Source: Rhodospirillaceae bacterium
GTDB taxonomy: Bacteria; Pseudomonadota; Alphaproteobacteria; UBA6615
Reading direction: 5' to 3'
Length of the DNA: 64,000 nt
Assembly: GCA_018702955.1 (NCBI GenBank)
Contig: JABJEK010000097.1
Span: forward strand, 7,631-71,630
Below the pieces are notes generated by a model that was given only the letters and a program-made list of their open reading frames with translations, ran no database searches and had not been told where the DNA came from. Shown here one piece after another: positions 1-64,000 of the stretch. The translations under genes were made by a program, and so were the position numbers. The number at the start of each line of letters is the position of its first letter. Within the stretch, counting starts at the first letter, position 1.

Positions 1-8
1 GAACCGGA

Positions 9-1055
9 TTACGCGTCATTACGCGGTAGCAGCACGGGCTCACCGCGCTCGGCCGATAAATCGGCCGCATTGTAGAGCTCCATCACCTGGATGGCTTCAT
101 CGGCTGTGACCATGGCCGGGCGATCATAGGCCACGGCTTCGAGGAAGTGCTTGGTCTCGTCATACATGGAACCGGCAAACACATGGTCCACCGGCTCGCC
201 CGGCATCGATGACATCGGATACTGAATCCCGTCCTTGACCGTGTTGAACTGAACTTCCTTATGGGTGTCATCGATGGTCAGCGCCCCTTCGGTGCCAATA
301 ACCTCGATCCAGGCCTGCACAAAGTTGGGATAGCCCGCCGGCAGGATCCAGCCGATACCAATGGTGATGGTCGTGCCGTCATCCATGGTGACCATGACCC
401 ACTGATGGTCGGGCGTATCGCTTTTCTGGCTGAACAGCTTGCCCGCCTGCTGGGAATAAACCCGCACCGGCTTGCGCGGTTGCAGACACCAGAGCAGAAA
501 ATCGAGATCATGGACGCCACCGATCGATGTCGGCGACATCTTCGACCGCCCGGTGATCTTCTCGCCCAGCTCGCGCGTTGAGTGACGCGAGATCAGGCAA
601 GTCACCGGCTCACCGATCGCGCCGTCCATCAGTGCCTTCTTCACGTAGACATAACGGGGGTCGAAACGGCGCGAGTAGCCGATCGATATTTTCAGATTAT
701 TTGAAGCGGCCAACGCATAGGCCTCCTCGGCCTCGGGGATGCTGGGCGCGATGGGTTTCTCGACGAAGACATGTTTGCCCGCGTTGAGTGCCGCCATGAC
801 GATCGGGAACCGTGCCGTCTCCGGCGTCATCGCGATAACGATCAAGTCGATCGATGGATCGTCGATCAGGGTCTGCCAATCATCTGTGATCGAAGTCGGA
901 TCGGTCTCCGCGACGATCTGTTTCTGCCGGTCGGGGTCGATCTCGGCGATGTGCAACTCATCGACCAGCGCGTTATGGGCACACGCATTGGCGCGGATAC
1001 CGCCGACCCATCCGGTACCGATCACACCGACATTCACACGCTTGAGTTCCGTCAT
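9..1055 (-). CDS. Gfo/Idh/MocA family NAD(P)-dependent oxidoreductase
   Basis: 353-aa minus-strand ORF. N-terminal Rossmann motif VGVIGTGWVGG; EKP motif (FVEKP) typical of the Gfo/Idh/MocA family. ATG at 1055 preceded by a GGGGGGAA RBS. Confidence 0.8.
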   Translation of the reverse strand: MTELKRVNVGVIGTGWVGGIRANACAHNALVDELHIAEIDPDRQKQIVAETDPTSITDDWQTLIDDPSIDLIVIAMTPETARFPIVMAALNAGKHVFVEKPIAPSIPEAEEAYALAASNNLKISIGYSRRFDPRYVYVKKALMDGAIGEPVTCLISRHSTRELGEKITGRSKMSPTSIGGVHDLDFLLWCLQPRKPVRVYSQQAGKLFSQKSDTPDHQWVMVTMDDGTTITIGIGWILPAGYPNFVQAWIEVIGTEGALTIDDTHKEVQFNTVKDGIQYPMSSMPGEPVDHVFAGSMYDETKHFLEAVAYDRPAMVTADEAIQVMELYNAADLSAERGEPVLLPRNDA

Positions 1056-1135
1056 TGCGGTTCCCCCCATCGCTTTATCATTGCCAGCAACGTCTCGCGA
1101 TTTCGATGTGCTGTCCAGACCGGACGGTACAGCAA

Positions 1136-1765
1136 TCAGGTGGCGTAGCTGCGATCTCCGGCATCACCCAGACCGGGAACGATGTAGCCCTTCTCGTTTA
1201 GCTGCGCGTCGACAGATCCGACAAAGACCGGAACGTCCGGGTGCGCTTCAGACAACGCCGCCAGCCCTTCCGGCGCGGCGAGAATGGAGATCAGACACAT
1301 GTCCGAAACACCGCGCGCCTTGAGCTGAGAGATCGCGGCGATCGATGAATTGGCCGTTGCGAGCATGGGGTCGACAAGCAGAAGCGAACGGTCCGCGATG
1401 TCCGCCGGGCCGTTGAAGTAATACTCAACCGCCTCCAGCGTGTCGTGATCCCGGTAGATTCCGATATGGCAGACGCCGGCGGTCGGTATGATTTCCAACG
1501 CCGCATCCAGCATCACGTTTCCGGCCCGCATGATCGACACCAGAACAGGACCCGGTGCAGCCAGGACCGGCGCACTCATCTTTGTCAGGGGCGTTTCGAT
1601 TTCCCGCTCCGTCAGCGTCAGATCACGCGTTGCCTCAAACAACATGAGCTGGGCGATCTCGCGGACCAGCAGGCGAAAAATAATCGGTGGCGTTTCCTTG
1701 TCACGCAGCAACGAAATCTTGTGCTGCAGCAGCGGGTGACCGATCACGGTTGCACTGGACGTCAT
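1136..1765 (-). CDS. upp: uracil phosphoribosyltransferase
   Basis: Uracil phosphoribosyltransferase signatures: LRDKETPP...FRLLVREIAQLMLFEAT and YIVPGLGDAGDR near the C-terminus. Internal ATG (MTSSATVIGHP) gives 209 aa. The upstream extension of the ORF is GC-rich read-through. Confidence 0.85.
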   Translation of the reverse strand: MTSSATVIGHPLLQHKISLLRDKETPPIIFRLLVREIAQLMLFEATRDLTLTEREIETPLTKMSAPVLAAPGPVLVSIMRAGNVMLDAALEIIPTAGVCHIGIYRDHDTLEAVEYYFNGPADIADRSLLLVDPMLATANSSIAAISQLKARGVSDMCLISILAAPEGLAALSEAHPDVPVFVGSVDAQLNEKGYIVPGLGDAGDRSYAT

Positions 1766-1911
1766 GGTATTTCTCTCTACTGGCCTTCGGCAAACAGATT
1801 TAGCCCGACCCGGCACCAGAAGGCGAGAGGCCGGTTTGCAACCCCGGTTGCGGAGGCGAGATCGGCTCTGCCATTGTTCGTGTGCACACAGGTGATCTTG
1901 CACAAAAAACG

Positions 1912-3666
1912 ATGCCCATGCCCACGGACAACAGACTGCCTCTTAATCGAATCGAGCGCGAGAATCGGCCCGACGGTTCCATCCTCTTGCACAACCGCGC
2001 GCCGTTGCCTGACCCGCTGCCCGACATTCTCGACCGGTTCGATCACTGGACGGCACTGGACAGCAACGCGACCTTCATCAGCGAACGCGCAAATGATGGC
2101 ATCCGGACGACCAGCTATGGCGAGATAGACGGTCGCTCCGATGCGCTCGCGCACGATCTCGCCGCGCGCGGCCTCGCAAAAGGCGATGCGGTTGCGATCA
2201 TCGACGGTGCCGGGGTGCTGCACGCCGCACTCAAGCTCGCATGCCTCAAAGCGGGCCTGGTTCATGTCCCGCTATCGCCGCTCCTGCTGGCATCAGAGCA
2301 TGGCCGCAGCAGGCTGGCGGGTTTGCTCACTGCGGCCGAACCGTGCCTCACGGTCGTGCCAGCGCAGACGTTGCCCGAAGAACTGGTCGCGTTGTGCGGA
2401 ACGGTCACCACGCCTGGCGAGTTGTCCGAAGTTGCGGCCGCGCAAACGCCGTTCGAGCGCCCCGCCGCCGATCCGAGCGACCCTGCCGCGATCTACTTCA
2501 CTTCCGGATCCACAGGTGACCCCAAGGGCGTTTCAATCACCCGGCGCATGATCGCCTCCTGCCAAAGCGCCTATGGGGTTCACTGGCCTTTCCTCGCAGC
2601 CCACCGGCCCGCGCTGATCGACTGGCTACCCTGGCACCACGTCTTCGGCGGGCTCGATAATTTCCACAAGATGATCTGGTACGGCGGGGCCTATCATGTC
2701 GAGCTGCCGCCCGGGCCCGACAATATGGACGCTTTGGCCGCGCGCATCCGCGACGTCCGTCCGACGATCCATATCAACGTGCCCTACGGCATCGACCTCC
2801 TGCTCGACCATCTGGCCGACGATGCGAGCACCCGCGCAGCGTTGTTCGAGCGCCTCGATCTGATCTTCTTCGCCGGCGCCGGCATGGGGGCACGAACGTG
2901 GCGGCGTCTGCAGGACGCGGTCACCGCAGGACCCCACGGGCCCGGTGGTCCGCCGCTGGTTCTGTCGGGCTATGGTGCCACCGAAGCCGGATCGACCATG
3001 TGCCTCGGGCACGAACCGGCAGGACAGACTGACGAAATCGGACTGCCCCTGCCGGGCCACACACTGTGCCTGTCGCCCGTCGACGGCGCGACGGAAATCA
3101 GGTTCCGGGGGCCAAACGTGTCACCCGGTTACGTCGGGTCGGCCGGCCTTGGGACAGTCTCACTCGATGACGAGGGATTCCTGCGTACCGGCGATCTCGC
3201 CCGCGCCCTGCATGACGGCGCGCCCGAGAGAGGACTGTGCTTCGACGGCCGCCTGGCCGAGGATTTCAAGCTGACGACGGGAACACGGGTCAAGGTCGGT
3301 GCGCTGCGCCACGCCATCCTGGCGGCCTGCGCACCCGACCTGCAGGACGTCGCCATCGCCGGTGCCGGACAGGACAAACTCGCCGTCATCCTGTTTCCCA
3401 CGGCGATGGCACTGGTTGACAAAGCTAACGATCTGCAAACCCGCATAACCAAAGCGCTGGCTGCCCACAATGCCGCCATGCCCGGCAGCTCGACATCCGT
3501 CTATCGCGCCGCAATCGCCGACGGACCGCCTGACCGCACGGCCGGTGAGATCAACGACAAGGGCCATCTGGTCCAGAAGACCTGCCTGCACAATCGTGCC
3601 GATCTGGTCGCTCGGCTATACGATGCGCGAACCGACCCGGACATCATCTGTCCCGACAATGCCTAA
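1912..3666 (+). CDS. AMP-dependent acyl-CoA synthetase (feruloyl-CoA synthetase-like)
   Basis: AMP-binding motif IYFTSGSTGDPKGV. Long N-terminal region resembling Fcs-type hydroxycinnamate-CoA ligases. A crotonase gene follows immediately. Start is ambiguous: GTG at 1882 or ATG at 1912 or 1918. Confidence 0.7.
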   Translation: MPMPTDNRLPLNRIERENRPDGSILLHNRAPLPDPLPDILDRFDHWTALDSNATFISERANDGIRTTSYGEIDGRSDALAHDLAARGLAKGDAVAIIDGAGVLHAALKLACLKAGLVHVPLSPLLLASEHGRSRLAGLLTAAEPCLTVVPAQTLPEELVALCGTVTTPGELSEVAAAQTPFERPAADPSDPAAIYFTSGSTGDPKGVSITRRMIASCQSAYGVHWPFLAAHRPALIDWLPWHHVFGGLDNFHKMIWYGGAYHVELPPGPDNMDALAARIRDVRPTIHINVPYGIDLLLDHLADDASTRAALFERLDLIFFAGAGMGARTWRRLQDAVTAGPHGPGGPPLVLSGYGATEAGSTMCLGHEPAGQTDEIGLPLPGHTLCLSPVDGATEIRFRGPNVSPGYVGSAGLGTVSLDDEGFLRTGDLARALHDGAPERGLCFDGRLAEDFKLTTGTRVKVGALRHAILAACAPDLQDVAIAGAGQDKLAVILFPTAMALVDKANDLQTRITKALAAHNAAMPGSSTSVYRAAIADGPPDRTAGEINDKGHLVQKTCLHNRADLVARLYDARTDPDIICPDNA

Positions 3667-3700
3667 ACCCGGCAACGCCCAACTTTAAGGAACCCGGACC

Positions 3701-4513
3701 ATGACCGATGCACCCGTCCTCCTGATCGACCGCGACCCCGACGACGCATTCGTGACGCTGACAATGAACCGGCCCGACAAGCTGAACGCGCTCGACCTCG
3801 AACTTCTCGACGCCCTCGACGCCGCCGTGCGCGAGGCGCAGAAGGATCCCGATATCCGCGCGATTATCCTCACCGGCGCCGGGCGCGCCTTTACGACCGG
3901 ATTCGACCTAATCAGCGACGACTTCGAGATGGACACGGAGGACTGGCGCGCAGACATGTCGGCAAATTGTGATCGCTTGCGCACGATCTGGGCCTCCGAT
4001 GTGCCGGTCATCGCCGCCATTAACGGCTTCGCATTGGCCGGCGGCCTGGAGCTCGCCATGTGCTGCGACCTGGCGCTGGCGGCCGAGGATGCCAAGCTCG
4101 GGGAACCGGAAGTGCGTCACGCGTCCGGCCCCCCATCGCTGATGATGCCCTGGACCATGCCGATCCGCCACGTGCGCTGGCTGATGTACACCGGTGACAT
4201 GGTGGACGGTCGCGAAGCCGAGCGTATCCATCTCGTCAACCGGGCCGTACCCGGCGATCAGCTGATGGACGAGGCGCGACGCCTCGCGCGCAAGCTGTCA
4301 CGTATGCCGGGACCGGCGATCAAATTCGCCAAAGCCTCGATCAACCACCAGCAGGAGACGGCCGGCCTGACCAGTTCCTGGCTCTACAATGTGGAGGCGA
4401 TCTCGTCCCTGCATGCCTCACCCCATGGGCGGGCATGGATGCGAAAGATGCGCGACGAACCGCTGAAAGACGTCCTCGCCGAACGCGAGGCACCGTTCCG
4501 CGACCTCGACTAA
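3701..4513 (+). CDS. enoyl-CoA hydratase/isomerase (crotonase) family protein
   Basis: Crotonase-fold motifs LTMNRPDKLNAL and AAINGFALAGGLELAMCCD. ATG at 3701 with a TAAGGAAC RBS. Confidence 0.8.
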   Translation: MTDAPVLLIDRDPDDAFVTLTMNRPDKLNALDLELLDALDAAVREAQKDPDIRAIILTGAGRAFTTGFDLISDDFEMDTEDWRADMSANCDRLRTIWASDVPVIAAINGFALAGGLELAMCCDLALAAEDAKLGEPEVRHASGPPSLMMPWTMPIRHVRWLMYTGDMVDGREAERIHLVNRAVPGDQLMDEARRLARKLSRMPGPAIKFAKASINHQQETAGLTSSWLYNVEAISSLHASPHGRAWMRKMRDEPLKDVLAEREAPFRDLD

Positions 4514-5136
4514 CTGTTTCGGCCGCGCAGCCGCTCGAACTGGGTCAGGACCGCCTCGGCGTCGACGACATCGGCATAGCGGCGATCGACGTCACGCAAA
4601 TTCGCCTGATGGGGTTCCTCGTCGTGATCGCCAACACAGTCTTCCGGCACGATCGTCCGGAAGCCGAGGCTGAACGCATCGATCACCGAGGCGCGCACGC
4701 AGCCCGACGTGATGCAGCCGGTCACGACCACCGTGTCCACGCCCTGCTTGATCAGGAACGGCGCCACCTGGGTGTTGAAGAAGATCGACGGCGCGCCTTT
4801 CATGACGACCAGATCCGGCTCCTCTGCTGCGATCCGCGGATCGAGCTCGACAGACGGATGCCCCTCGATCAGCTCCTCACGCAGCGGCGCGATCTTCCAA
4901 TGGGGCATGGCGGCCTGGGAGTGATAGCCCATCACGCAGGCGGCGACGGGGAATCCGGCGTCTTTCGCGGCGCGAACCACATCCACCGTTCGTTCCACCG
5001 CAGCGTCGATCATCGGTGCGCCACCCATCCGGAATTCCGGGTCGGTAAAACCACGCTGAAAGTCGACGACCACCACACCGGGGCGCTCGCCCCATCCGAC
5101 GTCACCATCTCCATAGCCCCGTTCGGCGTAATCCAT
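4510..5136 (-). CDS. isochorismatase-family cysteine hydrolase
   Basis: C-terminal 209 aa of the 444-aa track ORF. Motifs VVVVDFQRGF and VVVTGCITSGCVRAS (catalytic-Cys region). ATG at 5136. Stop overlaps the crotonase stop by 4 nt (convergent). Confidence 0.75.
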   Translation of the reverse strand: MDYAERGYGDGDVGWGERPGVVVVDFQRGFTDPEFRMGGAPMIDAAVERTVDVVRAAKDAGFPVAACVMGYHSQAAMPHWKIAPLREELIEGHPSVELDPRIAAEEPDLVVMKGAPSIFFNTQVAPFLIKQGVDTVVVTGCITSGCVRASVIDAFSLGFRTIVPEDCVGDHDEEPHQANLRDVDRRYADVVDAEAVLTQFERLRGRNS

Positions 5137-5259
5137 TCTTCGTTCTCCGTTGCGTACCCTGCACGGGTGAGAGAGTATTAAAGCATGACGCATCAGGCGC
5201 GTCTCGCCGCAGGCAAACGCGAAGCGATAGCCGTGGTGTTTAAACAGGGGGAAGAGTTT

Positions 5260-7335
5260 ATGGGTTATCGGATTTCCGTCGATACGGGCGGCACCTTCAC
5301 GGACATGGTCCTGCTCGATCCGGACGGGAAATTCCATGTCGGCAAGTCGCTGACGACGCCCGAGCGCATCTCCGAGGGTATGTTTTCCGCCCTCGACGTT
5401 GTGGCCGAAGCCGTCGGCAAATCGACGAAGGATCTGCTCGCCGAGACCGATCTGCTGATCTACGGCACAACCCGGGCGACGAACGCCATCGTCACCAAGC
5501 AGACCGCGCGCACGGCGTTTCTGACCACGACCGGCTTCCGCGATATCCTGGTGTTCAAGGAGGGCGGCAAGCACGGCCCTCATGATTACAGCTACGACTA
5601 CCCCCAGCCCTATATCCCGCGGCGTCGCACCTTCGAGATCAACGAACGTATCGGCGCGTCGGGCGAAGTCGTCCGGCCCCTCGACGAGGCCCAGGCCCGC
5701 GAGGTCATCGAGACCCTGAAGGAACGTGGTTTTGAGGCCATCGCCGTGTCCCTGCTCTGGTCGATCGCCAATGAGGCCCATGAAGCCAGGCTCGGCGAGC
5801 TGATCGAGGAGATCATGCCGGGCATTCCCTACACCCTGTCCCATCGGATCGCCCCGATCCTGCGCGAGTATCGCCGCGCCTCGGCCACGGCCATCGACGC
5901 CTCACTTAAGCCTTTGATGCAGGCGCATCTGCGCGGGATGCAGACCGATCTTCGAGATATCGGCTTCACCGGCGATTTGCTCGTGTCCACTTCGGTCGGC
6001 GGCTGCCAGGAAGTCGAGAGCCTCGTCGAGCGTCCGATCAACACGCTGAAATCCGGCCCGGCCATGGCGCCGGTCGCGGGCCGCGCTTACTCTGCGCTCG
6101 AACGGATGGGCGGCGACGTGATCGTCTGCGACGCGGGCGGCACGACCTTCGATGTCGGCCTCGTGCGCGACAATCAACTCGTCTACTCCCGCGACAGCTG
6201 GCTCGGCCCGCAATGGACCGGCGACATCATCGGCGCATCGACCGTCGACGTCCGTTCCGTCGGTGCGGGTGGCGGTTCCATCGCGTGGGTGGATCCCGGC
6301 GGCCTCCTGCAGGTGGGCCCGCAATCGGCGGGTTCGGTCCCGGGCCCGGCTTGTTACGGCGCCGGCGGCACGGAACCAACCGTGACCGACGCGGCACTGG
6401 TGCTCGGCTATATCGACCCCGAATATTTCAACGGTGGCCGGCTCACACTGGACCGCAGCGCGGCAGAAAAAGTGATCGCGACCCTGGCCAAGACCCTGGG
6501 CAAGGAGGTCGACGAGACCGCCCACTCGATTCTGGTCATCGCCAACGAACTGATGATCAAGGCGATCGGCGAAATCACCGTGAATGATGGGCTCAACCCG
6601 CGCGAGAGCGTGATCGTCGCCGGCGGCGGTGCGGCGGGCTTCAACATCATGCCAATCGCCCACGAACTCGGCTGCGCCACAGTGATCCTGCCCCAGACCG
6701 CATCCGCCCTGTCGGCCTGCGGCATGCAGTACTCGTCGATCGTGTTCGAGGCGACCCGCAGCCGGTTTACTGACAGCAACGGCTTCGACCGGGACGGCGT
6801 GAATTCCGCACTCGACGAGATCGAGGCCGACCTGATGGCATTCCGCGACAGTCTCGGCACCGCGAAAGACGCGACGGTCACAATCGAGTTCTTCGCGGAG
6901 GCGCGCTACCGCGCCCAGGTCTGGGAGCTCGACACCCAATTGCCCAAACCCCGTCTCGAAACCGACGCCGACGTGGATGAGCTGGTCGAGACCTTCCACC
7001 TGACCCATGAACGGGTCTACGCCGTGCGCGACGAGGGAAGCCCCGTCGAATGCGTAAACTGGAAGGGGCGTATTTCGATTCGACCGTTTGATCCACCGCC
7101 CTCGCCCGAACCATCGGACACGCATAGTTCGCCTACACCCAATACCACCCGAAACTGCTTCTTCGGTGGTAGCGCGCGTGTGGACACACCGGTGTTCCGG
7201 GGTGCGAACATGGTGATCGGCGACGAAATTCAGGGACCCGCGATCATCGAAGAACCGACGACCACGATCGTCGTCTATCCGGATATGTCGGCGCGCCTAA
7301 GCGCGGCCGGCGACTACATCCTCGACTGTCGTTGA
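5260..7335 (+). CDS. hydantoinase/oxoprolinase family A subunit (HyuA-like)
   Basis: N-terminus MGYRISVDTGGTFTD is the hallmark of HyuA / acetone carboxylase beta / caprolactamase alpha. GGGGAAGAG RBS ahead of the ATG at 5260. Followed by the B subunit. Confidence 0.85.
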   Translation: MGYRISVDTGGTFTDMVLLDPDGKFHVGKSLTTPERISEGMFSALDVVAEAVGKSTKDLLAETDLLIYGTTRATNAIVTKQTARTAFLTTTGFRDILVFKEGGKHGPHDYSYDYPQPYIPRRRTFEINERIGASGEVVRPLDEAQAREVIETLKERGFEAIAVSLLWSIANEAHEARLGELIEEIMPGIPYTLSHRIAPILREYRRASATAIDASLKPLMQAHLRGMQTDLRDIGFTGDLLVSTSVGGCQEVESLVERPINTLKSGPAMAPVAGRAYSALERMGGDVIVCDAGGTTFDVGLVRDNQLVYSRDSWLGPQWTGDIIGASTVDVRSVGAGGGSIAWVDPGGLLQVGPQSAGSVPGPACYGAGGTEPTVTDAALVLGYIDPEYFNGGRLTLDRSAAEKVIATLAKTLGKEVDETAHSILVIANELMIKAIGEITVNDGLNPRESVIVAGGGAAGFNIMPIAHELGCATVILPQTASALSACGMQYSSIVFEATRSRFTDSNGFDRDGVNSALDEIEADLMAFRDSLGTAKDATVTIEFFAEARYRAQVWELDTQLPKPRLETDADVDELVETFHLTHERVYAVRDEGSPVECVNWKGRISIRPFDPPPSPEPSDTHSSPTPNTTRNCFFGGSARVDTPVFRGANMVIGDEIQGPAIIEEPTTTIVVYPDMSARLSAAGDYILDCR

Positions 7336-7349
7336 GCAGGGAGAGCAAG

Positions 7350-9149
7350 ATGTCTGAGCCCGAAACCACCCTCGATCCCGTCCTGATCTCCGTCATGGCG
7401 AACCGCCTCGACGGCATCGTCCGGGAAATGACCAACACGCTGCTGCGCTCCGCGCGTTCCGCCGTGATCTCGTCGGCCCGCGACTTCTCCTGTTGCCTGG
7501 TGACAGGCAATGACGAGCTGCTCGCGCCCGCCGAAGGACTGCCGGTGCATATCTTCGGCTGCCACATCCAGACGGCGAATATGCGCGAATATCACAAGGG
7601 TGATATCCAGCGCGGCGACGCCTATCTCGACAATGATCCCTATGGCGGCAACACCCATCCCGCCGATCACACCTTCATGGTGCCGGTCTTCTTCGAGGGC
7701 GAGCATCTCTTCACCGCCGTCTCGAAGTGCCACATGGCCGACATCGGCAACTCGATCCCGTCAAGTTACTTCGTGCGCGCCCGCGACGTTTACGAGGAAG
7801 GCGCGTTGGTCTTCCCCGGCGTGCGTATCCAGCGCGATTTCAAGAACAACGAGGACATCATGCGGATGTGCCGCGCGCGCATCCGGGTGCCGGACCAATG
7901 GTATGGCGATTACCTCGCCGGGCTCGGCTCCGCGCGGATCGCCGAGCGCCGCCTCGAGGCGTTCTGCGAGAAGTACGGCAAGGACACCGTGAAGGCGTTC
8001 ATGCGTGAATGGTTCGACTATTCCGAACGCCGCATGGTCGACAACATTAAACGCCTGCCCAAGGCGAGCCTCGTCAACAAGGGCCGCTCGGACCCGCTGG
8101 AGGGCCTCCTGCCCGACGGCCTGGAGCTGACCGTCAAGATCGACATCGACCCGGATGAGGGCAACATTCACGTCGACCTCCGGGACAACCCGCCGTCGGT
8201 CGACGCAGGTCTGAACACCTCGCTCGGCTCGGCCACGTCGGCAGTTGTGGGTGCGATCTTCAACGCGCTCGACAAGGATCTGCCGCGCAATGAGGGCGCC
8301 TTCCGGCGGCTGCACTTCCAATATGCCGAGGACAGCGTCGTCGCGGCACCGACCTTCCCCCATTCCTGTTCGGTTTCGACCACCAATGTGTCGGAACGGC
8401 TGGTCAACATCACCCAGTCGGCATTCGCGCAGCTGGGCGACGGCATGGGTCTGTCCGAAGGCGGTGCGGGGCTCGGTGCTGGTATGGCCGTGATCTCCGG
8501 CCAGGACCTGAGGCGCGAGCCCGAGCCCTATGTGAACCGGCTGATGCTGTCGACCAATGGCGGCCCGGCGAGCGCCGAGGCCGACGGCTGGGTCAACTAC
8601 GCCATCCCGGTGATCGCCGGGCTGATGTACCGGGATTCCGTCGAAGTGGACGAACTCAAGCATCCTATCCGCGTCGAATCCCTGACCCTGGTGACGGACT
8701 CCGCCGGTGCCGGACGACGGCGCGGCGCCCCGGCCCAGCAGATCGAGTATGGCCCGACCCACGCGCCGATGATGGCCGTGATTTCGTGCGACGGCCAGCA
8801 CGCGCAGCCGCGCGGCGTACTCGGCGGCTTGCCGGGCACATCCGGCGAGACCTGGCTAATCGAGGACGAAGCCCAGCCGGAGCGGATGCCGAACGTCGTC
8901 CAGCTCACCATCAATCCGGGCCAACGCGTCCGCGGCCGGGATTCTGCCGGTGGCGGCTATGGCGATCCGCTCGATCGCGAAACAGAGCGGGTCATCGTGG
9001 ACGTACTCGAAGGTTGGGAGACGCTGGAGAAGGCGAACGACATCTATGGGGTGATCTTCACCGGCGAGATCGACGACGAGTCCCTCGAGGTCGATGAGGC
9101 CGCCACGGAAGCGCGCCGCCAGGAGCTACGGGAGGCGCGGGCTAACTGA
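7350..9149 (+). CDS. hydantoinase B/oxoprolinase family B subunit (HyuB-like)
   Basis: HyuB-family motifs DFSCCL and DNDPYGGNTHPADH. AGGGAGAG RBS before the ATG at 7350. Adjacent to the A subunit; the TTG at 7332 overlaps the hyuA stop. Confidence 0.85.
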   Translation: MSEPETTLDPVLISVMANRLDGIVREMTNTLLRSARSAVISSARDFSCCLVTGNDELLAPAEGLPVHIFGCHIQTANMREYHKGDIQRGDAYLDNDPYGGNTHPADHTFMVPVFFEGEHLFTAVSKCHMADIGNSIPSSYFVRARDVYEEGALVFPGVRIQRDFKNNEDIMRMCRARIRVPDQWYGDYLAGLGSARIAERRLEAFCEKYGKDTVKAFMREWFDYSERRMVDNIKRLPKASLVNKGRSDPLEGLLPDGLELTVKIDIDPDEGNIHVDLRDNPPSVDAGLNTSLGSATSAVVGAIFNALDKDLPRNEGAFRRLHFQYAEDSVVAAPTFPHSCSVSTTNVSERLVNITQSAFAQLGDGMGLSEGGAGLGAGMAVISGQDLRREPEPYVNRLMLSTNGGPASAEADGWVNYAIPVIAGLMYRDSVEVDELKHPIRVESLTLVTDSAGAGRRRGAPAQQIEYGPTHAPMMAVISCDGQHAQPRGVLGGLPGTSGETWLIEDEAQPERMPNVVQLTINPGQRVRGRDSAGGGYGDPLDRETERVIVDVLEGWETLEKANDIYGVIFTGEIDDESLEVDEAATEARRQELREARAN

Positions 9150-9179
9150 ACGGAGGAACAGACTCCCGCCATCCCACGG

Positions 9180-9878
9180 TCACATACCGCCCGTGATCTG
9201 CAAGGCATTCGGTAGCACGGTGACATTGTCTTCCACCTCTTGCACACCGGCGATTCCCTCTGCGGCCACACGTACAGCCGTTTTCTCCGACTCCGTCAGA
9301 ACGCCGCCCCAAAGCTGGACTTTGCCGTCGCGCACGACATAGCTGACGAAGTTCCCGACGCTCGGTAAATCCTGCGCCAGCGCGCCCGCGAGACTTTCAC
9401 GAATCTGGCGGTCACCGAGATGCTGCTCACCCGGCGCCTTAAGCGCGGCCAATCCCTGCAGCAGATTGGCACGGCTGACAATGCCAACAACCTTGCCATC
9501 GCGAACAACCGGCACGCGCTTGATTCTGTGCGTCTCAAGGAGTTCCGCCACCTGCGAAACCGGCATGTCTTCCGGGATGGTGACGACCTTTCGGGTCATC
9601 ACATCGCGCGCGTGGTGACCATGGGACAACACGAACTCGCGCGCCCTCTCTGCCGGGCCGGTAATCATGTGCAACCACCACGAAGGCCTGCGTTCGGTGT
9701 CATTTTCCGTCCGCCGCATAAGATCGCCCTCACTGACGATCCCCTGAAGAACACCATTATCATCGACAACCGGCACAGCACTGATGTGGCGCCGCAAAAA
9801 TATTCGCGCGACATCCTCCACGCTGGTTTCCGGCGTAACTGTCGCCACATCTGGGGTCATGACATCAACCGCTTGCAT
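9180..9878 (-). CDS. CBS-pair plus BON domain protein
   Basis: Two CBS motifs (VMTPDVATV...AVPVVDDNG; VMTRKVVTI...RVPVVRDGK) and a C-terminal BON-like segment. The ATG at 9878 has a GGAGG RBS. The track start at 9890 lacks one. Confidence 0.7.
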   Translation of the reverse strand: MQAVDVMTPDVATVTPETSVEDVARIFLRRHISAVPVVDDNGVLQGIVSEGDLMRRTENDTERRPSWWLHMITGPAERAREFVLSHGHHARDVMTRKVVTIPEDMPVSQVAELLETHRIKRVPVVRDGKVVGIVSRANLLQGLAALKAPGEQHLGDRQIRESLAGALAQDLPSVGNFVSYVVRDGKVQLWGGVLTESEKTAVRVAAEGIAGVQEVEDNVTVLPNALQITGGM

Positions 9879-10074
9879 GCTTGCCTCCATCTTCGTCTGG
9901 TGAGAAGTGCATCATCACCCCTTTACAGGTTTTCGATATTGCGTTGAATCAACCCGGCACATACTGCGGTCGATCACCACCAGCCCGGTTTCGATAGTTT
10001 CTTTCATCACCTCGGCTCCCGCCGATGTATGATGAACACAGCCGAATCCGCCCCAGCCCTTCTTTTCCGGACAT

Positions 10075-11349
10075 ATGCAGAGCGAAACGCCTCCCGCGCC
10101 CTATAGCCGCCGCGCCGCGATCATCCGGATGGCCCCCATTTTGGGACTGACGTTCATCCTGGCGCATTTCCTGCGCTCCGCGCCGGCGGTCATCGCGCCG
10201 AATCTGCGCACGGAACTCGGGCTGACCCCGGGTGAACTCTCGAGCCTGCCGGCCGCGATTTTCCTGGGTGCAGCGCTCATGCAGCTCCCCGTCGGCGTCT
10301 TCCTCGACCGATTCGGACCCCGGCGCACCATGGCCGCGCTGTTTTCTCTGGCCGCGCTCGGCGCCATTGTATTCGCGGTCGCACAGGGCGTGGTCGTACT
10401 GGCCGTCGGGCTGTTCCTGATCGGTTGTGGCGCGGCTCCGGTGTTTATGGGCGTGATCGTCCTACTGTCGCGCTGGATCGCCCGCGACCGGCTCGCCACG
10501 GGCACAGCCATCTCGATTTCGGTCGGCGGTGCGGGGATGCTTTTGTCCGCCTCACCGTTTGCCGCCGCCGTGGAGCTCTATGGCTGGCGCGCGAGTTTGC
10601 TGGTCGTGGGGGTATTCTCATTCGCGGTGGCCGCTGCCCTGCTGGTGATGGTGCGCGACAGGCCGGAAGACGCACCCCACCCGGCCAGCACCGAGACCCT
10701 GCTCGAGACAATCTTCGGCGTTCGCCATGTCTTACGCGATACGCGCATCTATTCCTTCGCCGCCGTCACCGCCGTGTCCGTGGGGGCGTTGGTGACCATC
10801 CGCAACCTCTGGATCGGGCCCTATCTGAACGATGTGTTCGACCTCGACCTCATCGCACGCGGCAACGTGATCTTCGTGGTGTCCCTGACCTGGATCATCG
10901 CCGCGGTGCTCTACGGACCGCTCGACCGCAAGTTTGATACAAGGCGCGGCGTCGTGACCTGCGGCATGCTGGCCTTCACGGCCATGACGGGGGCGTTGGC
11001 GATCAACAGCAGCAACTCCGTGCTGGTCGTCACGATACTGCTCTCGGGCTTCGCGCTGTTCGCGCCGATGGCGTCACCCATCTTCGCCCATGCCCGCAGC
11101 CTGTTCCCGGACACGCACTCAGGGCGCGTGTTCACCGCCATCAACGTCTGCACCTGGTCAGGCGTGTTCCTAATGCAGATGGGGACCGGCGCCATCCTCG
11201 ACGCCTTCCCGGTCGACGAACTGGGCCGCAGCCCGGCGATCGCCTATCGCACCATGTTCGGGGTGCTGGTGATCGCCTTGCTGCTGGCCCTGATGATCTA
11301 CCGCCGGGTCGAGGACGTTCGGCCGTCGACCGAGCGGGATCATCCGTAG
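10075..11349 (+). CDS. MFS transporter
   Basis: About 12 predicted hydrophobic helices. Major facilitator superfamily (MFS)-like loop GVFLDRFGPRRT between TM2 and TM3. Confidence 0.75.
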   Translation: MQSETPPAPYSRRAAIIRMAPILGLTFILAHFLRSAPAVIAPNLRTELGLTPGELSSLPAAIFLGAALMQLPVGVFLDRFGPRRTMAALFSLAALGAIVFAVAQGVVVLAVGLFLIGCGAAPVFMGVIVLLSRWIARDRLATGTAISISVGGAGMLLSASPFAAAVELYGWRASLLVVGVFSFAVAAALLVMVRDRPEDAPHPASTETLLETIFGVRHVLRDTRIYSFAAVTAVSVGALVTIRNLWIGPYLNDVFDLDLIARGNVIFVVSLTWIIAAVLYGPLDRKFDTRRGVVTCGMLAFTAMTGALAINSSNSVLVVTILLSGFALFAPMASPIFAHARSLFPDTHSGRVFTAINVCTWSGVFLMQMGTGAILDAFPVDELGRSPAIAYRTMFGVLVIALLLALMIYRRVEDVRPSTERDHP

Positions 11350-11355
11350 CGCGAA

Positions 11356-12375
11356 CTAACTCGCGGCAGAGTCGACAAACACCTTCGCCAACTGGGCATC
11401 CGGGTACCGGTTACCCGCCGCGGCACCGACCGGAACGGCCGCAGACATCGCGGCCAGTTCGTCCGCCGACAGGGACACATCGAGTGCCCCCATGTTTTCA
11501 TCGAACCGCTCGGCGCGCTTGGTACCCGGAATGGCCACAACATCGTCGCCCTGCCCGATCAACCAGGCGAGAACCACCTGGGCCGGCGTGCAATTTTTCT
11601 TGGCCGCGAATTCGGCGACCCGAAGTGCCAGTTCGCGGTTCTGCTGGAAATTGCCCTGCGAAAAGCGAGGATGACGATAATGGGGATCGTCTTCCGGCAC
11701 GGTCTCGGAATTGATGAAGTGGTCCGTCAGGAGGCCACGACCCAGCGGCGAATAGGCCACGAAGGAAATGCCCAATTCGCTGGTGGCCGCGCGAATCTGT
11801 TCGGCCTCATCCCGGTACAGAATCGAGTACTCGCTCTGCACCGCCGCCAGCGGATGGGTCGCATGGGCCCGGCGAATGGTATCCGGCTTGGCCTCGCAGA
11901 TGCCGATGGCCCGGACCTTGCCGGCATCGACCAGCTTGGCCATCGCCCCGACCGTGTCCTCGATCGGGACCTCCTGATCGACGCGATGCTGGAAGTAGAG
12001 ATCGATCACATCGATCCCAAGGCGTTGCAGGCTCTTGTCGCAGGCTTCTGCGACATACTCAGGGCGTCCGTTCACGCCCATGCCGCCGCCTTCAATTTGG
12101 GTCTGACCGAATTTGGTCGCCAGCACCACCTTGTCGCGATAACCATCCGCCAACGCGCGCTTGAGCACCTCTTCGTTATGGCCCCAGCCATACATGTCGG
12201 AGGAATCCAGGAAATCGGCGCCATGGTCGATCGCATGGCGGACGAACGCCACATTCTCGTCGTCGTCTGCCGCGCCATACACGCCTGACAGGGACATGCA
12301 GCCCAACCCGACCGGTGCGCATTTCAAATCACTGCCGCCGAGCTGGCGTTTCGTTGCCCTGTTGATATCGGTCAT
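11356..12375 (-). CDS. aldo/keto reductase
   Basis: AKR motifs: LGLGCMSLSG, DSSDMYG, AIGICEA, IPGTKRAERFDEN. Confidence 0.85.
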   Translation of the reverse strand: MTDINRATKRQLGGSDLKCAPVGLGCMSLSGVYGAADDDENVAFVRHAIDHGADFLDSSDMYGWGHNEEVLKRALADGYRDKVVLATKFGQTQIEGGGMGVNGRPEYVAEACDKSLQRLGIDVIDLYFQHRVDQEVPIEDTVGAMAKLVDAGKVRAIGICEAKPDTIRRAHATHPLAAVQSEYSILYRDEAEQIRAATSELGISFVAYSPLGRGLLTDHFINSETVPEDDPHYRHPRFSQGNFQQNRELALRVAEFAAKKNCTPAQVVLAWLIGQGDDVVAIPGTKRAERFDENMGALDVSLSADELAAMSAAVPVGAAAGNRYPDAQLAKVFVDSAAS

Positions 12376-12513
12376 GAATTACACTCCCCTTATCTGCCGC
12401 GCTTGGGCAGGATTTATTTCCCCGGATCAAGCCCGGCATGAACATGGCGGCAGCATAGACGCGCCGAACGGCAGATGCGAGACACCTGCCGCGAGATTTA
12501 GACCCGCTATCGA

Positions 12514-14184
12514 CTAGGGCGCCCAGGCGTCCGGCGTGATGCTGCCGATATCGGTTTTCACATCGATGATGGCCGGGCGCCCGCTGGCAATCGCCTGGTC
12601 CAGTGCGCCCTCAAAATCGCCCGGTTTCTCGACCGTGAGGCCCAGGCCACCCATGGACTCGGCGATCTGCGCGAAGTCCGTGTCCTTGAAGATCCAGAGA
12701 TCGTCCGACCCCGGCGTCTGGCCGCCGTAGGTCGCCTCGTTGATCCCCTTTTCCTGATTGAGCGAGTGGTTGTTATTGACCACGGTCACGGTGTTGATGC
12801 CGCAGCGCACCGCCGTCTCCATCTCCGTCAGATGGTACCACATGGCTCCATCCCCGGCGAAGCAGATGACCGGCCGGTCCGGGGCGGCGCATTTCGCCCC
12901 CATCGCGGCGGGAAACGCCCAGCCGAGCGAGCCCGCACAGCGGATATAGCTCTGGCCGGGATGCTTCAGATCGATCATGGAGCCGGTCCACACGCCCGAA
13001 TGGCCCGTGTCGGACACCAGAATCGCATCACTCGGCAAATGCGCCGTGTATTCGGCACACAGACGCTCCGTACGGAACGGGACATCGTCCGACGCCATCA
13101 GCGGTGCCACCTCCGCGCGCCATTCGGCGACGAGCGCGCTCGTGTGCTCCAGCCAGGCGGCGCGATCGGTGTTTTTCTCGCTCGCCGCCAGCAATGCCGA
13201 CAGCCCGGCACGGGCGTCACACTGCATGGCCGCGCGGACCGGATAGCTGCGGCCCAGCTCGCGGGGATCGATATCGATTTGCACGGTCGCGGCCTCGGGT
13301 CCCGGTACCCGCCACTCGTTGGTCACCATGCCGCCCGCGCTACAGCCGACATAAATCACGAGATCGGCCTCGCAGACCGCCCGGTTGGCACACCAGCGCG
13401 AATAGGCACCGACCACGCCCACGCACAACGGATGGGTGTCCGGGATCATGCCCTTGCCGTTGAGTGACGTGGCGACCGGGATCGAGAGCGCCTCGGACAG
13501 CGCGACGAGTTCCGCCCCAGCCCCGCTATGTTTGACACCGCCGCCGGCCACGATGATTGGCTTCTTGGCCGCCGCGATCTCGCGGGCAACCGCCGCGACG
13601 CCTGACGGGTCGGGTTCGGGGCGGAACGGCGGAATCTGTTTGAACTGTTCCTCGATCAGGACCTCAAGATCGGCTTCGGCCTCGAGGATGTCCTGGCCAA
13701 CGATGCCGTCGAAATCGAGGTGGACCGGTGCGGGCTGCCCGCTGACCGCCTCACGAAACGCCTGGCGCAGGGCGCGCGGCAGCTGATCGATATCGGTGAT
13801 CGCGTTGCTGTATTTGGTCACCGCCTCGAACGGCCCGCGATGGTCGACTTCCTGATAGGCGTGACGCTGCTGATAAGCCTGGGACCGCCGGCCCGTCATC
13901 GCGATCACCGGCGACCCCGCCAGATAGGGGTCCTGCAGGCCTGCCGCCAGATTGGCCGCACCGACGGCCTGGGCCATGCAGACCCCGGGATGGCCCGCGA
14001 TCCGCGCATAACCGTCGGCCATGTAGGCGGCCGGTTTCTCGCCATGAACCATGATCCGACGCATGCCGAGTTCCTCGATCTCCTTGAGCGCGCCGATACC
14101 GAACACCGGCATGAAGAACACATGGCTCAGGCCATAGCCTTTCAGGGTTTCCGCCAGAAACCGCGATCCTGTCATTTTCGTCAT
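12514..14184 (-). CDS. thiamine-pyrophosphate-dependent enzyme (acetolactate-synthase-like)
   Basis: TPP N-terminal domain (YMADGYARIAG), central domain, C-terminal GDGAMWY...N-N motif. The ATG at 14184 has a strong GGGGGAGAAG RBS. The upstream ATG at 14199 has none. Confidence 0.8.
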   Translation of the reverse strand: MTKMTGSRFLAETLKGYGLSHVFFMPVFGIGALKEIEELGMRRIMVHGEKPAAYMADGYARIAGHPGVCMAQAVGAANLAAGLQDPYLAGSPVIAMTGRRSQAYQQRHAYQEVDHRGPFEAVTKYSNAITDIDQLPRALRQAFREAVSGQPAPVHLDFDGIVGQDILEAEADLEVLIEEQFKQIPPFRPEPDPSGVAAVAREIAAAKKPIIVAGGGVKHSGAGAELVALSEALSIPVATSLNGKGMIPDTHPLCVGVVGAYSRWCANRAVCEADLVIYVGCSAGGMVTNEWRVPGPEAATVQIDIDPRELGRSYPVRAAMQCDARAGLSALLAASEKNTDRAAWLEHTSALVAEWRAEVAPLMASDDVPFRTERLCAEYTAHLPSDAILVSDTGHSGVWTGSMIDLKHPGQSYIRCAGSLGWAFPAAMGAKCAAPDRPVICFAGDGAMWYHLTEMETAVRCGINTVTVVNNNHSLNQEKGINEATYGGQTPGSDDLWIFKDTDFAQIAESMGGLGLTVEKPGDFEGALDQAIASGRPAIIDVKTDIGSITPDAWAP

Positions 14185-14237
14185 TGTCTTCTCCCCCATA
14201 TTTCAAGCCGCCATTATGCCGACGGTCTCGCATAGTT

Positions 14238-15104
14238 TTACTTTTCGAGTTGCGCAACGCCACCCGCGCCAAACAGCCGTACGCCGTTGCCATGCGCGAT
14301 TGCCTGGCCAATATCCGGCGGCAGCTGAGCAAGCCAAACACGGTGACGATTGATGATGTTCGCATAAACATCCCACTGGTCCGTCACATAGGTGTCCGAC
14401 GCCGTCAGGAAACGGTCGGGATAGGCCAGAAAAAGATCCCGCCACGCCGTATTGATTGTTCCGCCGGGCGCAATCTCGAAACCCCGGATCGAAATCTCTG
14501 CCCAGAGTTTCTCGTGCGCCGCGAATGTGCGTGCAATTACGTCGGGCGGATCGACCATCCCCGCATGGGCCCAAAGAATTCGCGCGTCCGGCGTATGCGC
14601 GAATATGGCCTCGATCACCTCGGAATCAGCATGAACATGGAGCATCCGGCCCGTCGCGGCCGTCATCTGCGCTACGGCGCGCACGGTTTCGCTGTCGGCA
14701 TAGCGCACCTGGTGGAGGTGGAACTCGCCGATCCCGGCATAGCGATCCGGGTCCCAGCGCGCCTTGAGATACGGCAGCGCGTCAGGATGCCGGAACCAGT
14801 TGCCCGAATGCACCTGGCCGCCATAGGGGCGCAGGAACGGCACCACCAGGCCCGGCCCACCTTCTTTCAACAAGGCCAGCGTGTTGTCATCCGATGTGCT
14901 GGAAACAAGCGCGCGCGGCACGCCGGCCGCGTGCATCTTCTCGACGATCTCGGCCGGGCTGTAGGCGACCGACGCGTCCTCGTTGTAGTGGACGTGACCA
15001 TCGAAGACCGGGACGGGCGTATCCGCCATCGCAAGGGACGGGAATGTGGCGATCACGGCACCCACCGCCACAAGACGCGCAACCTGTTTCATGGAGAATT
15101 TCAT
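14238..15104 (-). CDS. secreted amidohydrolase-2 (TIM-barrel metal hydrolase) family protein
   Basis: Sec-type signal peptide MKFSMKQVARLVAVGAVIATFPSLAMA. Then the FDGHVHY metal-binding start typical of PF04909-like amidohydrolases. Confidence 0.7.
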   Translation of the reverse strand: MKFSMKQVARLVAVGAVIATFPSLAMADTPVPVFDGHVHYNEDASVAYSPAEIVEKMHAAGVPRALVSSTSDDNTLALLKEGGPGLVVPFLRPYGGQVHSGNWFRHPDALPYLKARWDPDRYAGIGEFHLHQVRYADSETVRAVAQMTAATGRMLHVHADSEVIEAIFAHTPDARILWAHAGMVDPPDVIARTFAAHEKLWAEISIRGFEIAPGGTINTAWRDLFLAYPDRFLTASDTYVTDQWDVYANIINRHRVWLAQLPPDIGQAIAHGNGVRLFGAGGVAQLEK

Positions 15105-15204
15105 GGTCCGATCCTGCCGCGCTTGGCGGTCTGGCGCAACAAAGGGCGCATGCTAGTTTCCGTCGATTGATAGACGGTTTCACCTCAACAATGGAGGCGC
15201 ACAG

Positions 15205-16056
15205 ATGCGCTCGCCCCTGGTTTCCGGACAAGTCGCGGCGGGCCTGATTGCCACTGCGATGACAGCCATGATGGCCACTGGCCCGATCGCTTCGGCACAG
15301 GACGCGATGACCAAGTACGTCCGTTATAATCTCAATGACGAAGTGTCATTCGGTATTCTGAACGGAACGACGATCGCCACCCTCGATGGCGACCCGATCA
15401 TGGGTGCCGCGCCGACCGGAAAGACTGTCGCGCTCGACAGCGTCAAACTTCTCCCGCCATCCGACGCGGGCAAGGTCTTCGCCGTCGGCATGAACTTCGC
15501 CAGCCATATCTCGTCGGCGTCCGACCGCCCGCCACCCTTGTTCCTGAAGCTCCCGACCTCCCTGACGGGCAGCGGCAGCGACGTCGGGCTGCCGCCAGAC
15601 GCCAACAACGTGCATTTCGAGGGAGAGTTGGTGCTGATCATCGGCAAGCAGGCGAAGAACGTTTCCGAGGCCGACGCCATGGATTACGTGTTCGGCCTGA
15701 CCGCTGGCAACGATCTGACCGAACGCAGCTGGCAGGGACGCGACCTGCAGTGGATGCGCGCCAAGGCAGCCGACGGGTTCGGCCCCGTGGGACCGGCGAT
15801 GGTAACCGGCCTCGACGCGAACAATGTCTTGCTCACGACCCGCCTGAACGGCGAAATCGTGCAGCAGGAAAACACCCGAAACATGATCCACAAACCGGCC
15901 AAGGTCGTCGCCTATCTCAGCCGTTACTTCACCCTGAAACCGGGGGACATGATCTTCATGGGCACCCCGGGCCGCACCTCGTCGCTCGATGATGGTGACG
16001 TCGTAACGGTGACGATCGGGGGTATCGGCACGCTTTCCAACAAAATCGTGCGTTAG
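15205..16056 (+). CDS. fumarylacetoacetate hydrolase (FAH) family protein with N-terminal signal peptide
   Basis: FAH-family core: FAVGMNFASH...LFLKLPTSLTGSG...FEGELVLIIGK...FGPVGP...KPGDMIFMGTPG. Preceded by signal peptide AAGLIATAMTAMMATGPIASAQD. GGAGG RBS. Confidence 0.75.
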   Translation: MRSPLVSGQVAAGLIATAMTAMMATGPIASAQDAMTKYVRYNLNDEVSFGILNGTTIATLDGDPIMGAAPTGKTVALDSVKLLPPSDAGKVFAVGMNFASHISSASDRPPPLFLKLPTSLTGSGSDVGLPPDANNVHFEGELVLIIGKQAKNVSEADAMDYVFGLTAGNDLTERSWQGRDLQWMRAKAADGFGPVGPAMVTGLDANNVLLTTRLNGEIVQQENTRNMIHKPAKVVAYLSRYFTLKPGDMIFMGTPGRTSSLDDGDVVTVTIGGIGTLSNKIVR

Positions 16057-16072
16057 TCACGCGCGGAAAAGC

Positions 16073-16480
16073 CTAGTTTCGCGTGGCCGTCGACCTCGGA
16101 AGCGGCGGCAGGACGATTCGGACGCGACTTGGATAGCGATGGATGAAACCGGTACCAGCGTCGCGTACAAGGCCGACGATACCACCGGCGAGAATATTGC
16201 CAAGCAGCAGAGGCTCCAACCCCGAATGCAAGGTCCCGGTGGTGGTCTCGTGCCCCGCCAGCTTGCATTCAACTTCGATGTCGCCCCAATCACGCGTCGC
16301 CACGAAGGTCAGCGGTGTGCCGCCGACCAGGCGTGTTCGCACACCATCGCGCTCGAGCGTGCATGCCGCACCCGGCGGCTCGGTGATCACCGTGACGATG
16401 TGACTCCGCTCGCTCACATAGCCAGCGCAGGCCGCCAGAAACAACAGTGAAAAGATTGCGGAAAATCGAAACATCGTCAT
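16073..16480 (-). CDS. small lipoprotein
   Basis: Signal peptide with lipobox LFLAAC|AG. 135 aa. No recognisable family. Confidence 0.55.
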   Translation of the reverse strand: MTMFRFSAIFSLLFLAACAGYVSERSHIVTVITEPPGAACTLERDGVRTRLVGGTPLTFVATRDWGDIEVECKLAGHETTTGTLHSGLEPLLLGNILAGGIVGLVRDAGTGFIHRYPSRVRIVLPPLPRSTATRN

Positions 16481-16679
16481 TCGGTAACAGTTCGGAACAC
16501 GACCGGCGGACTATGCCCATACAGCATACAATGGTCCAACCGTGATTTGGTGTGGTCGACGAACCGGATTGTCGCCGTGGTCTTGCTCGTCCCCCAATCC
16601 TTGATAAGGTATCCGTATATAACGCCAGACAAGAACGACCCCAGCGCGGGCCGCACAAAGCATTTTCGGAGAGTGTCAG

Positions 16680-19007
16680 ATGGAAAAATTCGGTGTTGGC
16701 CAAGGTGTGCGCCGCGAGGAAGACCCACGGCTCCTGCGTGGGCGCGGGCTGTTCACAAACGACGTGAACCTGCCCCACCAGACCTATGCGATCCTGTTGC
16801 GGTCCCCTTACGCCCATGCCGACATCAAATCGATCGACACGAGTGCGGCAAAAGCCGCGCCCGGCATACACGGGGTGTTCACCGGCGAGGATGTCGCGGC
16901 AGACAATCTGGGTGTCCCCGGCATGCCGGCCAAGTGGAAGCGCCCCGACGGCGAGCCCATGAAATACCGGCCGCAGCCGCCGCTGGCGCTGGATCGCGTG
17001 CGTTACGTCGGCGACCCGGTCGCCCTCGTGGTCGCCGATACCCTTGATCAGGCGCGCGACGCGGCCGAGCTGATCGACGTGGACTATCAAGACCTCCCGT
17101 CGATCACGAACACGGCCAAGACTGTCGATCCCGACGCAGCACTGGTGTGGGACGATTCTCCCGATAACGTCTCGGGACAGTTTCAGGCGGGCGATGCGGA
17201 CGCCGTGGAAGCGGCCTTCGCAAACGCGGCACGCATTGTGAAACGCCGCTTCGTCATCAGCCGGGTCTTCGCCCAGTATATGGAGCCGCGTGGCGCCATC
17301 GGCAATTTCGACGAGCACGAGGACCGTTACACCCTGCATGCCGACGTGCAGTATCCCCATCGGGTCCGCCAGCTTCTTTCCGAGAAGATATTCGGCATTC
17401 CCGAGCAGGCGATGCGCGTGGTCGCGCGTGATGTCGGCGGTGGTTTCGGCACCAAGGGCTGGCAGTATGCCGAACACCGGCTCGTCCTGTGGGCGTCACG
17501 CAAGATCGGTCGCCCGGTCAAATGGAATTGCGAACGTAGCGAGGCTGTCCAGGCCGACGAGCATGGCCGCGACAACGTCACGGAAGCCGAACTCGCCTTC
17601 GATGCGGACAACAACGTCATCGGCCTGCGGGTGAACACGATCGCGAATATTGGCGCCTACCTGTCGGCGATCAGGAACCTGCTGTCGGTGTTCGCCAATG
17701 TGGGAACATTGATCGGCGTCTACGACATCCCTGCGGCTCACGTGACCGTGCGCACGGTGCATTCGAACACCAATCCCACGGCCCCCTATCGCGGCGCGGG
17801 ACGGCCCGAGGCGACCTTTGTGATCGAACGCATGTTCGACGAATCCGCCCGCGAAATCGGTGTCGACCCGGCGGCGTTGCGTGCGCAGAACATGATCGCG
17901 TCGGACTCCATGCCGCTCAAAACGGCCCTCGGCCTGTCCTATGACTGCGGCGCCTTCATGGAAAACCAGGCGAAGGTCCTTGAGATGGCCGACTACCAAG
18001 GCTTCGCCACGCGGCGCGAACAATCAAAGACCAACGGCAAGCTGCGTGGCGTTGGCATCGCCAACCCGATCGAACGTGCGGGCTCGCCGTCGCCGGATTT
18101 TGCCGAAGTACGGTTCAACACCGACGGCAGCGCCACAGTCCTGATGGGCACCAAGAGCCAGGGACAGGGTCATGAGACCATGTACAAGCAGATCGTCGGC
18201 GAGCGGCTGGGCCTCGACCCGCGCGAAGTGCGGGTCATCGACGGCGACACGGACCGGGTCGCCTTCGGCATCGGCACGATGGGTTCACGATCGACCGTGA
18301 TCGGCGGATCGGCGCTCTACTATGCCTCGGAAAAGGTGATCAACAAGGCGCGCCAGATCGCCGCGCATTTGCTCGAAGCGGACGGGGCGGATCTCGAGTT
18401 CGCCGACGGCACCTTCACCGTCGCGGGAACCGACAAAACAATGACGCTGAAGGATGTGGCCAAGGCCTCCTTCGCGCCGGCGAAACTTCCAGCGGGCATC
18501 GAACCCGGTCTGTATGAAACGGCCACCTTCTCTCCCGAGGACGACACCTACCCCAACGGCAGCCATGTCTGCGAGGTCGAGATCGACCCCGACACGGGCG
18601 TCGTCGAGATGGTCGGATACTGGGTGGTCGACGATGTGGGCGTGATGGTCAACCCGACCATCGTGAAGGGCCAAATCCATGGCGGGATCGCCCAGGGGCT
18701 CGGCCAGGTGTTGATGGAACAGGTCGTCTACGACCCTGATAACGGCCAGCTACTGAGCGGTTCATTCATGGACTACGCAATGCCCCGAGCCGACAATTTC
18801 TCGGATATCGAGATTGTCGGCAACGCCGTCCCGACCAAGCGCAACCCGCTGGGGGTCAAGGGGGCCGGTGAAGCCGGCACCGTAGGTGCGCTGCCGGCCA
18901 TGATGAACGCGATCATGAACGCGCTCGCCGAGGTTGGGGTCACGGATCTCGATATGCCCGCGACACCCGACCGGGTCTGGCGGGCGATCGCCGAGGCGCG
19001 CGGTTAA
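16680..19007 (+). CDS. molybdopterin-dependent hydroxylase large subunit (xanthine dehydrogenase/CoxL family, form-II-like)
   Basis: 775 aa. Active-site loop APYRGAGRPEA (form-II AYRGAGR type), VGGGFGTKG molybdenum-cofactor motif, C-terminal dimerisation region. GGAGAG RBS. Confidence 0.85.
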   Translation: MEKFGVGQGVRREEDPRLLRGRGLFTNDVNLPHQTYAILLRSPYAHADIKSIDTSAAKAAPGIHGVFTGEDVAADNLGVPGMPAKWKRPDGEPMKYRPQPPLALDRVRYVGDPVALVVADTLDQARDAAELIDVDYQDLPSITNTAKTVDPDAALVWDDSPDNVSGQFQAGDADAVEAAFANAARIVKRRFVISRVFAQYMEPRGAIGNFDEHEDRYTLHADVQYPHRVRQLLSEKIFGIPEQAMRVVARDVGGGFGTKGWQYAEHRLVLWASRKIGRPVKWNCERSEAVQADEHGRDNVTEAELAFDADNNVIGLRVNTIANIGAYLSAIRNLLSVFANVGTLIGVYDIPAAHVTVRTVHSNTNPTAPYRGAGRPEATFVIERMFDESAREIGVDPAALRAQNMIASDSMPLKTALGLSYDCGAFMENQAKVLEMADYQGFATRREQSKTNGKLRGVGIANPIERAGSPSPDFAEVRFNTDGSATVLMGTKSQGQGHETMYKQIVGERLGLDPREVRVIDGDTDRVAFGIGTMGSRSTVIGGSALYYASEKVINKARQIAAHLLEADGADLEFADGTFTVAGTDKTMTLKDVAKASFAPAKLPAGIEPGLYETATFSPEDDTYPNGSHVCEVEIDPDTGVVEMVGYWVVDDVGVMVNPTIVKGQIHGGIAQGLGQVLMEQVVYDPDNGQLLSGSFMDYAMPRADNFSDIEIVGNAVPTKRNPLGVKGAGEAGTVGALPAMMNAIMNALAEVGVTDLDMPATPDRVWRAIAEARG

Positions 19008-19013
19008 TCGGGG

Positions 19014-19208
19014 CTAGCGGCGACGAAGCCAGACGATTCCGGCCACGGCGCCAACCGCGAGCAGAACCAGCAAGTGGTCGACGCCCAGCACCGGGTGGCC
19101 GGCACCCGCACTGTGTTCAACTCCGGTGACATGGGCAAAGGCCGGTGCGGTCGCGGTGGTGGCGGCAAACGCAACGGCCGCGGTGAAAAACTTCTGCATC
19201 TTGATCAT
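19014..19208 (-). pseudogene. truncated hupE/ureJ-like nickel transporter remnant (N-terminal 64 aa only)
   Basis: Signal peptide plus ...FAHVTGVEHSAGAGHPVLGVDHLLVLLAVGAVAG matches the conserved N-terminal HPxxGxDHLLAMLAVG region of HupE/UreJ. The frame stops after TM1. Sequence further downstream is occupied by the C-terminus of the opposite-strand CoxL-like gene. Confidence 0.5.
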
Positions 19209-19220
19209 CCTGTTGGCTTC

Positions 19221-19870
<650 letters not shown>

Positions 19871-19874
<4 letters not shown>

Positions 19875-20578
19875 GAGCGGAACAACCTCGAATATTGGGT
19901 TTCGTGAATCGTGGAGGCCCAGTCGACCATGATGGCCGCAGAACCCATATCGTCAACCGGGCGCGCAAGCGCCGCCTCGGCGGCGGCGACAATCACAGGC
20001 TCAAGCCCCGCCAGGACATGCAGCCCGTCGCTTTGCCCGAGCGGGATGGCGCGCACACCGGCCGACACAATATTCGCGGCAAAGGCGTGCAGATAGGCTT
20101 CGAGCGCCGGCAGCTCGGGAATTCCGTGATCGGCAGCGGTAACCCCGACCGCAACCGGGTAGGCTATCTCGCGCCCCGTTTCGGCGGCGATGTCGCTCAG
20201 GCGAACGAGCCAGGGACTCGACCAATGACGGGTGGCGGCGCTGACGAACGCCGCCCCCTGGCTCAACGTCTCCAACCCCAGTTCACGCGTCGGGCGCATG
20301 GCGTCACCCCGCTCCAGCACCCAGGCCAGGCCGTCTGTATCGTCGTTGCCCACCGCGTCATATGCCGCACAAAACAAGGCCGCATCAACCCGCCCGGTGC
20401 CAGAGGAAACAATTACCTCGATCCAGGAAGACAGATCTTCGCGGTCCGTCGCCATGCCGGTGTCGACTGCGGCTTCCAGGCCGTGGGAATAGCTGAACGC
20501 CCCGACGGGAAAGGCCGGCGAGAGCCAGGTCATCAGGCGCTGCAGGCGCACGCCCGAAAGAGAACGATCAGTGGTCAT
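19871..20578 (-). CDS. ureF: urease accessory protein UreF
   Basis: UreF N-terminal signature [24 protein letters not shown]. The ATG at 20578 has GGAG six nt upstream. Stop overlaps the ureG start (ATGA). Confidence 0.8.
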
Positions 20579-21043
20579 GACCATCTCCATGACTATGGCC
20601 AGCGCCCTCGTCATAGGCGCCGGGTTCCGGATCGAACGACGCAACCTTGGCTTCAACTTCCGCGCCAAGGCGAACCAGCATCTGTGCGATCACATGATCG
20701 GCGCGAATACGCAGCGTGCCGTCATCGAGCACCTGGGTCGGGAGGTGGCGGTTGCCGATATGCCAGGCCATGCGAACCGTATCGCGCGGATCGTCGCAGC
20801 GTATGTCGAGCACTTCTTCATCGGCGGCGCGCACATGCACGATGCCACCGGTGTCCAGGCACAACCCATCGCCGTCACCCATGCGCGTGGCGTCGTCCAG
20901 GTCGAGCAGAAACGCTTCGCCCGCGTCGTCAATCAGGCGCACCCGGCGACGGTAACGGTCATCGAACGCCAGCGTCACCGTGGCGATGGCATCCGCCATC
21001 GGCCAGCTTCCCGCCGCAATGACCTCGGTTGCGCGGCGCAGGG

Positions 21044-21047
<4 letters not shown>
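20568..21047 (-). CDS. ureE: urease accessory protein UreE
   Basis: UreE core [15 protein letters not shown] and short His-rich tail [12 protein letters not shown] start overlaps the ureC stop (TTGA). Confidence 0.8.
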
Positions 21048-22753
<1,706 letters not shown>

Positions 22754-22756
22754 CGG

Positions 22757-23068
22757 CTAACTCTCCAGCGCGCCGTTGACGCGGCCGTTGAAACCGAACA
22801 CGCGGCCCGACCCGGCGTAGCGCACGAGGGCGACCTCGCGGGTCTGGCCGGGTTCGAACCGCACCGCGGTGCCGGCGGGAATATCCAGCCGGAATCCGCG
22901 CGCCGCATCCCGGTCGAATTCCAGCGCGCCGTTGGTCTCGTGAAAATGAAAATGGGAGCCGACCTGTATCGGCCGGTCGCCGCTGTTGGCCACCGACAGG
23001 GCCAGTGTCTCGCGACCCTCGTTCAGAATGATGTCGCCGTCGGCGGGGAAGAGTTCACCTGGGATCAT
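22757..23068 (-). CDS. ureB: urease beta subunit
   Basis: [19 protein letters not shown]...[11 protein letters not shown] is a classic UreB sequence. The track ORF extends upstream into ureA; the ATG at 23068 is used. Confidence 0.9.
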
Positions 23069-23075
23069 GTCTGCC

Positions 23076-23378
23076 TCAGCGGATCGGGTTGTGGACGGTG
23101 ACCAGCTTGGTCCCATCGGGAAACGTCGCCTCGACCTGGACGTCGTGGATCATCTCCGCGATCCCGTCCATCACATCCGCGCGGGTCAGCACCTCACCTC
23201 CCGCGCTCATCAGGTCGGCCACCGAACGTCCGTCACGCGCGCCCTCGACGACGTAGTCGGAGATCAGCGCGATCGCCTCGGGATAGTTGAGCTTCACGCC
23301 GCGCGCCATGCGCTTGCGCGCCACCTCGGCGGCCAATGCGACGAGGAGCTTGTCCTTCTCTCTCGGGGTCAGATGCAT
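23076..23378 (-). CDS. ureA: urease gamma subunit
   Basis: [23 protein letters not shown]...[14 protein letters not shown] is the canonical UreA. Confidence 0.9.
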
Positions 23379-23389
23379 TCTCTATCCTC

Positions 23390-24214
23390 TTAAATCGCCC
23401 ACAGGCGCGGCATCGCCGACGGCAGATCAGCCACGTGATGCCGGAATTCGGCCCAGAATTTTCCATAGGCGTCACGCAGACGCCGGGCATCGCGGTCGAG
23501 CCAACGCACGACCAATACATCCCCCACGCAAGTGGCACCGACGCACAGCCCAACCGGATCCAAACCTTCAGGCAGCAACTCGCGAGCCAGCGGCAGAGCG
23601 GACGACGCGTCGTCGCTCACAAAGACGATGCTGGCGAACGCCCGCGCCCCATTCAGGCCAGCATTGGCCGCGAGGGTCTGTGGGAAGTTATCGTCCAGGT
23701 GTACTGCATCCGCCCAGATCAGCCGGTCGTCACGCCGCACATCCCACGCCTCATGGATGAGCCCGCCGGTGACGCTTTCGCCCATGGCCGTACGCCCGAG
23801 CACAATGATCTCCCCGGCCAGAACCCGCGCGCCTGGCGCAGCCTCAACGACCGTCCGCCGGCGCAGCCGCGCTGTATCGAAGATGATGGTTTCCTGGGGC
23901 AGCCATTCGAGCCAGCTGCCCGGCGCGGCAACGAGTGACATATCGATGCGCACATCCGCGCCCGTCGAGCGATAAATCTTCTCGGCCGCCTGGCCCACGA
24001 TCCGTCCCACCGCCCCCGCACCGCACCTGATCTCGATCGTCAGGTCGTCGCCGCCGACCAGGCCGCCGGATGTCGTCACCAGCGTCCCGGTTTCAGGCTC
24101 TCCCGGGCCGGAATTCGGAAACAGAATACGCAACGGATCGCTCTGGTACAGATGCGCCAGGCGGGTGCGACCGCCAGCGTCAACGAACTCGATCTCTGCC
24201 CGCCCCGATGCCAT
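23390..24214 (-). CDS. ureD: urease accessory protein UreD
   Basis: 274 aa. Position and UreD-like N-terminus (...RLAHLYQSDPLRILFP...). Confidence 0.8.
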   Translation of the reverse strand: MASGRAEIEFVDAGGRTRLAHLYQSDPLRILFPNSGPGEPETGTLVTTSGGLVGGDDLTIEIRCGAGAVGRIVGQAAEKIYRSTGADVRIDMSLVAAPGSWLEWLPQETIIFDTARLRRRTVVEAAPGARVLAGEIIVLGRTAMGESVTGGLIHEAWDVRRDDRLIWADAVHLDDNFPQTLAANAGLNGARAFASIVFVSDDASSALPLARELLPEGLDPVGLCVGATCVGDVLVVRWLDRDARRLRDAYGKFWAEFRHHVADLPSAMPRLWAI

Positions 24215-24234
24215 CTGTATCCAGCCTGCTTGAA

Positions 24235-24930
24235 TTAAACCGTAAGGTGCCGACGAATCTCGGATTCGGGCAAATCACCGATCGGTCCGGAAAGGACAAT
24301 CTCACCCCGATCCATCACCGCCACGTCGTCGGCCAGATCACGCGCGAATTCGTAATATTGCTCGACCAGCAGGATCGCCATGTCGCCGCTGCCGGCAAGT
24401 AGCCGAATGACCGCCTCGATATCCTTGATGATCGACGGCTGGATGCCCTCGGTGGGCTCATCGAGGACCAGCAGCTTTGGCTGAGTCACGAGCGCGCGGC
24501 CGATCGCAAGCTGCTGTTGCTGGCCGCCGGACAAATCTCCGCCGCGGCGTTGCAACATATCCGACAGGACAGGAAACAGCTCGAACACCTGGTCGGGAAT
24601 ACGGGCCTCGCTGCGCGGCAGGCAGGCAAAACCGGTCATCAAATTTTCCTCGACGCTGAGCCGGGGGAATACATCGCGCCCCTGGGGCACATAGGCGATG
24701 CCGCGCCGGGCACGCGCGAAGGGCGGCAGGCGAGCAATATCCTCACCATCCCACATCACCGACCCGCTACGGATCGGGGTATGCCCCGTCAGGCCACGCA
24801 GGAGTGACGTCTTGCCGACCCCGTTGCGCCCGAGAAGACAGGTGATCTTGCCACGCGTGGCCGCAATATCGGCACCCCGCAGAATGTGGCTGGCGCCGTA
24901 GTAAAGATTGATATCGGTAGCTTCGAGCAT
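24235..24930 (-). CDS. urtE: urea ABC transporter ATP-binding protein UrtE
   Basis: Walker A GRNGVGKTS, signature LSGGQQQ, Walker B LLVLDEP. 231 aa. Last gene of the urt block. Confidence 0.9.
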   Translation of the reverse strand: MLEATDINLYYGASHILRGADIAATRGKITCLLGRNGVGKTSLLRGLTGHTPIRSGSVMWDGEDIARLPPFARARRGIAYVPQGRDVFPRLSVEENLMTGFACLPRSEARIPDQVFELFPVLSDMLQRRGGDLSGGQQQQLAIGRALVTQPKLLVLDEPTEGIQPSIIKDIEAVIRLLAGSGDMAILLVEQYYEFARDLADDVAVMDRGEIVLSGPIGDLPESEIRRHLTV

Positions 24931-24932
24931 GG

Positions 24933-25712
24933 TCAGCGACCCAGATAGACTTCAATTACGCGCGGATCGGACTGGACGGTGTCCATCGGGCCTTCCGCAA
25001 GAACGCTGCCCTCATGCAGCACCGAGACCGTACAATCGAGATTTCGCACAAACTCCATGTCATGCTCGACAACGACCAGCGAATGGTCCTTCGCGATCTC
25101 CATGAGCAAGGTCACGGTCTGTTCGGTTTCGGCGTCGCTCATGCCGGCCACGGGCTCATCGAGCAGCATCAACTCGGGCTCCTGTGCCAACAGCATGCCG
25201 ATTTCGAGCCACTGCTTCTGGCCGTGGCTGAGATCACCGGCCAGATCCTCACGCCGCTCGGTCAGTCGGATCGTTTCCAACGTGGCCTCGATCCGTGTGA
25301 GTTGTTCGCCGCGAATACGCGCAAACAACGTCTCGGCGATCGACCGCTTGGTCTTCTGCGCCAGGTAAATATTTTCGAACACCGTCAGGCTCTCGAACAC
25401 CGTCGGCTTCTGAAACTTCCGGCCGATCCCCAGATTGGCGATATCGGTCTCATCGAGATGGGTGAGGTTCACATCGTCGGCAAACAGCACACGTCCCGTG
25501 TCCGGGCGAGTCTTGCCGGTGACCACATCCATCATCGTGGTCTTGCCCGCCCCGTTGGGGCCGATGATCGCGCGCATCTCGCCACGCCGTATGATCAGGT
25601 TCAGGCTGTTCAGTGCCTTGAAGCCGTCGAAGCTGACCGACACACCTTCGAGATAGAGGATCGACGGTTCACGCGCGGTCATGGCGTCCGGCCCGGTGGT
25701 GGGTTCAGGCAT
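24933..25712 (-). CDS. urtD: urea ABC transporter ATP-binding protein UrtD
   Basis: ILYLEGVSVSFDGFKALNSLNL...GPNGAGKTT is UrtD-specific. Start is uncertain: ATG at 25712 overlaps urtC by 8 nt, or ATG at 25682. Confidence 0.85.
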   Translation of the reverse strand: MPEPTTGPDAMTAREPSILYLEGVSVSFDGFKALNSLNLIIRRGEMRAIIGPNGAGKTTMMDVVTGKTRPDTGRVLFADDVNLTHLDETDIANLGIGRKFQKPTVFESLTVFENIYLAQKTKRSIAETLFARIRGEQLTRIEATLETIRLTERREDLAGDLSHGQKQWLEIGMLLAQEPELMLLDEPVAGMSDAETEQTVTLLMEIAKDHSLVVVEHDMEFVRNLDCTVSVLHEGSVLAEGPMDTVQSDPRVIEVYLGR

Positions 25713-26847
25713 CGACACGTCGCAGCCTCCGTCGAATCGCGTCGAACAGTTCGCCCGAGCGCAGTGATTTGTAGACCCCGACAATCCCGTTGGGCATGAC
25801 CAGGGTCACGAGAATGAACAGCGTGCCCAGGAAAAACAGCCAAACTTCCGGGGCCGCGGCGGTGAAGTATGTTCGCGTACCGTTGACGGCGAATGCCCCG
25901 ATGATGGCGCCAAACAACGTGCCGCGCCCCCCGACAGCCACCCATATCGCCATCTCGATGGATTTGGCCGGCGCGAATTCGCCCGGGTTGATGATGCCGA
26001 CCTGGGGCACATAAAGAGCCCCGGCCAGACCGGCGAGCATCGCCGACAGCGTGAACACGAAGAGCTTTGCATTGGTGACCGAATAACCGAGAAACCGGAC
26101 CCGGTTCTCCGCGTCGCGCACGGCGATCAACAACCGGCCGAGTTTCGAGCTCACCACCGCGCGGCAGATGAAATAGACGATCAGGAGCGACACCGCCGTG
26201 GCGACGTAGAGTCCGACCTTGGTCGTTTCGCGCGACAGTTCGAAGCCCAGGATGTCCTTGAAATCCGTTAGCCCGTTGTTGCCGCCGAAACCCATCTCGT
26301 TGCGGAAAAAGGCGAGCATGAAGGCATAGACCATCGCCTGGCTGATGATCGAGAAATAGACGCCCGTGATCCGCGAGCGAAACGCGAGCCAACCGAAGAC
26401 GAACCCCAAGGCACCCGGCACGGCCAGCACCATGACGGCGGCGAACCAAAACTGGTCGAACCCAAGCCAGTACCAGGGGACTGAATCCCAGTTCAGGAAG
26501 ACCATGAAGTCAGGCAGGTCCGGGTTGCCATAAACGCCCCGCTCGCCGACCTGGCGCATCATGTACATGCCCATGGCATAGCCGCCGAGACCGAAGAACG
26601 CCCCATGGCCAAGGCTCAGGATGCCCGCATAGCCCCAGATCAGGTCGAGCGACAGGGCGAGGATCGCAAACGCCAGATACTTGCCCAGGGTGGTCACCCA
26701 GAAGGTCGGGATGTGGAACAGCGAGCCTTCGGGGACCGCCAGATTGAGGATCGGCACCACGAATATCGCGATCACCGCGAGTGTGAGGATGGCCGCCCAG
26801 CTCCGTTTGCTTTCCATAGCGATAAGCCGTGATGAGATCGGTCCCAT
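25705..26847 (-). CDS. urtC: urea ABC transporter permease UrtC
   Basis: 380-aa branched-chain-type permease, 10 TM. Sits between urtB and urtD. Confidence 0.85.
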   Translation of the reverse strand: MGPISSRLIAMESKRSWAAILTLAVIAIFVVPILNLAVPEGSLFHIPTFWVTTLGKYLAFAILALSLDLIWGYAGILSLGHGAFFGLGGYAMGMYMMRQVGERGVYGNPDLPDFMVFLNWDSVPWYWLGFDQFWFAAVMVLAVPGALGFVFGWLAFRSRITGVYFSIISQAMVYAFMLAFFRNEMGFGGNNGLTDFKDILGFELSRETTKVGLYVATAVSLLIVYFICRAVVSSKLGRLLIAVRDAENRVRFLGYSVTNAKLFVFTLSAMLAGLAGALYVPQVGIINPGEFAPAKSIEMAIWVAVGGRGTLFGAIIGAFAVNGTRTYFTAAAPEVWLFFLGTLFILVTLVMPNGIVGVYKSLRSGELFDAIRRRLRRVDA

Positions 26848-26862
26848 ATTCTGTTCCTCCGA

Positions 26863-28560
26863 TCAGGATTCGGCCGCGCGCCCTTTGAGGGCGAACAGAC
26901 CGCGTGGGCGTTTCTGGATAAACAGGATAATGAGCACGAGCACGATCACCTTGCCGAGGATCGCGCCGGAGACCGGCTCGAGGAATTTGTTGACGATACC
27001 GAGGCTGAATGCCCCGACGATTGTGCCCCAAATGCTCCCGACACCGCCGAAGACGACCACCATGAAGCTGTCGACGATGAAGTTCTGGCCCAGATTGGGG
27101 CTGACATTCGAAATTTGGCTCAGGGCCACCCCGGCCACGCCGGCAATGCCGGAGCCCAGCGCGAAGGTCAGCGCATCCACCCGTCCGGTGCGAATGCCCA
27201 TTGCCGAGGCCATACCCCGGTTCTGGGTCACGGCGCGCATCTGCAGCCCGAACCGGCTGTAACGGATGAACGCCGCCAGCGCGGCCACGACCATGATGCA
27301 GAATATGATGATGTAGATACGGTTGACGGTCACGGACACGCCGCCGCCAAACGCGACCGCACCGGAGATCCAGTCAGGGTTTGCGACCTCACGGTTGTTC
27401 GCCCCGAACAGCGTACGTACGAGCTGCTGCAGGATGAGGCTCACACCCCATGTGGCGAGTAGGGTCTCCAGCGGACGGCCATAGAGGAAACGAATGCAAC
27501 CGCGTTCGATCAGCACACCGAACGCGGCGGCCACAATGAAGGCCGCAGGGATGGACACCAGCACATACATGCCGAAGATTTCCGGCGGCATCGTGGACCG
27601 GAATATCTCCTGAACGATGAAGGTCGTGTAGGCCCCGAGCATGATCATCTCGCCATGGGCCATGTTGATGACGCCCATGACGCCGAACGTGATCGCCAGG
27701 CCGATCGCGGCGAGCAAAAGCACCGAGCCGAGGCTGAGGCCGAAGATCAAATTCTCCGCCAGACCAAACAGCGCGAGGCGGTCGTCGATATCGTCCACCG
27801 CTTCGCGTAATGCCGTGCGCACCTCCGCATCGGGTTCGACCGCGTCACCATCAACTTCGAGGAGACGCTGTTCGAGCGCCGATTTGATATCCGGGTCGCT
27901 GCGGTCCGCGAGCGTGGCCACCGCCGCCAGGCGCAACGCACGATCGTCCGACGCGAGCTCGAACACAGCGATACCCGTCTCAAGCGTCTCGCGGATTTTC
28001 GAAACCGTCTCGCGGTCGCGCGCCCGCTTCAGCAGGGCCAGCGCATCGTCGGGCGGGCTGGCGATGACATTGCGCGCCGCCTCGAGCCGCTCGTCTGCGT
28101 CGGGGCTGAACAGCGCGAGCTGTCCGAGGACACCGCGAATCTGGCCGCGCAGCTTGTTGTTTGCGATGATCTTCTTGATCTCGCGGCTGGTGGCCGTGCC
28201 CGCAGGTTCACCGGTGACCGGGCTGGTCAGTTTGAAACCATCCCCGGCGCGATCGGCAATGATGACGATCTTGTCGGCCTTATGACGGTACAGGCGCCCG
28301 TCGGCAAATGCCTGAAGAACGGCGATAGCGCGCTCGTCGCCCAGAGCACCCAGTGCATCGACGGCCGTCGCCTTGTCGGAAAACTTGCGCGCGTCCAGCG
28401 CCTGGACCGCAGCGGCGAAGGGATCAGCCGCGGTCGGTACAGATTGTGCGGCAGCGGGCAGCGTAACCGCTACCAGAAGCGCCAGAAACAGCAACGCACC
28501 GCCAACAAAGGCAATGATGCGGTGTGGGCGCACTGCGCCCATTGAATGGCCCGTAGCCAT
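26863..28560 (-). CDS. urtB: urea ABC transporter permease UrtB with approx. 270-aa N-terminal periplasmic extension
   Basis: 565 aa. C-terminal about 290 aa is a LivH-type permease. The N-terminus has a signal/TM segment, then a helical Ala/Asp/Arg-rich domain. Confidence 0.8.
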   Translation of the reverse strand: MATGHSMGAVRPHRIIAFVGGALLFLALLVAVTLPAAAQSVPTAADPFAAAVQALDARKFSDKATAVDALGALGDERAIAVLQAFADGRLYRHKADKIVIIADRAGDGFKLTSPVTGEPAGTATSREIKKIIANNKLRGQIRGVLGQLALFSPDADERLEAARNVIASPPDDALALLKRARDRETVSKIRETLETGIAVFELASDDRALRLAAVATLADRSDPDIKSALEQRLLEVDGDAVEPDAEVRTALREAVDDIDDRLALFGLAENLIFGLSLGSVLLLAAIGLAITFGVMGVINMAHGEMIMLGAYTTFIVQEIFRSTMPPEIFGMYVLVSIPAAFIVAAAFGVLIERGCIRFLYGRPLETLLATWGVSLILQQLVRTLFGANNREVANPDWISGAVAFGGGVSVTVNRIYIIIFCIMVVAALAAFIRYSRFGLQMRAVTQNRGMASAMGIRTGRVDALTFALGSGIAGVAGVALSQISNVSPNLGQNFIVDSFMVVVFGGVGSIWGTIVGAFSLGIVNKFLEPVSGAILGKVIVLVLIILFIQKRPRGLFALKGRAAES

Positions 28561-28616
28561 AAGAAACCGTCCCGATTTTGCGTTTGGATTTATTATTTAT
28601 TATTTGGGACCAACAC

Positions 28617-28646
28617 CGGCCGCCCCGGAAACACTGGGGGCGGCCG
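28617..28646 (-). promoter_or_regulatory. intercistronic GC stem-loop between urtA and urtB (10-bp perfect stem)
   Basis: cggccgcccc-(10 nt)-ggggcggccg. Lies immediately 3' of urtA, before urtB. An AT-rich tract (tttattatttattattt) follows on the transcribed strand. Confidence 0.55.
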
Positions 28647-28661
28647 ACATCGGGTACGCAC

Positions 28662-29945
28662 TTAGTTGGTCAGGTATTTCGGCTTCTCGCAGTTGCCGCA
28701 GACCCAGGGGTAGGTCCAGTCGGCGGTGAGCTTGGCGCTTTCGGGAATGAAGTCGCTCCAGGCATCACCCACGACCACACCGTCGGTTTCCCACACGGTG
28801 GCGAACTGGCCGTCATCCTGGATCTCGCCGATGAGTACCGGCTTCGAGAGATGATGGTTGGTGTTCATCACGGCGACACCGCCCGTCAGGTTCGGCACTT
28901 CCTGGCCGTACATGGCCTGGCGAACCGCATCAACGCTCGTGGAACCCGCCTGCTCGACCGCCTGGGCCCACATGTTGAAGCCGATATAATGGGCTTCCAT
29001 CGGGTCATTGAAGACGCGCTTGTCGCTGCCGATGAAGTCGTGCCACTTCGAGATCAGCGCGTCATTCTCCGGCGCATCAACGCTCATGAAGTAGTTCCAA
29101 GCTGCCAGATGGCCGACGAGCGGTCCGGTGTCGATGCCGGCAAGTTCTTCCTCACCAACCGAGAAGGCGACGACCGGAATGTCTTCCGCCTTGATGCCTT
29201 GGTTCGCGAGCTCCTTGTAGAACGGCACATTCGCGTCACCGTTGATCGTCGAGACCACGGCCGTCTTTTTGCCCGCTGCGGCGAACTTCTTGATGTCCGA
29301 CACGATGGTCTGCCAGTCGGAATGACCGAACGGCGTATAGTTGACCATGATGTCTTCGGCCGGGACGCCCTTGGCCTTGAGAAAGGCTTCGAGGATCTTG
29401 TTGGTCGTGCGCGGATACACATAGTCGGTACCCGCGAGGACCCAACGCTTGGCCTCACCGCCATCTTCGCTCATCAGATACTCGACGGCGGGGATGGCCT
29501 GCTGGTTCGGCGCGGCGCCCGTGTAGAAGATATTGCGCGAGGATTCTTCACCCTCATACTGGACCGGATAGAAGAGCATCCCGTTCAGTTCTTCGAAGAC
29601 CGGCAGGACCGACTTGCGCGACACCGAGGTCCAGTTGCCGAACACGACATCGACCTTGTGCTGCTCGATCAGCTCACGCGCTTTCTCGGCGAACAGCGGC
29701 CAGTCGGATGCGGGATCGACGACAACCGCCTCGATCTGCTTGCCGAGCAATCCGCCTTTCTTGTTCTGCTCGTCGATCAGAAACAGCATGACGTCCTTCA
29801 GCGCGGTTTCGCTGATGGCCATGGTTCCGGACAGGGAGTGAAGGATCCCCACCTTGATGGTGTCGGCAGCCTGCGCCGACGCGCTCATTGCGAGCGAACC
29901 TGCAAGCACGCTCGCCGCTGCGATGGTTTTTAGGCTCTTGAACAT
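28662..29945 (-). CDS. urtA: urea ABC transporter substrate-binding protein UrtA
   Basis: Signal peptide. UrtA-type sequence IKVGILHSLSGTMAISE...VDVVFGNWTSVSRK. 427 aa. Confidence 0.9.
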   Translation of the reverse strand: MFKSLKTIAAASVLAGSLAMSASAQAADTIKVGILHSLSGTMAISETALKDVMLFLIDEQNKKGGLLGKQIEAVVVDPASDWPLFAEKARELIEQHKVDVVFGNWTSVSRKSVLPVFEELNGMLFYPVQYEGEESSRNIFYTGAAPNQQAIPAVEYLMSEDGGEAKRWVLAGTDYVYPRTTNKILEAFLKAKGVPAEDIMVNYTPFGHSDWQTIVSDIKKFAAAGKKTAVVSTINGDANVPFYKELANQGIKAEDIPVVAFSVGEEELAGIDTGPLVGHLAAWNYFMSVDAPENDALISKWHDFIGSDKRVFNDPMEAHYIGFNMWAQAVEQAGSTSVDAVRQAMYGQEVPNLTGGVAVMNTNHHLSKPVLIGEIQDDGQFATVWETDGVVVGDAWSDFIPESAKLTADWTYPWVCGNCEKPKYLTN

Positions 29946-29987
29946 TCTCCGCCTCCGGGCTTTGTGGTTTTGCGATGCAACCTAATT

Positions 29988-30003
29988 AGCAAAGCGCGTG
30001 CCA
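29988..30003 (-). promoter_or_regulatory. sigma-54 (-24/-12) promoter for the urt-ure block
   Basis: The minus strand reads TGGCACGcgctTTGCT, an exact match to TGGCACG-N4-TTGCW. Placed about 45 nt upstream of the urtA ATG; GGAGG RBS lies between. Confidence 0.6.
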
Positions 30004-30226
30004 GACGGATCACGAGACGTTACGCGCTGTTATTGCTCGATATTTTCTCCCGGAAAGACGATCGCCGCATTTTTAGTCACAAAAATTGGTTAAATAATAA
30101 TCAGTGAAATTCTTTTGCTCAAATATTAGGCGATTTTTACGCCAACATGCTCAAGTCCTCTGTGTTGACGGTTGCCCGAGGCCGGAAATCCGGGCACGCT
30201 TTGACCTTCAACCGGAGAAGATATCC

Positions 30227-30658
30227 ATGCAGATTCTGACGGGAAGCTGTCATTGCGGGAACATCGGCGTTTCCTTTGCAACCGATTTACCCTCCGCAGA
30301 TATGGTCCCCCGTGCCTGCCAGTGCTCGTTCTGCCGCCTGCATTCGAGCGCAGCCGTGTCGGACCCGGCCGGGCACATCACGTTTACTGTGCACGAACCC
30401 GAACATTTGAACCGCTACACCTTCGGACTGGGCAGCACGGAGTTTCTGATTTGCCAAACCTGCGGCGTCTATGCGGGCGCGTTCATGCCCGACGGTGAAA
30501 ACGCCTACGCGAACGTCATGGCAGGGATACTCGACGCGCGGGCCGAGATATCGAGCCCACCTATCCCGGTCCATCGGGCACAGGAGAATCTGGAGGAACG
30601 ACGCACGCGGCGGCGCGCAATGTGGACCCCGGCGACCCTGGTTCAGGAGTCGCGGTAG
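30227..30658 (+). CDS. GFA (glutathione-dependent formaldehyde-activating / CENP-V) family protein
   Basis: CxC...CxxC zinc motifs GSCHCGNIGV and CQCSFCRLH. ATG at 30227 with a GGAGAAG RBS. The upstream part of the track ORF lacks a start context. Confidence 0.7.
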   Translation: MQILTGSCHCGNIGVSFATDLPSADMVPRACQCSFCRLHSSAAVSDPAGHITFTVHEPEHLNRYTFGLGSTEFLICQTCGVYAGAFMPDGENAYANVMAGILDARAEISSPPIPVHRAQENLEERRTRRRAMWTPATLVQESR

Positions 30659-30697
30659 CGCAGGCGGTTGGCGAAGCGAAACCGGGCGACCAGCACC

Positions 30698-31546
30698 CTA
30701 ATCGTTTTTCTCAACTGCCCCAGCGACGGCGAGAATGTGCTGCGCCGCCACGACCACCGGGTTATCGATCATTTCACCGTCGACGGTCGCGATGCCACCC
30801 TTGGCAGCCTCCGATGCGGCGACGATCCGCCGCGCACGCGCAACCTCTTCTTCGCTCGGTGCAAAAACGGCGTGAATCACGCTCACCTGGCGCGGATGGA
30901 TCGCGATCTTTCCATCAAATCCCATGCTGCGGACAAGTTCGGTATCCCCGCGCAGACCGTCATCATCCTTGAAATCCGGCCAGATACCGTCGATCGCCGC
31001 AATGCCGGCCTGCCCGGCCGCCGCGGCAATCCGGCCACGCCCATAGGCCAGAGCAGCGACGCTCATGTCGCTCCCCAACTCGGCCGCATAATCGGCGGAC
31101 CCGAACCCCACCGCGACATTGCGAAGAACCGAACCGGCTATCTCCGCAACGCGATCCAGGCCTTCCGCCGATTCAACAACGGGTATCAGGTCGATGTCCT
31201 TGTCAGCAGACGACAACAAACCATCGAGCCAGCGCATCTCTTCGCCGCTCGACGCCTTGGGGATAAACAATGCGTCCGGCGCAGCCTCGCTTGACAGAAG
31301 GGCAAGTAAATCATGCAGGCCCAACTCTGTGCGCGGGCTGTTGATGCGCAAAACCCAGCGCGGACCGGCCGGCAGCGATCCCGCGAGATATTCCAGCGCC
31401 GTGGCGCGGGCCGCCGCCTTGTCGTCCAGCGCAACCGCATCCTCGAGATCGATACAAACCATATCGGCGCCCGCAGCTGCGGCCTTCTCGAATCGGTCGG
31501 GGCGGGTCGCAGGAACAAACAACAAGCTTCGCCAGAGGGTACTCAT
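30698..31546 (-). CDS. HpcH/HpaI aldolase / citrate-lyase beta (CitE) family protein
   Basis: N-terminus RSLLFVPATRPDRFEKA. Central Asp/Glu metal-site regions. AAGGA RBS before the ATG at 31546. Confidence 0.75.
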   Translation of the reverse strand: MSTLWRSLLFVPATRPDRFEKAAAAGADMVCIDLEDAVALDDKAAARATALEYLAGSLPAGPRWVLRINSPRTELGLHDLLALLSSEAAPDALFIPKASSGEEMRWLDGLLSSADKDIDLIPVVESAEGLDRVAEIAGSVLRNVAVGFGSADYAAELGSDMSVAALAYGRGRIAAAAGQAGIAAIDGIWPDFKDDDGLRGDTELVRSMGFDGKIAIHPRQVSVIHAVFAPSEEEVARARRIVAASEAAKGGIATVDGEMIDNPVVVAAQHILAVAGAVEKND

Positions 31547-31645
31547 CGCGATTTTCCTTGGGGTTGGGTTACACTTGGCCAACGGGCGCAACAAGATCAG
31601 CCTGATGCATATTCATGTCAATTCCGACGAACGCGACTTTCCTGC

Positions 31646-32848
31646 ATGAGTGATTCACCCGCCGCTTCTATGCGCCTCTGGTTGGTCCTGTTCGCCGTCA
31701 CACTGGTGCAGGTGCTGGCCACGTTCGCCAGTCTGACGATCGCTGCCATCGCGCCAGCGGTTTCCGACGGCGTCGGTGTTCCGGTCGAGTTCATCGGTTT
31801 TCAGGTCGCGGTGATCTATACCGGCGCATCATCCATCTCCGCGCTGTCGGACTTTTTGCTTCGGCGCTGGGGGCCGGCGCGCGTCAGTCAGATCAGCCTC
31901 GGTTTGTGCGGGGGCGGCGTGGCCCTGTCGGCGGTGCCGGTGATTCCCGTCATGGCGCTGGGGGCATTGTTCCTGGGGTTCGGCTATGGCATGACCAACC
32001 CATCGGCGACCCAGATTCTCATGAAGCTGACCCCCAATAGCGCGCGCAACTTCGTGTTTTCGGTCAAGCAAACCGGCGTACCTTTGGGCGGCATGGCCGC
32101 CGGGCTCGTCGCGCCGGGCGCCACCGAGGCTTTCGGCTGGCAGACAGCGCCGCTCATCGTGGCGGTGTGCTGCGTGGTCCTGATGTTTGCCCTCCAACCC
32201 TGGCGCAACGGCTGGGACGCGGACCGCAATCCTGGCGCGCGGCTCAACGCCGGCGCCTTCGCGGCCATGTCGATGGTCTGGCGCGTACCGGCGTTACGTT
32301 GGCTCAGTATCGGCGGTTTCACCTATGCTTTTACCCAGCTTTCACTCTCGACATTTGCGGTCACCATCCTGGTGGTCGAGGCGCAGTTCTCTTTGGTGGC
32401 AGCGGGCGCAGTCCTCGCGGCGATCCAGGCGGCAGGCATCATCGGCCGCGTGGCCTGGGGCCTGATCGCCGATCGCTGGGGCATCGGCGGCAATTTGCTG
32501 ATCATCATGGGCGTGATGAATCTAACCGGCGCCTTCGCCATGATCTGGATCGGGCCGGACTGGCCGATCTGGGTGATCTACTTCTTCTTCGTTGCCTTCG
32601 CGGCGAGCGCGCTTGGCTGGACGGGCGTGTTCATCAGCTCGACCGTGGGCCACGCGCCGCGCGAGCAATCCGGCGCGGTGGCCGGCGGGATCGGCGTGCC
32701 GGTCTATGCCGGCGTGATCTTCGGAACCGCAATCCTGTCGGCCATGGCGGACGCCATGGGCAGCGTGTCGAACACCTATGCTGTGGTAATGGGGGTCGTG
32801 ACGGTCGGCCTGATCGCGTTCGTCATGGCCCGCCGCCAGACAAAGTAG
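31646..32848 (+). CDS. MFS transporter
   Basis: About 400 aa with 12 hydrophobic segments. Internal ATG (MSDSPAASMRLWLVLF) used as start. Confidence 0.7.
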   Translation: MSDSPAASMRLWLVLFAVTLVQVLATFASLTIAAIAPAVSDGVGVPVEFIGFQVAVIYTGASSISALSDFLLRRWGPARVSQISLGLCGGGVALSAVPVIPVMALGALFLGFGYGMTNPSATQILMKLTPNSARNFVFSVKQTGVPLGGMAAGLVAPGATEAFGWQTAPLIVAVCCVVLMFALQPWRNGWDADRNPGARLNAGAFAAMSMVWRVPALRWLSIGGFTYAFTQLSLSTFAVTILVVEAQFSLVAAGAVLAAIQAAGIIGRVAWGLIADRWGIGGNLLIIMGVMNLTGAFAMIWIGPDWPIWVIYFFFVAFAASALGWTGVFISSTVGHAPREQSGAVAGGIGVPVYAGVIFGTAILSAMADAMGSVSNTYAVVMGVVTVGLIAFVMARRQTK

Positions 32849-32855
32849 GCGCGGG

Positions 32856-33119
32856 TCAGGCCTTGCCGATCCGCGGCACGTCGGACGAGTGGTCGCCGAA
32901 CGCTTTTTGCAGGACCGATGTGCTGTTTTCAGCGAGCGCGATGCTCTCCGCGAGATGATTCAGGATCTTGATGTTGTTGTTGACCACCGTGGTCGCCTCG
33001 GGGCGACCATCATCCATGATCTTCGTCGCGCGCTGAATGATCTCATTGCGAATGGCCGTGAGAATGACTTCCAGCTTGTATCCTTCGGGATTCTCGTCGT
33101 TGACCAGGAACCCAGACAT
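32856..33119 (-). CDS. hypothetical small protein (87 aa)
   Basis: ATG with GGAG RBS at an 8-nt spacer. Located 75 nt downstream of the Baeyer-Villiger monooxygenase gene. No recognisable family. Confidence 0.5.
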   Translation of the reverse strand: MSGFLVNDENPEGYKLEVILTAIRNEIIQRATKIMDDGRPEATTVVNNNIKILNHLAESIALAENSTSVLQKAFGDHSSDVPRIGKA

Positions 33120-33194
33120 GATCGCACTCCGCGTTAGATGCCGATCTTGTCGTTGTAACTTACCGAGATAAACAAACCCTTACCGGGCAGGCGG

Positions 33195-34793
33195 CTAGTC
33201 CAGCGCGAACCCGGTATAGCCATTGGCCGCGACCTCGTCGCATTTGCGGACATACACCGGAAATCCGCCGCTATACGGCAGGACCACCCGAGCTTTGCCC
33301 GGGATATTGGAGCCAAAATACCAGGACTGGCATGTCGCCCGGAGCGACAGATCGCCCACTTCATTGACATGATTCACCCAGGATTTTTCGGCTTCGGCCT
33401 CCGGTTCGATCCGAATTTTGTCATGGCTTCGCATGTGCTCGATGCACGCCGTGATCCAGTCCACATGCTGCTCGATCGAGGGGATCATGTTGGTCAGCAC
33501 CGATGGGCTTCCCGGCCCGGTGATCATAAACAAATTTGGGAACCCGGCGACGCCAAGGCCCAAATAGGCGCGCGGACCATCTTCCCACTTGTCGCGTAGC
33601 TTGAGGTCATCCATCCCCTTGATGTCGATCCGCTTGAGCGCGCCGGTCACCGCATCGAAGCCCGTGGCGAGGACGAGCACATCGACTTCGTAGACCTGCC
33701 CATCGACGCACACGCCTTCGGGCGTGATCCGATCGATCGGTCTCTCGCTGATATCGATCAGGGAGACATTGTCGCGATTGTAAGTCTCGTAATAGTCGGT
33801 CCCGACACAAAGCCGCTTGCACAGGAACGCCTGCTTGGGCGCGAGCAATTCGCCAATCTCGGGATCGTCAACGATCCCCCGGATCTTGTTGCGAATGAAC
33901 TCCGATGCCGTCTCGTTGGCCGCGTCGCTGGTCTGGAAGTCCGCATAGGCCGCCATGAAGACCAGACCGCCATGGGCCCAGCGCGCCTCATACTCGCGAT
34001 CGCGTTCCTCTTTCGATATCGCCAGCGCCGATGGTCCGGCGACGGGGAAATAATTGCCCGAGAAACTTTTCTTCGCTCGCGCCCGAAGCTCGGGATAGTT
34101 GGCCCGGATCTCGGCCACCTCTTCGGGTTCCATCGGTCGGTTTCGCGACGGGATCACATAATTCGCTGTTCGCTGGAATACGTGAAGTGCCGCCGCCTGT
34201 TCGGCGATCACCGGAATGGATTGTACGCCCGAGGACCCGGTCCCGATCACCGCGACGCGCTTGCCGGTGAAATTAACGCCACCATCCGGCCAATGGGCCG
34301 TGTGATAGGTCTCGCCCGCAAAGTCGTCGAGGCCGTCAAATTCGGGATAATTCACCGCCGACAGGCAGCCGGTCGCCATGATGCAGTAGCGCGCGGTGGT
34401 GCTGGCACCGTCGCCGGTCTCGACACGCCAGAACCCTGCCTCTTCGTCCCAGGCCGTCGAATCGACGCGGGTCTCGAATTGAATGTCTGGCCGTAATTCG
34501 AACCGGTCGGCGACATGGCAGGCGTATTTATGGAGATCGGCCTGCGACGGATAGCGTTCGGGCCAATCCCATTCCTGCTGCAGTTCTTCGGAGAACTGAT
34601 AGGAATAGAACATGGTCTCCGTATCGACGCGCGCGCCGGGGTAGCGGTTCCAGTACCAAGTGCCGCCAACATCGGCCCCGGTCTCGAACACCCGGACCGA
34701 CAGGCCGAGTTCGCGTAACCGGTACAGCATGTACATGCCGGCAAAACCGGCACCGACGACGACAGCGTCAAAATCGGGTGCCTTCTTCGTCAT
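33195..34793 (-). CDS. Baeyer-Villiger (type I flavin) monooxygenase
   Basis: FAD motif VVVGAGFAG. Type I BVMO fingerprint FAGETYHTAHWP (FxGxxxHxxxWP). Second Rossmann VIGTGSSG. Confidence 0.9.
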   Translation of the reverse strand: MTKKAPDFDAVVVGAGFAGMYMLYRLRELGLSVRVFETGADVGGTWYWNRYPGARVDTETMFYSYQFSEELQQEWDWPERYPSQADLHKYACHVADRFELRPDIQFETRVDSTAWDEEAGFWRVETGDGASTTARYCIMATGCLSAVNYPEFDGLDDFAGETYHTAHWPDGGVNFTGKRVAVIGTGSSGVQSIPVIAEQAAALHVFQRTANYVIPSRNRPMEPEEVAEIRANYPELRARAKKSFSGNYFPVAGPSALAISKEERDREYEARWAHGGLVFMAAYADFQTSDAANETASEFIRNKIRGIVDDPEIGELLAPKQAFLCKRLCVGTDYYETYNRDNVSLIDISERPIDRITPEGVCVDGQVYEVDVLVLATGFDAVTGALKRIDIKGMDDLKLRDKWEDGPRAYLGLGVAGFPNLFMITGPGSPSVLTNMIPSIEQHVDWITACIEHMRSHDKIRIEPEAEAEKSWVNHVNEVGDLSLRATCQSWYFGSNIPGKARVVLPYSGGFPVYVRKCDEVAANGYTGFALD

Positions 34794-35827
34794 GACTGAG
34801 CTTGAGCGCTCATCAGTTCGCGGGCGAGATCGAGGTTCGACACATCGGGCTCAAGCTCACCCGACTGGATGCGGCGGGTGATCTCGGTCACGGCCGCGTT
34901 CACCGGAGTGGCCTGGCTGTGCTTTTCGCCCTCGTCGACCACGAGACCATTGATCAGATCGACCTCGCTGTAGCGGCCTTTCAGATGATCCTGGAGAACA
35001 CAATCGCGCGCCGCCGGGCCGATGTCGGCCGCCAGCTTGTCGAGCATTTTTTCGAGCAGCCGGTTGGTATCCTTCACGTCTTCCTCGGTCAGGCCGAAGA
35101 TTGGCTGGATCGTGTGGCCCAGCGTCTGGCCGACCGCCAGCGCTTCGGTGCCCGCCCGGAGCGTGAACTCGCGCATGCCCGGAACCTTCATCGCCTCGTA
35201 CAGGGTGAGACCCAGCATGGCGAGCGGCCCGAGGCACATGGTGTTGACCACGAGCTTCATCCATTTCGCCGAAATGATTTCCGACGAGATCGAGACTTTG
35301 CCGACATGCGTCAACAGTTCTTCGATCTCCGTCACGCGGTCAGCGGTGGCTTCGTTGACGCTGCCGAGCCCGAACCAGGTGTGATCTCGCGTTGTATTCC
35401 GTTGCACGATGCCGGGGGTGAAAATCTCGGACGACATCTCCATGACGCAACCCAGGGTGCGTTCAGGGCCGACGATCTCCTCAATATCATCCAGCATCAT
35501 CGCGTTCTGGACACCCACCAGGAGGCCGTCTTCCTTGAGATAGGGCTTGATCAGTTCGCAGGCCCAGCGCGTGTCATAGGCCTTCACCATCACGAGCACG
35601 ACATCGAACATCTCGTTGAGCGTACAGACATCGCAGAGATGATAGGCCTCGACCGGCACGTTGATCGTCTCGTCGGGAAAATCGATTTGCAGCCCGTTGG
35701 CGCGCATCGCCTCGACATGCGCCGGCCATTGATCGATCAGAACCACATCCAACCCTGCATGCGTCAGGGCGGCGGCAGTGCCGCCACCATTGGCGCCCGT
35801 CCCGACAACCGCGATTTTCTTGCTCAT
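34790..35827 (-). CDS. 2-dehydropantoate reductase (PanE/ApbA) family NAD(P)-oxidoreductase
   Basis: N-terminus MSKKIAVVGTGANGG (Rossmann). PanE/ApbA C-terminal domain. Its stop overlaps the Baeyer-Villiger monooxygenase start by 4 nt. The ORF upstream of 35827 is read-through. Confidence 0.75.
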   Translation of the reverse strand: MSKKIAVVGTGANGGGTAAALTHAGLDVVLIDQWPAHVEAMRANGLQIDFPDETINVPVEAYHLCDVCTLNEMFDVVLVMVKAYDTRWACELIKPYLKEDGLLVGVQNAMMLDDIEEIVGPERTLGCVMEMSSEIFTPGIVQRNTTRDHTWFGLGSVNEATADRVTEIEELLTHVGKVSISSEIISAKWMKLVVNTMCLGPLAMLGLTLYEAMKVPGMREFTLRAGTEALAVGQTLGHTIQPIFGLTEEDVKDTNRLLEKMLDKLAADIGPAARDCVLQDHLKGRYSEVDLINGLVVDEGEKHSQATPVNAAVTEITRRIQSGELEPDVSNLDLARELMSAQAQS

Positions 35828-36041
35828 ACATTCCCCCATGCCCGGCGTGATATCGCCAGAATCATTGATTGTTTCGCGCATACTAGGCGATCCAACGGAA
35901 AAACTCAGTCGCCTTGTTGGCCGTCCCGCACCGAAACGTGAAGACGATATTTCACCCCGCGACGTGACCATAACTCCCGCGAGCCCATAATAACGGGATG
36001 AAACGCGCGGTGATCCATATGCGCGGAAAAGGAGACAAACC

Positions 36042-37388
36042 ATGAGCAACAAGTTCGATATCGTCATCATCGGTGGGGGCAACGCGGGATTCGGCGTGTC
36101 CGCCGTCGCCAGCGAGGCCGGAAAAACGATCGCCTTCGTCGAGGAATGGGATTTCGGCGGAACCTGTCCCAATCGCGGCTGCACACCAAAGAAAGTTCTG
36201 GTTGCGGCCGCCCATGCGCTGTACGAGATTGAGCTGGCGAGCGTGCACGGCATCAATGTCGGCGAACCCAAACTGGACTGGGCGAAGCTGATCGACCGTG
36301 AAAAGGACATGATCGACTTCATTCCCGACGCCATGGCCGGCGTCGCCGAGAAACGCGGCCAGGTATTCCGCGGACACGCCAAATTCGTCGGACCGAACAG
36401 CATCGATGTGGACGGCACGGTCCTTGAGGCCGACAACATCGTCATCGCGACGGGCTCCAAGCCACGCGCGCTGCCTATCCCGGGCGCCGAACTGATGATC
36501 ACCTCGGACGAGGTCCTGTCGGAGCGCGAGCAGCCCAAGTCCGTGGTCTTTGTCGGTGGCGGCGTCATCGCCATGGAGTTCAGCCATGTCTATGCCCGCG
36601 CAGGCACGGACGTCACGATCCTCGAGGCGCTGCCCCAACTGCTGCCGAGGCTCGACGCAGATGCGGTCACAGCCATTCAAGGCGAGACCGAGCGGATCGG
36701 TGTCAACGTGAAGACGGGTGTAAAGGTAAACGAAATTCGCGAAGACAACGGGCAGTTGACGGTCGAATACGAACATGACGGCAAGACCCAAACCGTGAGC
36801 GCCGAACGGGTCGTCAACGGCGCCGGCCGTGTCGCCAATGTCGACACGCTCGATCTCGACGCCGGCAACGTCAACCATGACGGTGTCGCAGTCGATGTCG
36901 ATGCGTATCTGCGCTCAACCTCCAACCCTTCCGTCTGGGTGTGCGGCGATGCGCTCGTCACCTCTCCCCAGCTTTCGCCGCTCGCCACTTATGAAGGGCG
37001 CATCGTGGGCAAGAATATCGTCGAGGGGCCGGTAGAGATGCCCGAATACGCAGTCGTGCCGAACTGCGTCTACACGGTACCCGCACTGGCCAGCGTCGGG
37101 CTGACCGAGGCCGAGGCCAAAGAACAGGGTCTGAAGGTCAACGCGACCACCAACGATATGACCGGTTGGTTCTCCGGCAAGGCCTATGGCGAAACGGTGG
37201 CCTGGTCGAAGGTGCTGATCGACGAGGACACAGACCAAATCGTCGGCGCCCAGATGGTCGGGCATAGCGGCGAGGAACTGATCCAGCTGTTCGCCTTCGC
37301 CATGACCCACGGGATCACGGCGAGCCAGATCAAGAACACACCCACCGCGTTCCCGACCTTCGCGTCGGACGTGAAGAACCTGTTCTAG
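36042..37388 (+). CDS. FAD-dependent pyridine nucleotide-disulfide oxidoreductase (glutathione reductase / dihydrolipoamide dehydrogenase family)
   Basis: IVIIGGGNAG; redox-active disulfide GGTCPNRGCTPKK; C-terminal dimerisation domain. AAAGGAG RBS. Confidence 0.85.
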   Translation: MSNKFDIVIIGGGNAGFGVSAVASEAGKTIAFVEEWDFGGTCPNRGCTPKKVLVAAAHALYEIELASVHGINVGEPKLDWAKLIDREKDMIDFIPDAMAGVAEKRGQVFRGHAKFVGPNSIDVDGTVLEADNIVIATGSKPRALPIPGAELMITSDEVLSEREQPKSVVFVGGGVIAMEFSHVYARAGTDVTILEALPQLLPRLDADAVTAIQGETERIGVNVKTGVKVNEIREDNGQLTVEYEHDGKTQTVSAERVVNGAGRVANVDTLDLDAGNVNHDGVAVDVDAYLRSTSNPSVWVCGDALVTSPQLSPLATYEGRIVGKNIVEGPVEMPEYAVVPNCVYTVPALASVGLTEAEAKEQGLKVNATTNDMTGWFSGKAYGETVAWSKVLIDEDTDQIVGAQMVGHSGEELIQLFAFAMTHGITASQIKNTPTAFPTFASDVKNLF

Positions 37389-37393
37389 AAATG

Positions 37394-37432
37394 CAAAGGG
37401 GCATGACCGGCAGCGGTCATGCCCCTTTCATA
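37394..37432. terminator. convergent-gene hairpin terminator
   Basis: aaaggggcatgacc-ggcagc-ggtcatgccccttt: a 14-bp stem. Lies between the plus-strand gene ending at 37388 and the minus-strand gene ending at 37449. U-rich tail is better on the minus-strand transcript. Confidence 0.55.
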
Positions 37433-37448
37433 AAACCTGATACTCCGA

Positions 37449-38387
37449 TCAGCTGCCGGGCGCGTACTTGCCGGTAAGCTGCGGCGTGAACCGGCCCTCG
37501 CTGCCTTCCGCCGAGGTGTGCTCGAACCGGGTCACGCGGGCCCAGGTCCGCTTCAGCTCATCCTCGATATTGATCGTCAGGCGGCCGCAGCCCTCGACTT
37601 CGAGCTCCACCTTGTCGCCATCCTGGAAGGGGTTAAGCCCGCGATGGTTGGTGCCGGTCGCAATGACGTCGCCGACCTCCAGCGTGTGGACCGCACTCAG
37701 ATACTCGATCAGGCGTGGAATCTTGTGCGCCATGTCGTCGGTGTTGAAGTCCTGCATCAGGTCCCCGTTCACCCAAAGCTTCACATCGAGATTCTGCGGG
37801 TCGTCAAACTCGTCTGCCGTCACGAGCCACGGCCCTAGCGGCGCAAACGTGTCGCGGTTCTTGGCCTCGAAGAAAACATTGAAAGGTGTCGGCATATCGC
37901 GGGAAGACCCATCGATGAAGTTGAAATAGCCGAAAATGTAATCCATCGCTTCACTGGCCGGCACGTTCTTCGCGCGCTTGCCAATAACCAGCCCAAGTTC
38001 CGCTTCGCCTTCAAAAATCGTCGCGGGAATGTCGGGAAGCACCATGGAGTCTCCGTCACCGATGACCGTGCTGCCGGCCTTGTTAAAGGCATTGATCGGC
38101 GCCGGCTTCGGCAACGTGCCGTTCTCCATATAGTTGACCGCCATGCAATCGATGTTGCCGGGACGGGGCAACGGCGGGCGGATACGCACACTGGCGACGG
38201 GGATACCCTCGCCCGATGCCGCTGCCTTCTCCAGCCGGTCGCGATACGCGTCGAAGCGCTCGATCAGGCCGTTGATCAGATCATGCGGGCCGGTGTGCGG
38301 GATATCCTGCACTTCGGCGGACACATCCACCACATCATCGCCACGCAGAACACCAAGCCTAAAATCGTCGAAATAGAGTATTTTCAT
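37449..38387 (-). CDS. fumarylacetoacetate hydrolase (FAH) family protein (cytoplasmic)
   Basis: FAH core: CMAVNYMEN...EGEAELGLVIGK...FAPLGPWLVT...VGDVIATGT. Confidence 0.8.
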   Translation of the reverse strand: MKILYFDDFRLGVLRGDDVVDVSAEVQDIPHTGPHDLINGLIERFDAYRDRLEKAAASGEGIPVASVRIRPPLPRPGNIDCMAVNYMENGTLPKPAPINAFNKAGSTVIGDGDSMVLPDIPATIFEGEAELGLVIGKRAKNVPASEAMDYIFGYFNFIDGSSRDMPTPFNVFFEAKNRDTFAPLGPWLVTADEFDDPQNLDVKLWVNGDLMQDFNTDDMAHKIPRLIEYLSAVHTLEVGDVIATGTNHRGLNPFQDGDKVELEVEGCGRLTINIEDELKRTWARVTRFEHTSAEGSEGRFTPQLTGKYAPGS

Positions 38388-38581
38388 CCCGCTTCCCCAA
38401 ATTATCGGTCAATCCGTTGCCCTTCCGGCTGCGCCTTTTAGCAGACCCTGTGACCCGGATGCGAGCCCGGACGTCCACCATGCGACCACGACCGAGGATG
38501 CCCCTCGCGCCGGCCTTGTCTATCCGCTAGCCTCAAGCTCAACCAAAACGCACCCGATACGACCGCAAGGACGGACAAACG

Positions 38582-39508
38582 ATGAAAGCATCCTATTTCG
38601 AACGCCATGGTGGCCCCGAGGTCCTGACCTATGGCGACCTGCCAGATCCCGTTCCGGGCCCTGGCGAGGTGATCGTGGATATCCATGCCGCGAGCGTGAA
38701 CGCGGCAGACGTCAAGGTCCTCGAGGGCGGCACCTATGGCGAGGTCGGATACTTCCCCTACATCCTCGGCCGTGACTTCTCGGGTGTGGTTGCCAGCCTC
38801 GGTGAAGGCGCGGACGATTTCGCGGTCGGCGATCCGGTGTTCGGCGTGTGCGAACGCGGACAGGAAGGCACCTACGCGGAGAGGATCGCCATGGACCAAG
38901 CGCTCCTGACGTCGAAGCCCGACAACCTGTCCCACATCGACGCAGCCGCGCTGGCCCTGCCGGGGCTCACGGCGATCATCTCTATCGAGGAGACGATCAA
39001 ACTACAGGCGGACGAGAAAATCCTGATCCAGGGCGGCGCGGGCGGCGTAGCCGGGTTCGCCATCGAGCTCGCCAAACATATTGGCGCCCATGTCATCACC
39101 ACCTGCAGCGCCCGCAACATCGACTATGTGCGAGGTCTCGGCGCTGACGAGGTAATCGACTACAACGCCCAGGATTTCACCGAAATCCTCACGGACTGCG
39201 ACGCCGTGTTCGAAACCGTTGGCGGGGACGTGACGCAGAAATCATTCGCGGTCCTGAAACCAGGCGGCCGACTGGCCGGAATCGCCTCGGGCCCGAAGGC
39301 GCCGGACTCTCCACGTGATGACGTGGAGTCCCTGCGCCCGGCCGTTGGCCGAGACCGGAAATATATGGAACGGATCATCGCTCTGCGTGATGCCGGTGTC
39401 GTGCAAGTACCGCCGATCGAGACATATACCCTTGAGAACGCGGCGGCGGCCTTGACGAAAAGCGCTGGCCGTCACCTCACAGGCAAGCTGGTCCTGCAGG
39501 TCCGCTAG
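38582..39508 (+). CDS. quinone oxidoreductase / zinc-type medium-chain dehydrogenase family protein
   Basis: GPEVL...PGPGEVIVDI...ILIQGGAGGVAGFAIELAK: a medium-chain dehydrogenase/reductase-fold quinone oxidoreductase. Confidence 0.8.
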   Translation: MKASYFERHGGPEVLTYGDLPDPVPGPGEVIVDIHAASVNAADVKVLEGGTYGEVGYFPYILGRDFSGVVASLGEGADDFAVGDPVFGVCERGQEGTYAERIAMDQALLTSKPDNLSHIDAAALALPGLTAIISIEETIKLQADEKILIQGGAGGVAGFAIELAKHIGAHVITTCSARNIDYVRGLGADEVIDYNAQDFTEILTDCDAVFETVGGDVTQKSFAVLKPGGRLAGIASGPKAPDSPRDDVESLRPAVGRDRKYMERIIALRDAGVVQVPPIETYTLENAAAALTKSAGRHLTGKLVLQVR

Positions 39509-39513
39509 GGACG

Positions 39514-39828
39514 ATGCTCTACATCATCTACCAGGAGGACGGGCCGGATTCGCCGGCGTTGCGCGCGGCACACAAGCCGGCCCACTTCGCCTATCTGGAA
39601 GAGCATAAGGACATCCTCGTGCTCGGTGGCGCCATGCTGGCCGATGACGACGAGACCCGGATCGGCAGCACATTGATCATCAATGTGCCGAACCGGGAAG
39701 CCGCCGATCTATTTTCGGAGAACGAGCCGTTGCGTCGAGCAGGGACCTTCAAAAGCGTGAAGATCACGCGGATGCGCCGCGGCCAATGGAACCCCGACGC
39801 GGCACCGGACACCGCCGAGGGCAACTAG
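39514..39828 (+). CDS. YciI-like protein
   Basis: 104 aa. RxxHxxxL...GGAMLADD pattern of the YciI family. Confidence 0.7.
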   Translation: MLYIIYQEDGPDSPALRAAHKPAHFAYLEEHKDILVLGGAMLADDDETRIGSTLIINVPNREAADLFSENEPLRRAGTFKSVKITRMRRGQWNPDAAPDTAEGN

Positions 39829-39860
39829 ACCGGCAACCCATTTCGAACAAAGGAAAGCCG

Positions 39861-40262
39861 ATGGCCAAGACACAGATCACGTCGCCCAAGATGAAAGCAC
39901 CGGGCGGGCATTTCTCCCACGCCACGACCGTCGCGGCGCGCGGCCAACTGGTCTTCATCTCGGGCATGACGGCGCACACGCCGGATGGCTCCGTCGCCGG
40001 GGTCGGCGACCCCGAGGCCCAGACCCGACAGGTCTGCGAAAATCTGAAGGCAGCCATAGAGGAAGCCGGCGGCACCATGGCCGACATCTGCAGGGTCGAT
40101 GTCTTTGTCCGGAACATGGAGCATTTCGATGCGGTCCACAGAGTGCGCCGCGAGTATTTTGCACCACCCCTACCCGCCTCGACCATGGTCGAGGTCACTA
40201 AAATGACCCACCCGGATTATCTGGTGGAGATCAGCGCCATCGCCGTTCTCGAGGACGCCTAG
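39861..40262 (+). CDS. RidA/YjgF family enamine-imine deaminase-like protein
   Basis: 133 aa: ...QLVFISGMTA...ADICRVDVFV...MVEVTKM. AAGGAAAG RBS. Overlaps the convergent GMC-family stop by 4 nt. Confidence 0.8.
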   Translation: MAKTQITSPKMKAPGGHFSHATTVAARGQLVFISGMTAHTPDGSVAGVGDPEAQTRQVCENLKAAIEEAGGTMADICRVDVFVRNMEHFDAVHRVRREYFAPPLPASTMVEVTKMTHPDYLVEISAIAVLEDA

Positions 40263-41917
40263 GCGTAGTTCTCCGGCTTCGGCGCCGGTCGGCCGAGGAT
40301 CATGTCCGCGGCCTTCTCGGCAATCATCACCGTCGGCGCGTGGGTGTTACCGCCGACCAAAGACGGCATCACCGAGGCATCGACCACGCGCAGCCCATCG
40401 ACGCCGCGCACCTGCAAGGTCTCGTCTACGACGGCTGTCTCATCACTGCCCATGCGGCACGTGCCGACGGGGTGATAAACCGTGCCCCCGGTGTTCCGGA
40501 TAAACGTGTCGATTTCGGCATCCGAGCGCACATTCGGGTCTGGCCAGATCTCGCCGTCGCTTAACGCCGCCAGTGCCGGCTGATGCATGACCTCACGCAT
40601 GGCCTTGAAGCCATCACGCATCGTCTCCCGGTCGCGTGCTTCCGACAGATAGTTCGGTTCGATGATCGGTGCTTCGCGCGGGTCGGCGGAACGCAACCTG
40701 ATCTCGCCCCGGCTTTCCGGGCGCAGCTGGCAAACATGACACATGAACGCATCGGGCCGGGTGTGGTCAGGGGTGTGATTGGCAAACGGCCTCCGAATCA
40801 GCGACAGCAGATTGCCGGCGCTGAAGTGAAACTGAACATCGGGCATCTCCAGGCTCTCCGACGTGCGCAGGAACGCGCCGCCCTCCAGCGGGAACCCCGC
40901 CGCCGGGCCCGACCGCAAAAGCGCGGCACGCACCATCGACACCGCACCCCGCTCTGTCCGCGTCAGATCATCGGTCAAAGTGCGAACCTTGGAGGTGTGC
41001 ACGGTGTGCACGCAGAGATGATCTTGCAGGTTCCCGCCGACATCACGCTGGTCCACATGCACATCGATGCCATGCGCCCTGAGCTCGTCCGCGCGCCCGA
41101 TACCGGACAGCATTAACAACTGCGGCGAACTCACGACACCGCCGGACAGCAGCACCTCTCGATCGGCCCGCACGAGATGTTCATGGCGTCCCTGCGCATA
41201 GCGCACCCCGACGGCCCGGCCGCCCTCGAACACCACGCGTTGGGTCAACGCCCCGGTCTCGACCGTCAGGTTGGGGCGGGAGAGTGCGGGGCGCAAATAC
41301 GCCGCGGCCGCGCTCCAGCGTCGTGCGTTGCGGATATTGAACTGGTAGCGCCCGAAACCTTCCTGCTCGGGACCGTTGAAATCATTGTTGGTCGGATAAC
41401 CGGCCTCGGACCCGGCCGCCACGAACGCGTCAAAGAGCGAGTGATCATGTGCGGCATCGCTGACCGTTAACGGGCCGTCGGCACCGTGGAAAGCATCACC
41501 GCCACGGACATTCCCCTCTGCCCGTTTGAAGTAGGGCAGGACATCCGCATAGGACCATCCGGCGAGCCCAAACTGGCGCCAGAGATCATAGTCGCGCGCA
41601 TGCCCGCGAATGTAGATCATGCCGTTCAGCGACGAGGACCCACCGAGGGTCTTGCCGCGCGGCCAGGGAATGCGGCGCCCGGCCAGATTTTCCTGGGGTT
41701 CGGTCTCGAACTGCCAATTATATTTCGGGTTGGGGATCACCCGCCCGTTGCCGACGGGAATGTGGATCAGCGGATGTGCATCGCGCGGACCCGCTTCGAG
41801 CAGTAAAACCCGTATATTCGGGTCGGCGCTCAGCCGATGCGCCAGCACGCATCCCGCGCTTCCGGCACCGACGATGATGTAGTCAAAACTGGTCGTTGTA
41901 CGCACCACATGTCTCAC
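40259..41917 (-). CDS. GMC-family FAD oxidoreductase (choline-dehydrogenase-like)
   Basis: FDYIIVGAGSAGCVLAHRLS...GKTLGGSSSLNGMIY...YHPVGTCRMG. Confidence 0.85.
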   Translation of the reverse strand: MRHVVRTTTSFDYIIVGAGSAGCVLAHRLSADPNIRVLLLEAGPRDAHPLIHIPVGNGRVIPNPKYNWQFETEPQENLAGRRIPWPRGKTLGGSSSLNGMIYIRGHARDYDLWRQFGLAGWSYADVLPYFKRAEGNVRGGDAFHGADGPLTVSDAAHDHSLFDAFVAAGSEAGYPTNNDFNGPEQEGFGRYQFNIRNARRWSAAAAYLRPALSRPNLTVETGALTQRVVFEGGRAVGVRYAQGRHEHLVRADREVLLSGGVVSSPQLLMLSGIGRADELRAHGIDVHVDQRDVGGNLQDHLCVHTVHTSKVRTLTDDLTRTERGAVSMVRAALLRSGPAAGFPLEGGAFLRTSESLEMPDVQFHFSAGNLLSLIRRPFANHTPDHTRPDAFMCHVCQLRPESRGEIRLRSADPREAPIIEPNYLSEARDRETMRDGFKAMREVMHQPALAALSDGEIWPDPNVRSDAEIDTFIRNTGGTVYHPVGTCRMGSDETAVVDETLQVRGVDGLRVVDASVMPSLVGGNTHAPTVMIAEKAADMILGRPAPKPENYA

Positions 41918-42206
41918 TTATTGGGATGTCGAGAATGCCGCATTGACTTTTCCCCCATTGTGACCTTTTTTACGGGTGCTGCTGGAGCAGCTCCTGGCGC
42001 CAATGCCTCGAAATTTTAGCCAGCGTTTTCAACGTATTACGCTGGATGATAGCCCAAAACAGAATGGCTGGGTGGTCATATTTCGCGCGAACGGCGGACC
42101 GGAAATAGCAATTTACAACACGATCCTGCCGCAAAAGAGGCATGTTCGTGGGGGAATATTGGTGGCGTTCGGGACACGACGAACGCCATTTATAAAGGAG
42201 CAGGCC

Positions 42207-42419
42207 GTGACACAGACCGGTGCAGATTTGGAAGGCGCGAACACACAGGCGACCAGCGGAGACGCGGTCAGCGAGACCGAAGCCTATGGCCGGGCGCGCG
42301 CGCAAGGTGACGACGCCATCGAGCGTACGTGCATGGTGTGTGGCAACAAGTTCGAGAGCGAAGGCTGGCACAACCGTTTGTGCGGCAGCTGTCGCAAGCG
42401 CAGCGTCGCGGCCGGCTAA
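42207..42419 (+). CDS. small C-terminal zinc-ribbon protein (approx. 70 aa)
   Basis: GTG with AAAGGAG RBS. Acidic, disordered N-terminal half, then CMVCGNKFESEGWHNRLCGSCR (C-x2-C-x12-C-x2-C). The track ORF starts further upstream at a GTG in AT-rich sequence. Confidence 0.45.
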   Translation: MTQTGADLEGANTQATSGDAVSETEAYGRARAQGDDAIERTCMVCGNKFESEGWHNRLCGSCRKRSVAAG

Positions 42420-42442
42420 CGCCGCCCCTGACTGACGCCGTC

Positions 42443-43333
42443 TCACCGGCCCGTGATGTGCCGGATGATTGCCGAAAAATCGAGACCTTCGTTACCGAGC
42501 GCCGCATAGGCGTCGAAGAGTTCTGTTGCCTGCGCGCCGAGCGGTGTGTTGGCGCCCGTCGTGGTGGCGGCCTCCTGTGACAGCTTCAGGTCCTTCAGCA
42601 TCATCGCCACGGTGAAGCCGGCCGCGTAGTCATTGTTGGCCGGCGACGTCGGCACGGGACCGGGCACTGGGCAATAGCTCGTCATTGCCCAACACTGGCT
42701 GGTCGCCGTCGAGGCGATGTCGAAGAGTTTCTGCGCATCCAGATCGAGCTTTTCGGCCAGCCCGAACCCTTCCGATACCGCGATCATCTGGATCGCGAGC
42801 ATCAGGTTATTGCAAACCTTCGCGGACTGGCCCGCGCCGGCCGCACCCGCGTGGAAGATGTTCTTACCCATAGCCTGAAGGATCGGCTCCGCGCGACCGA
42901 AGGCGCTGTCCGTGCCGCCACACATGAAGGTGAGCGTTCCCGCCGCCGCACCGCCGACACCACCCGACACGGGCGCATCGATCATCTCGAGCCCGCGCTT
43001 TTCTCCCTCGACAATCATGTCCCGCGCCGTGGGCACGTCGATGGTCGAGCAATCAATCACCAGCGCGCCTTTTTCCAGCGCATCCAGAACGCCGTCATCG
43101 GCGACATACACAGAGCGAACATGCGCCCCCGCCGGCAGCATGGTGATGATCACTTCCGCGCCCACTGCCGTCGCGACGGCGCTGTCGGCCGCCGAAGCGC
43201 CGCCACCGACCGCGCGGCTCACCGCTTCCGCAGAGATATCGAATACGGACACGCTGTGCCCGGCCGAGATCAGGTTGGCAACCATCGGACCGCCCATGTT
43301 GCCCAACCCGATAAATCCGATCTTCGCCATCAT
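42443..43333 (-). CDS. mmsB: 3-hydroxyisobutyrate dehydrogenase
   Basis: IGFIGLGNMGGPM. 3-hydroxyisobutyrate dehydrogenase (HIBADH) catalytic region. Last gene of the valine-catabolism operon. Confidence 0.8.
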   Translation of the reverse strand: MMAKIGFIGLGNMGGPMVANLISAGHSVSVFDISAEAVSRAVGGGASAADSAVATAVGAEVIITMLPAGAHVRSVYVADDGVLDALEKGALVIDCSTIDVPTARDMIVEGEKRGLEMIDAPVSGGVGGAAAGTLTFMCGGTDSAFGRAEPILQAMGKNIFHAGAAGAGQSAKVCNNLMLAIQMIAVSEGFGLAEKLDLDAQKLFDIASTATSQCWAMTSYCPVPGPVPTSPANNDYAAGFTVAMMLKDLKLSQEAATTTGANTPLGAQATELFDAYAALGNEGLDFSAIIRHITGR

Positions 43334-43360
43334 TCTCTCCCTGGTTTACACCGCCAAATG

Positions 43361-44410
43361 TCAGCCGAAACTTGGCTCGCCCGCGACGGGTTCAAAATAG
43401 TCATCGACATCGGCGTCACTGACCGCATCGAGGGTCGCCGGGTCCCATTGTGGTGCCCCGTCCTTGTCGATCACGACCGCGCGGATGCCTTCGAACAAAT
43501 CATGACCCCGGAAACTACGGTCGGCAAGGCGGTACTCCATCGCCATGATGTCGGCGATCGATTCAATGCGCGCGCCCAGACGCAACTGCCGGTGCGTGAC
43601 CTTCAGGGCGGTCGGCGACTTCGAGGCCAATGTCTCGATTTGCGTCCGCGCCCAGTCGCTGTCCTCGGCCGCGAGCCGGGCCAGGATGTCCTCGACGCTG
43701 TCGCCCGCAAAACAACGATCGATCGCATCGCGATGTGCCGCCAGTGGCGCCTCCCCCGGGTCGACCGCGAAGTCACGCAGAATGTCGGCGACCCCGTCCC
43801 CGTCGAGTGTCGTGGCCGCGACCAACGCGGCGATCAGGTCCTCATCACGGTCGGCCGGCACGTGAACGTCGCCGATGCCCGCATAAAGCGTGTCGGCGGC
43901 CCGCAAACGATGGCCGGTCAGCCCGAGATACATGCCGATTTCACCCGGACAACAGGGCAGGAACCAGCTGGCACCAATGTCAGGAAACAGCCCGATGCCG
44001 GTTTCCGGCATCGCGAACAGGATCCGGTCCGAGACGACGCGGTGCGAACCATGCACCGACATACCCACGCCGCCGCCCATGGTCACCCCGTCCATCAGCG
44101 CGATGTAGGGCTTCGGAAAGGTGTGGATCATCACGTTCAGCTTGTATTCCGCGGCGTAGTAGGTCGGCCCGAAATCTGTGCCGCGCCCCTCATACAGATC
44201 GCGGATATCGCCGCCGGCACAGAAGGCCTTATCACCCGTCCCCTGAATGACGACCGCATCCACGCCGTCATCCGCGGCCCAGGCTTCGAGTTGCGGCGCG
44301 ATCGCATGGATCATGGACAGGGACAGCGCATTCAGCGCCTTGGGCTTGTTCAACGTGATCAAGCCAATCCGCCCGCGCTGTTCGAGCAGAACTTCGGGTT
44401 CATCGTTCAT
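43361..44410 (-). CDS. 3-hydroxyisobutyryl-CoA hydrolase (crotonase superfamily)
   Basis: ITLNKPKALNALS...AFCAGGDIR...ALMDGVTMGGGVG. About 350 aa, typical of 3-hydroxyisobutyryl-CoA hydrolase (HIBCH). Confidence 0.8.
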   Translation of the reverse strand: MNDEPEVLLEQRGRIGLITLNKPKALNALSLSMIHAIAPQLEAWAADDGVDAVVIQGTGDKAFCAGGDIRDLYEGRGTDFGPTYYAAEYKLNVMIHTFPKPYIALMDGVTMGGGVGMSVHGSHRVVSDRILFAMPETGIGLFPDIGASWFLPCCPGEIGMYLGLTGHRLRAADTLYAGIGDVHVPADRDEDLIAALVAATTLDGDGVADILRDFAVDPGEAPLAAHRDAIDRCFAGDSVEDILARLAAEDSDWARTQIETLASKSPTALKVTHRQLRLGARIESIADIMAMEYRLADRSFRGHDLFEGIRAVVIDKDGAPQWDPATLDAVSDADVDDYFEPVAGEPSFG

Positions 44411-44417
44411 GGAAAAC

Positions 44418-45557
44418 CTACTGACGCAAAAGATCTCGGGAAATAATCACGCGCATGATCTCGTTGGTGCCCTCAAGAATTTGATGCACACGCAGATCGC
44501 GCAGATAACGTTGGATGGGGAACTCTTTCAGGTATCCATAGCCGCCGTGTAGCTGCAGGGCCTGGTTCACCACGTCGAAGCCGGTGTCGGTCGCCACGCG
44601 CTTGGCCATCGCTGCGGCCACCGTAGTGCCGTGCATCTTGTTGTCGAGCATCCAGGCGGCGCGGTGGATCATCAACCGCGCGGATTCGAGTTCGGTCGCC
44701 ATATCGGCCAGGCGGAACTGCAGCGCCTGGAAGTCCGCCAGCGGCTGGCCGAACTGCTTGCGCTCCTTCATATAATCGCGCGTCGCATCGAGACAGGCCC
44801 GCGCGCCGCCGATCGAGCAGGCGCCTATATTGAGCCGGCCACCGTCGAGGCCCTGCATGGCGATCTTGAACCCCTCACCCTCGGCACCGATCAGGTTCTC
44901 GACCGGGACCCGGCAATCCTCGAAGATTACAGCCGCGGTGGGCTGGCTGTTCCAGCCGAGTTTCCGCTCCAGCTTGCCGAACGAAAGCCCCGGTGCATCC
45001 TTTTCGACGACGATGCAGCTGATGCCTCCAGGGCTGTCGTCTCCGGTACGCACCATGCAGACGTAGATATCTGCCGCTGAGCCACCCGAGATGAACGCCT
45101 TGGACCCGTTCAGGACGTAGTGGTCGCCGTCACGCTTGGCGCTGGTGCGCAGCGCTGCCGCGTCCGAGCCCGAGCCCGGCTCGGTCAGGCAGTAACTCGC
45201 GAAATGTTCCATGGTCGTCAGTTTGGGCAGGAACTTCGCGCGCTGGGCATCACCGCCGAAGCTGTCGATCATCCACGCGCTCATATTGTGGATCGAGATA
45301 TAGGCTGCGGTTGAAGGACACGCGCTCGCCAGTTCCTCGAAGATGATCGTGGAATCCATGCGGCCGAGGCCCGAGCCACCTTGCTCCGGGTCGCAGTAGA
45401 TACCGGCCAGCCCCAACGCCGCAGCGGCGCGAAGCGTATCCACCGGGAAGATGCATTCCTCGTCCCATTTTTCGGCATGAGGCAGCATTTCGTCGGTCGC
45501 GAAACCGCGCGCCATGTCCTGTATCGCGGACTGTTCTTCCGTGAGCTGAAAATCCAC
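44418..45557 (-). CDS. acyl-CoA dehydrogenase (isobutyryl-CoA dehydrogenase-like)
   Basis: A GTG start gives the canonical N-terminus VDFQLTEEQ. Acyl-CoA dehydrogenase motifs [10 protein letters not shown] and QLHGGYGY. 379 aa. The track ORF runs 39 codons further upstream. Confidence 0.8.
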
Positions 45558-45685
45558 CTTGCGGGCCCCGTTTGTTTGTCGCGCGATCCGGAAACGAATC
45601 CGCGCGCGCCGGAGTCTAACCGCTCGCACATATGGAACCAATCCCCGCCCGCCTGCGCTAGAATGGGCGAACAAGGAGCAATGTT

Positions 45686-46657
45686 ATGGCCACCGAGATC
45701 GACCCCACACGCCGGCTCATTCTTCTCACCGTGAAGGAGAATGTCAGCCTGACCGCACTCGATGCCGAGACCGGCGACACCGTCGCCTGCATCAAGGTGG
45801 GCACCCTGAACAAAAGCAAACCCCATGAACTCGCGGTGTCCGCCGACGGCACGCGCGCCTTCGTGTCCCTCTATGGCAGTGCCGACTACGGCCCCAACGT
45901 GCCGGACAACCGGATCGCCGTGGTCGACCTCACCGACATGACCCTCATCGGGCATATCGACCTCAATCTCTACAAGGGCCCCCACGCGCTGGTCGTCGAC
46001 CGGGACGGAAACCTGTGGGCGACGGTCGACGGCAGCCGTTGCGTCCTGGTGATCGATACCGACAGCTACGAGATCGTCCAGACGATCTGGCTCCAGACCC
46101 CGGGGCATTTCCTCGCCGCCACGCCCGACGGCAAGACGCTCTATGCCTCGTCCAAGGAATATCCGGTGATCACCGAGATCGACATCGAAAGTCGGTCGAT
46201 CACCGCGCAAATCGCCGTGCCGGTGGGCGCACAGGCGATCCGGGTGTCCCAGGACGGATCGCAATTGTTCGTGGGCGATTTTCATCGCCCGCTGTTGCAT
46301 GTGATCGACTGCGCCGCGCGGGAACTGATCAGCACCCACGCATTGACGGGCGTGCCCGGTTGGCCTTTCGTTTCACCCGACGGGCAGACACTGGTCGTCA
46401 GCACCTATGACGAGCCCAACGACAAGGGTTACGTCGAGATCCTCGACGCGAACGATCTCGACTCTCGCCGGGTCGTGGACGTCGCGGACGAGCCGTTCCA
46501 TGTGCTGTTCAGCGATGACGGAAAGCATCTCCATGCCGCGCTGGGCAATGGCGAGGTGCCGCGGATCGACGTGGCCAAGGCCGAAATCGTCGATGGCGCC
46601 TATCACGCCGGCGGCACCATGCCCGAAGCGATTGTCGCGTATGATCCGGTCGGCTGA
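45686..46657 (+). CDS. YVTN-family beta-propeller repeat protein (lactonase-like)
   Basis: Repeated approx. 40-aa units of the form DGxxLYV/DxxxxxVxVID. AAGGAG RBS. Confidence 0.65.
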   Translation: MATEIDPTRRLILLTVKENVSLTALDAETGDTVACIKVGTLNKSKPHELAVSADGTRAFVSLYGSADYGPNVPDNRIAVVDLTDMTLIGHIDLNLYKGPHALVVDRDGNLWATVDGSRCVLVIDTDSYEIVQTIWLQTPGHFLAATPDGKTLYASSKEYPVITEIDIESRSITAQIAVPVGAQAIRVSQDGSQLFVGDFHRPLLHVIDCAARELISTHALTGVPGWPFVSPDGQTLVVSTYDEPNDKGYVEILDANDLDSRRVVDVADEPFHVLFSDDGKHLHAALGNGEVPRIDVAKAEIVDGAYHAGGTMPEAIVAYDPVG

Positions 46658-46663
46658 CCGTTC

Positions 46664-47422
46664 CTAGGTCACCGTCATGCCGCCGTCGACCGCGAGGATG
46701 TGGCCCGTCACATAGGCTGCGGCCGGGCTCGCCAGATAGGACACAGCACCCGCAATGTCTGCGGGGTCGGTAAACCGGCCGAGCGGAATCTTCGCAAGGC
46801 CTGCGTCGCGACGCGACTGGTCGTTGTCGAAGATCTCAGCCCGCAGTTTGGTCATCGACGTCCCGGGTGCCACTGCGTTCACGCGAATGTCGTGGGGCGC
46901 CCATTCGGCGGCCAGATGGCGTGTCATGCCGCCGATCGCCGCCTTCGAGATTCCGTAAGGCGAGACATTCACCGCACCGATGGTGGTGAAGGTCGAGGCA
47001 ATATTGATGATCTGGCCCGACCGCCCGGCCTCGATCAGGTGCCGCCCCACCTGCTGGGTCATCATGTAGGTGCCCGTGACGTTTATGCGCATCACGGCTT
47101 CGAATTCTTCCGCAGCCACGTCAATCGCGGGCTTCGCCAGCAGCATCGCGGCATTGTTGACCAGCAGATCGATGCGTCCGAACCGCTCCAGCACCGCGTC
47201 AGAACAGGCGATGATGCTGGCGTCGTTGCGCAGGTCGAGTGCGACACCGAGCGACTGACCCCCGGCGGCATCGATCGCGGCGAGCGTGTCAGCCAAATCC
47301 GCCGGGTCGAGCTCCGTGACCGCTACATCGAACCCGTCACGTGCCAGCGTTTCGGCAATGGCGCCGCCCAGCCCGTAGGACGCGCCGGTGACCAGGGCGA
47401 CCGGCCTTGGGTCATTACTCAT
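46664..47422 (-). CDS. SDR-family oxidoreductase
   Basis: TGASYGLGGAIA...NNAA...YGISKAA (YxxxK). Confidence 0.85.
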   Translation of the reverse strand: MSNDPRPVALVTGASYGLGGAIAETLARDGFDVAVTELDPADLADTLAAIDAAGGQSLGVALDLRNDASIIACSDAVLERFGRIDLLVNNAAMLLAKPAIDVAAEEFEAVMRINVTGTYMMTQQVGRHLIEAGRSGQIINIASTFTTIGAVNVSPYGISKAAIGGMTRHLAAEWAPHDIRVNAVAPGTSMTKLRAEIFDNDQSRRDAGLAKIPLGRFTDPADIAGAVSYLASPAAAYVTGHILAVDGGMTVT

Positions 47423-48303
47423 GTCGTCTCTCCGTCGGATAAATCACGTAGGTACTTGTAGATCTCGGTGAAGTCAGCGCCCGGCATGGCGCCGTCAGCG
47501 GCGTTCCAGAGACCTGTCATGACTGTCCCGACTTTGTCGGAGGTGCTCGATTTTCGGACCTCGTCGAAATACAGCGCAACGTCCTTGGTCATCAGCGACA
47601 TGGCGAAACCCGCATCGAAGGTCTCGGTGGCGACCCGCTTCGGGAACTTGTCCGCTGACGCCGTGTTCCGGCCCGTCGAAACATTCACCACGTCGAGGAT
47701 GGTCTCCATCGCCACGCCCTGACTAAGCCCGAACTGGACCGCCTCGCTGGTCGCCGCCATGGCGGTCGCCGACAGGAAGTTGTTGAGCAGTTTGACCGCC
47801 TGACCCTGCCCGGGGTTCTGACCAACATGGAAGGTGTTTCCGCCCACCGCATCAAACGGGCCGGCCAGCGCCGCCACGGCGGCGTCGGGCCCCGACGCGA
47901 TGACGGTCACGGTCCCGGCGATGGCGCCGGCCTTGCCGCCGCTGACCGGCGCATCCACGAAGGTGATGCCGGCGTGTTTCAACCTTGCACCAATCTCGCG
48001 GGCCGCCTCGGGTCCCGTGGTCGAGAAATCCACCACCGTGGACACGCGGCGATCCGCTGCGTTGATTATTTCATCACAGACCGACGCGACAATCCGTCCG
48101 TCGGGGAGGCTGAGAAAGACCGTGTCCTGCTGGGCCACCGCGGCGACACTATCTGCGACGGCTGCTCCGTCCGGCGCGCGCGCTGCCGTGCCTGCCGCAT
48201 CGAACACAGTCGGGACAATGCCCGCAGCGCACAGATTGGTGCACATGGGCCCACCCATGTTTCCCAGCCCGATAAACCCGTAAGATGTGTCCGGCATGCT
48301 CAT
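47419..48303 (-). CDS. beta-hydroxyacid dehydrogenase (HIBADH/6PGDH NAD-binding family)
   Basis: YGFIGLGNMGGPM...FVDAPVSGG. Stop overlaps the SDR start by 4 nt. Confidence 0.8.
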   Translation of the reverse strand: MSMPDTSYGFIGLGNMGGPMCTNLCAAGIVPTVFDAAGTAARAPDGAAVADSVAAVAQQDTVFLSLPDGRIVASVCDEIINAADRRVSTVVDFSTTGPEAAREIGARLKHAGITFVDAPVSGGKAGAIAGTVTVIASGPDAAVAALAGPFDAVGGNTFHVGQNPGQGQAVKLLNNFLSATAMAATSEAVQFGLSQGVAMETILDVVNVSTGRNTASADKFPKRVATETFDAGFAMSLMTKDVALYFDEVRKSSTSDKVGTVMTGLWNAADGAMPGADFTEIYKYLRDLSDGETT

Positions 48304-48378
48304 CGTCCCCGTGTTCGGCCGATCATCCGTCGGCCTTCACGGGTCATTATAGCGGAGCAGCCGATTGGGGAGGCAAGA

Positions 48379-49185
48379 ATGACATCACCGAAAACCTGGG
48401 AACTCTACGCCGTCAAGTACGGCACGCTCGTCGAGCGGATGCGCGGCGAGAGCTTCGTCAAGCTCGATCCCCATGACGACGGCCCCATGCCCATCGACTA
48501 TTATGTCTGGGCCGCCGTATCCGACGACCAGACCATCGTCATCGATACCGGCTTCGACGATGCCGAGGCCAAGAACCGCGGCCGCAGCCTGATCCGCAGC
48601 GTCACCGACGGGCTGGCCACCATCGGTGTCGAGGCCGCAACGGTGTCCGACGTCATCGTCACCCATCTCCATTACGACCATATCGGCGGACATGCCCAGT
48701 TCCCGGCGGCGAAGTTCCACCTGCAGGAAAAGGAGATGCAGTTCGCCACCGGCCCGCACATGTGTAGCCATGTGGTGAACGCCTCCTTCACGCCCGACCA
48801 TGTCGCCGACATGGTGCGCAACGTCTTCGAAGGCCGAGTGTCGTTCAGCGACGGTGAGGCCGAGATCGCGCCGGGCATCACCGTGCACCTCACAGGCGGC
48901 CATTCCATGGGGCTGCAGTTCGTGCGGGTGCTGACCAAACGCGGCTGGGTCGTGGTGGCATCCGACGTTACGCATTTCTATGAAAACCTGGAGCGGCGGA
49001 TGCCCTTCCCGGTGATCTACAACCTCGCGGACATGGTGCGCGGCTTCGATGCGCTGGCTGCACAGGCAGAAACCCCGGGCCATATCGTGCCCGGGCATGA
49101 CCCGCTGGTGCTGGAGCGCTACCCCGCGCCCGATCCCCGCCTTGAGGGGATCGCGGTCCGGCTGGACGTCACGCCGAACGCCTAA
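48379..49185 (+). CDS. MBL-fold metallo-hydrolase (N-acyl-homoserine-lactonase-like)
   Basis: Internal ATG (MTSPKTWELYAVKYG) with a GGGAGG RBS. HLHYDHIGG (HxHxDH) motif. About 268 aa, like AHL lactonases. Confidence 0.75.
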   Translation: MTSPKTWELYAVKYGTLVERMRGESFVKLDPHDDGPMPIDYYVWAAVSDDQTIVIDTGFDDAEAKNRGRSLIRSVTDGLATIGVEAATVSDVIVTHLHYDHIGGHAQFPAAKFHLQEKEMQFATGPHMCSHVVNASFTPDHVADMVRNVFEGRVSFSDGEAEIAPGITVHLTGGHSMGLQFVRVLTKRGWVVVASDVTHFYENLERRMPFPVIYNLADMVRGFDALAAQAETPGHIVPGHDPLVLERYPAPDPRLEGIAVRLDVTPNA

Positions 49186-49736
49186 CTCTTTGCCATTTCG
49201 TCGGCGAGGTCTGACGACCATTCCGCGCGGGGCCGGTAGCCCTCGGTCGCCTTGCACAGCTCTTCGGTCAGCTTGATGATCTCGTCGTCCGACAGGTCGA
49301 ATTCGAGATACTCGCCGAAGGGCTGGGGCACGTGGAAGGGCGAATCCAGATAGACCTCGATATTGTTGCCCTCGGGGTCGTCGAAATAGACCGACCAGGC
49401 GTTGCCGTGGTTGCGCGGCAGGAGGTTCTCGACGCCCTCGTCCACCACCCGCCGGTACATCACCCGCAATTCGCCCAGGGATTTCACCCTGAACGACAGC
49501 TGGTTGATCGTGCTGGGCACGTCGTCGGGCCGACCGCTCGCCAATATTACCTGATGATGCATCGCGGGATCGTTGGACATGAAGGTGATGTGTCCGTTGT
49601 AACGCTCGACGAACCCACGATCCGTCACGGTGAAACCAAGAATGCGGGTGTAGAAATCGGCCATTCGGTCGGTATCGCGCACCCACATGCCCGCATGGGA
49701 GAGTTGTGGTTTGATCTGGTCTGTCATGTCGTTCAT
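49182..49736 (-). CDS. VOC (glyoxalase/bleomycin-resistance/dioxygenase) family protein
   Basis: 184 aa with two beta-alpha-beta-beta-beta modules (HAGMWVRD...; EGNNIEVYLD). Stop overlaps the lactonase-like metallo-hydrolase stop by 4 nt (convergent). Confidence 0.7.
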   Translation of the reverse strand: MNDMTDQIKPQLSHAGMWVRDTDRMADFYTRILGFTVTDRGFVERYNGHITFMSNDPAMHHQVILASGRPDDVPSTINQLSFRVKSLGELRVMYRRVVDEGVENLLPRNHGNAWSVYFDDPEGNNIEVYLDSPFHVPQPFGEYLEFDLSDDEIIKLTEELCKATEGYRPRAEWSSDLADEMAKS

Positions 49737-50938
49737 CCCTCCGATGCCACGACGCCGCTGTCCTGCAGCGCCGCGATCTGTTCTGCGTCGTAGCCGATAT
49801 CACCGAGAATCTCGGCCGTGTGTTCACCGACTTCCGGCGGTGCGACCGCGAACGAACTCGGCGTTCGCGACAAAGATACCGGCTGGCGTGCAAAGCGCAT
49901 CTCGCCCAGCGCCGGGGACGTCAGCGGTTGGGCGATGCCCAGATGCTGGACCTGGGGGTCGTCGAAGACCTGGCCGATGTCGTTGATCGGCCCGCAAGGC
50001 ACGCCCGCCGCGTTGAACTTCTCGACCCACCCGGCCGACGTATCGGTTGCGATCGCTTCGCCGATCAACCGGTTCAGCCGGTCGCGGTTTTCCGAGCGCC
50101 CGGGTGCGTCCTCGAACTCCGGGTCCGTCATCCATTCCTCATGGCTGAGGATACGGCAGAACCGCCCCCAGATTTCCTGACCCGCAACCGCGATGTTGAT
50201 GTGCCCGTCCGACGTGGCGAACACGCCGGTCGGAATGCTTGTCGGATGGTTGTTCCCGGCCTGCCCCGGAACGTCCTCGTCGACCAGCCAGCGCGCCGAT
50301 TGGAAATCGAGCATGAATATCTGCGCCTCGAGCAGCGACGTCTGGAGCCACTGGCCCTTGCCGGATTTATCGCGCTCGAGCAGCGCCAGCAGGATACCCT
50401 GGGCCGCAAACAGCCCGGCCGTCAGATCCGCGATCGGAATGCCGACCCGCATCGGGCCCTCGCCCGGTGCGCCCGTGATGGACATCAGCCCGCCCATGCC
50501 CTGGGCGATCTGGTCGAAGCCCGGCCGCTTGGCATAGGGCCCGTCCTGGCCGAAGCCCGAGATGCTCGCGAGGATGATCCGCGGATTGATCGCCGCGAGT
50601 GATTCATAGTCGATGCCCAGGCGGTTCTTCACGTCGGGCCGGTAATTCTCGACCACCACATCGGCGTTCGCGACGAGCTTGCGAAACACCTCCTTGCCCG
50701 CCTCGGCCTTGAGGTCGAGCGCGAGGGACCGCTTGTTGCGGTGCAGGTTCTGGAAATCCGAGCCATGGCGTGATCCGCCGAGTGCGGCACCGCCTTCGAC
50801 GGCGGGCGGCATCTCGACCTTGATAACATCGGCCCCCCAATCGGCGAGCTGACGCACACAAGTCGGGCCTGAACGGACACGGGTCAGATCGAGGACCTTT
50901 ACATGGTCGAGGACCGCGGCGGCGGGATGGTGAGGCAT
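49733..50938 (-). CDS. CoA-transferase family III (CaiB/BaiF) protein
   Basis: VKVLDLTRVRSGPTCVRQLADWGADVIKVE...VENYRP...catalytic Asp region. Confidence 0.85.
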   Translation of the reverse strand: MPHHPAAAVLDHVKVLDLTRVRSGPTCVRQLADWGADVIKVEMPPAVEGGAALGGSRHGSDFQNLHRNKRSLALDLKAEAGKEVFRKLVANADVVVENYRPDVKNRLGIDYESLAAINPRIILASISGFGQDGPYAKRPGFDQIAQGMGGLMSITGAPGEGPMRVGIPIADLTAGLFAAQGILLALLERDKSGKGQWLQTSLLEAQIFMLDFQSARWLVDEDVPGQAGNNHPTSIPTGVFATSDGHINIAVAGQEIWGRFCRILSHEEWMTDPEFEDAPGRSENRDRLNRLIGEAIATDTSAGWVEKFNAAGVPCGPINDIGQVFDDPQVQHLGIAQPLTSPALGEMRFARQPVSLSRTPSSFAVAPPEVGEHTAEILGDIGYDAEQIAALQDSGVVASEG

Positions 50939-50964
50939 GATTTCTCTCTACGTCGGTGTTTTGA

Positions 50965-51930
50965 CTAAAGCTTGAGCAGGCGCTTGGCGTTTCCGTTCAG
51001 GATCTTCGCCTTGTCTTCGGCGTTCAGGTGCACCCGCTCGATCCAGTCCATCCCCGGCGCGTTGGGCACAAAAGGATAATCGACGGAGAACAGAATCCGG
51101 TCGGCACCCATCTCGGCGATCGAGCACATCAGGGCCGGATCGGAGAAATTGCCGCTGGTCGTGATGTGGAAGTTGCGGCTGAACACCTCGCGGAACGACA
51201 GGGACTTGTTGCCCGGCCGCGACAGCGCGTGGTCGATCCGCCAGAGCAGGAACGGCAATCCCTCGCCGAGATGGCCGAGGATGATGTTGCAGTCCGGATA
51301 CTTCTCCAGCACCCCGCTCAGGACGATACGAATCCCCTGGGTCGCGGTCTCGACCGTGAAGCCCCAGCCGGCGTTCAGCAGTGCGGGGAAATCCTTCACA
51401 TAGGGCTCGTAATAGGTGTCGACGACGGTCTTGTTCGGGACGGCGGGATGCATATACAGCGGCACGCCGAGGGCCTGGGCCCGCTCGAAGACCGGCCAGA
51501 AGCGCTCGTCGTCGAAGAACACGCCATGGGTCAGCCCATGAATCATCGCGCCCTTGAAGCCCAGTTCGTTGACGCAACGCGAGAGCTCGTCGGCGCAGGC
51601 ATCCGGATCGGGCGTGGGCAGGTTCGCGAAGGCCGCAAACCGGTCCGGTCGCTGGGCGACGATATCGCGCAGCCTGTCGTTGGTGGCGCGGGTCACCTCC
51701 GCCGCTGTGGCCGGCTCGAGCCGCTGTGTCGACGGCGCGCCATGAGACAGGACCTGAATATCGACGCCCGTGGCGTCCATCTCCGCAATCCGCGCATCGA
51801 ACAAATCCTCCAGCTTGGTCTGCATCACGCCGGACCCACCCCGGTCTTCCTCCGCGACATGCGCCGTCAGCTCCGGATCCCAGTAATGCTCTTCGATCGC
51901 GATGACCTGTTCGCCGTTCGACGTCGCCAT
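50965..51930 (-). CDS. amidohydrolase-2 family (ACMSD-like decarboxylase/hydratase)
   Basis: Internal ATG (MATSNGEQVIAIEEHY) with a GGGGGAGAG RBS. IEEHY...HGL...DYPF metal-site pattern of the PF04909 family. Confidence 0.75.
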   Translation of the reverse strand: MATSNGEQVIAIEEHYWDPELTAHVAEEDRGGSGVMQTKLEDLFDARIAEMDATGVDIQVLSHGAPSTQRLEPATAAEVTRATNDRLRDIVAQRPDRFAAFANLPTPDPDACADELSRCVNELGFKGAMIHGLTHGVFFDDERFWPVFERAQALGVPLYMHPAVPNKTVVDTYYEPYVKDFPALLNAGWGFTVETATQGIRIVLSGVLEKYPDCNIILGHLGEGLPFLLWRIDHALSRPGNKSLSFREVFSRNFHITTSGNFSDPALMCSIAEMGADRILFSVDYPFVPNAPGMDWIERVHLNAEDKAKILNGNAKRLLKL

Positions 51931-52154
51931 GTGTCTCTCCCCCGGTCGTATTTGTTTGTTTGCTGCTGGATCGTACTGAGTCCCGACAGGCTTACGCAAA
52001 GAAACAGGTACAAGAAAGAATTTTTCCAATAATCAAATTCGTGGTTCACTTGTCCCAACGCCCTTCGCGATGCGGCCATTCGCTTACGGCCCGGGAAGCG
52101 TGGGAATTGGCGTCACTTAAGATCGCCAGCCAACGAATACGGGAGGAATTACAA

Positions 52155-53879
52155 ATGAAAATGATCATCGAACGCGATGTGCCGATCACCATGGATGACG
52201 GCCAGGTGCTGCGGGTGGACGTCTACCGGCCCGACACGAAGAAAAAAGTGCCGGTCGTCATGGCCGGCGGCCCCTACGGGAAAGGCGTGAAGTACCAGGA
52301 GCATTACAAGCCGCTCTGGGATTCACTTCTCAAGATGCACCCCGATATCCTGCCGGACTCGAAACATCGCTGGCTGACCTGGGAAACCGTCGATCCCGAA
52401 GTCTGGGTTCCCTGGGGCTACGCCTGCGTGCGGCTCGATTCCCGTGGTGCGGGCCGGTCTCCCGGTTATCTCGATATATTCTCGCCCCGCGAGACCCAGG
52501 ATTACGCCAACGCCATCGAATGGGCCGGCGAGCAGAAATGGTCGAACGGCAATGTCGGCCTGAACGGCGTGTCCTATTACGCGATCAACCAGTGGCAGGT
52601 CGCCGCTCTGCAGCCCAAGCATCTGACGGCGATGATCCCCTGGGAGGGCGCGGCGGATCAGTATCGTGACTGGGCGCGCCATGGCGGCATCCTGTCCAAC
52701 GTGTTCATGGAGATCTGGTATCCACGTCAGGTCGAGAATGTGCAGCACGGCAATGCGAAGGGCCCAAAGGACCGCTGGATGGGCGAAAGCGCCACCGGCC
52801 CCGCCAAGCTGTCGCCGGCCGAGCTCAAGGCCAACCGCGCCGACACAATGGAGAATTTCCGTGTCCGCGAGATGGATGACGACTGGTACCAGTCGCGTTC
52901 TCCCGACTGGTCGAAGGTGAAAGTCCCCTTCCTGAGTGCCGCGAGCTGGGCCGGGTTCGGTCTTCACCCGCGCGGCAACTTCGAGGCCTACACCCAGGCC
53001 GCATCGCGTCAGAAATGGCTCGAAGGCCATCCGGGGCGCCACGAGGAATGGTTCTATCTCGAATACGGCATGGAGCTGCAGAAGCGCTTCTTCGACTATT
53101 TCCTGAAGGGCGAGAAGAACGGCTGGAACCGGGAACCCAAGGTCTGGGTCAACCTGCGCCGCCCGTTCACCGACGATGTCGAGCTGCGCAAGGAAAGCGA
53201 GTGGCCGCTCAAGGGCACCAAGTGGACCAAGTATTTTCTCGATGCCGGCGGCAAGGGGAAGATGGACACGAAGGTCCCGAAGACGAACCGGAAGAAGGAA
53301 TTCCGGGCACTCACCCGCGGCATCACCTGGAAGTCCACACCGCTCGCGCGGGAGACCGAGTTCACCGGGCCGATGGCAGCCAAGCTCTTCGTCTCATCCT
53401 CGACCGAGGATTGCGATCTCTTCGTCACCGTCCAGGGCTGGTCGGACAAGGGCCGCGAGGTTCACTTCCAGGGCACGGTCGACCCAAAGACGCCGCTGGC
53501 CCAGGGTTGGCTGCGCGTCTCCCATCGCAAGCTGGACGAGGAAAAATCCGATCCCTGGCGGCCGTATCACACCCATGACGACAAGCAGATGCTCACACCG
53601 GGTCAGGTCTATGAGGTCGATGTCGAGATCTGGCCCCAGTGCGTCGAGTTGCCGAAGGGTTTCCAGATCTCGATCAACATCGCCGGGCAGGATTACGATC
53701 GGCCAGGACCGGCGGTCGACGCCTATGTTCCGTCGCGGGGCTCGGGCGTCTTCCTGCACGATCATCCGACGGACCGGCCGAAGGAAATCTTCGGCGGCAA
53801 GACGACGATCCACACCGGACCGAAGCACAAATCCTATCTGCTGATGCCGGTGATCCCGAAGAATCGCAAATCGACCTAG
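52155..53879 (+). CDS. CocE/NonD (X-Pro dipeptidyl-peptidase S15) family hydrolase
   Basis: Internal ATG (MKMIIERDVPI) with a GGGAGGA RBS. LDSRGAGRSPG...GVSYYA serine-nucleophile region. C-terminal beta-sandwich domain. Confidence 0.8.
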   Translation: MKMIIERDVPITMDDGQVLRVDVYRPDTKKKVPVVMAGGPYGKGVKYQEHYKPLWDSLLKMHPDILPDSKHRWLTWETVDPEVWVPWGYACVRLDSRGAGRSPGYLDIFSPRETQDYANAIEWAGEQKWSNGNVGLNGVSYYAINQWQVAALQPKHLTAMIPWEGAADQYRDWARHGGILSNVFMEIWYPRQVENVQHGNAKGPKDRWMGESATGPAKLSPAELKANRADTMENFRVREMDDDWYQSRSPDWSKVKVPFLSAASWAGFGLHPRGNFEAYTQAASRQKWLEGHPGRHEEWFYLEYGMELQKRFFDYFLKGEKNGWNREPKVWVNLRRPFTDDVELRKESEWPLKGTKWTKYFLDAGGKGKMDTKVPKTNRKKEFRALTRGITWKSTPLARETEFTGPMAAKLFVSSSTEDCDLFVTVQGWSDKGREVHFQGTVDPKTPLAQGWLRVSHRKLDEEKSDPWRPYHTHDDKQMLTPGQVYEVDVEIWPQCVELPKGFQISINIAGQDYDRPGPAVDAYVPSRGSGVFLHDHPTDRPKEIFGGKTTIHTGPKHKSYLLMPVIPKNRKST

Positions 53880-53889
53880 GGACACACAC

Positions 53890-54420
53890 ATGACCACGTC
53901 AGACGAGGCGGCCTCCTCCAGTACCGGGGAGGCCGCCTCCGAGCTGCGCACCGTCGACATCAAGTTTGATGCCAGGGCCCGCACCCTCGGAAAGATGAAA
54001 AGCGAGGTGACCATCACCTCGCAATTCTCCAACTTCTCGGTCACGCTGGAGACCGACGAGGGCAAGCTTCACGGCGGCGATGCCTCCGCACCCATGCCGC
54101 TGCACTATTTCGCGGCCGGCGTCGTAACCTGCCTGATGACCCAGATGAAGGCCTTCGCCAAGCGCCTGCGCATCCCGGTCGAGAACATCGAGATGAACGC
54201 CAACTTTCACTGGCGCCTCGAACAGCAGGGGCGCGAGCCCTATGTCTCGCAACCCGTGGGCTTTGACATCGATATCGATGTGGACAGCGATGCGCCGCTG
54301 GAAGACCTGAAGCGCCTGATCGAGGCTGCCAAGAAGGGATGCTTCGCCGAGCAGGCACTCACCCTGCCCTGCGCGATCGGCCACCGCCTGAAGGTCGGCG
54401 AAGACTGGGTCGACGTCTAG
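53890..54420 (+). CDS. OsmC/Ohr family protein
   Basis: 176 aa. Conserved Cys pair (VTCLMTQ...; GCFAEQ) of OsmC-like peroxiredoxins. Confidence 0.7.
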   Translation: MTTSDEAASSSTGEAASELRTVDIKFDARARTLGKMKSEVTITSQFSNFSVTLETDEGKLHGGDASAPMPLHYFAAGVVTCLMTQMKAFAKRLRIPVENIEMNANFHWRLEQQGREPYVSQPVGFDIDIDVDSDAPLEDLKRLIEAAKKGCFAEQALTLPCAIGHRLKVGEDWVDV

Positions 54421-55670
54421 TTTCGCCTGGCGACCACCTGATCGGCAATCAGCCGGTGGACTCCCAACGATTCGCAACGGCGGTCGTTGATCCTGCCAGA
54501 TTCCCATTTCGCGAATTGAACAACGACCACCCCCTGTTCCGGAAAAATGTGAAGAAACTGGCCGCCGGACCCCCAACCCGTGAATCCGTCGTTCGGGTCC
54601 TCGAACACCCACCACTGGAACCCGTAGCGATACTGGAGATCAAAGTCGCGGAAATCGCATCCGCGGCCCGTATCGCGATTGTCGTTCACCGACAGGCGCA
54701 GCCAGTTACCCATGAAGCCACGGTCCGCTTTGTACAGGTCCAGGATATGTGCACCGATCAGAGCCATGTCTCCGGCTGACATCCGGAAACAGCAATGGGA
54801 CGGAGACCGGTATTGATAGTCCGCCTTCCAGCGAGCGCGCTTGCGCGGGCCCAGCGCGCGCCAGAAATAATGGTCGAACCCCCGCGTCAGGTTCGGCGCC
54901 TCGTGATCAGGCAAGATGTCCATGAACTCGGGAATCTGTGACAAACGTTCTTCAGCAAGGATACCGAGCAACTGGCTGTCGAGCCCCGAGTAGTTGAATG
55001 GTCGTCGTTCGCCTGAACCGGGATCGAATTCCACATCTTTCAAAATCTCAGCTGTTACCCCGCGCAGCGTGCAATCGGAACCCTGCGGGTCGCGATTGCA
55101 GTCATCACTCTCCAGCACCTTGACCCTTGGTTTATCACGTTCATCATCCCACTCCATCGCGCTCGACATCTGAAGCAAGTCACGCACGGTGACCGCACGA
55201 TCGGGATACACAATCTCCGTAGGCAATAGGTCGATCAGACGGGATGAAATATCCAGTGGCACGCCAAGCGCCGGATCCATAAAAATGCGCCCGAAGAGCA
55301 GTGACGTGATCGACTTTGTGGTGGAGGCGAGACCATAGAGTTCATCTTCCACACCGCGCTGGCACCGACCCGCGCCATGCATGGGGCGCTCTGCATGGAA
55401 GTAGGGTGCCGCGCGATCAACGACAAAAAGCGCGCACACCGCATTGCGCTCGAGAAACTGTTCCAGATCGCAACGCCCCCCAAAGAGGCCGCACCTGTAG
55501 TCCACGTCGAGCGATTTGACGGGACGTGGCGTCGCACCGGCGTCCGTGGGTTCAAGCCAGTTTCGGTGCTTCCAATCCCGGGTTTCGTCAGCCAAAGCAC
55601 CTTCAGGTAGAGCCCCAGACATGACCGCGATCAGGGACAGGAGGAGGAGACACCTCAGAGCTAACGACAT
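54417..55670 (-). CDS. secreted cysteine-rich beta-lactamase-fold serine hydrolase
   Basis: Signal peptide MSLALRCLLLLSLIAVMSGALP. SxxK nucleophile motif GLASTTKSITS. 10 Cys residues in the mature chain. AAGAAGG RBS. Confidence 0.7.
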   Translation of the reverse strand: MSLALRCLLLLSLIAVMSGALPEGALADETRDWKHRNWLEPTDAGATPRPVKSLDVDYRCGLFGGRCDLEQFLERNAVCALFVVDRAAPYFHAERPMHGAGRCQRGVEDELYGLASTTKSITSLLFGRIFMDPALGVPLDISSRLIDLLPTEIVYPDRAVTVRDLLQMSSAMEWDDERDKPRVKVLESDDCNRDPQGSDCTLRGVTAEILKDVEFDPGSGERRPFNYSGLDSQLLGILAEERLSQIPEFMDILPDHEAPNLTRGFDHYFWRALGPRKRARWKADYQYRSPSHCCFRMSAGDMALIGAHILDLYKADRGFMGNWLRLSVNDNRDTGRGCDFRDFDLQYRYGFQWWVFEDPNDGFTGWGSGGQFLHIFPEQGVVVVQFAKWESGRINDRRCESLGVHRLIADQVVARRN

Positions 55671-55698
55671 GTGGAACGCCTTCTTAATCAACCCTGCG

Positions 55699-56844
55699 TT
55701 AGTGCCTTGCATGCACAAACATAGCGAACCCTAGCGCAACCGCGCTCAGCGCGGCCATGGCATAGAATGCACCGCCGGTGAAACTGCTGTAGAGCGCGCC
55801 GGACGCGATCAGCGCCAGCCCCATGATGATCCCCGATATGGAGGCGTAGGCGCCCTGCGCGGTCGCCTTCAGGCCTTCAGGCGCGTTCCCGGCGATGTAA
55901 TGCATCGTCGCCAGGTAGGTCGCACCGAAGGTGATGGCATGCATCGCCTGGGCCACGATCAGCCCCGGTAGAGCGACCGTCTCGGCCAGAATCAGCCAGC
56001 GCACCAAAGCCGTGCCCGCGCCCAGCAGGAGCAGCCGGGAGGCGCCAAGCCGCGCCACCACTGCACCGCTGAAGGCGAACAGGACGATCTCGACGACGAC
56101 GCTGCCGCCCCAGAGCAGCCCGACCATGAGTTCCGAATGCCCTGCCGCCTTCCAGTGGATGCCGGAGAACCCGTTGAGCACGGCATGGCTCGCCTGCACC
56201 GCACTGGCCGCCAGCACGAAGGCGAGGAAACGCCGGTTGCGGACAAACGCCAGCACATCCGTCCAGCGCGCATGGCCGCGCGCCTCGTTCTGCTCGCGCA
56301 GAAAAACCGTCGTCACCAGCACCGCGACGAGGCCGAAAAATATGACGAGCAGGATCAGATCCGGGTCACGCCCGGTCAGCAGCGCCCCCACCCCCAGAGT
56401 ACCCAGGATAAACGTCACCGAGCCCCACAACCGGATGCGGCCATAGTCCAGCCCGTGGCGGAGCACCGCCGACATGGCCTGGGAATCGCCGAGCGGAATG
56501 AGCGCATGATAACTCGGCGCATAGACGAGGGTGATCAGCAGGATCAGCCAGAAGGACGAGACCAGGGAGAAGCCGGAGAAGGCAATCAGGCTGACGGCCG
56601 CGGTGATGACCAGCATGCGGCGGCCCTGCCCCCCATGGTCGGCCGCGCGGGCGATCACCGGATCCACCAGCACCCGCATCCAGGGACCAACCGCAAGGAT
56701 GATGCCGATATCGCCCGGCGTCAGCCCACGGCTCTGCAGCCAGATCGGCCAGAACGGCACCACCACGCCCAGCACAAAGAAGACCGCGCCATAGAACATG
56801 GCGAAGCGGAGCGAGGTGCGGAACGGGGTCTCAGTCACGGCCAT
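55699..56844 (-). CDS. MFS transporter (HcaT / MFS_1_like type)
   Basis: 12 hydrophobic helices. N-terminus TPFRTSLRFAMFYGAVF resembles phenylpropionate/nucleoside-type MFS permeases. Confidence 0.7.
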   Translation of the reverse strand: MAVTETPFRTSLRFAMFYGAVFFVLGVVVPFWPIWLQSRGLTPGDIGIILAVGPWMRVLVDPVIARAADHGGQGRRMLVITAAVSLIAFSGFSLVSSFWLILLITLVYAPSYHALIPLGDSQAMSAVLRHGLDYGRIRLWGSVTFILGTLGVGALLTGRDPDLILLVIFFGLVAVLVTTVFLREQNEARGHARWTDVLAFVRNRRFLAFVLAASAVQASHAVLNGFSGIHWKAAGHSELMVGLLWGGSVVVEIVLFAFSGAVVARLGASRLLLLGAGTALVRWLILAETVALPGLIVAQAMHAITFGATYLATMHYIAGNAPEGLKATAQGAYASISGIIMGLALIASGALYSSFTGGAFYAMAALSAVALGFAMFVHARH

Positions 56845-56862
56845 TATGTTTGGGACTGCCCA

Positions 56863-56902
56863 TAAAAAACGCCGGCCGCCCACATGGTGTGAACGGCCGG
56901 CG
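56863..56902 (-). terminator. rho-independent terminator downstream of the deiodinase-like gene
   Basis: On the minus strand: cgccggccg-(15 nt)-cggccggcg, followed by TTTTTT. Confidence 0.7.
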
Positions 56903-56938
56903 CGTGATCTGTTTTACCGCAGAAGCGTAGGACGCTGC

Positions 56939-57709
56939 CTATTCGGCGGCTTCCTGTCGGCTGGCAATTTCTTCCTTCGACAGCGGCTGGTTCCGGAACC
57001 GGCCATGCTTCTCGTAATACGCATCGACCTGCACATGCTTGGCGACGGTCAGCGGTGCGGCCTTGAAGAAGTCATAGAGCGCAACAACGCCACCGGTCCA
57101 CATCGTCCGCATCATGTGCGGCATCGAACGCGTGGCCCGAAGTTCGGCGGTCGGTGCATTCTCGACCTTGTGATAGCTCTCGCGATCCTCAAGCGCCGCC
57201 TCGATCAGATGCGGGGCCGCCCAGTTGCAGCGATAGTGGATCGTGCCATCGGGGCGAATGATGTAGACGACGTTCGGCATGGCGCCATAGGCGCGATGGA
57301 AATCGCCGTCGAGACTGTCGACCAGCACCCGACGGAATTCCTTGTAGCGTGGCGCGACCAGTTCGGCGGACTTGAACTTGTCATCCATGTTCTGGTGCGG
57401 ACCCATGCGCTCACCCGGATGGGCCTCGCGGACATAGACCATGACAAAGTTCACGTCGGAGAACTTCTCGACGATGTCCCGGTAGATCTTGATGTTCTTC
57501 GTATACATCGAACAGGTCGACGAACCGGTCTCGATGACGGTCCACTGACCGTCGAAATCCGACAGTTTGACCTCTTCGCGCGTCGCAAGGTCGGTGAATG
57601 TGGCGTCGATATATTTGTCGCCCGCCTGCGGGCCGACAAAGGTGTCGAAGTTGTAATCCACAACGCGGAAACGTTTGTTGTTGTAAACAGGCTTCGGTGC
57701 ATCAGACAT
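56939..57709 (-). CDS. iodothyronine-deiodinase-like thioredoxin-fold protein (Cys variant)
   Basis: ETGSSTCSMY aligns with the deiodinase active site NFGS(C/A)TUPPF, with Cys in place of selenocysteine. FVMVYVREAHPGE aligns with the deiodinase FLLVYIDEAHPSDGW. AGAGGGGG RBS. Confidence 0.65.
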   Translation of the reverse strand: MSDAPKPVYNNKRFRVVDYNFDTFVGPQAGDKYIDATFTDLATREEVKLSDFDGQWTVIETGSSTCSMYTKNIKIYRDIVEKFSDVNFVMVYVREAHPGERMGPHQNMDDKFKSAELVAPRYKEFRRVLVDSLDGDFHRAYGAMPNVVYIIRPDGTIHYRCNWAAPHLIEAALEDRESYHKVENAPTAELRATRSMPHMMRTMWTGGVVALYDFFKAAPLTVAKHVQVDAYYEKHGRFRNQPLSKEEIASRQEAAE

Positions 57710-57868
57710 CGTGGGCCCCCTCTTTGCCTATGAATTAGATTGTTCTTGCTTGTGTGTATGCCACACAATTACGTCCACTATAGCACAAATCAAGCCTCCA
57801 GGCTGCAACTGCGCGACCTGCGAAATTGGTAAAACTGCCGTGATCGGGCGCGATCAGGCGCCAGATTT

Positions 57869-58927
57869 CTAGGCACCGAGTTTCGCGGCCATCCAGTCGG
57901 CCATCAGCGGCCGTGATTTGAACGGAATGTTGTCGCAGACGTGGTTTCCCTCGGGAAACACCACCAGTTCGGCATCGTCACCCGCCTCGTCGATCATCTG
58001 CTGGGATTCCTCGACCGGGCAGATTTCGTCGAGCCCGCTATGGACGATCAGCAGCGGGCACCCAATTCGATCGAGCACACCGTCCAGTGTGTACAGCTTC
58101 GCGGTCTCGGCGGCGTCTTCCACCGTCTCGTCGCCGAACGCGAAACGCAGCGTGTCCTGCACGGCGAATGGCATGCGGTCCCAGAAGCCCGACATGCTGT
58201 GGAACCCGCCGATCGAAACACACGCCTTGATGCGCGGATCGACCGAGGCGCGCGGCGCGGCATAGCCGCCGAAACTGCGGCCCCAGATGCCGATGCGCTC
58301 GCCGTCGATCTCGGGCCGCGCCTCCAGCACATCGATCAGCGCGCCGACAGGCACCTCCCAGTCCGGGCGGATCCGCCATTTGAGCATGGTCAGGCTCTGG
58401 CCCGGCCCGTCATAGGCGCAGGTGGCGACACCCCGCTTGAGAAACTCGTTCTCCAGCGTGTGGAACTCTTCCTTGGTCGAGTCCCCGCCGCAGGTGATCA
58501 TCACGCAGGGCGCGGGCCCGTCGGTATTGGGCACCCGCAGGTTGGCCGGGAAGCTGTCCCCGTCGAACGGAATGTCGATGACCTCGGCCGGGATCGCCAG
58601 ATGGGGCGCGCCCTTGGCATAGGCGGCGCGCTGGCGGCGTTGCATCCGCGCCTTCTCCTCGGCATCCCCGAAGGAGACCGACTGGCCGATATGATAGTAG
58701 AGCGCCGCGCGCACGAACGCCTCGCCCGCCGTCATGGCGCGACCCTCGGCCAACGCCGCGTCGCCAAGCCCCTCATGGGTCTCTGCCAGCCCTTCCCAGA
58801 CGGGCATCCATTCCTCCATCCGGGTGATGGTCCCCAGCACGGTCTGAGCGTCGTTGTAGTCGACCCCGGCGGCCATCAGCCGCGGGAACCTATGTTCGAT
58901 GGTTTCCTGTAGTGCAGCGTCGGCCAT
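57869..58927 (-). CDS. alpha/beta hydrolase (FrsA/DUF1100-like)
   Basis: Internal ATG (MADAALQETIEHRF). GWGRSFGG nucleophile elbow (GxSxG). 352 aa. Confidence 0.7.
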   Translation of the reverse strand: MADAALQETIEHRFPRLMAAGVDYNDAQTVLGTITRMEEWMPVWEGLAETHEGLGDAALAEGRAMTAGEAFVRAALYYHIGQSVSFGDAEEKARMQRRQRAAYAKGAPHLAIPAEVIDIPFDGDSFPANLRVPNTDGPAPCVMITCGGDSTKEEFHTLENEFLKRGVATCAYDGPGQSLTMLKWRIRPDWEVPVGALIDVLEARPEIDGERIGIWGRSFGGYAAPRASVDPRIKACVSIGGFHSMSGFWDRMPFAVQDTLRFAFGDETVEDAAETAKLYTLDGVLDRIGCPLLIVHSGLDEICPVEESQQMIDEAGDDAELVVFPEGNHVCDNIPFKSRPLMADWMAAKLGA

Positions 58928-58952
58928 GGCGCGCTCCCCGGTTGGACTGGTT

Positions 58953-59657
58953 TCAGTCGAGATGTTTGTGGAAAAAGTCGATGGACAGGGCGAGCGCCCT
59001 GGTCGCCTCGGGTTCGCTGTAGGTCGTGCCGCCGTGGCGCGCGAACGCGTGATCGGCGCCGGGATATTTGTGGATCTCGACCAGCGGGTTGGGTGACAGC
59101 CGCCGTTCAATCATCGCGCAGACCTCCGGCTGGACCCATTTGTCGGCCAGCGCCTGATGCAGCATGAAGGGCTTCGACAGGTTCGGCGCTTCCTTGATCG
59201 AATGCTCGATATAGGTGCCGTAATAGGCGACCGCGCAGTCAATGTCGGAGCGGCAGCACATCAGGTAGCCCATCTTGCCGCCGAGGCAGTAGCCGACAGT
59301 GCCGACCTTGCCGTTGCCGCCCTCGATGCTGCGCAGATAGCTCGCGGTGTCCTCCATATCCTGGACACCCAATTCGTAATCAAAGTCGTAATAGAGATCG
59401 ATCGCCTTGGCCCAGTGGTCCCGGTTGCCGTCGGACAGCTCGACCCCCGGCTCCAGCCGCCAGAACAGATCGGGCACGAGGGTGATCCAGCCCGCTTTCG
59501 CGAACTCCTGCGCGTGCTCGCGCATGGTGTCGTTGACGCCCCAGATTTCCATGATCGCGATGATCGCACCGACCGGTGCCTTGTCCGGATAGGCGACATG
59601 GGCGCCCATCATGGCGCCGTCGCGCAGCGGCACCTGGATATCTTCGATTCGTGCCAT
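58953..59657 (-). CDS. dienelactone hydrolase family protein
   Basis: GYCLGGKMG nucleophile-Cys elbow and the C-terminal His region of the dienelactone hydrolase family. 234 aa. Confidence 0.8.
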   Translation of the reverse strand: MARIEDIQVPLRDGAMMGAHVAYPDKAPVGAIIAIMEIWGVNDTMREHAQEFAKAGWITLVPDLFWRLEPGVELSDGNRDHWAKAIDLYYDFDYELGVQDMEDTASYLRSIEGGNGKVGTVGYCLGGKMGYLMCCRSDIDCAVAYYGTYIEHSIKEAPNLSKPFMLHQALADKWVQPEVCAMIERRLSPNPLVEIHKYPGADHAFARHGGTTYSEPEATRALALSIDFFHKHLD

Positions 59658-59670
59658 TTCGGTTCTCCTT

Positions 59671-62028
59671 CTAGTCCTGAAGCGCGGCCCAGACGCGCGC
59701 CGGTGTCATCGGCAGGTCGATCGGCTCCTTCCCGGCACTTGCCAGCGCGTCGGCAACCGCCGCCATGCCCGAGGGCAACGCACCCGCGACGCCGGATTCA
59801 CCCGCGCCCTTGGCGCCGAGCGGGTTCGTCGTCGCCGGCACCGAATGGTGGCCAACATCGAGAGCCGGCAAATCATCGGCCCGCGGCATCATGTAATCCA
59901 TGAACGAGCCGGTCACGAGTTGGCCGTCCGCGTCATAGACGACACATTCCCCCAGCACCTGGCCCAATCCCTGGGCGATACCGCCATGGATTTGACCCTC
60001 GACCACCATCTCGTCGAACACGTTCCCCACATCGTCGACCGCCGCATAGCGCGCGACAGCGACCGTTCCAGTTTCGGGATCTATCTCGACCTCACAGATG
60101 TGACAGCCGTTGGGGAAGGTCATCTGGGGGGATTCGAACTTCTCCGTCGCGTCCAGGCCGCCTGTAAACTCTTCCGGCAACGCCAGCGTCGAAATCCGGT
60201 CCGCCAGTTCGATGATGCCGATTTGCCGGTCGGTCCCCTTGATCCGAAACGCACCGGCATGGAATTCGACATCGTCGACGGCCGCCTCAAGCACATGCCC
60301 CGCCAGCGCGCGACCCTTCTCGATCGCGGTGTCGCAGGACACGGCCATGGCGCTGCCCGCCATCATCATCGAGCGCGACGCGACTGACGGCGTACCCGGC
60401 GGCGCTTCGAGGCTGTCCCCCTCGATCAGCCGCACCTTCGACGGCGGGATTCCCAGCCGGTCGCCGATCAGCCGTGTGTAGGTCGACAGGTGGCTCTGCC
60501 CCATGGCCTGCACCCCAAGCCGCACGGTCGCATAGCCGTCGCCCTCGAAACGCAGGTCGGCGGTCTCCTCGAGGATTCCGCCGGCGACTTCGAGGAAGCA
60601 GGCAATCCCGATTCCGCGCAGCCTGCCGTCTTTCTCGGATGCCGCACGGCGTGACGGAAACCCGTCCCAGTCGGCCAGCGCCAGCGCCTTGTCGAGGCAG
60701 GCCTCGAACTCGCCGGAATCATAGATCGGCCCGTTCGGCGTTGTGTAGGGCATCGCCGACGGGGCGATAAGGTTACGCCGGCGAATCTCGACCCGGTCGA
60801 TGCCCATTTCGGACGCCGCCCGGTCGAGCAATTGCTCGATCGCGATGATCGCCTCGGGCCGCCCCGCGCCGCGATAGGGGCCCAGCGGCGCCGTATTTGT
60901 CAGGGTCATAGTCACGTCGATATGGATCGCCGGAATCGTGTAAACGCTGGCCAGGCAATTCTTGGTGTTGTTGGTCGCGAACACCGCAGAGAAGGTGGTC
61001 AGGTAAGCCCCCATCCCGACCCGGTTGCGGACCCGCAGCCCCTGAATCACGCCGTCCCCGTCGAGCGCCATTTCGGCCGCGATCAGGGTGTCGCGTCCCG
61101 CCGTGTCAGCGAGAAAGCTCTCCAGCCGCGTGTTGCACCATTTAACCGGCCGACCAACCTGACGCGCCGCTAACAGGATCGCAGCATATTCGGGATAGGG
61201 ATGGGCCTTCATGCCGAAGCCGCCGCCGACATCATGGGTCAGCACCCGCAACTGATCGGGTTCCACGCCGAACACCTGGGCGGCGAACATCTTCGACACC
61301 AGCCCAACCCCCTGGGTCGGCGCGGTCAGCGTGTAACGGCCGAGCGCCTCGTCCCATTCGCCGATGCCGCCGCGCGGTTCCATGGAGACCGGCGCGAGGC
61401 GTGTGTCAAGCAACTCCACCCGCGAGATATGCGCCGCCTCGTCGAACGCCGAAGCCACCGCGCTTTCGTCCCCGTCCACCCACTCGAAGGCGACGTTGCC
61501 GGGCGCGCTGTCCCAAACCTGCGCCGCCCCATCGGCAAGCGCCTCCGCCACGCCGGGAACCGCCGGCAGGCTTTCTATATCGAGGATCACCGCTTCGGCC
61601 GCGTCCGCAGCCCGGACCGGCGTGTCGGCAACGACGAGCGCCACCGCCTCGCCCGCATGGCGGACCTTCTCATACGCAAGCACCGGCTTGGGTGCCGACG
61701 CCATCGTCATGCCGTCTCTACCCGGAAAACTGATCGCCGGCGGGATATCGCCCAGGCCCGCGGCCTTCACGTCTGCACCGGTGATCACCGCCAGGACGCC
61801 GGGCATCACCAGCGCCGCCGCCACGTCGACGCCGCGCAGGACGCCATGAGCGACCGGCGACCGCACGAACGCGCCGTAGGCCTGCCCCGCCAAATTAATA
61901 TCGTCGGTGAAGCGTCCCGCCCCGGTCAGGAGCGGGAGGTCCTCGCTGCGCAGCGTGTCGCCGTCGCTGCCGTAGCGCGCGGTGATTTCGTTCACGGCTT
62001 TTGTCTCCTCGACCATCCGCCCCGGCAT
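59671..62028 (-). CDS. molybdopterin-dependent hydroxylase large subunit (CoxL/XDH family, form-II-like), paralog 2
   Basis: 785 aa. GPYRGAGRPEA active-site loop. VGGGFGMKA molybdenum-cofactor motif. About 35-40% identical by eye to the gene at 16680-19007. Confidence 0.85.
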   Translation of the reverse strand: MPGRMVEETKAVNEITARYGSDGDTLRSEDLPLLTGAGRFTDDINLAGQAYGAFVRSPVAHGVLRGVDVAAALVMPGVLAVITGADVKAAGLGDIPPAISFPGRDGMTMASAPKPVLAYEKVRHAGEAVALVVADTPVRAADAAEAVILDIESLPAVPGVAEALADGAAQVWDSAPGNVAFEWVDGDESAVASAFDEAAHISRVELLDTRLAPVSMEPRGGIGEWDEALGRYTLTAPTQGVGLVSKMFAAQVFGVEPDQLRVLTHDVGGGFGMKAHPYPEYAAILLAARQVGRPVKWCNTRLESFLADTAGRDTLIAAEMALDGDGVIQGLRVRNRVGMGAYLTTFSAVFATNNTKNCLASVYTIPAIHIDVTMTLTNTAPLGPYRGAGRPEAIIAIEQLLDRAASEMGIDRVEIRRRNLIAPSAMPYTTPNGPIYDSGEFEACLDKALALADWDGFPSRRAASEKDGRLRGIGIACFLEVAGGILEETADLRFEGDGYATVRLGVQAMGQSHLSTYTRLIGDRLGIPPSKVRLIEGDSLEAPPGTPSVASRSMMMAGSAMAVSCDTAIEKGRALAGHVLEAAVDDVEFHAGAFRIKGTDRQIGIIELADRISTLALPEEFTGGLDATEKFESPQMTFPNGCHICEVEIDPETGTVAVARYAAVDDVGNVFDEMVVEGQIHGGIAQGLGQVLGECVVYDADGQLVTGSFMDYMMPRADDLPALDVGHHSVPATTNPLGAKGAGESGVAGALPSGMAAVADALASAGKEPIDLPMTPARVWAALQD

Positions 62029-62095
62029 TCTGGCGGCCGGGGTCGAGCGAACAGTCTAGGAGAAGAGGCGGGACGCGGGAAGCGGCCTGTTCCCG

Positions 62096-62980
62096 CTAGA
62101 AGCGGTAGAACGCTTCCGAGTTCTCCACCATGATCTTGCGGCGCATGTCCTCGTCGGGTACCCACTGGCCGAAGGCCTCGACCGGATCGGCGTCGTTCGG
62201 GTTGACCTCATACTTGTTCGGATGGGGCCAGTCCGTGCCCCAGATCACGCGGTCGGCGTTCGCCTCGATGAGCGCACGGGCCATCGGCTGACAATCGTCA
62301 TACGGCGGCAGATCGGTCGCGCTGACGCGGTTGGCACCGGAGATCTTGATCCAGGTGTTGCCGTCGCGGACCAGCTTCAGCAGGGCCTGGAAGCCAGGCG
62401 CCTCGATGCCGGCGGTCGCCGGCTGATAGGCGAAATGGCCGATCGTCATAGGCGTCGTCATCTTCTCAAACACCGGCATCAGGCCGACGATGTCCTTGCC
62501 CGGGAACAGCCACTCAATGTGCCAGTCGAACGGCTTGATGCGCGCCTCCAACTCGGGGATCGCGTCGAGATCGAGCGGCATGCCGCCCTTGTTGTCGATG
62601 TTCAGGCGCACGCCGCGGATACCCTGGTCGCTCAGCTCCTGCAGCTGGGCATCGGTGAAGTCCATGGTCATGGCGCACACGCCACGAGCCCGGTTGGGGG
62701 TCTCGGCATTCAGCGTGTTCATGCCATCGAGGATGGCCGAATTGTCCGTGCCGTAGACCGACGGCTGGGTGAACACGACCCGGTCGATGCCCAGGGTCGC
62801 GTGCAGATGCTTGAGATCATCGAGCGTCGAGACCGGCGGGTTGTAGCCACGGTCGGGCGACAGCGGATAGCGGTCCTCGAACACATGCACATGGGTGTCG
62901 ATCGTGCCCTTGGGCAGGGTGATGTTCGGCTTGCGCGGGTTACGGTCGGGCGCAATGCAATCTCTGATGTCGCTGTTCAC
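62096..62980 (-). CDS. amidohydrolase-2 family protein (LigI-type lactonase-like)
   Basis: IDTHVHVF metal site near the N-terminus. WGTDWPHP C-terminal motif typical of the 2-pyrone-4,6-dicarboxylate lactonase branch. Confidence 0.7.
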   Translation of the reverse strand: MNSDIRDCIAPDRNPRKPNITLPKGTIDTHVHVFEDRYPLSPDRGYNPPVSTLDDLKHLHATLGIDRVVFTQPSVYGTDNSAILDGMNTLNAETPNRARGVCAMTMDFTDAQLQELSDQGIRGVRLNIDNKGGMPLDLDAIPELEARIKPFDWHIEWLFPGKDIVGLMPVFEKMTTPMTIGHFAYQPATAGIEAPGFQALLKLVRDGNTWIKISGANRVSATDLPPYDDCQPMARALIEANADRVIWGTDWPHPNKYEVNPNDADPVEAFGQWVPDEDMRRKIMVENSEAFYRF

Positions 62981-63055
62981 GGCGAGGCCTCTTCCTGATT
63001 TTTTTGTTCGTTCAAGTGTTTGAAGATCCCGCCGAGCGGCGGAAACGCTTCCCTA

Positions 63056-63805
63056 TCACATATTCCCGGCGGGCCGAAAGACGTCGCGCGAAGCGATTTC
63101 CAGCACCAGCTTGTTGATCACGGCGCGGGGGAAATCCGCCGGCGATTCCGTCACTACCGTAAAGGCACCCGGGCCGCCAATGACGACCTCGCGGAAGTAG
63201 CCGTCGAGGTCGTACTTCACGCCCTCGACCTCCGTCTGTTCCTGCTGCGGGTTGATGACCAGGCCGTTGATGGTGATGCCTTTGGCGAGCGCCCGGTCAC
63301 GCGCGGCCGAGACCTCTTCCTCGAGGCCGCGGGAATCGCGCCCGTCGGCCGACAGGTCGATCACATGCCGGGTGCCCTCGATGCCGTTGGCGTCGAACAG
63401 CGCCGCGGTGAAATCGAGCGCGCCGGTGATCGACGTCAGCCCGCCCTTGGGGATCGGGTTCGCGTCCACCGCCACCGCGAAGGCCGCGGCATCGGCGGCG
63501 CTGGCGATCACCGTCCAGCCGACGGTGATCCGCTGGGTCACCGACCACTCCACATAGGTCACCGCCACCCGGCCCAGCGGGCCCGACAGCATCGCGTTGA
63601 TCACGCCCGGGTCCGTCAGGGCCTGCACATATCCAACACGCTGCAGATTGACCTCGCCGCCGTCGATCGAGGCCGACACATCGACCGCGAGAACCAATTC
63701 CACATCGACGGGTATTTCCTGGGCACCTGCAGGGGCGACGGCAGGCGCAATCACCCACGCGGCGAGCGCCAGCAGGACGGCGGAGACCCTAGGCCAGGTT
63801 CGCAC
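63056..63805 (-). CDS. DUF1194 (secreted vWA-like) domain protein
   Basis: Signal peptide. LVLAVDVSASIDGGE...VAVTYVEWS...GITINGLVI matches alphaproteobacterial DUF1194 proteins. Confidence 0.65.
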   Translation of the reverse strand: MRTWPRVSAVLLALAAWVIAPAVAPAGAQEIPVDVELVLAVDVSASIDGGEVNLQRVGYVQALTDPGVINAMLSGPLGRVAVTYVEWSVTQRITVGWTVIASAADAAAFAVAVDANPIPKGGLTSITGALDFTAALFDANGIEGTRHVIDLSADGRDSRGLEEEVSAARDRALAKGITINGLVINPQQEQTEVEGVKYDLDGYFREVVIGGPGAFTVVTESPADFPRAVINKLVLEIASRDVFRPAGNM

Positions 63806-64000
63806 GATAGAACTCCAGCAGCCGGGCGATCACCGTGGCGTAGACCGCCGGATTGCGCGGCTCATAGACCTCGGCATGGTTGATGTCCGGTATGATCATC
63901 ATGTCCTTCGGCTGGCCGGCATTGGCGAACAACGCCTCGCCCTCCTCCAGCCGCACCATCGTGTCCTTCTCGCCCTGCACCAGCAGCAGCGGGCGCGGCG
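63789..64000 (-). CDS. alpha/beta hydrolase, C-terminal fragment (gene continues beyond window)
   Basis: ...LLVQGEKDTMV...IPDINHAE is a typical C-terminal His region of alpha/beta hydrolases. The ORF is open at the window edge. Confidence 0.5.
   Translation of the reverse strand, partial: PRPLLLVQGEKDTMVRLEEGEALFANAGQPKDMMIIPDINHAEVYEPRNPAVYATVIARLLEFYRANLA

Follow-up and report, generated by a model that had tools for sequence, protein, structure and literature searches.

How a molybdenum hydroxylase large subunit might work when the genes for its electron-transfer subunits are not encoded beside it, and whether it acts together with the hydrolases that surround it, are the questions raised by a locus in a 64-kb stretch of Rhodospirillaceae DNA (the window). 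At positions 57869-62980, ORF analysis of the window showed four intact ORFs, all on the minus strand, and the Pfam domains of their products confirmed the gene set proposed in an earlier sequence-only reading of this DNA: one CoxL-like large subunit (L) and three hydrolases. The usual bacterial L-M-S arrangement, in which genes for the [2Fe-2S] subunit (S; Fer2_2) and the FAD subunit (M; FAD_binding_5) lie beside L, was found neither in the window nor in its 10-kb flank. The locus and the features related to it are as follows.

63056-63805, minus strand: DUF1194 protein (Pfam DUF1194, E 7e-67)
62096-62980, minus strand: LigI-like Amidohydro_2 lactonase (Pfam E 8.6e-41)
59671-62028, minus strand: CoxL-like molybdenum hydroxylase large subunit, L (Ald_Xan_dh_C, MoCoBD_1, and MoCoBD_2)
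58953-59657, minus strand: ClcD-type dienelactone hydrolase, DLH (Pfam DLH, E 6e-38)
57869-58927, minus strand: FrsA/DUF1100-type alpha/beta hydrolase of the DHPONH/AntI/Ayg1 group, here called the C-C hydrolase (Pfam FrsA-like, E 7.7e-18)
56939-57709, minus strand: deiodinase-like thioredoxin-fold protein (Pfam T4_deiodinase, E 2.6e-13, and AhpC-TSA)
56869-56903, minus strand: strong terminator-like hairpin (16-bp stem, then TTTTT)
55699-56883, minus strand: HcaT-like MFS transporter (NCBIfam PRK11128, 243 bits against a cutoff of 259)
16623-19004, plus strand: second CoxL-like large subunit, partnerless (44% identical to the first)

With ATG 62028 taken as the start of L and ATG 58927 as that of the last gene, the gaps between the lactonase, L, DLH, and C-C hydrolase genes are 67, 13, and 25 nt, respectively. 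The L gene itself most likely starts at GTG 61995, which would give a protein of 774 residues: this codon, located 11 codons after the start of the 785-aa ORF, is preceded by GAGGAG 8 nt upstream and is the start used in a public gene call (P0001) that is 100% identical to L. With this start, the gap between the lactonase and L genes becomes 100 nt. For the C-C hydrolase, a 413-aa ORF with a TTG start (57869-59110) overlaps the DLH gene, and the true start is almost certainly ATG 58927 (352 residues), because the ortholog alignments begin there. The DUF1194 gene is the upstream neighbor on the same strand, 75 nt before the lactonase gene, and the deiodinase-like gene follows the C-C hydrolase gene by 159 nt; the hairpin beyond it is likely to be the 3′ end of the transcription unit. 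An Rfam scan detected neither a Moco riboswitch nor any other element close to the operon, and a scan for sigma-70 promoters gave no more matches than in shuffled sequence.

The three domains of L span its full length (Pfam E 3e-24, 6e-66, and 2e-74), as in the large, Mo-pterin-binding subunits of the xanthine dehydrogenase/molybdenum hydroxylase family. In PDB comparison, L aligns end to end with CoxL (8uem, 473 bits), quinoline 2-oxidoreductase (Qor, 1t3q), and KdhL (7dqx), and this alignment contains no extra domain or large insertion relative to canonical large subunits. The active-site loop reads GPYRGAGRPEA. L also retains Gln239 (in TQG, aligned with FQA/TQA/TQM of CoxL, 8uem, and Qor), which we take to be the Gln hydrogen-bonding to Mo=O, and Glu744 (in GAKGAGES, aligned with GAKGVGES of CoxL), presumably the catalytic Glu near the C-terminus (CoxL E763/bovine xanthine oxidase E1261); both residues are invariant across the L clade. 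This full-length homology and these two residues are shared with Qor and form I CoxL (8uem and 1n5w), both of which belong to L-M-S heterotrimers. L scored below every NCBIfam equivalog cutoff; it belongs to a known enzyme family but is itself uncharacterised.

The functional analogies that had been drawn for the three hydrolases proved to be good, with catalytic residues conserved in each. The lactonase matches the 2-pyrone-4,6-dicarboxylate lactonase LigI (PDB 4d8l, E 2.3e-37), its IDTHVHVF, IGHFA, and WGTDWPHP segments aligning to IDAHCHVF, IDHMG, and WGTDWPHP, such that His31/His33 of the HxH motif, His180, and the catalytic Asp248 of LigI are all present in this Amidohydro_2 (COG3618) protein; the position of the Asp in LigI is confirmed by the D248N mutant entry 4dia. 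Its score of 195.5 bits against the NCBIfam model for 4-sulfomuconolactone hydrolase (NF042924) is below the cutoff of 500. DLH matches ClcD (PDB 1din, E 7.4e-40), and all six of the compared ClcD residues align in it (in GYCLGG, DHAFAR, LADKWV, MEIWGVN, and FWRLEPG), namely Cys123-His202-Asp171, which we take to be the triad, Glu36, and Arg81/Arg206, presumably carboxylate-binding. The C-C hydrolase matches 2,6-dihydroxypseudooxynicotine hydrolase (DHPONH) of the nicotine pathway (PDB 2jbw, E 7e-51 over residues 13-347), with GRSFGG, LDEI, and GNHVC aligned to GRSLGG, HDEV, and GDHCC and the Ser-Asp-His triad conserved; by sequence it belongs to the DHPONH/AntI/Ayg1 group of C-C hydrolases and is a putative C-C-cleaving enzyme. 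The families of LigI, 4-sulfomuconolactone hydrolase, and ClcD open carboxylate-bearing unsaturated lactones. Unlike in the settings of LigI and ClcD, the hydrolases of the window are not part of a protocatechuate or chlorocatechol pathway, and no ring-cleavage dioxygenase gene adjoins them.

The gene order DUF1194, lactonase, L, DLH, C-C hydrolase, deiodinase-like, and MFS is conserved in approximately 12 related genome assemblies, with the DLH and C-C hydrolase genes as variable accessory members: the former is absent in two orthologous loci (L007 and L008), and the latter in others (L002/L017 and L010-L012). Thus, the four-gene operon of the sequence-only reading does not stand as a unit, and the dispensability of these two genes weakens the case for a single linear pathway. 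The lactonase gene adjoins L in all orthologous loci; in one arrangement, a toxin-antitoxin cassette is inserted between the two, with the pairing otherwise kept. The constant neighbors of this pair are the DUF1194, deiodinase-like, and MFS transporter genes. DUF1194 is found upstream of the lactonase gene wherever the sequence of an orthologous locus reaches far enough, and encodes a protein with a signal-peptide-like N-terminal segment and weak VWA similarity (E 0.004); the deiodinase-like gene is kept in most loci, and was not detected in L007. The transporter passes the MFS subfamily model but scores below the PRK11128 cutoff for HcaT, the 3-phenylpropionate transporter, and is likely to be the importer for the gene array. 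The whole array is under purifying selection (dN/dS 0.06-0.23), including the DUF1194 (0.12-0.23), lactonase (0.08-0.16), and deiodinase-like (~0.1) genes.

On balance, and with moderate confidence, the locus is best explained as a conserved catabolic array in which L is partnered by S and M subunits encoded elsewhere. The array would be a catabolic set of an uncultured marine alphaproteobacterium, represented by Rhodospirillaceae-like assemblies, and we infer the following order of reactions and class of substrate. The cytoplasmic Mo-pterin subunit would oxidize an activated C-H bond of an imported, carboxylated ring compound, which may be heteroaromatic, pyrone- or furan-like, or may bear an acyl group as a side chain. 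After hydroxylation, the product would tautomerise, giving a lactone, lactam, or beta-keto species, and the tautomerised ring would then be opened by the always-adjacent LigI-like lactonase. In some lineages, the ClcD-type DLH may join in, and in some, the DHPONH-like C-C hydrolase may clip the acyl side chain. For these reactions, L would assemble with a [2Fe-2S] subunit, and probably with an FAD subunit as well, both encoded elsewhere in the genome. As a candidate module through which marine Alphaproteobacteria would degrade heterocyclic or lactone-forming compounds, the locus is of modest practical value.

A comparable case is provided by plasmid pAO1 of Paenarthrobacter nicotinovorans, which carries a nicotine pathway including the structurally characterised 6-hydroxypseudooxynicotine (ketone) dehydrogenase (KdhLMS), whose large subunit is matched by L with 362 bits (7dqx). 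On pAO1, kdhC (L) lies on the strand opposite to kdhA/kdhB (M/S), ~4.3 kb away from them, with the DHPONH gene and a cupin gene as immediate neighbors; the two systems thus share a large subunit gene set apart from M and S with a DUF1100-type C-C hydrolase gene nearby. They may also share a logic, proposed here, of ring hydroxylation followed by cleavage of an acyl side chain. They differ in several respects. The M and S genes on pAO1 are only ~4.3 kb off and MoxR, VWA, and XdhC maturation genes are nearby, whereas the window has none of these in 64 kb plus 10 kb; the pAO1 cluster, as shown, contains neither a LigI-like lactonase nor a DLH; and the C-C hydrolase of the window is only 34% identical to DHPONH and dispensable in orthologous loci.

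It may instead be that the genes merely happen to be neighbors, in DNA where catabolic genes are plentiful, with the hydrolases working in other pathways and L possibly being a general aldehyde or heterocycle oxidoreductase. The variable presence of DLH and the C-C hydrolase is in keeping with this idea, as are the different neighbors of cross-phylum L orthologs and the catabolic gene content of the window, which includes three Amidohydro_2 and two FAA-hydrolase genes among many others. Indeed, in a related soil clade sharing 60-66% identity, L repeatedly lies near genes for a GntR/FCD regulator and a LIV-type ABC transporter rather than near hydrolase genes, so that the hydrolase association may be specific to the lineage of the window; for such comparisons, only Pfam-checked neighbor clusters were used, as ORF calls were partly antisense in some high-GC loci. 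Chance adjacency is, however, difficult to reconcile with the invariant lactonase-L pair and its upstream DUF1194 gene, kept even across the toxin-antitoxin insertion, with the gaps of only 13-25 nt linking L, DLH, and the C-C hydrolase, or with a related assembly (L052) in which indels run throughout the DUF1194-to-DLH block while the downstream genes are much cleaner. On pAO1, moreover, L is again paired with DHPONH, and Shinella has a DHPONH-like gene near a molybdenum enzyme. Taken together, mere adjacency appears unlikely, although it retains some weight.

The partner genes of L were searched for in several ways. A regular-expression screen for the cysteine and FAD motifs in the six-frame ORFs of the window matched only an SDR, and tblastn searches of the window with Pfam-verified CoxS/CoxM queries, in agreement with the CoxS motif screen, and with Azospirillum form II S, M, XdhC, and MoxR queries gave no match. 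Pfam scans of nearly all codon-bias-selected candidate ORFs in the window likewise identified no S or M; the ORFs at 3163-3615 and 27811-28542, which lie inside longer scanned ORFs, and a short one at 53099-53461 were covered by the motif and tblastn searches. The absence of both genes from the 64 kb, reported previously, is therefore confirmed, and the same is true just outside the window: none is present in the 10 kb past its end on a public contig that carries the identical locus (L001). L is genuinely an orphan in cis.

This state is not peculiar to the locus, as the description of an orphan enzyme had implied, but is the norm for a large uncharacterised clade that extends across phyla. 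No S or M gene lies near L in any of the 13 relatives with at least 60% identity and at least 5 kb of sequence on both sides; in a wider set, such genes are near L in 3 of 62 loci, and in none of these three do they belong to that L. The clade is highly conserved, with a mean column identity of 79%. On a complete 3.9-Mb chromosome of the window's lineage (OZ244931.1; OZ253937.1 is another such chromosome), the ortholog of L maps to 3,301,216-3,323,525 and a second paralog to 1,292,149-1,314,434. Cultured strains carry orphan L genes as well, one being Mesorhizobium sp. L-2-11 on its plasmid MesoLjLa4 (WP_202367947.1). Subunit-linked genes are placed close to the orphans in a quick neighbor-joining tree of L, drawn without support values. 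A locus with the order S-M-L (L097) falls in the sister clade to that of the window, its large subunit being 71% identical to an orphan with 10 kb on both sides (L099) and 82% to that of L117, and a locus with the arrangement L..S-M (L133) is nested among orphans. Between lineages, S and M are 67-70% and 55-57% identical, respectively, while L is only 41-55% identical, values that fit diversified large subunits to which one conserved electron-transfer module docks. Dependence on S and M thus looks ancestral and appears to have been retained in the L clade.

Supply of S and M in trans is the best-supported reading, because subunit-linked relatives interleave with orphans and the ketone dehydrogenase of pAO1 is encoded with L apart from M and S. 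Since uncoupling is the norm for the clade, several L paralogs probably draw on a single S/M pair, and the evidence favors a hub-and-spoke organization in which one conserved pair services many interchangeable large subunits. The trans partner itself is hypothetical, since no S or M gene of the lineage was found in ~2.1 Mb of flanking DNA.

That last result, together with an orphan state that holds almost throughout so conserved a clade and is stable from phylum to phylum, and with several paralogs per genome of which every one is an orphan, could also mean that L stands alone, without [2Fe-2S] and FAD partners, catalyzing a redox-neutral reaction (trans-hydroxylation or isomerisation) or passing electrons directly to another acceptor. 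Against this, L contains no extra domain or insertion able to replace the clusters, subunit-linked genes that share 71-82% identity with orphans are interspersed among them, and the neighborhoods show no recurrent alternative redox partner; furthermore, to our knowledge, all characterised members of the molybdenum hydroxylase family carry a pair of [2Fe-2S] clusters, either on a subunit or on a fused domain. A stand-alone enzyme is accordingly considered improbable, and slightly more so is the broader proposition that the whole cross-phylum clade consists of Mo-pterin subunits working without dedicated [2Fe-2S] and FAD subunits, in redox-neutral reactions or with a new electron acceptor. Under the preferred reading, with S and M shared in trans, the question raised is how each catalytic subunit is matched with the shared pair, and the orphan branch offers biochemists a well-defined clade to work on.

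That L is a form II CO dehydrogenase-like enzyme ("putative CoxL"), oxidizing CO or a related small molecule, is very unlikely. The best PDB and NCBIfam similarities of L are indeed to CO dehydrogenase large subunits, and its homologs are publicly labelled "carbon-monoxide dehydrogenase large subunit"; however, all scores are far below the equivalog cutoffs, and no coxS, coxM, coxD, coxE, or coxF gene is present at the locus. Form I is rejected by the loop, PYRGAGR rather than AYRCSFR and thus without the Cu-binding Cys of CoxL, and by a score of 489 bits against the TIGR02416 cutoff of 991. As for form II, the type assigned previously, only the loop motif bears out the assignment: L shares the family and the YRGAGR-type loop with the genuine form II enzyme of Azospirillum lipoferum 4B (plasmid AZO_p3), but is only 45.7% identical to its large subunit, falls in a separate clade of the neighbor-joining tree, and lacks the coxSLM operon context, the Azospirillum cluster (coxS-coxL-coxM-moxR-VWA-xdhC) carrying S, M, and maturation genes of which the window locus has none. 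A decaying relic, left after loss of S and M, might account for the missing partners in cis and the indel-ridden copy in L052, but this, like the possibility of a pseudogene raised in the sequence-only reading, is effectively refuted by the intact ORF, by dN/dS of 0.11-0.15 against five orthologs (dS 0.8-1.2), and by 65-69% identity across phyla with Gln239, the YRGAGR loop, and Glu744 conserved and the catalytic residues invariant.

Few oxidoreductase genes in environmental genomes are as expanded, or as often mislabelled, as the CoxL-like ones, for which CO dehydrogenase is the routine label. A large, highly conserved branch of them that is systematically without electron-transfer partner genes, and lies near transporters, GntR regulators, and ring-opening hydrolases, argues against tallying its members as CO oxidation genes. 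Our literature search returned no paper on orphan or stand-alone large subunits or on sharing of S and M in trans, and nothing informative on orphan large subunits was found in two of the papers retrieved (PMC8305020; PMC11245477). The sections of a study of sponge symbionts that deal with COG1529 (CoxL-family) genes report averages of up to ~29 per genome in some phyla, and no known function for the largest CoxL-family sequence cluster; these sections do not discuss the linkage of S and M to L genes or the clade of the window (PMC8941161). Many L-type genes per genome are a feature common to those symbionts and the lineage of the window.

A second orphan large subunit gene in the window itself, at 16623-19004 on the plus strand, was overlooked in the sequence-only reading. 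It is likewise without S and M partners, and adjoins FAA-hydrolase, Amidohydro_2, TPP-enzyme, aldo-keto reductase, and MFS genes.

Positions 57869-62980 contain four intact minus-strand ORFs, assigned by Pfam, and these bear out the sequence-only reading of a CoxL-like large subunit together with three hydrolases:

62096-62980, minus strand: LigI-like lactonase gene (Amidohydro_2, 294 aa)
59671-62028, minus strand: gene for the large (Mo-pterin) subunit, L (Ald_Xan_dh_C, MoCoBD_1 and MoCoBD_2; full-length xanthine-dehydrogenase/CoxL family; 785 aa from ATG 62028)
58953-59657, minus strand: dienelactone hydrolase (DLH) gene (dienelactone hydrolase family, 234 aa)
57869-58927, minus strand: FrsA-like alpha/beta hydrolase gene (start ATG 58927, 352 aa)

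For the FrsA-like gene, ATG 58927 was retained as the start and TTG 59110, which overlaps the DLH gene, was rejected; the true start of L is probably GTG 61995 (774 aa), which has GAGGAG 8 nt upstream and agrees with the public gene call. The intergenic gaps are 100 nt between lactonase and L (67 nt if L starts at ATG 62028), 13 nt between L and DLH, and 25 nt between DLH and the FrsA-like gene. None of the four proteins reached an NCBIfam equivalog cutoff: L obtained 517 bits (cutoff 950) and 489 bits (cutoff 991) with the two CO dehydrogenase models, and 502 bits (cutoff 790) with that for glyceraldehyde dehydrogenase.

Genes for the small [2Fe-2S] (S) and medium FAD (M) subunits were sought in several ways. 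Regular expressions for the pair of cysteine motifs of CoxS and the FAD motif of CoxM matched, among all six-frame ORFs of the window, only a short-chain dehydrogenase. Likewise, tblastn with Pfam-verified S and M from two related loci (L067 and L038), and with S, M, XdhC, and MoxR of a canonical Azospirillum form II cluster, gave no match in the window, and Pfam found no Fer2_2, FAD_binding_5, CO_deh_flav_C, XdhC, or MoxR domain in nearly all codon-biased ORFs, three others (two within longer scanned ORFs and one short) being covered by motif search and tblastn only. The absence of partner genes from the 64 kb, as originally read, is thus upheld. S/M genes immediately past the window had been named as a finding that would speak against that reading; since there is none either in the window or in a further 10 kb of L001, a public contig carrying the identical locus, this objection does not arise. 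The flank in L001 instead encodes DUF1194, hydrolases, cupin, GntR, PNPOx-like, CoA-transferase, and other proteins.

The orphan state, that is, an L gene without S/M genes in cis, is a property of the whole L clade (mean column identity, 79%), and this generalization is one of the two most useful outcomes of the analysis. A genome scan yielded 68 loci, the majority from uncultured marine Alphaproteobacteria or Rhodospirillaceae-like assemblies. Of 62 L loci flanked by 5 kb or more on each side, three contain S/M genes of any kind, which in each instance go with a different, more remote Mo enzyme or with L073 itself, a distant outgroup; in the subset of such loci with L at at least 60% identity, the count is 0 of 13. 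A metagenome scan with the clade alignment added 80 loci, only three with S/M genes. The nearest non-alphaproteobacterial relatives (65–69% identical; Rokubacteria-, Dormibacterota-, and Methylomirabilota-type assemblies and unclassified metagenome contigs) were orphan in all three cases inspected. Where a single assembly has several L paralogs (two or three), every one is orphan, and a cultured example is provided by a Mesorhizobium plasmid. At L153 (2171-7832; L 44% identical), a MoxR gene and a pair of XdhC-like maturation genes directly precede L, spaced so that a VWA gene would fit in between; S/M genes are absent from the available sequence, 5.5 kb on the 5′ side and 10 kb on the 3′ side.

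That L is a pseudogene, the other possibility raised against the original reading, is contradicted by its intact ORF, its retained catalytic residues, and a dN/dS of 0.11–0.15 against five orthologs (dS 0.8–1.2), with neighboring genes behaving similarly. L aligns over its full length with CoxL, CutL, Qor, and KdhL and has no additional domain; Gln239 (TQG), the Gln contacting Mo=O, and Glu744 (GAGES), the catalytic Glu, are conserved. Unlike true CO dehydrogenases, whose active-site loop contains a Cu-binding Cys, L has the loop PYRGAGR without such a Cys, and genes of this kind should not be annotated as CO dehydrogenase, the second of the two most useful outcomes. The loop motif agrees with the proposed form-II type; however, L falls in a different clade from, and is only 45.7% identical to, the L of the genuine Azospirillum form II cluster (coxS-L-M-moxR-VWA-xdhC). 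The locus encodes an enzyme that is uncharacterized but belongs to a known family, and its arrangement is common but unstudied; that CoxL-family genes of unknown function are expanded has been noted before (PMC8941161).

Sequence relationships and analogy favor an orphan L that would still use S/M subunits encoded elsewhere. In a neighbor-joining tree, the S-M-L locus L097 falls within the sister clade of the window clade, its L being 71% identical to the well-flanked orphan L099 and 82% to L117, and L133, with the order L..S-M, is nested among orphans. Between lineages, S (67–70%) and M (55–57%) are better conserved than L (just 41–55%), the pattern expected of diversified catalytic subunits served by a conserved electron-transfer module that docks onto them. 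In the structurally characterized ketone dehydrogenase (KDH) of the pAO1 nicotine pathway, kdhC (L) is encoded in the opposite orientation to kdhA/kdhB (M/S), 4.3 kb away from them, and directly adjoins a cupin gene and the gene for 2,6-dihydroxypseudooxynicotine hydrolase (DHPONH). A stand-alone L acting without S/M is quite improbable, as all characterized family members, to our knowledge, need two [2Fe-2S] clusters.

The earlier observation is therefore confirmed and its interpretation partly supported: the four genes are adjacent, but do not form a fixed operon. Orthologs (75–89% identity) share a constant array of DUF1194, lactonase, L, a deiodinase-like gene (thioredoxin fold) followed 3′ by a strong terminator-like hairpin, an MFS transporter resembling HcaT, and OsmC in convergent orientation, with DLH and the FrsA-like C-C hydrolase occurring together in four loci, DLH alone in five, and the C-C hydrolase alone in two. 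Thus, the four-gene set represents a local variant of a broader, modular array built around lactonase and L. In the ortholog L002 (82% identical), a RelE-like/HTH toxin-antitoxin pair (9222-9893) is inserted between lactonase and L without breaking either gene; L017 appears to carry the same insertion, and the pair is kept in both. The corresponding region of the window (62029-62095, minus strand) contains a GC-rich inverted repeat, CCCCGGC...GCCGGGG, which overlaps the upstream ATG 62028 and may form an intercistronic stem-loop. The DUF1194 protein (63056-63805, minus strand), which begins with a signal-peptide-like segment and is weakly similar to VWA (E 0.004), is encoded upstream of the lactonase-L pair without exception, a secreted protein adjoining cytoplasmic enzymes. 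At L052 (CBDHEC010000059.1, 746-5723), compared with window positions 58953-63805, the DUF1194-to-DLH genes are full of indels and frameshifts (32, 12, 48, and 9 gap openings), reflecting either joint pseudogenization or a local assembly problem; in the adjacent genes the count drops to 3 (FrsA-like) and 1 (deiodinase-like), with 91–92% protein identity.

The hydrolase analogies first drawn, to lactone opening and a nicotine-type DUF1100-like enzyme, are sound, since all three proteins match the respective structures with catalytic residues intact. The lactonase matches LigI (PDB 4d8l, E 2e-37) with the HxH motif, third His, and catalytic Asp of WGTDWPHP all conserved; DLH matches ClcD (1din, E 7e-40) with the GYCLGG Cys, His, Asp, Glu36, and the two substrate arginines aligned; and the FrsA-like protein matches DHPONH (2jbw, E 7e-51) with an intact Ser-Asp-His triad, followed by AntI and Ayg1, C-C hydrolases that shorten polyketides. 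The best-supported mechanism would comprise import of a carboxylated ring compound, Mo-dependent hydroxylation to a lactone, lactam, or beta-keto tautomer, and ring opening by the lactonase; DLH and the C-C hydrolase would be additions specific to certain lineages, the KDH/DHPONH pair serving as the analogy. The HcaT-like transporter and a GntR/FCD regulator lie nearby in the window lineage; in a related soil clade, a regulator of the latter type lies immediately upstream, and the neighborhood includes a LIV-type ABC transporter. The FrsA-like hydrolase has its nearest plasmid-borne relative (41.7% identity) on pShin-01 of Shinella sp. HZN7 (L157, 8980-16860), where it is encoded ~4 kb from a two-subunit Mo enzyme (2Fe-2S protein and Mo-cofactor-binding protein), close to dioxygenase and cupin genes; this is a further instance of a DHPONH-type hydrolase and a Mo hydroxylase occurring together. 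The deiodinase-like protein (56939-57709, minus strand), whose gene adjoins the MFS transporter gene in most orthologous loci, has by eye a GSSTCSMY Cys at the presumed Sec/Cys site; that it and DLH hint at halogenated aromatic substrates is pure speculation.

A second orphan CoxL-like L (16623-19004, plus strand; 794-aa stop-to-stop ORF), 44% identical to the first and with no ortholog in the fetched loci, lies in the same window, which is rich in catabolic genes throughout and also carries a urease cluster:

5182-9146: hydantoinase A/B
10036-16053: neighbors of the second L, namely FAA hydrolase (15157-16053), Amidohydro_2 (14241-15152, minus strand), TPP enzyme, aldo-keto reductase, and MFS transporter
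19224-24274: urease cluster, then urea/LIV-type ABC transporter (24238-29981)
33198-34850: FMO-like flavin monooxygenase
42446-45683: valine-catabolism-like acyl-CoA set
50968-52032, minus strand: third Amidohydro_2 gene, paired with a family III CoA-transferase (49736-50947)
elsewhere in the window: GMC oxidoreductase

An Rfam 5_ureB_sRNA match (22312-22601, plus strand; 85 bits, E 1e-20) overlaps, in antisense orientation, the 5′ portion of the gene for the urease alpha subunit (21047-22756, minus strand).
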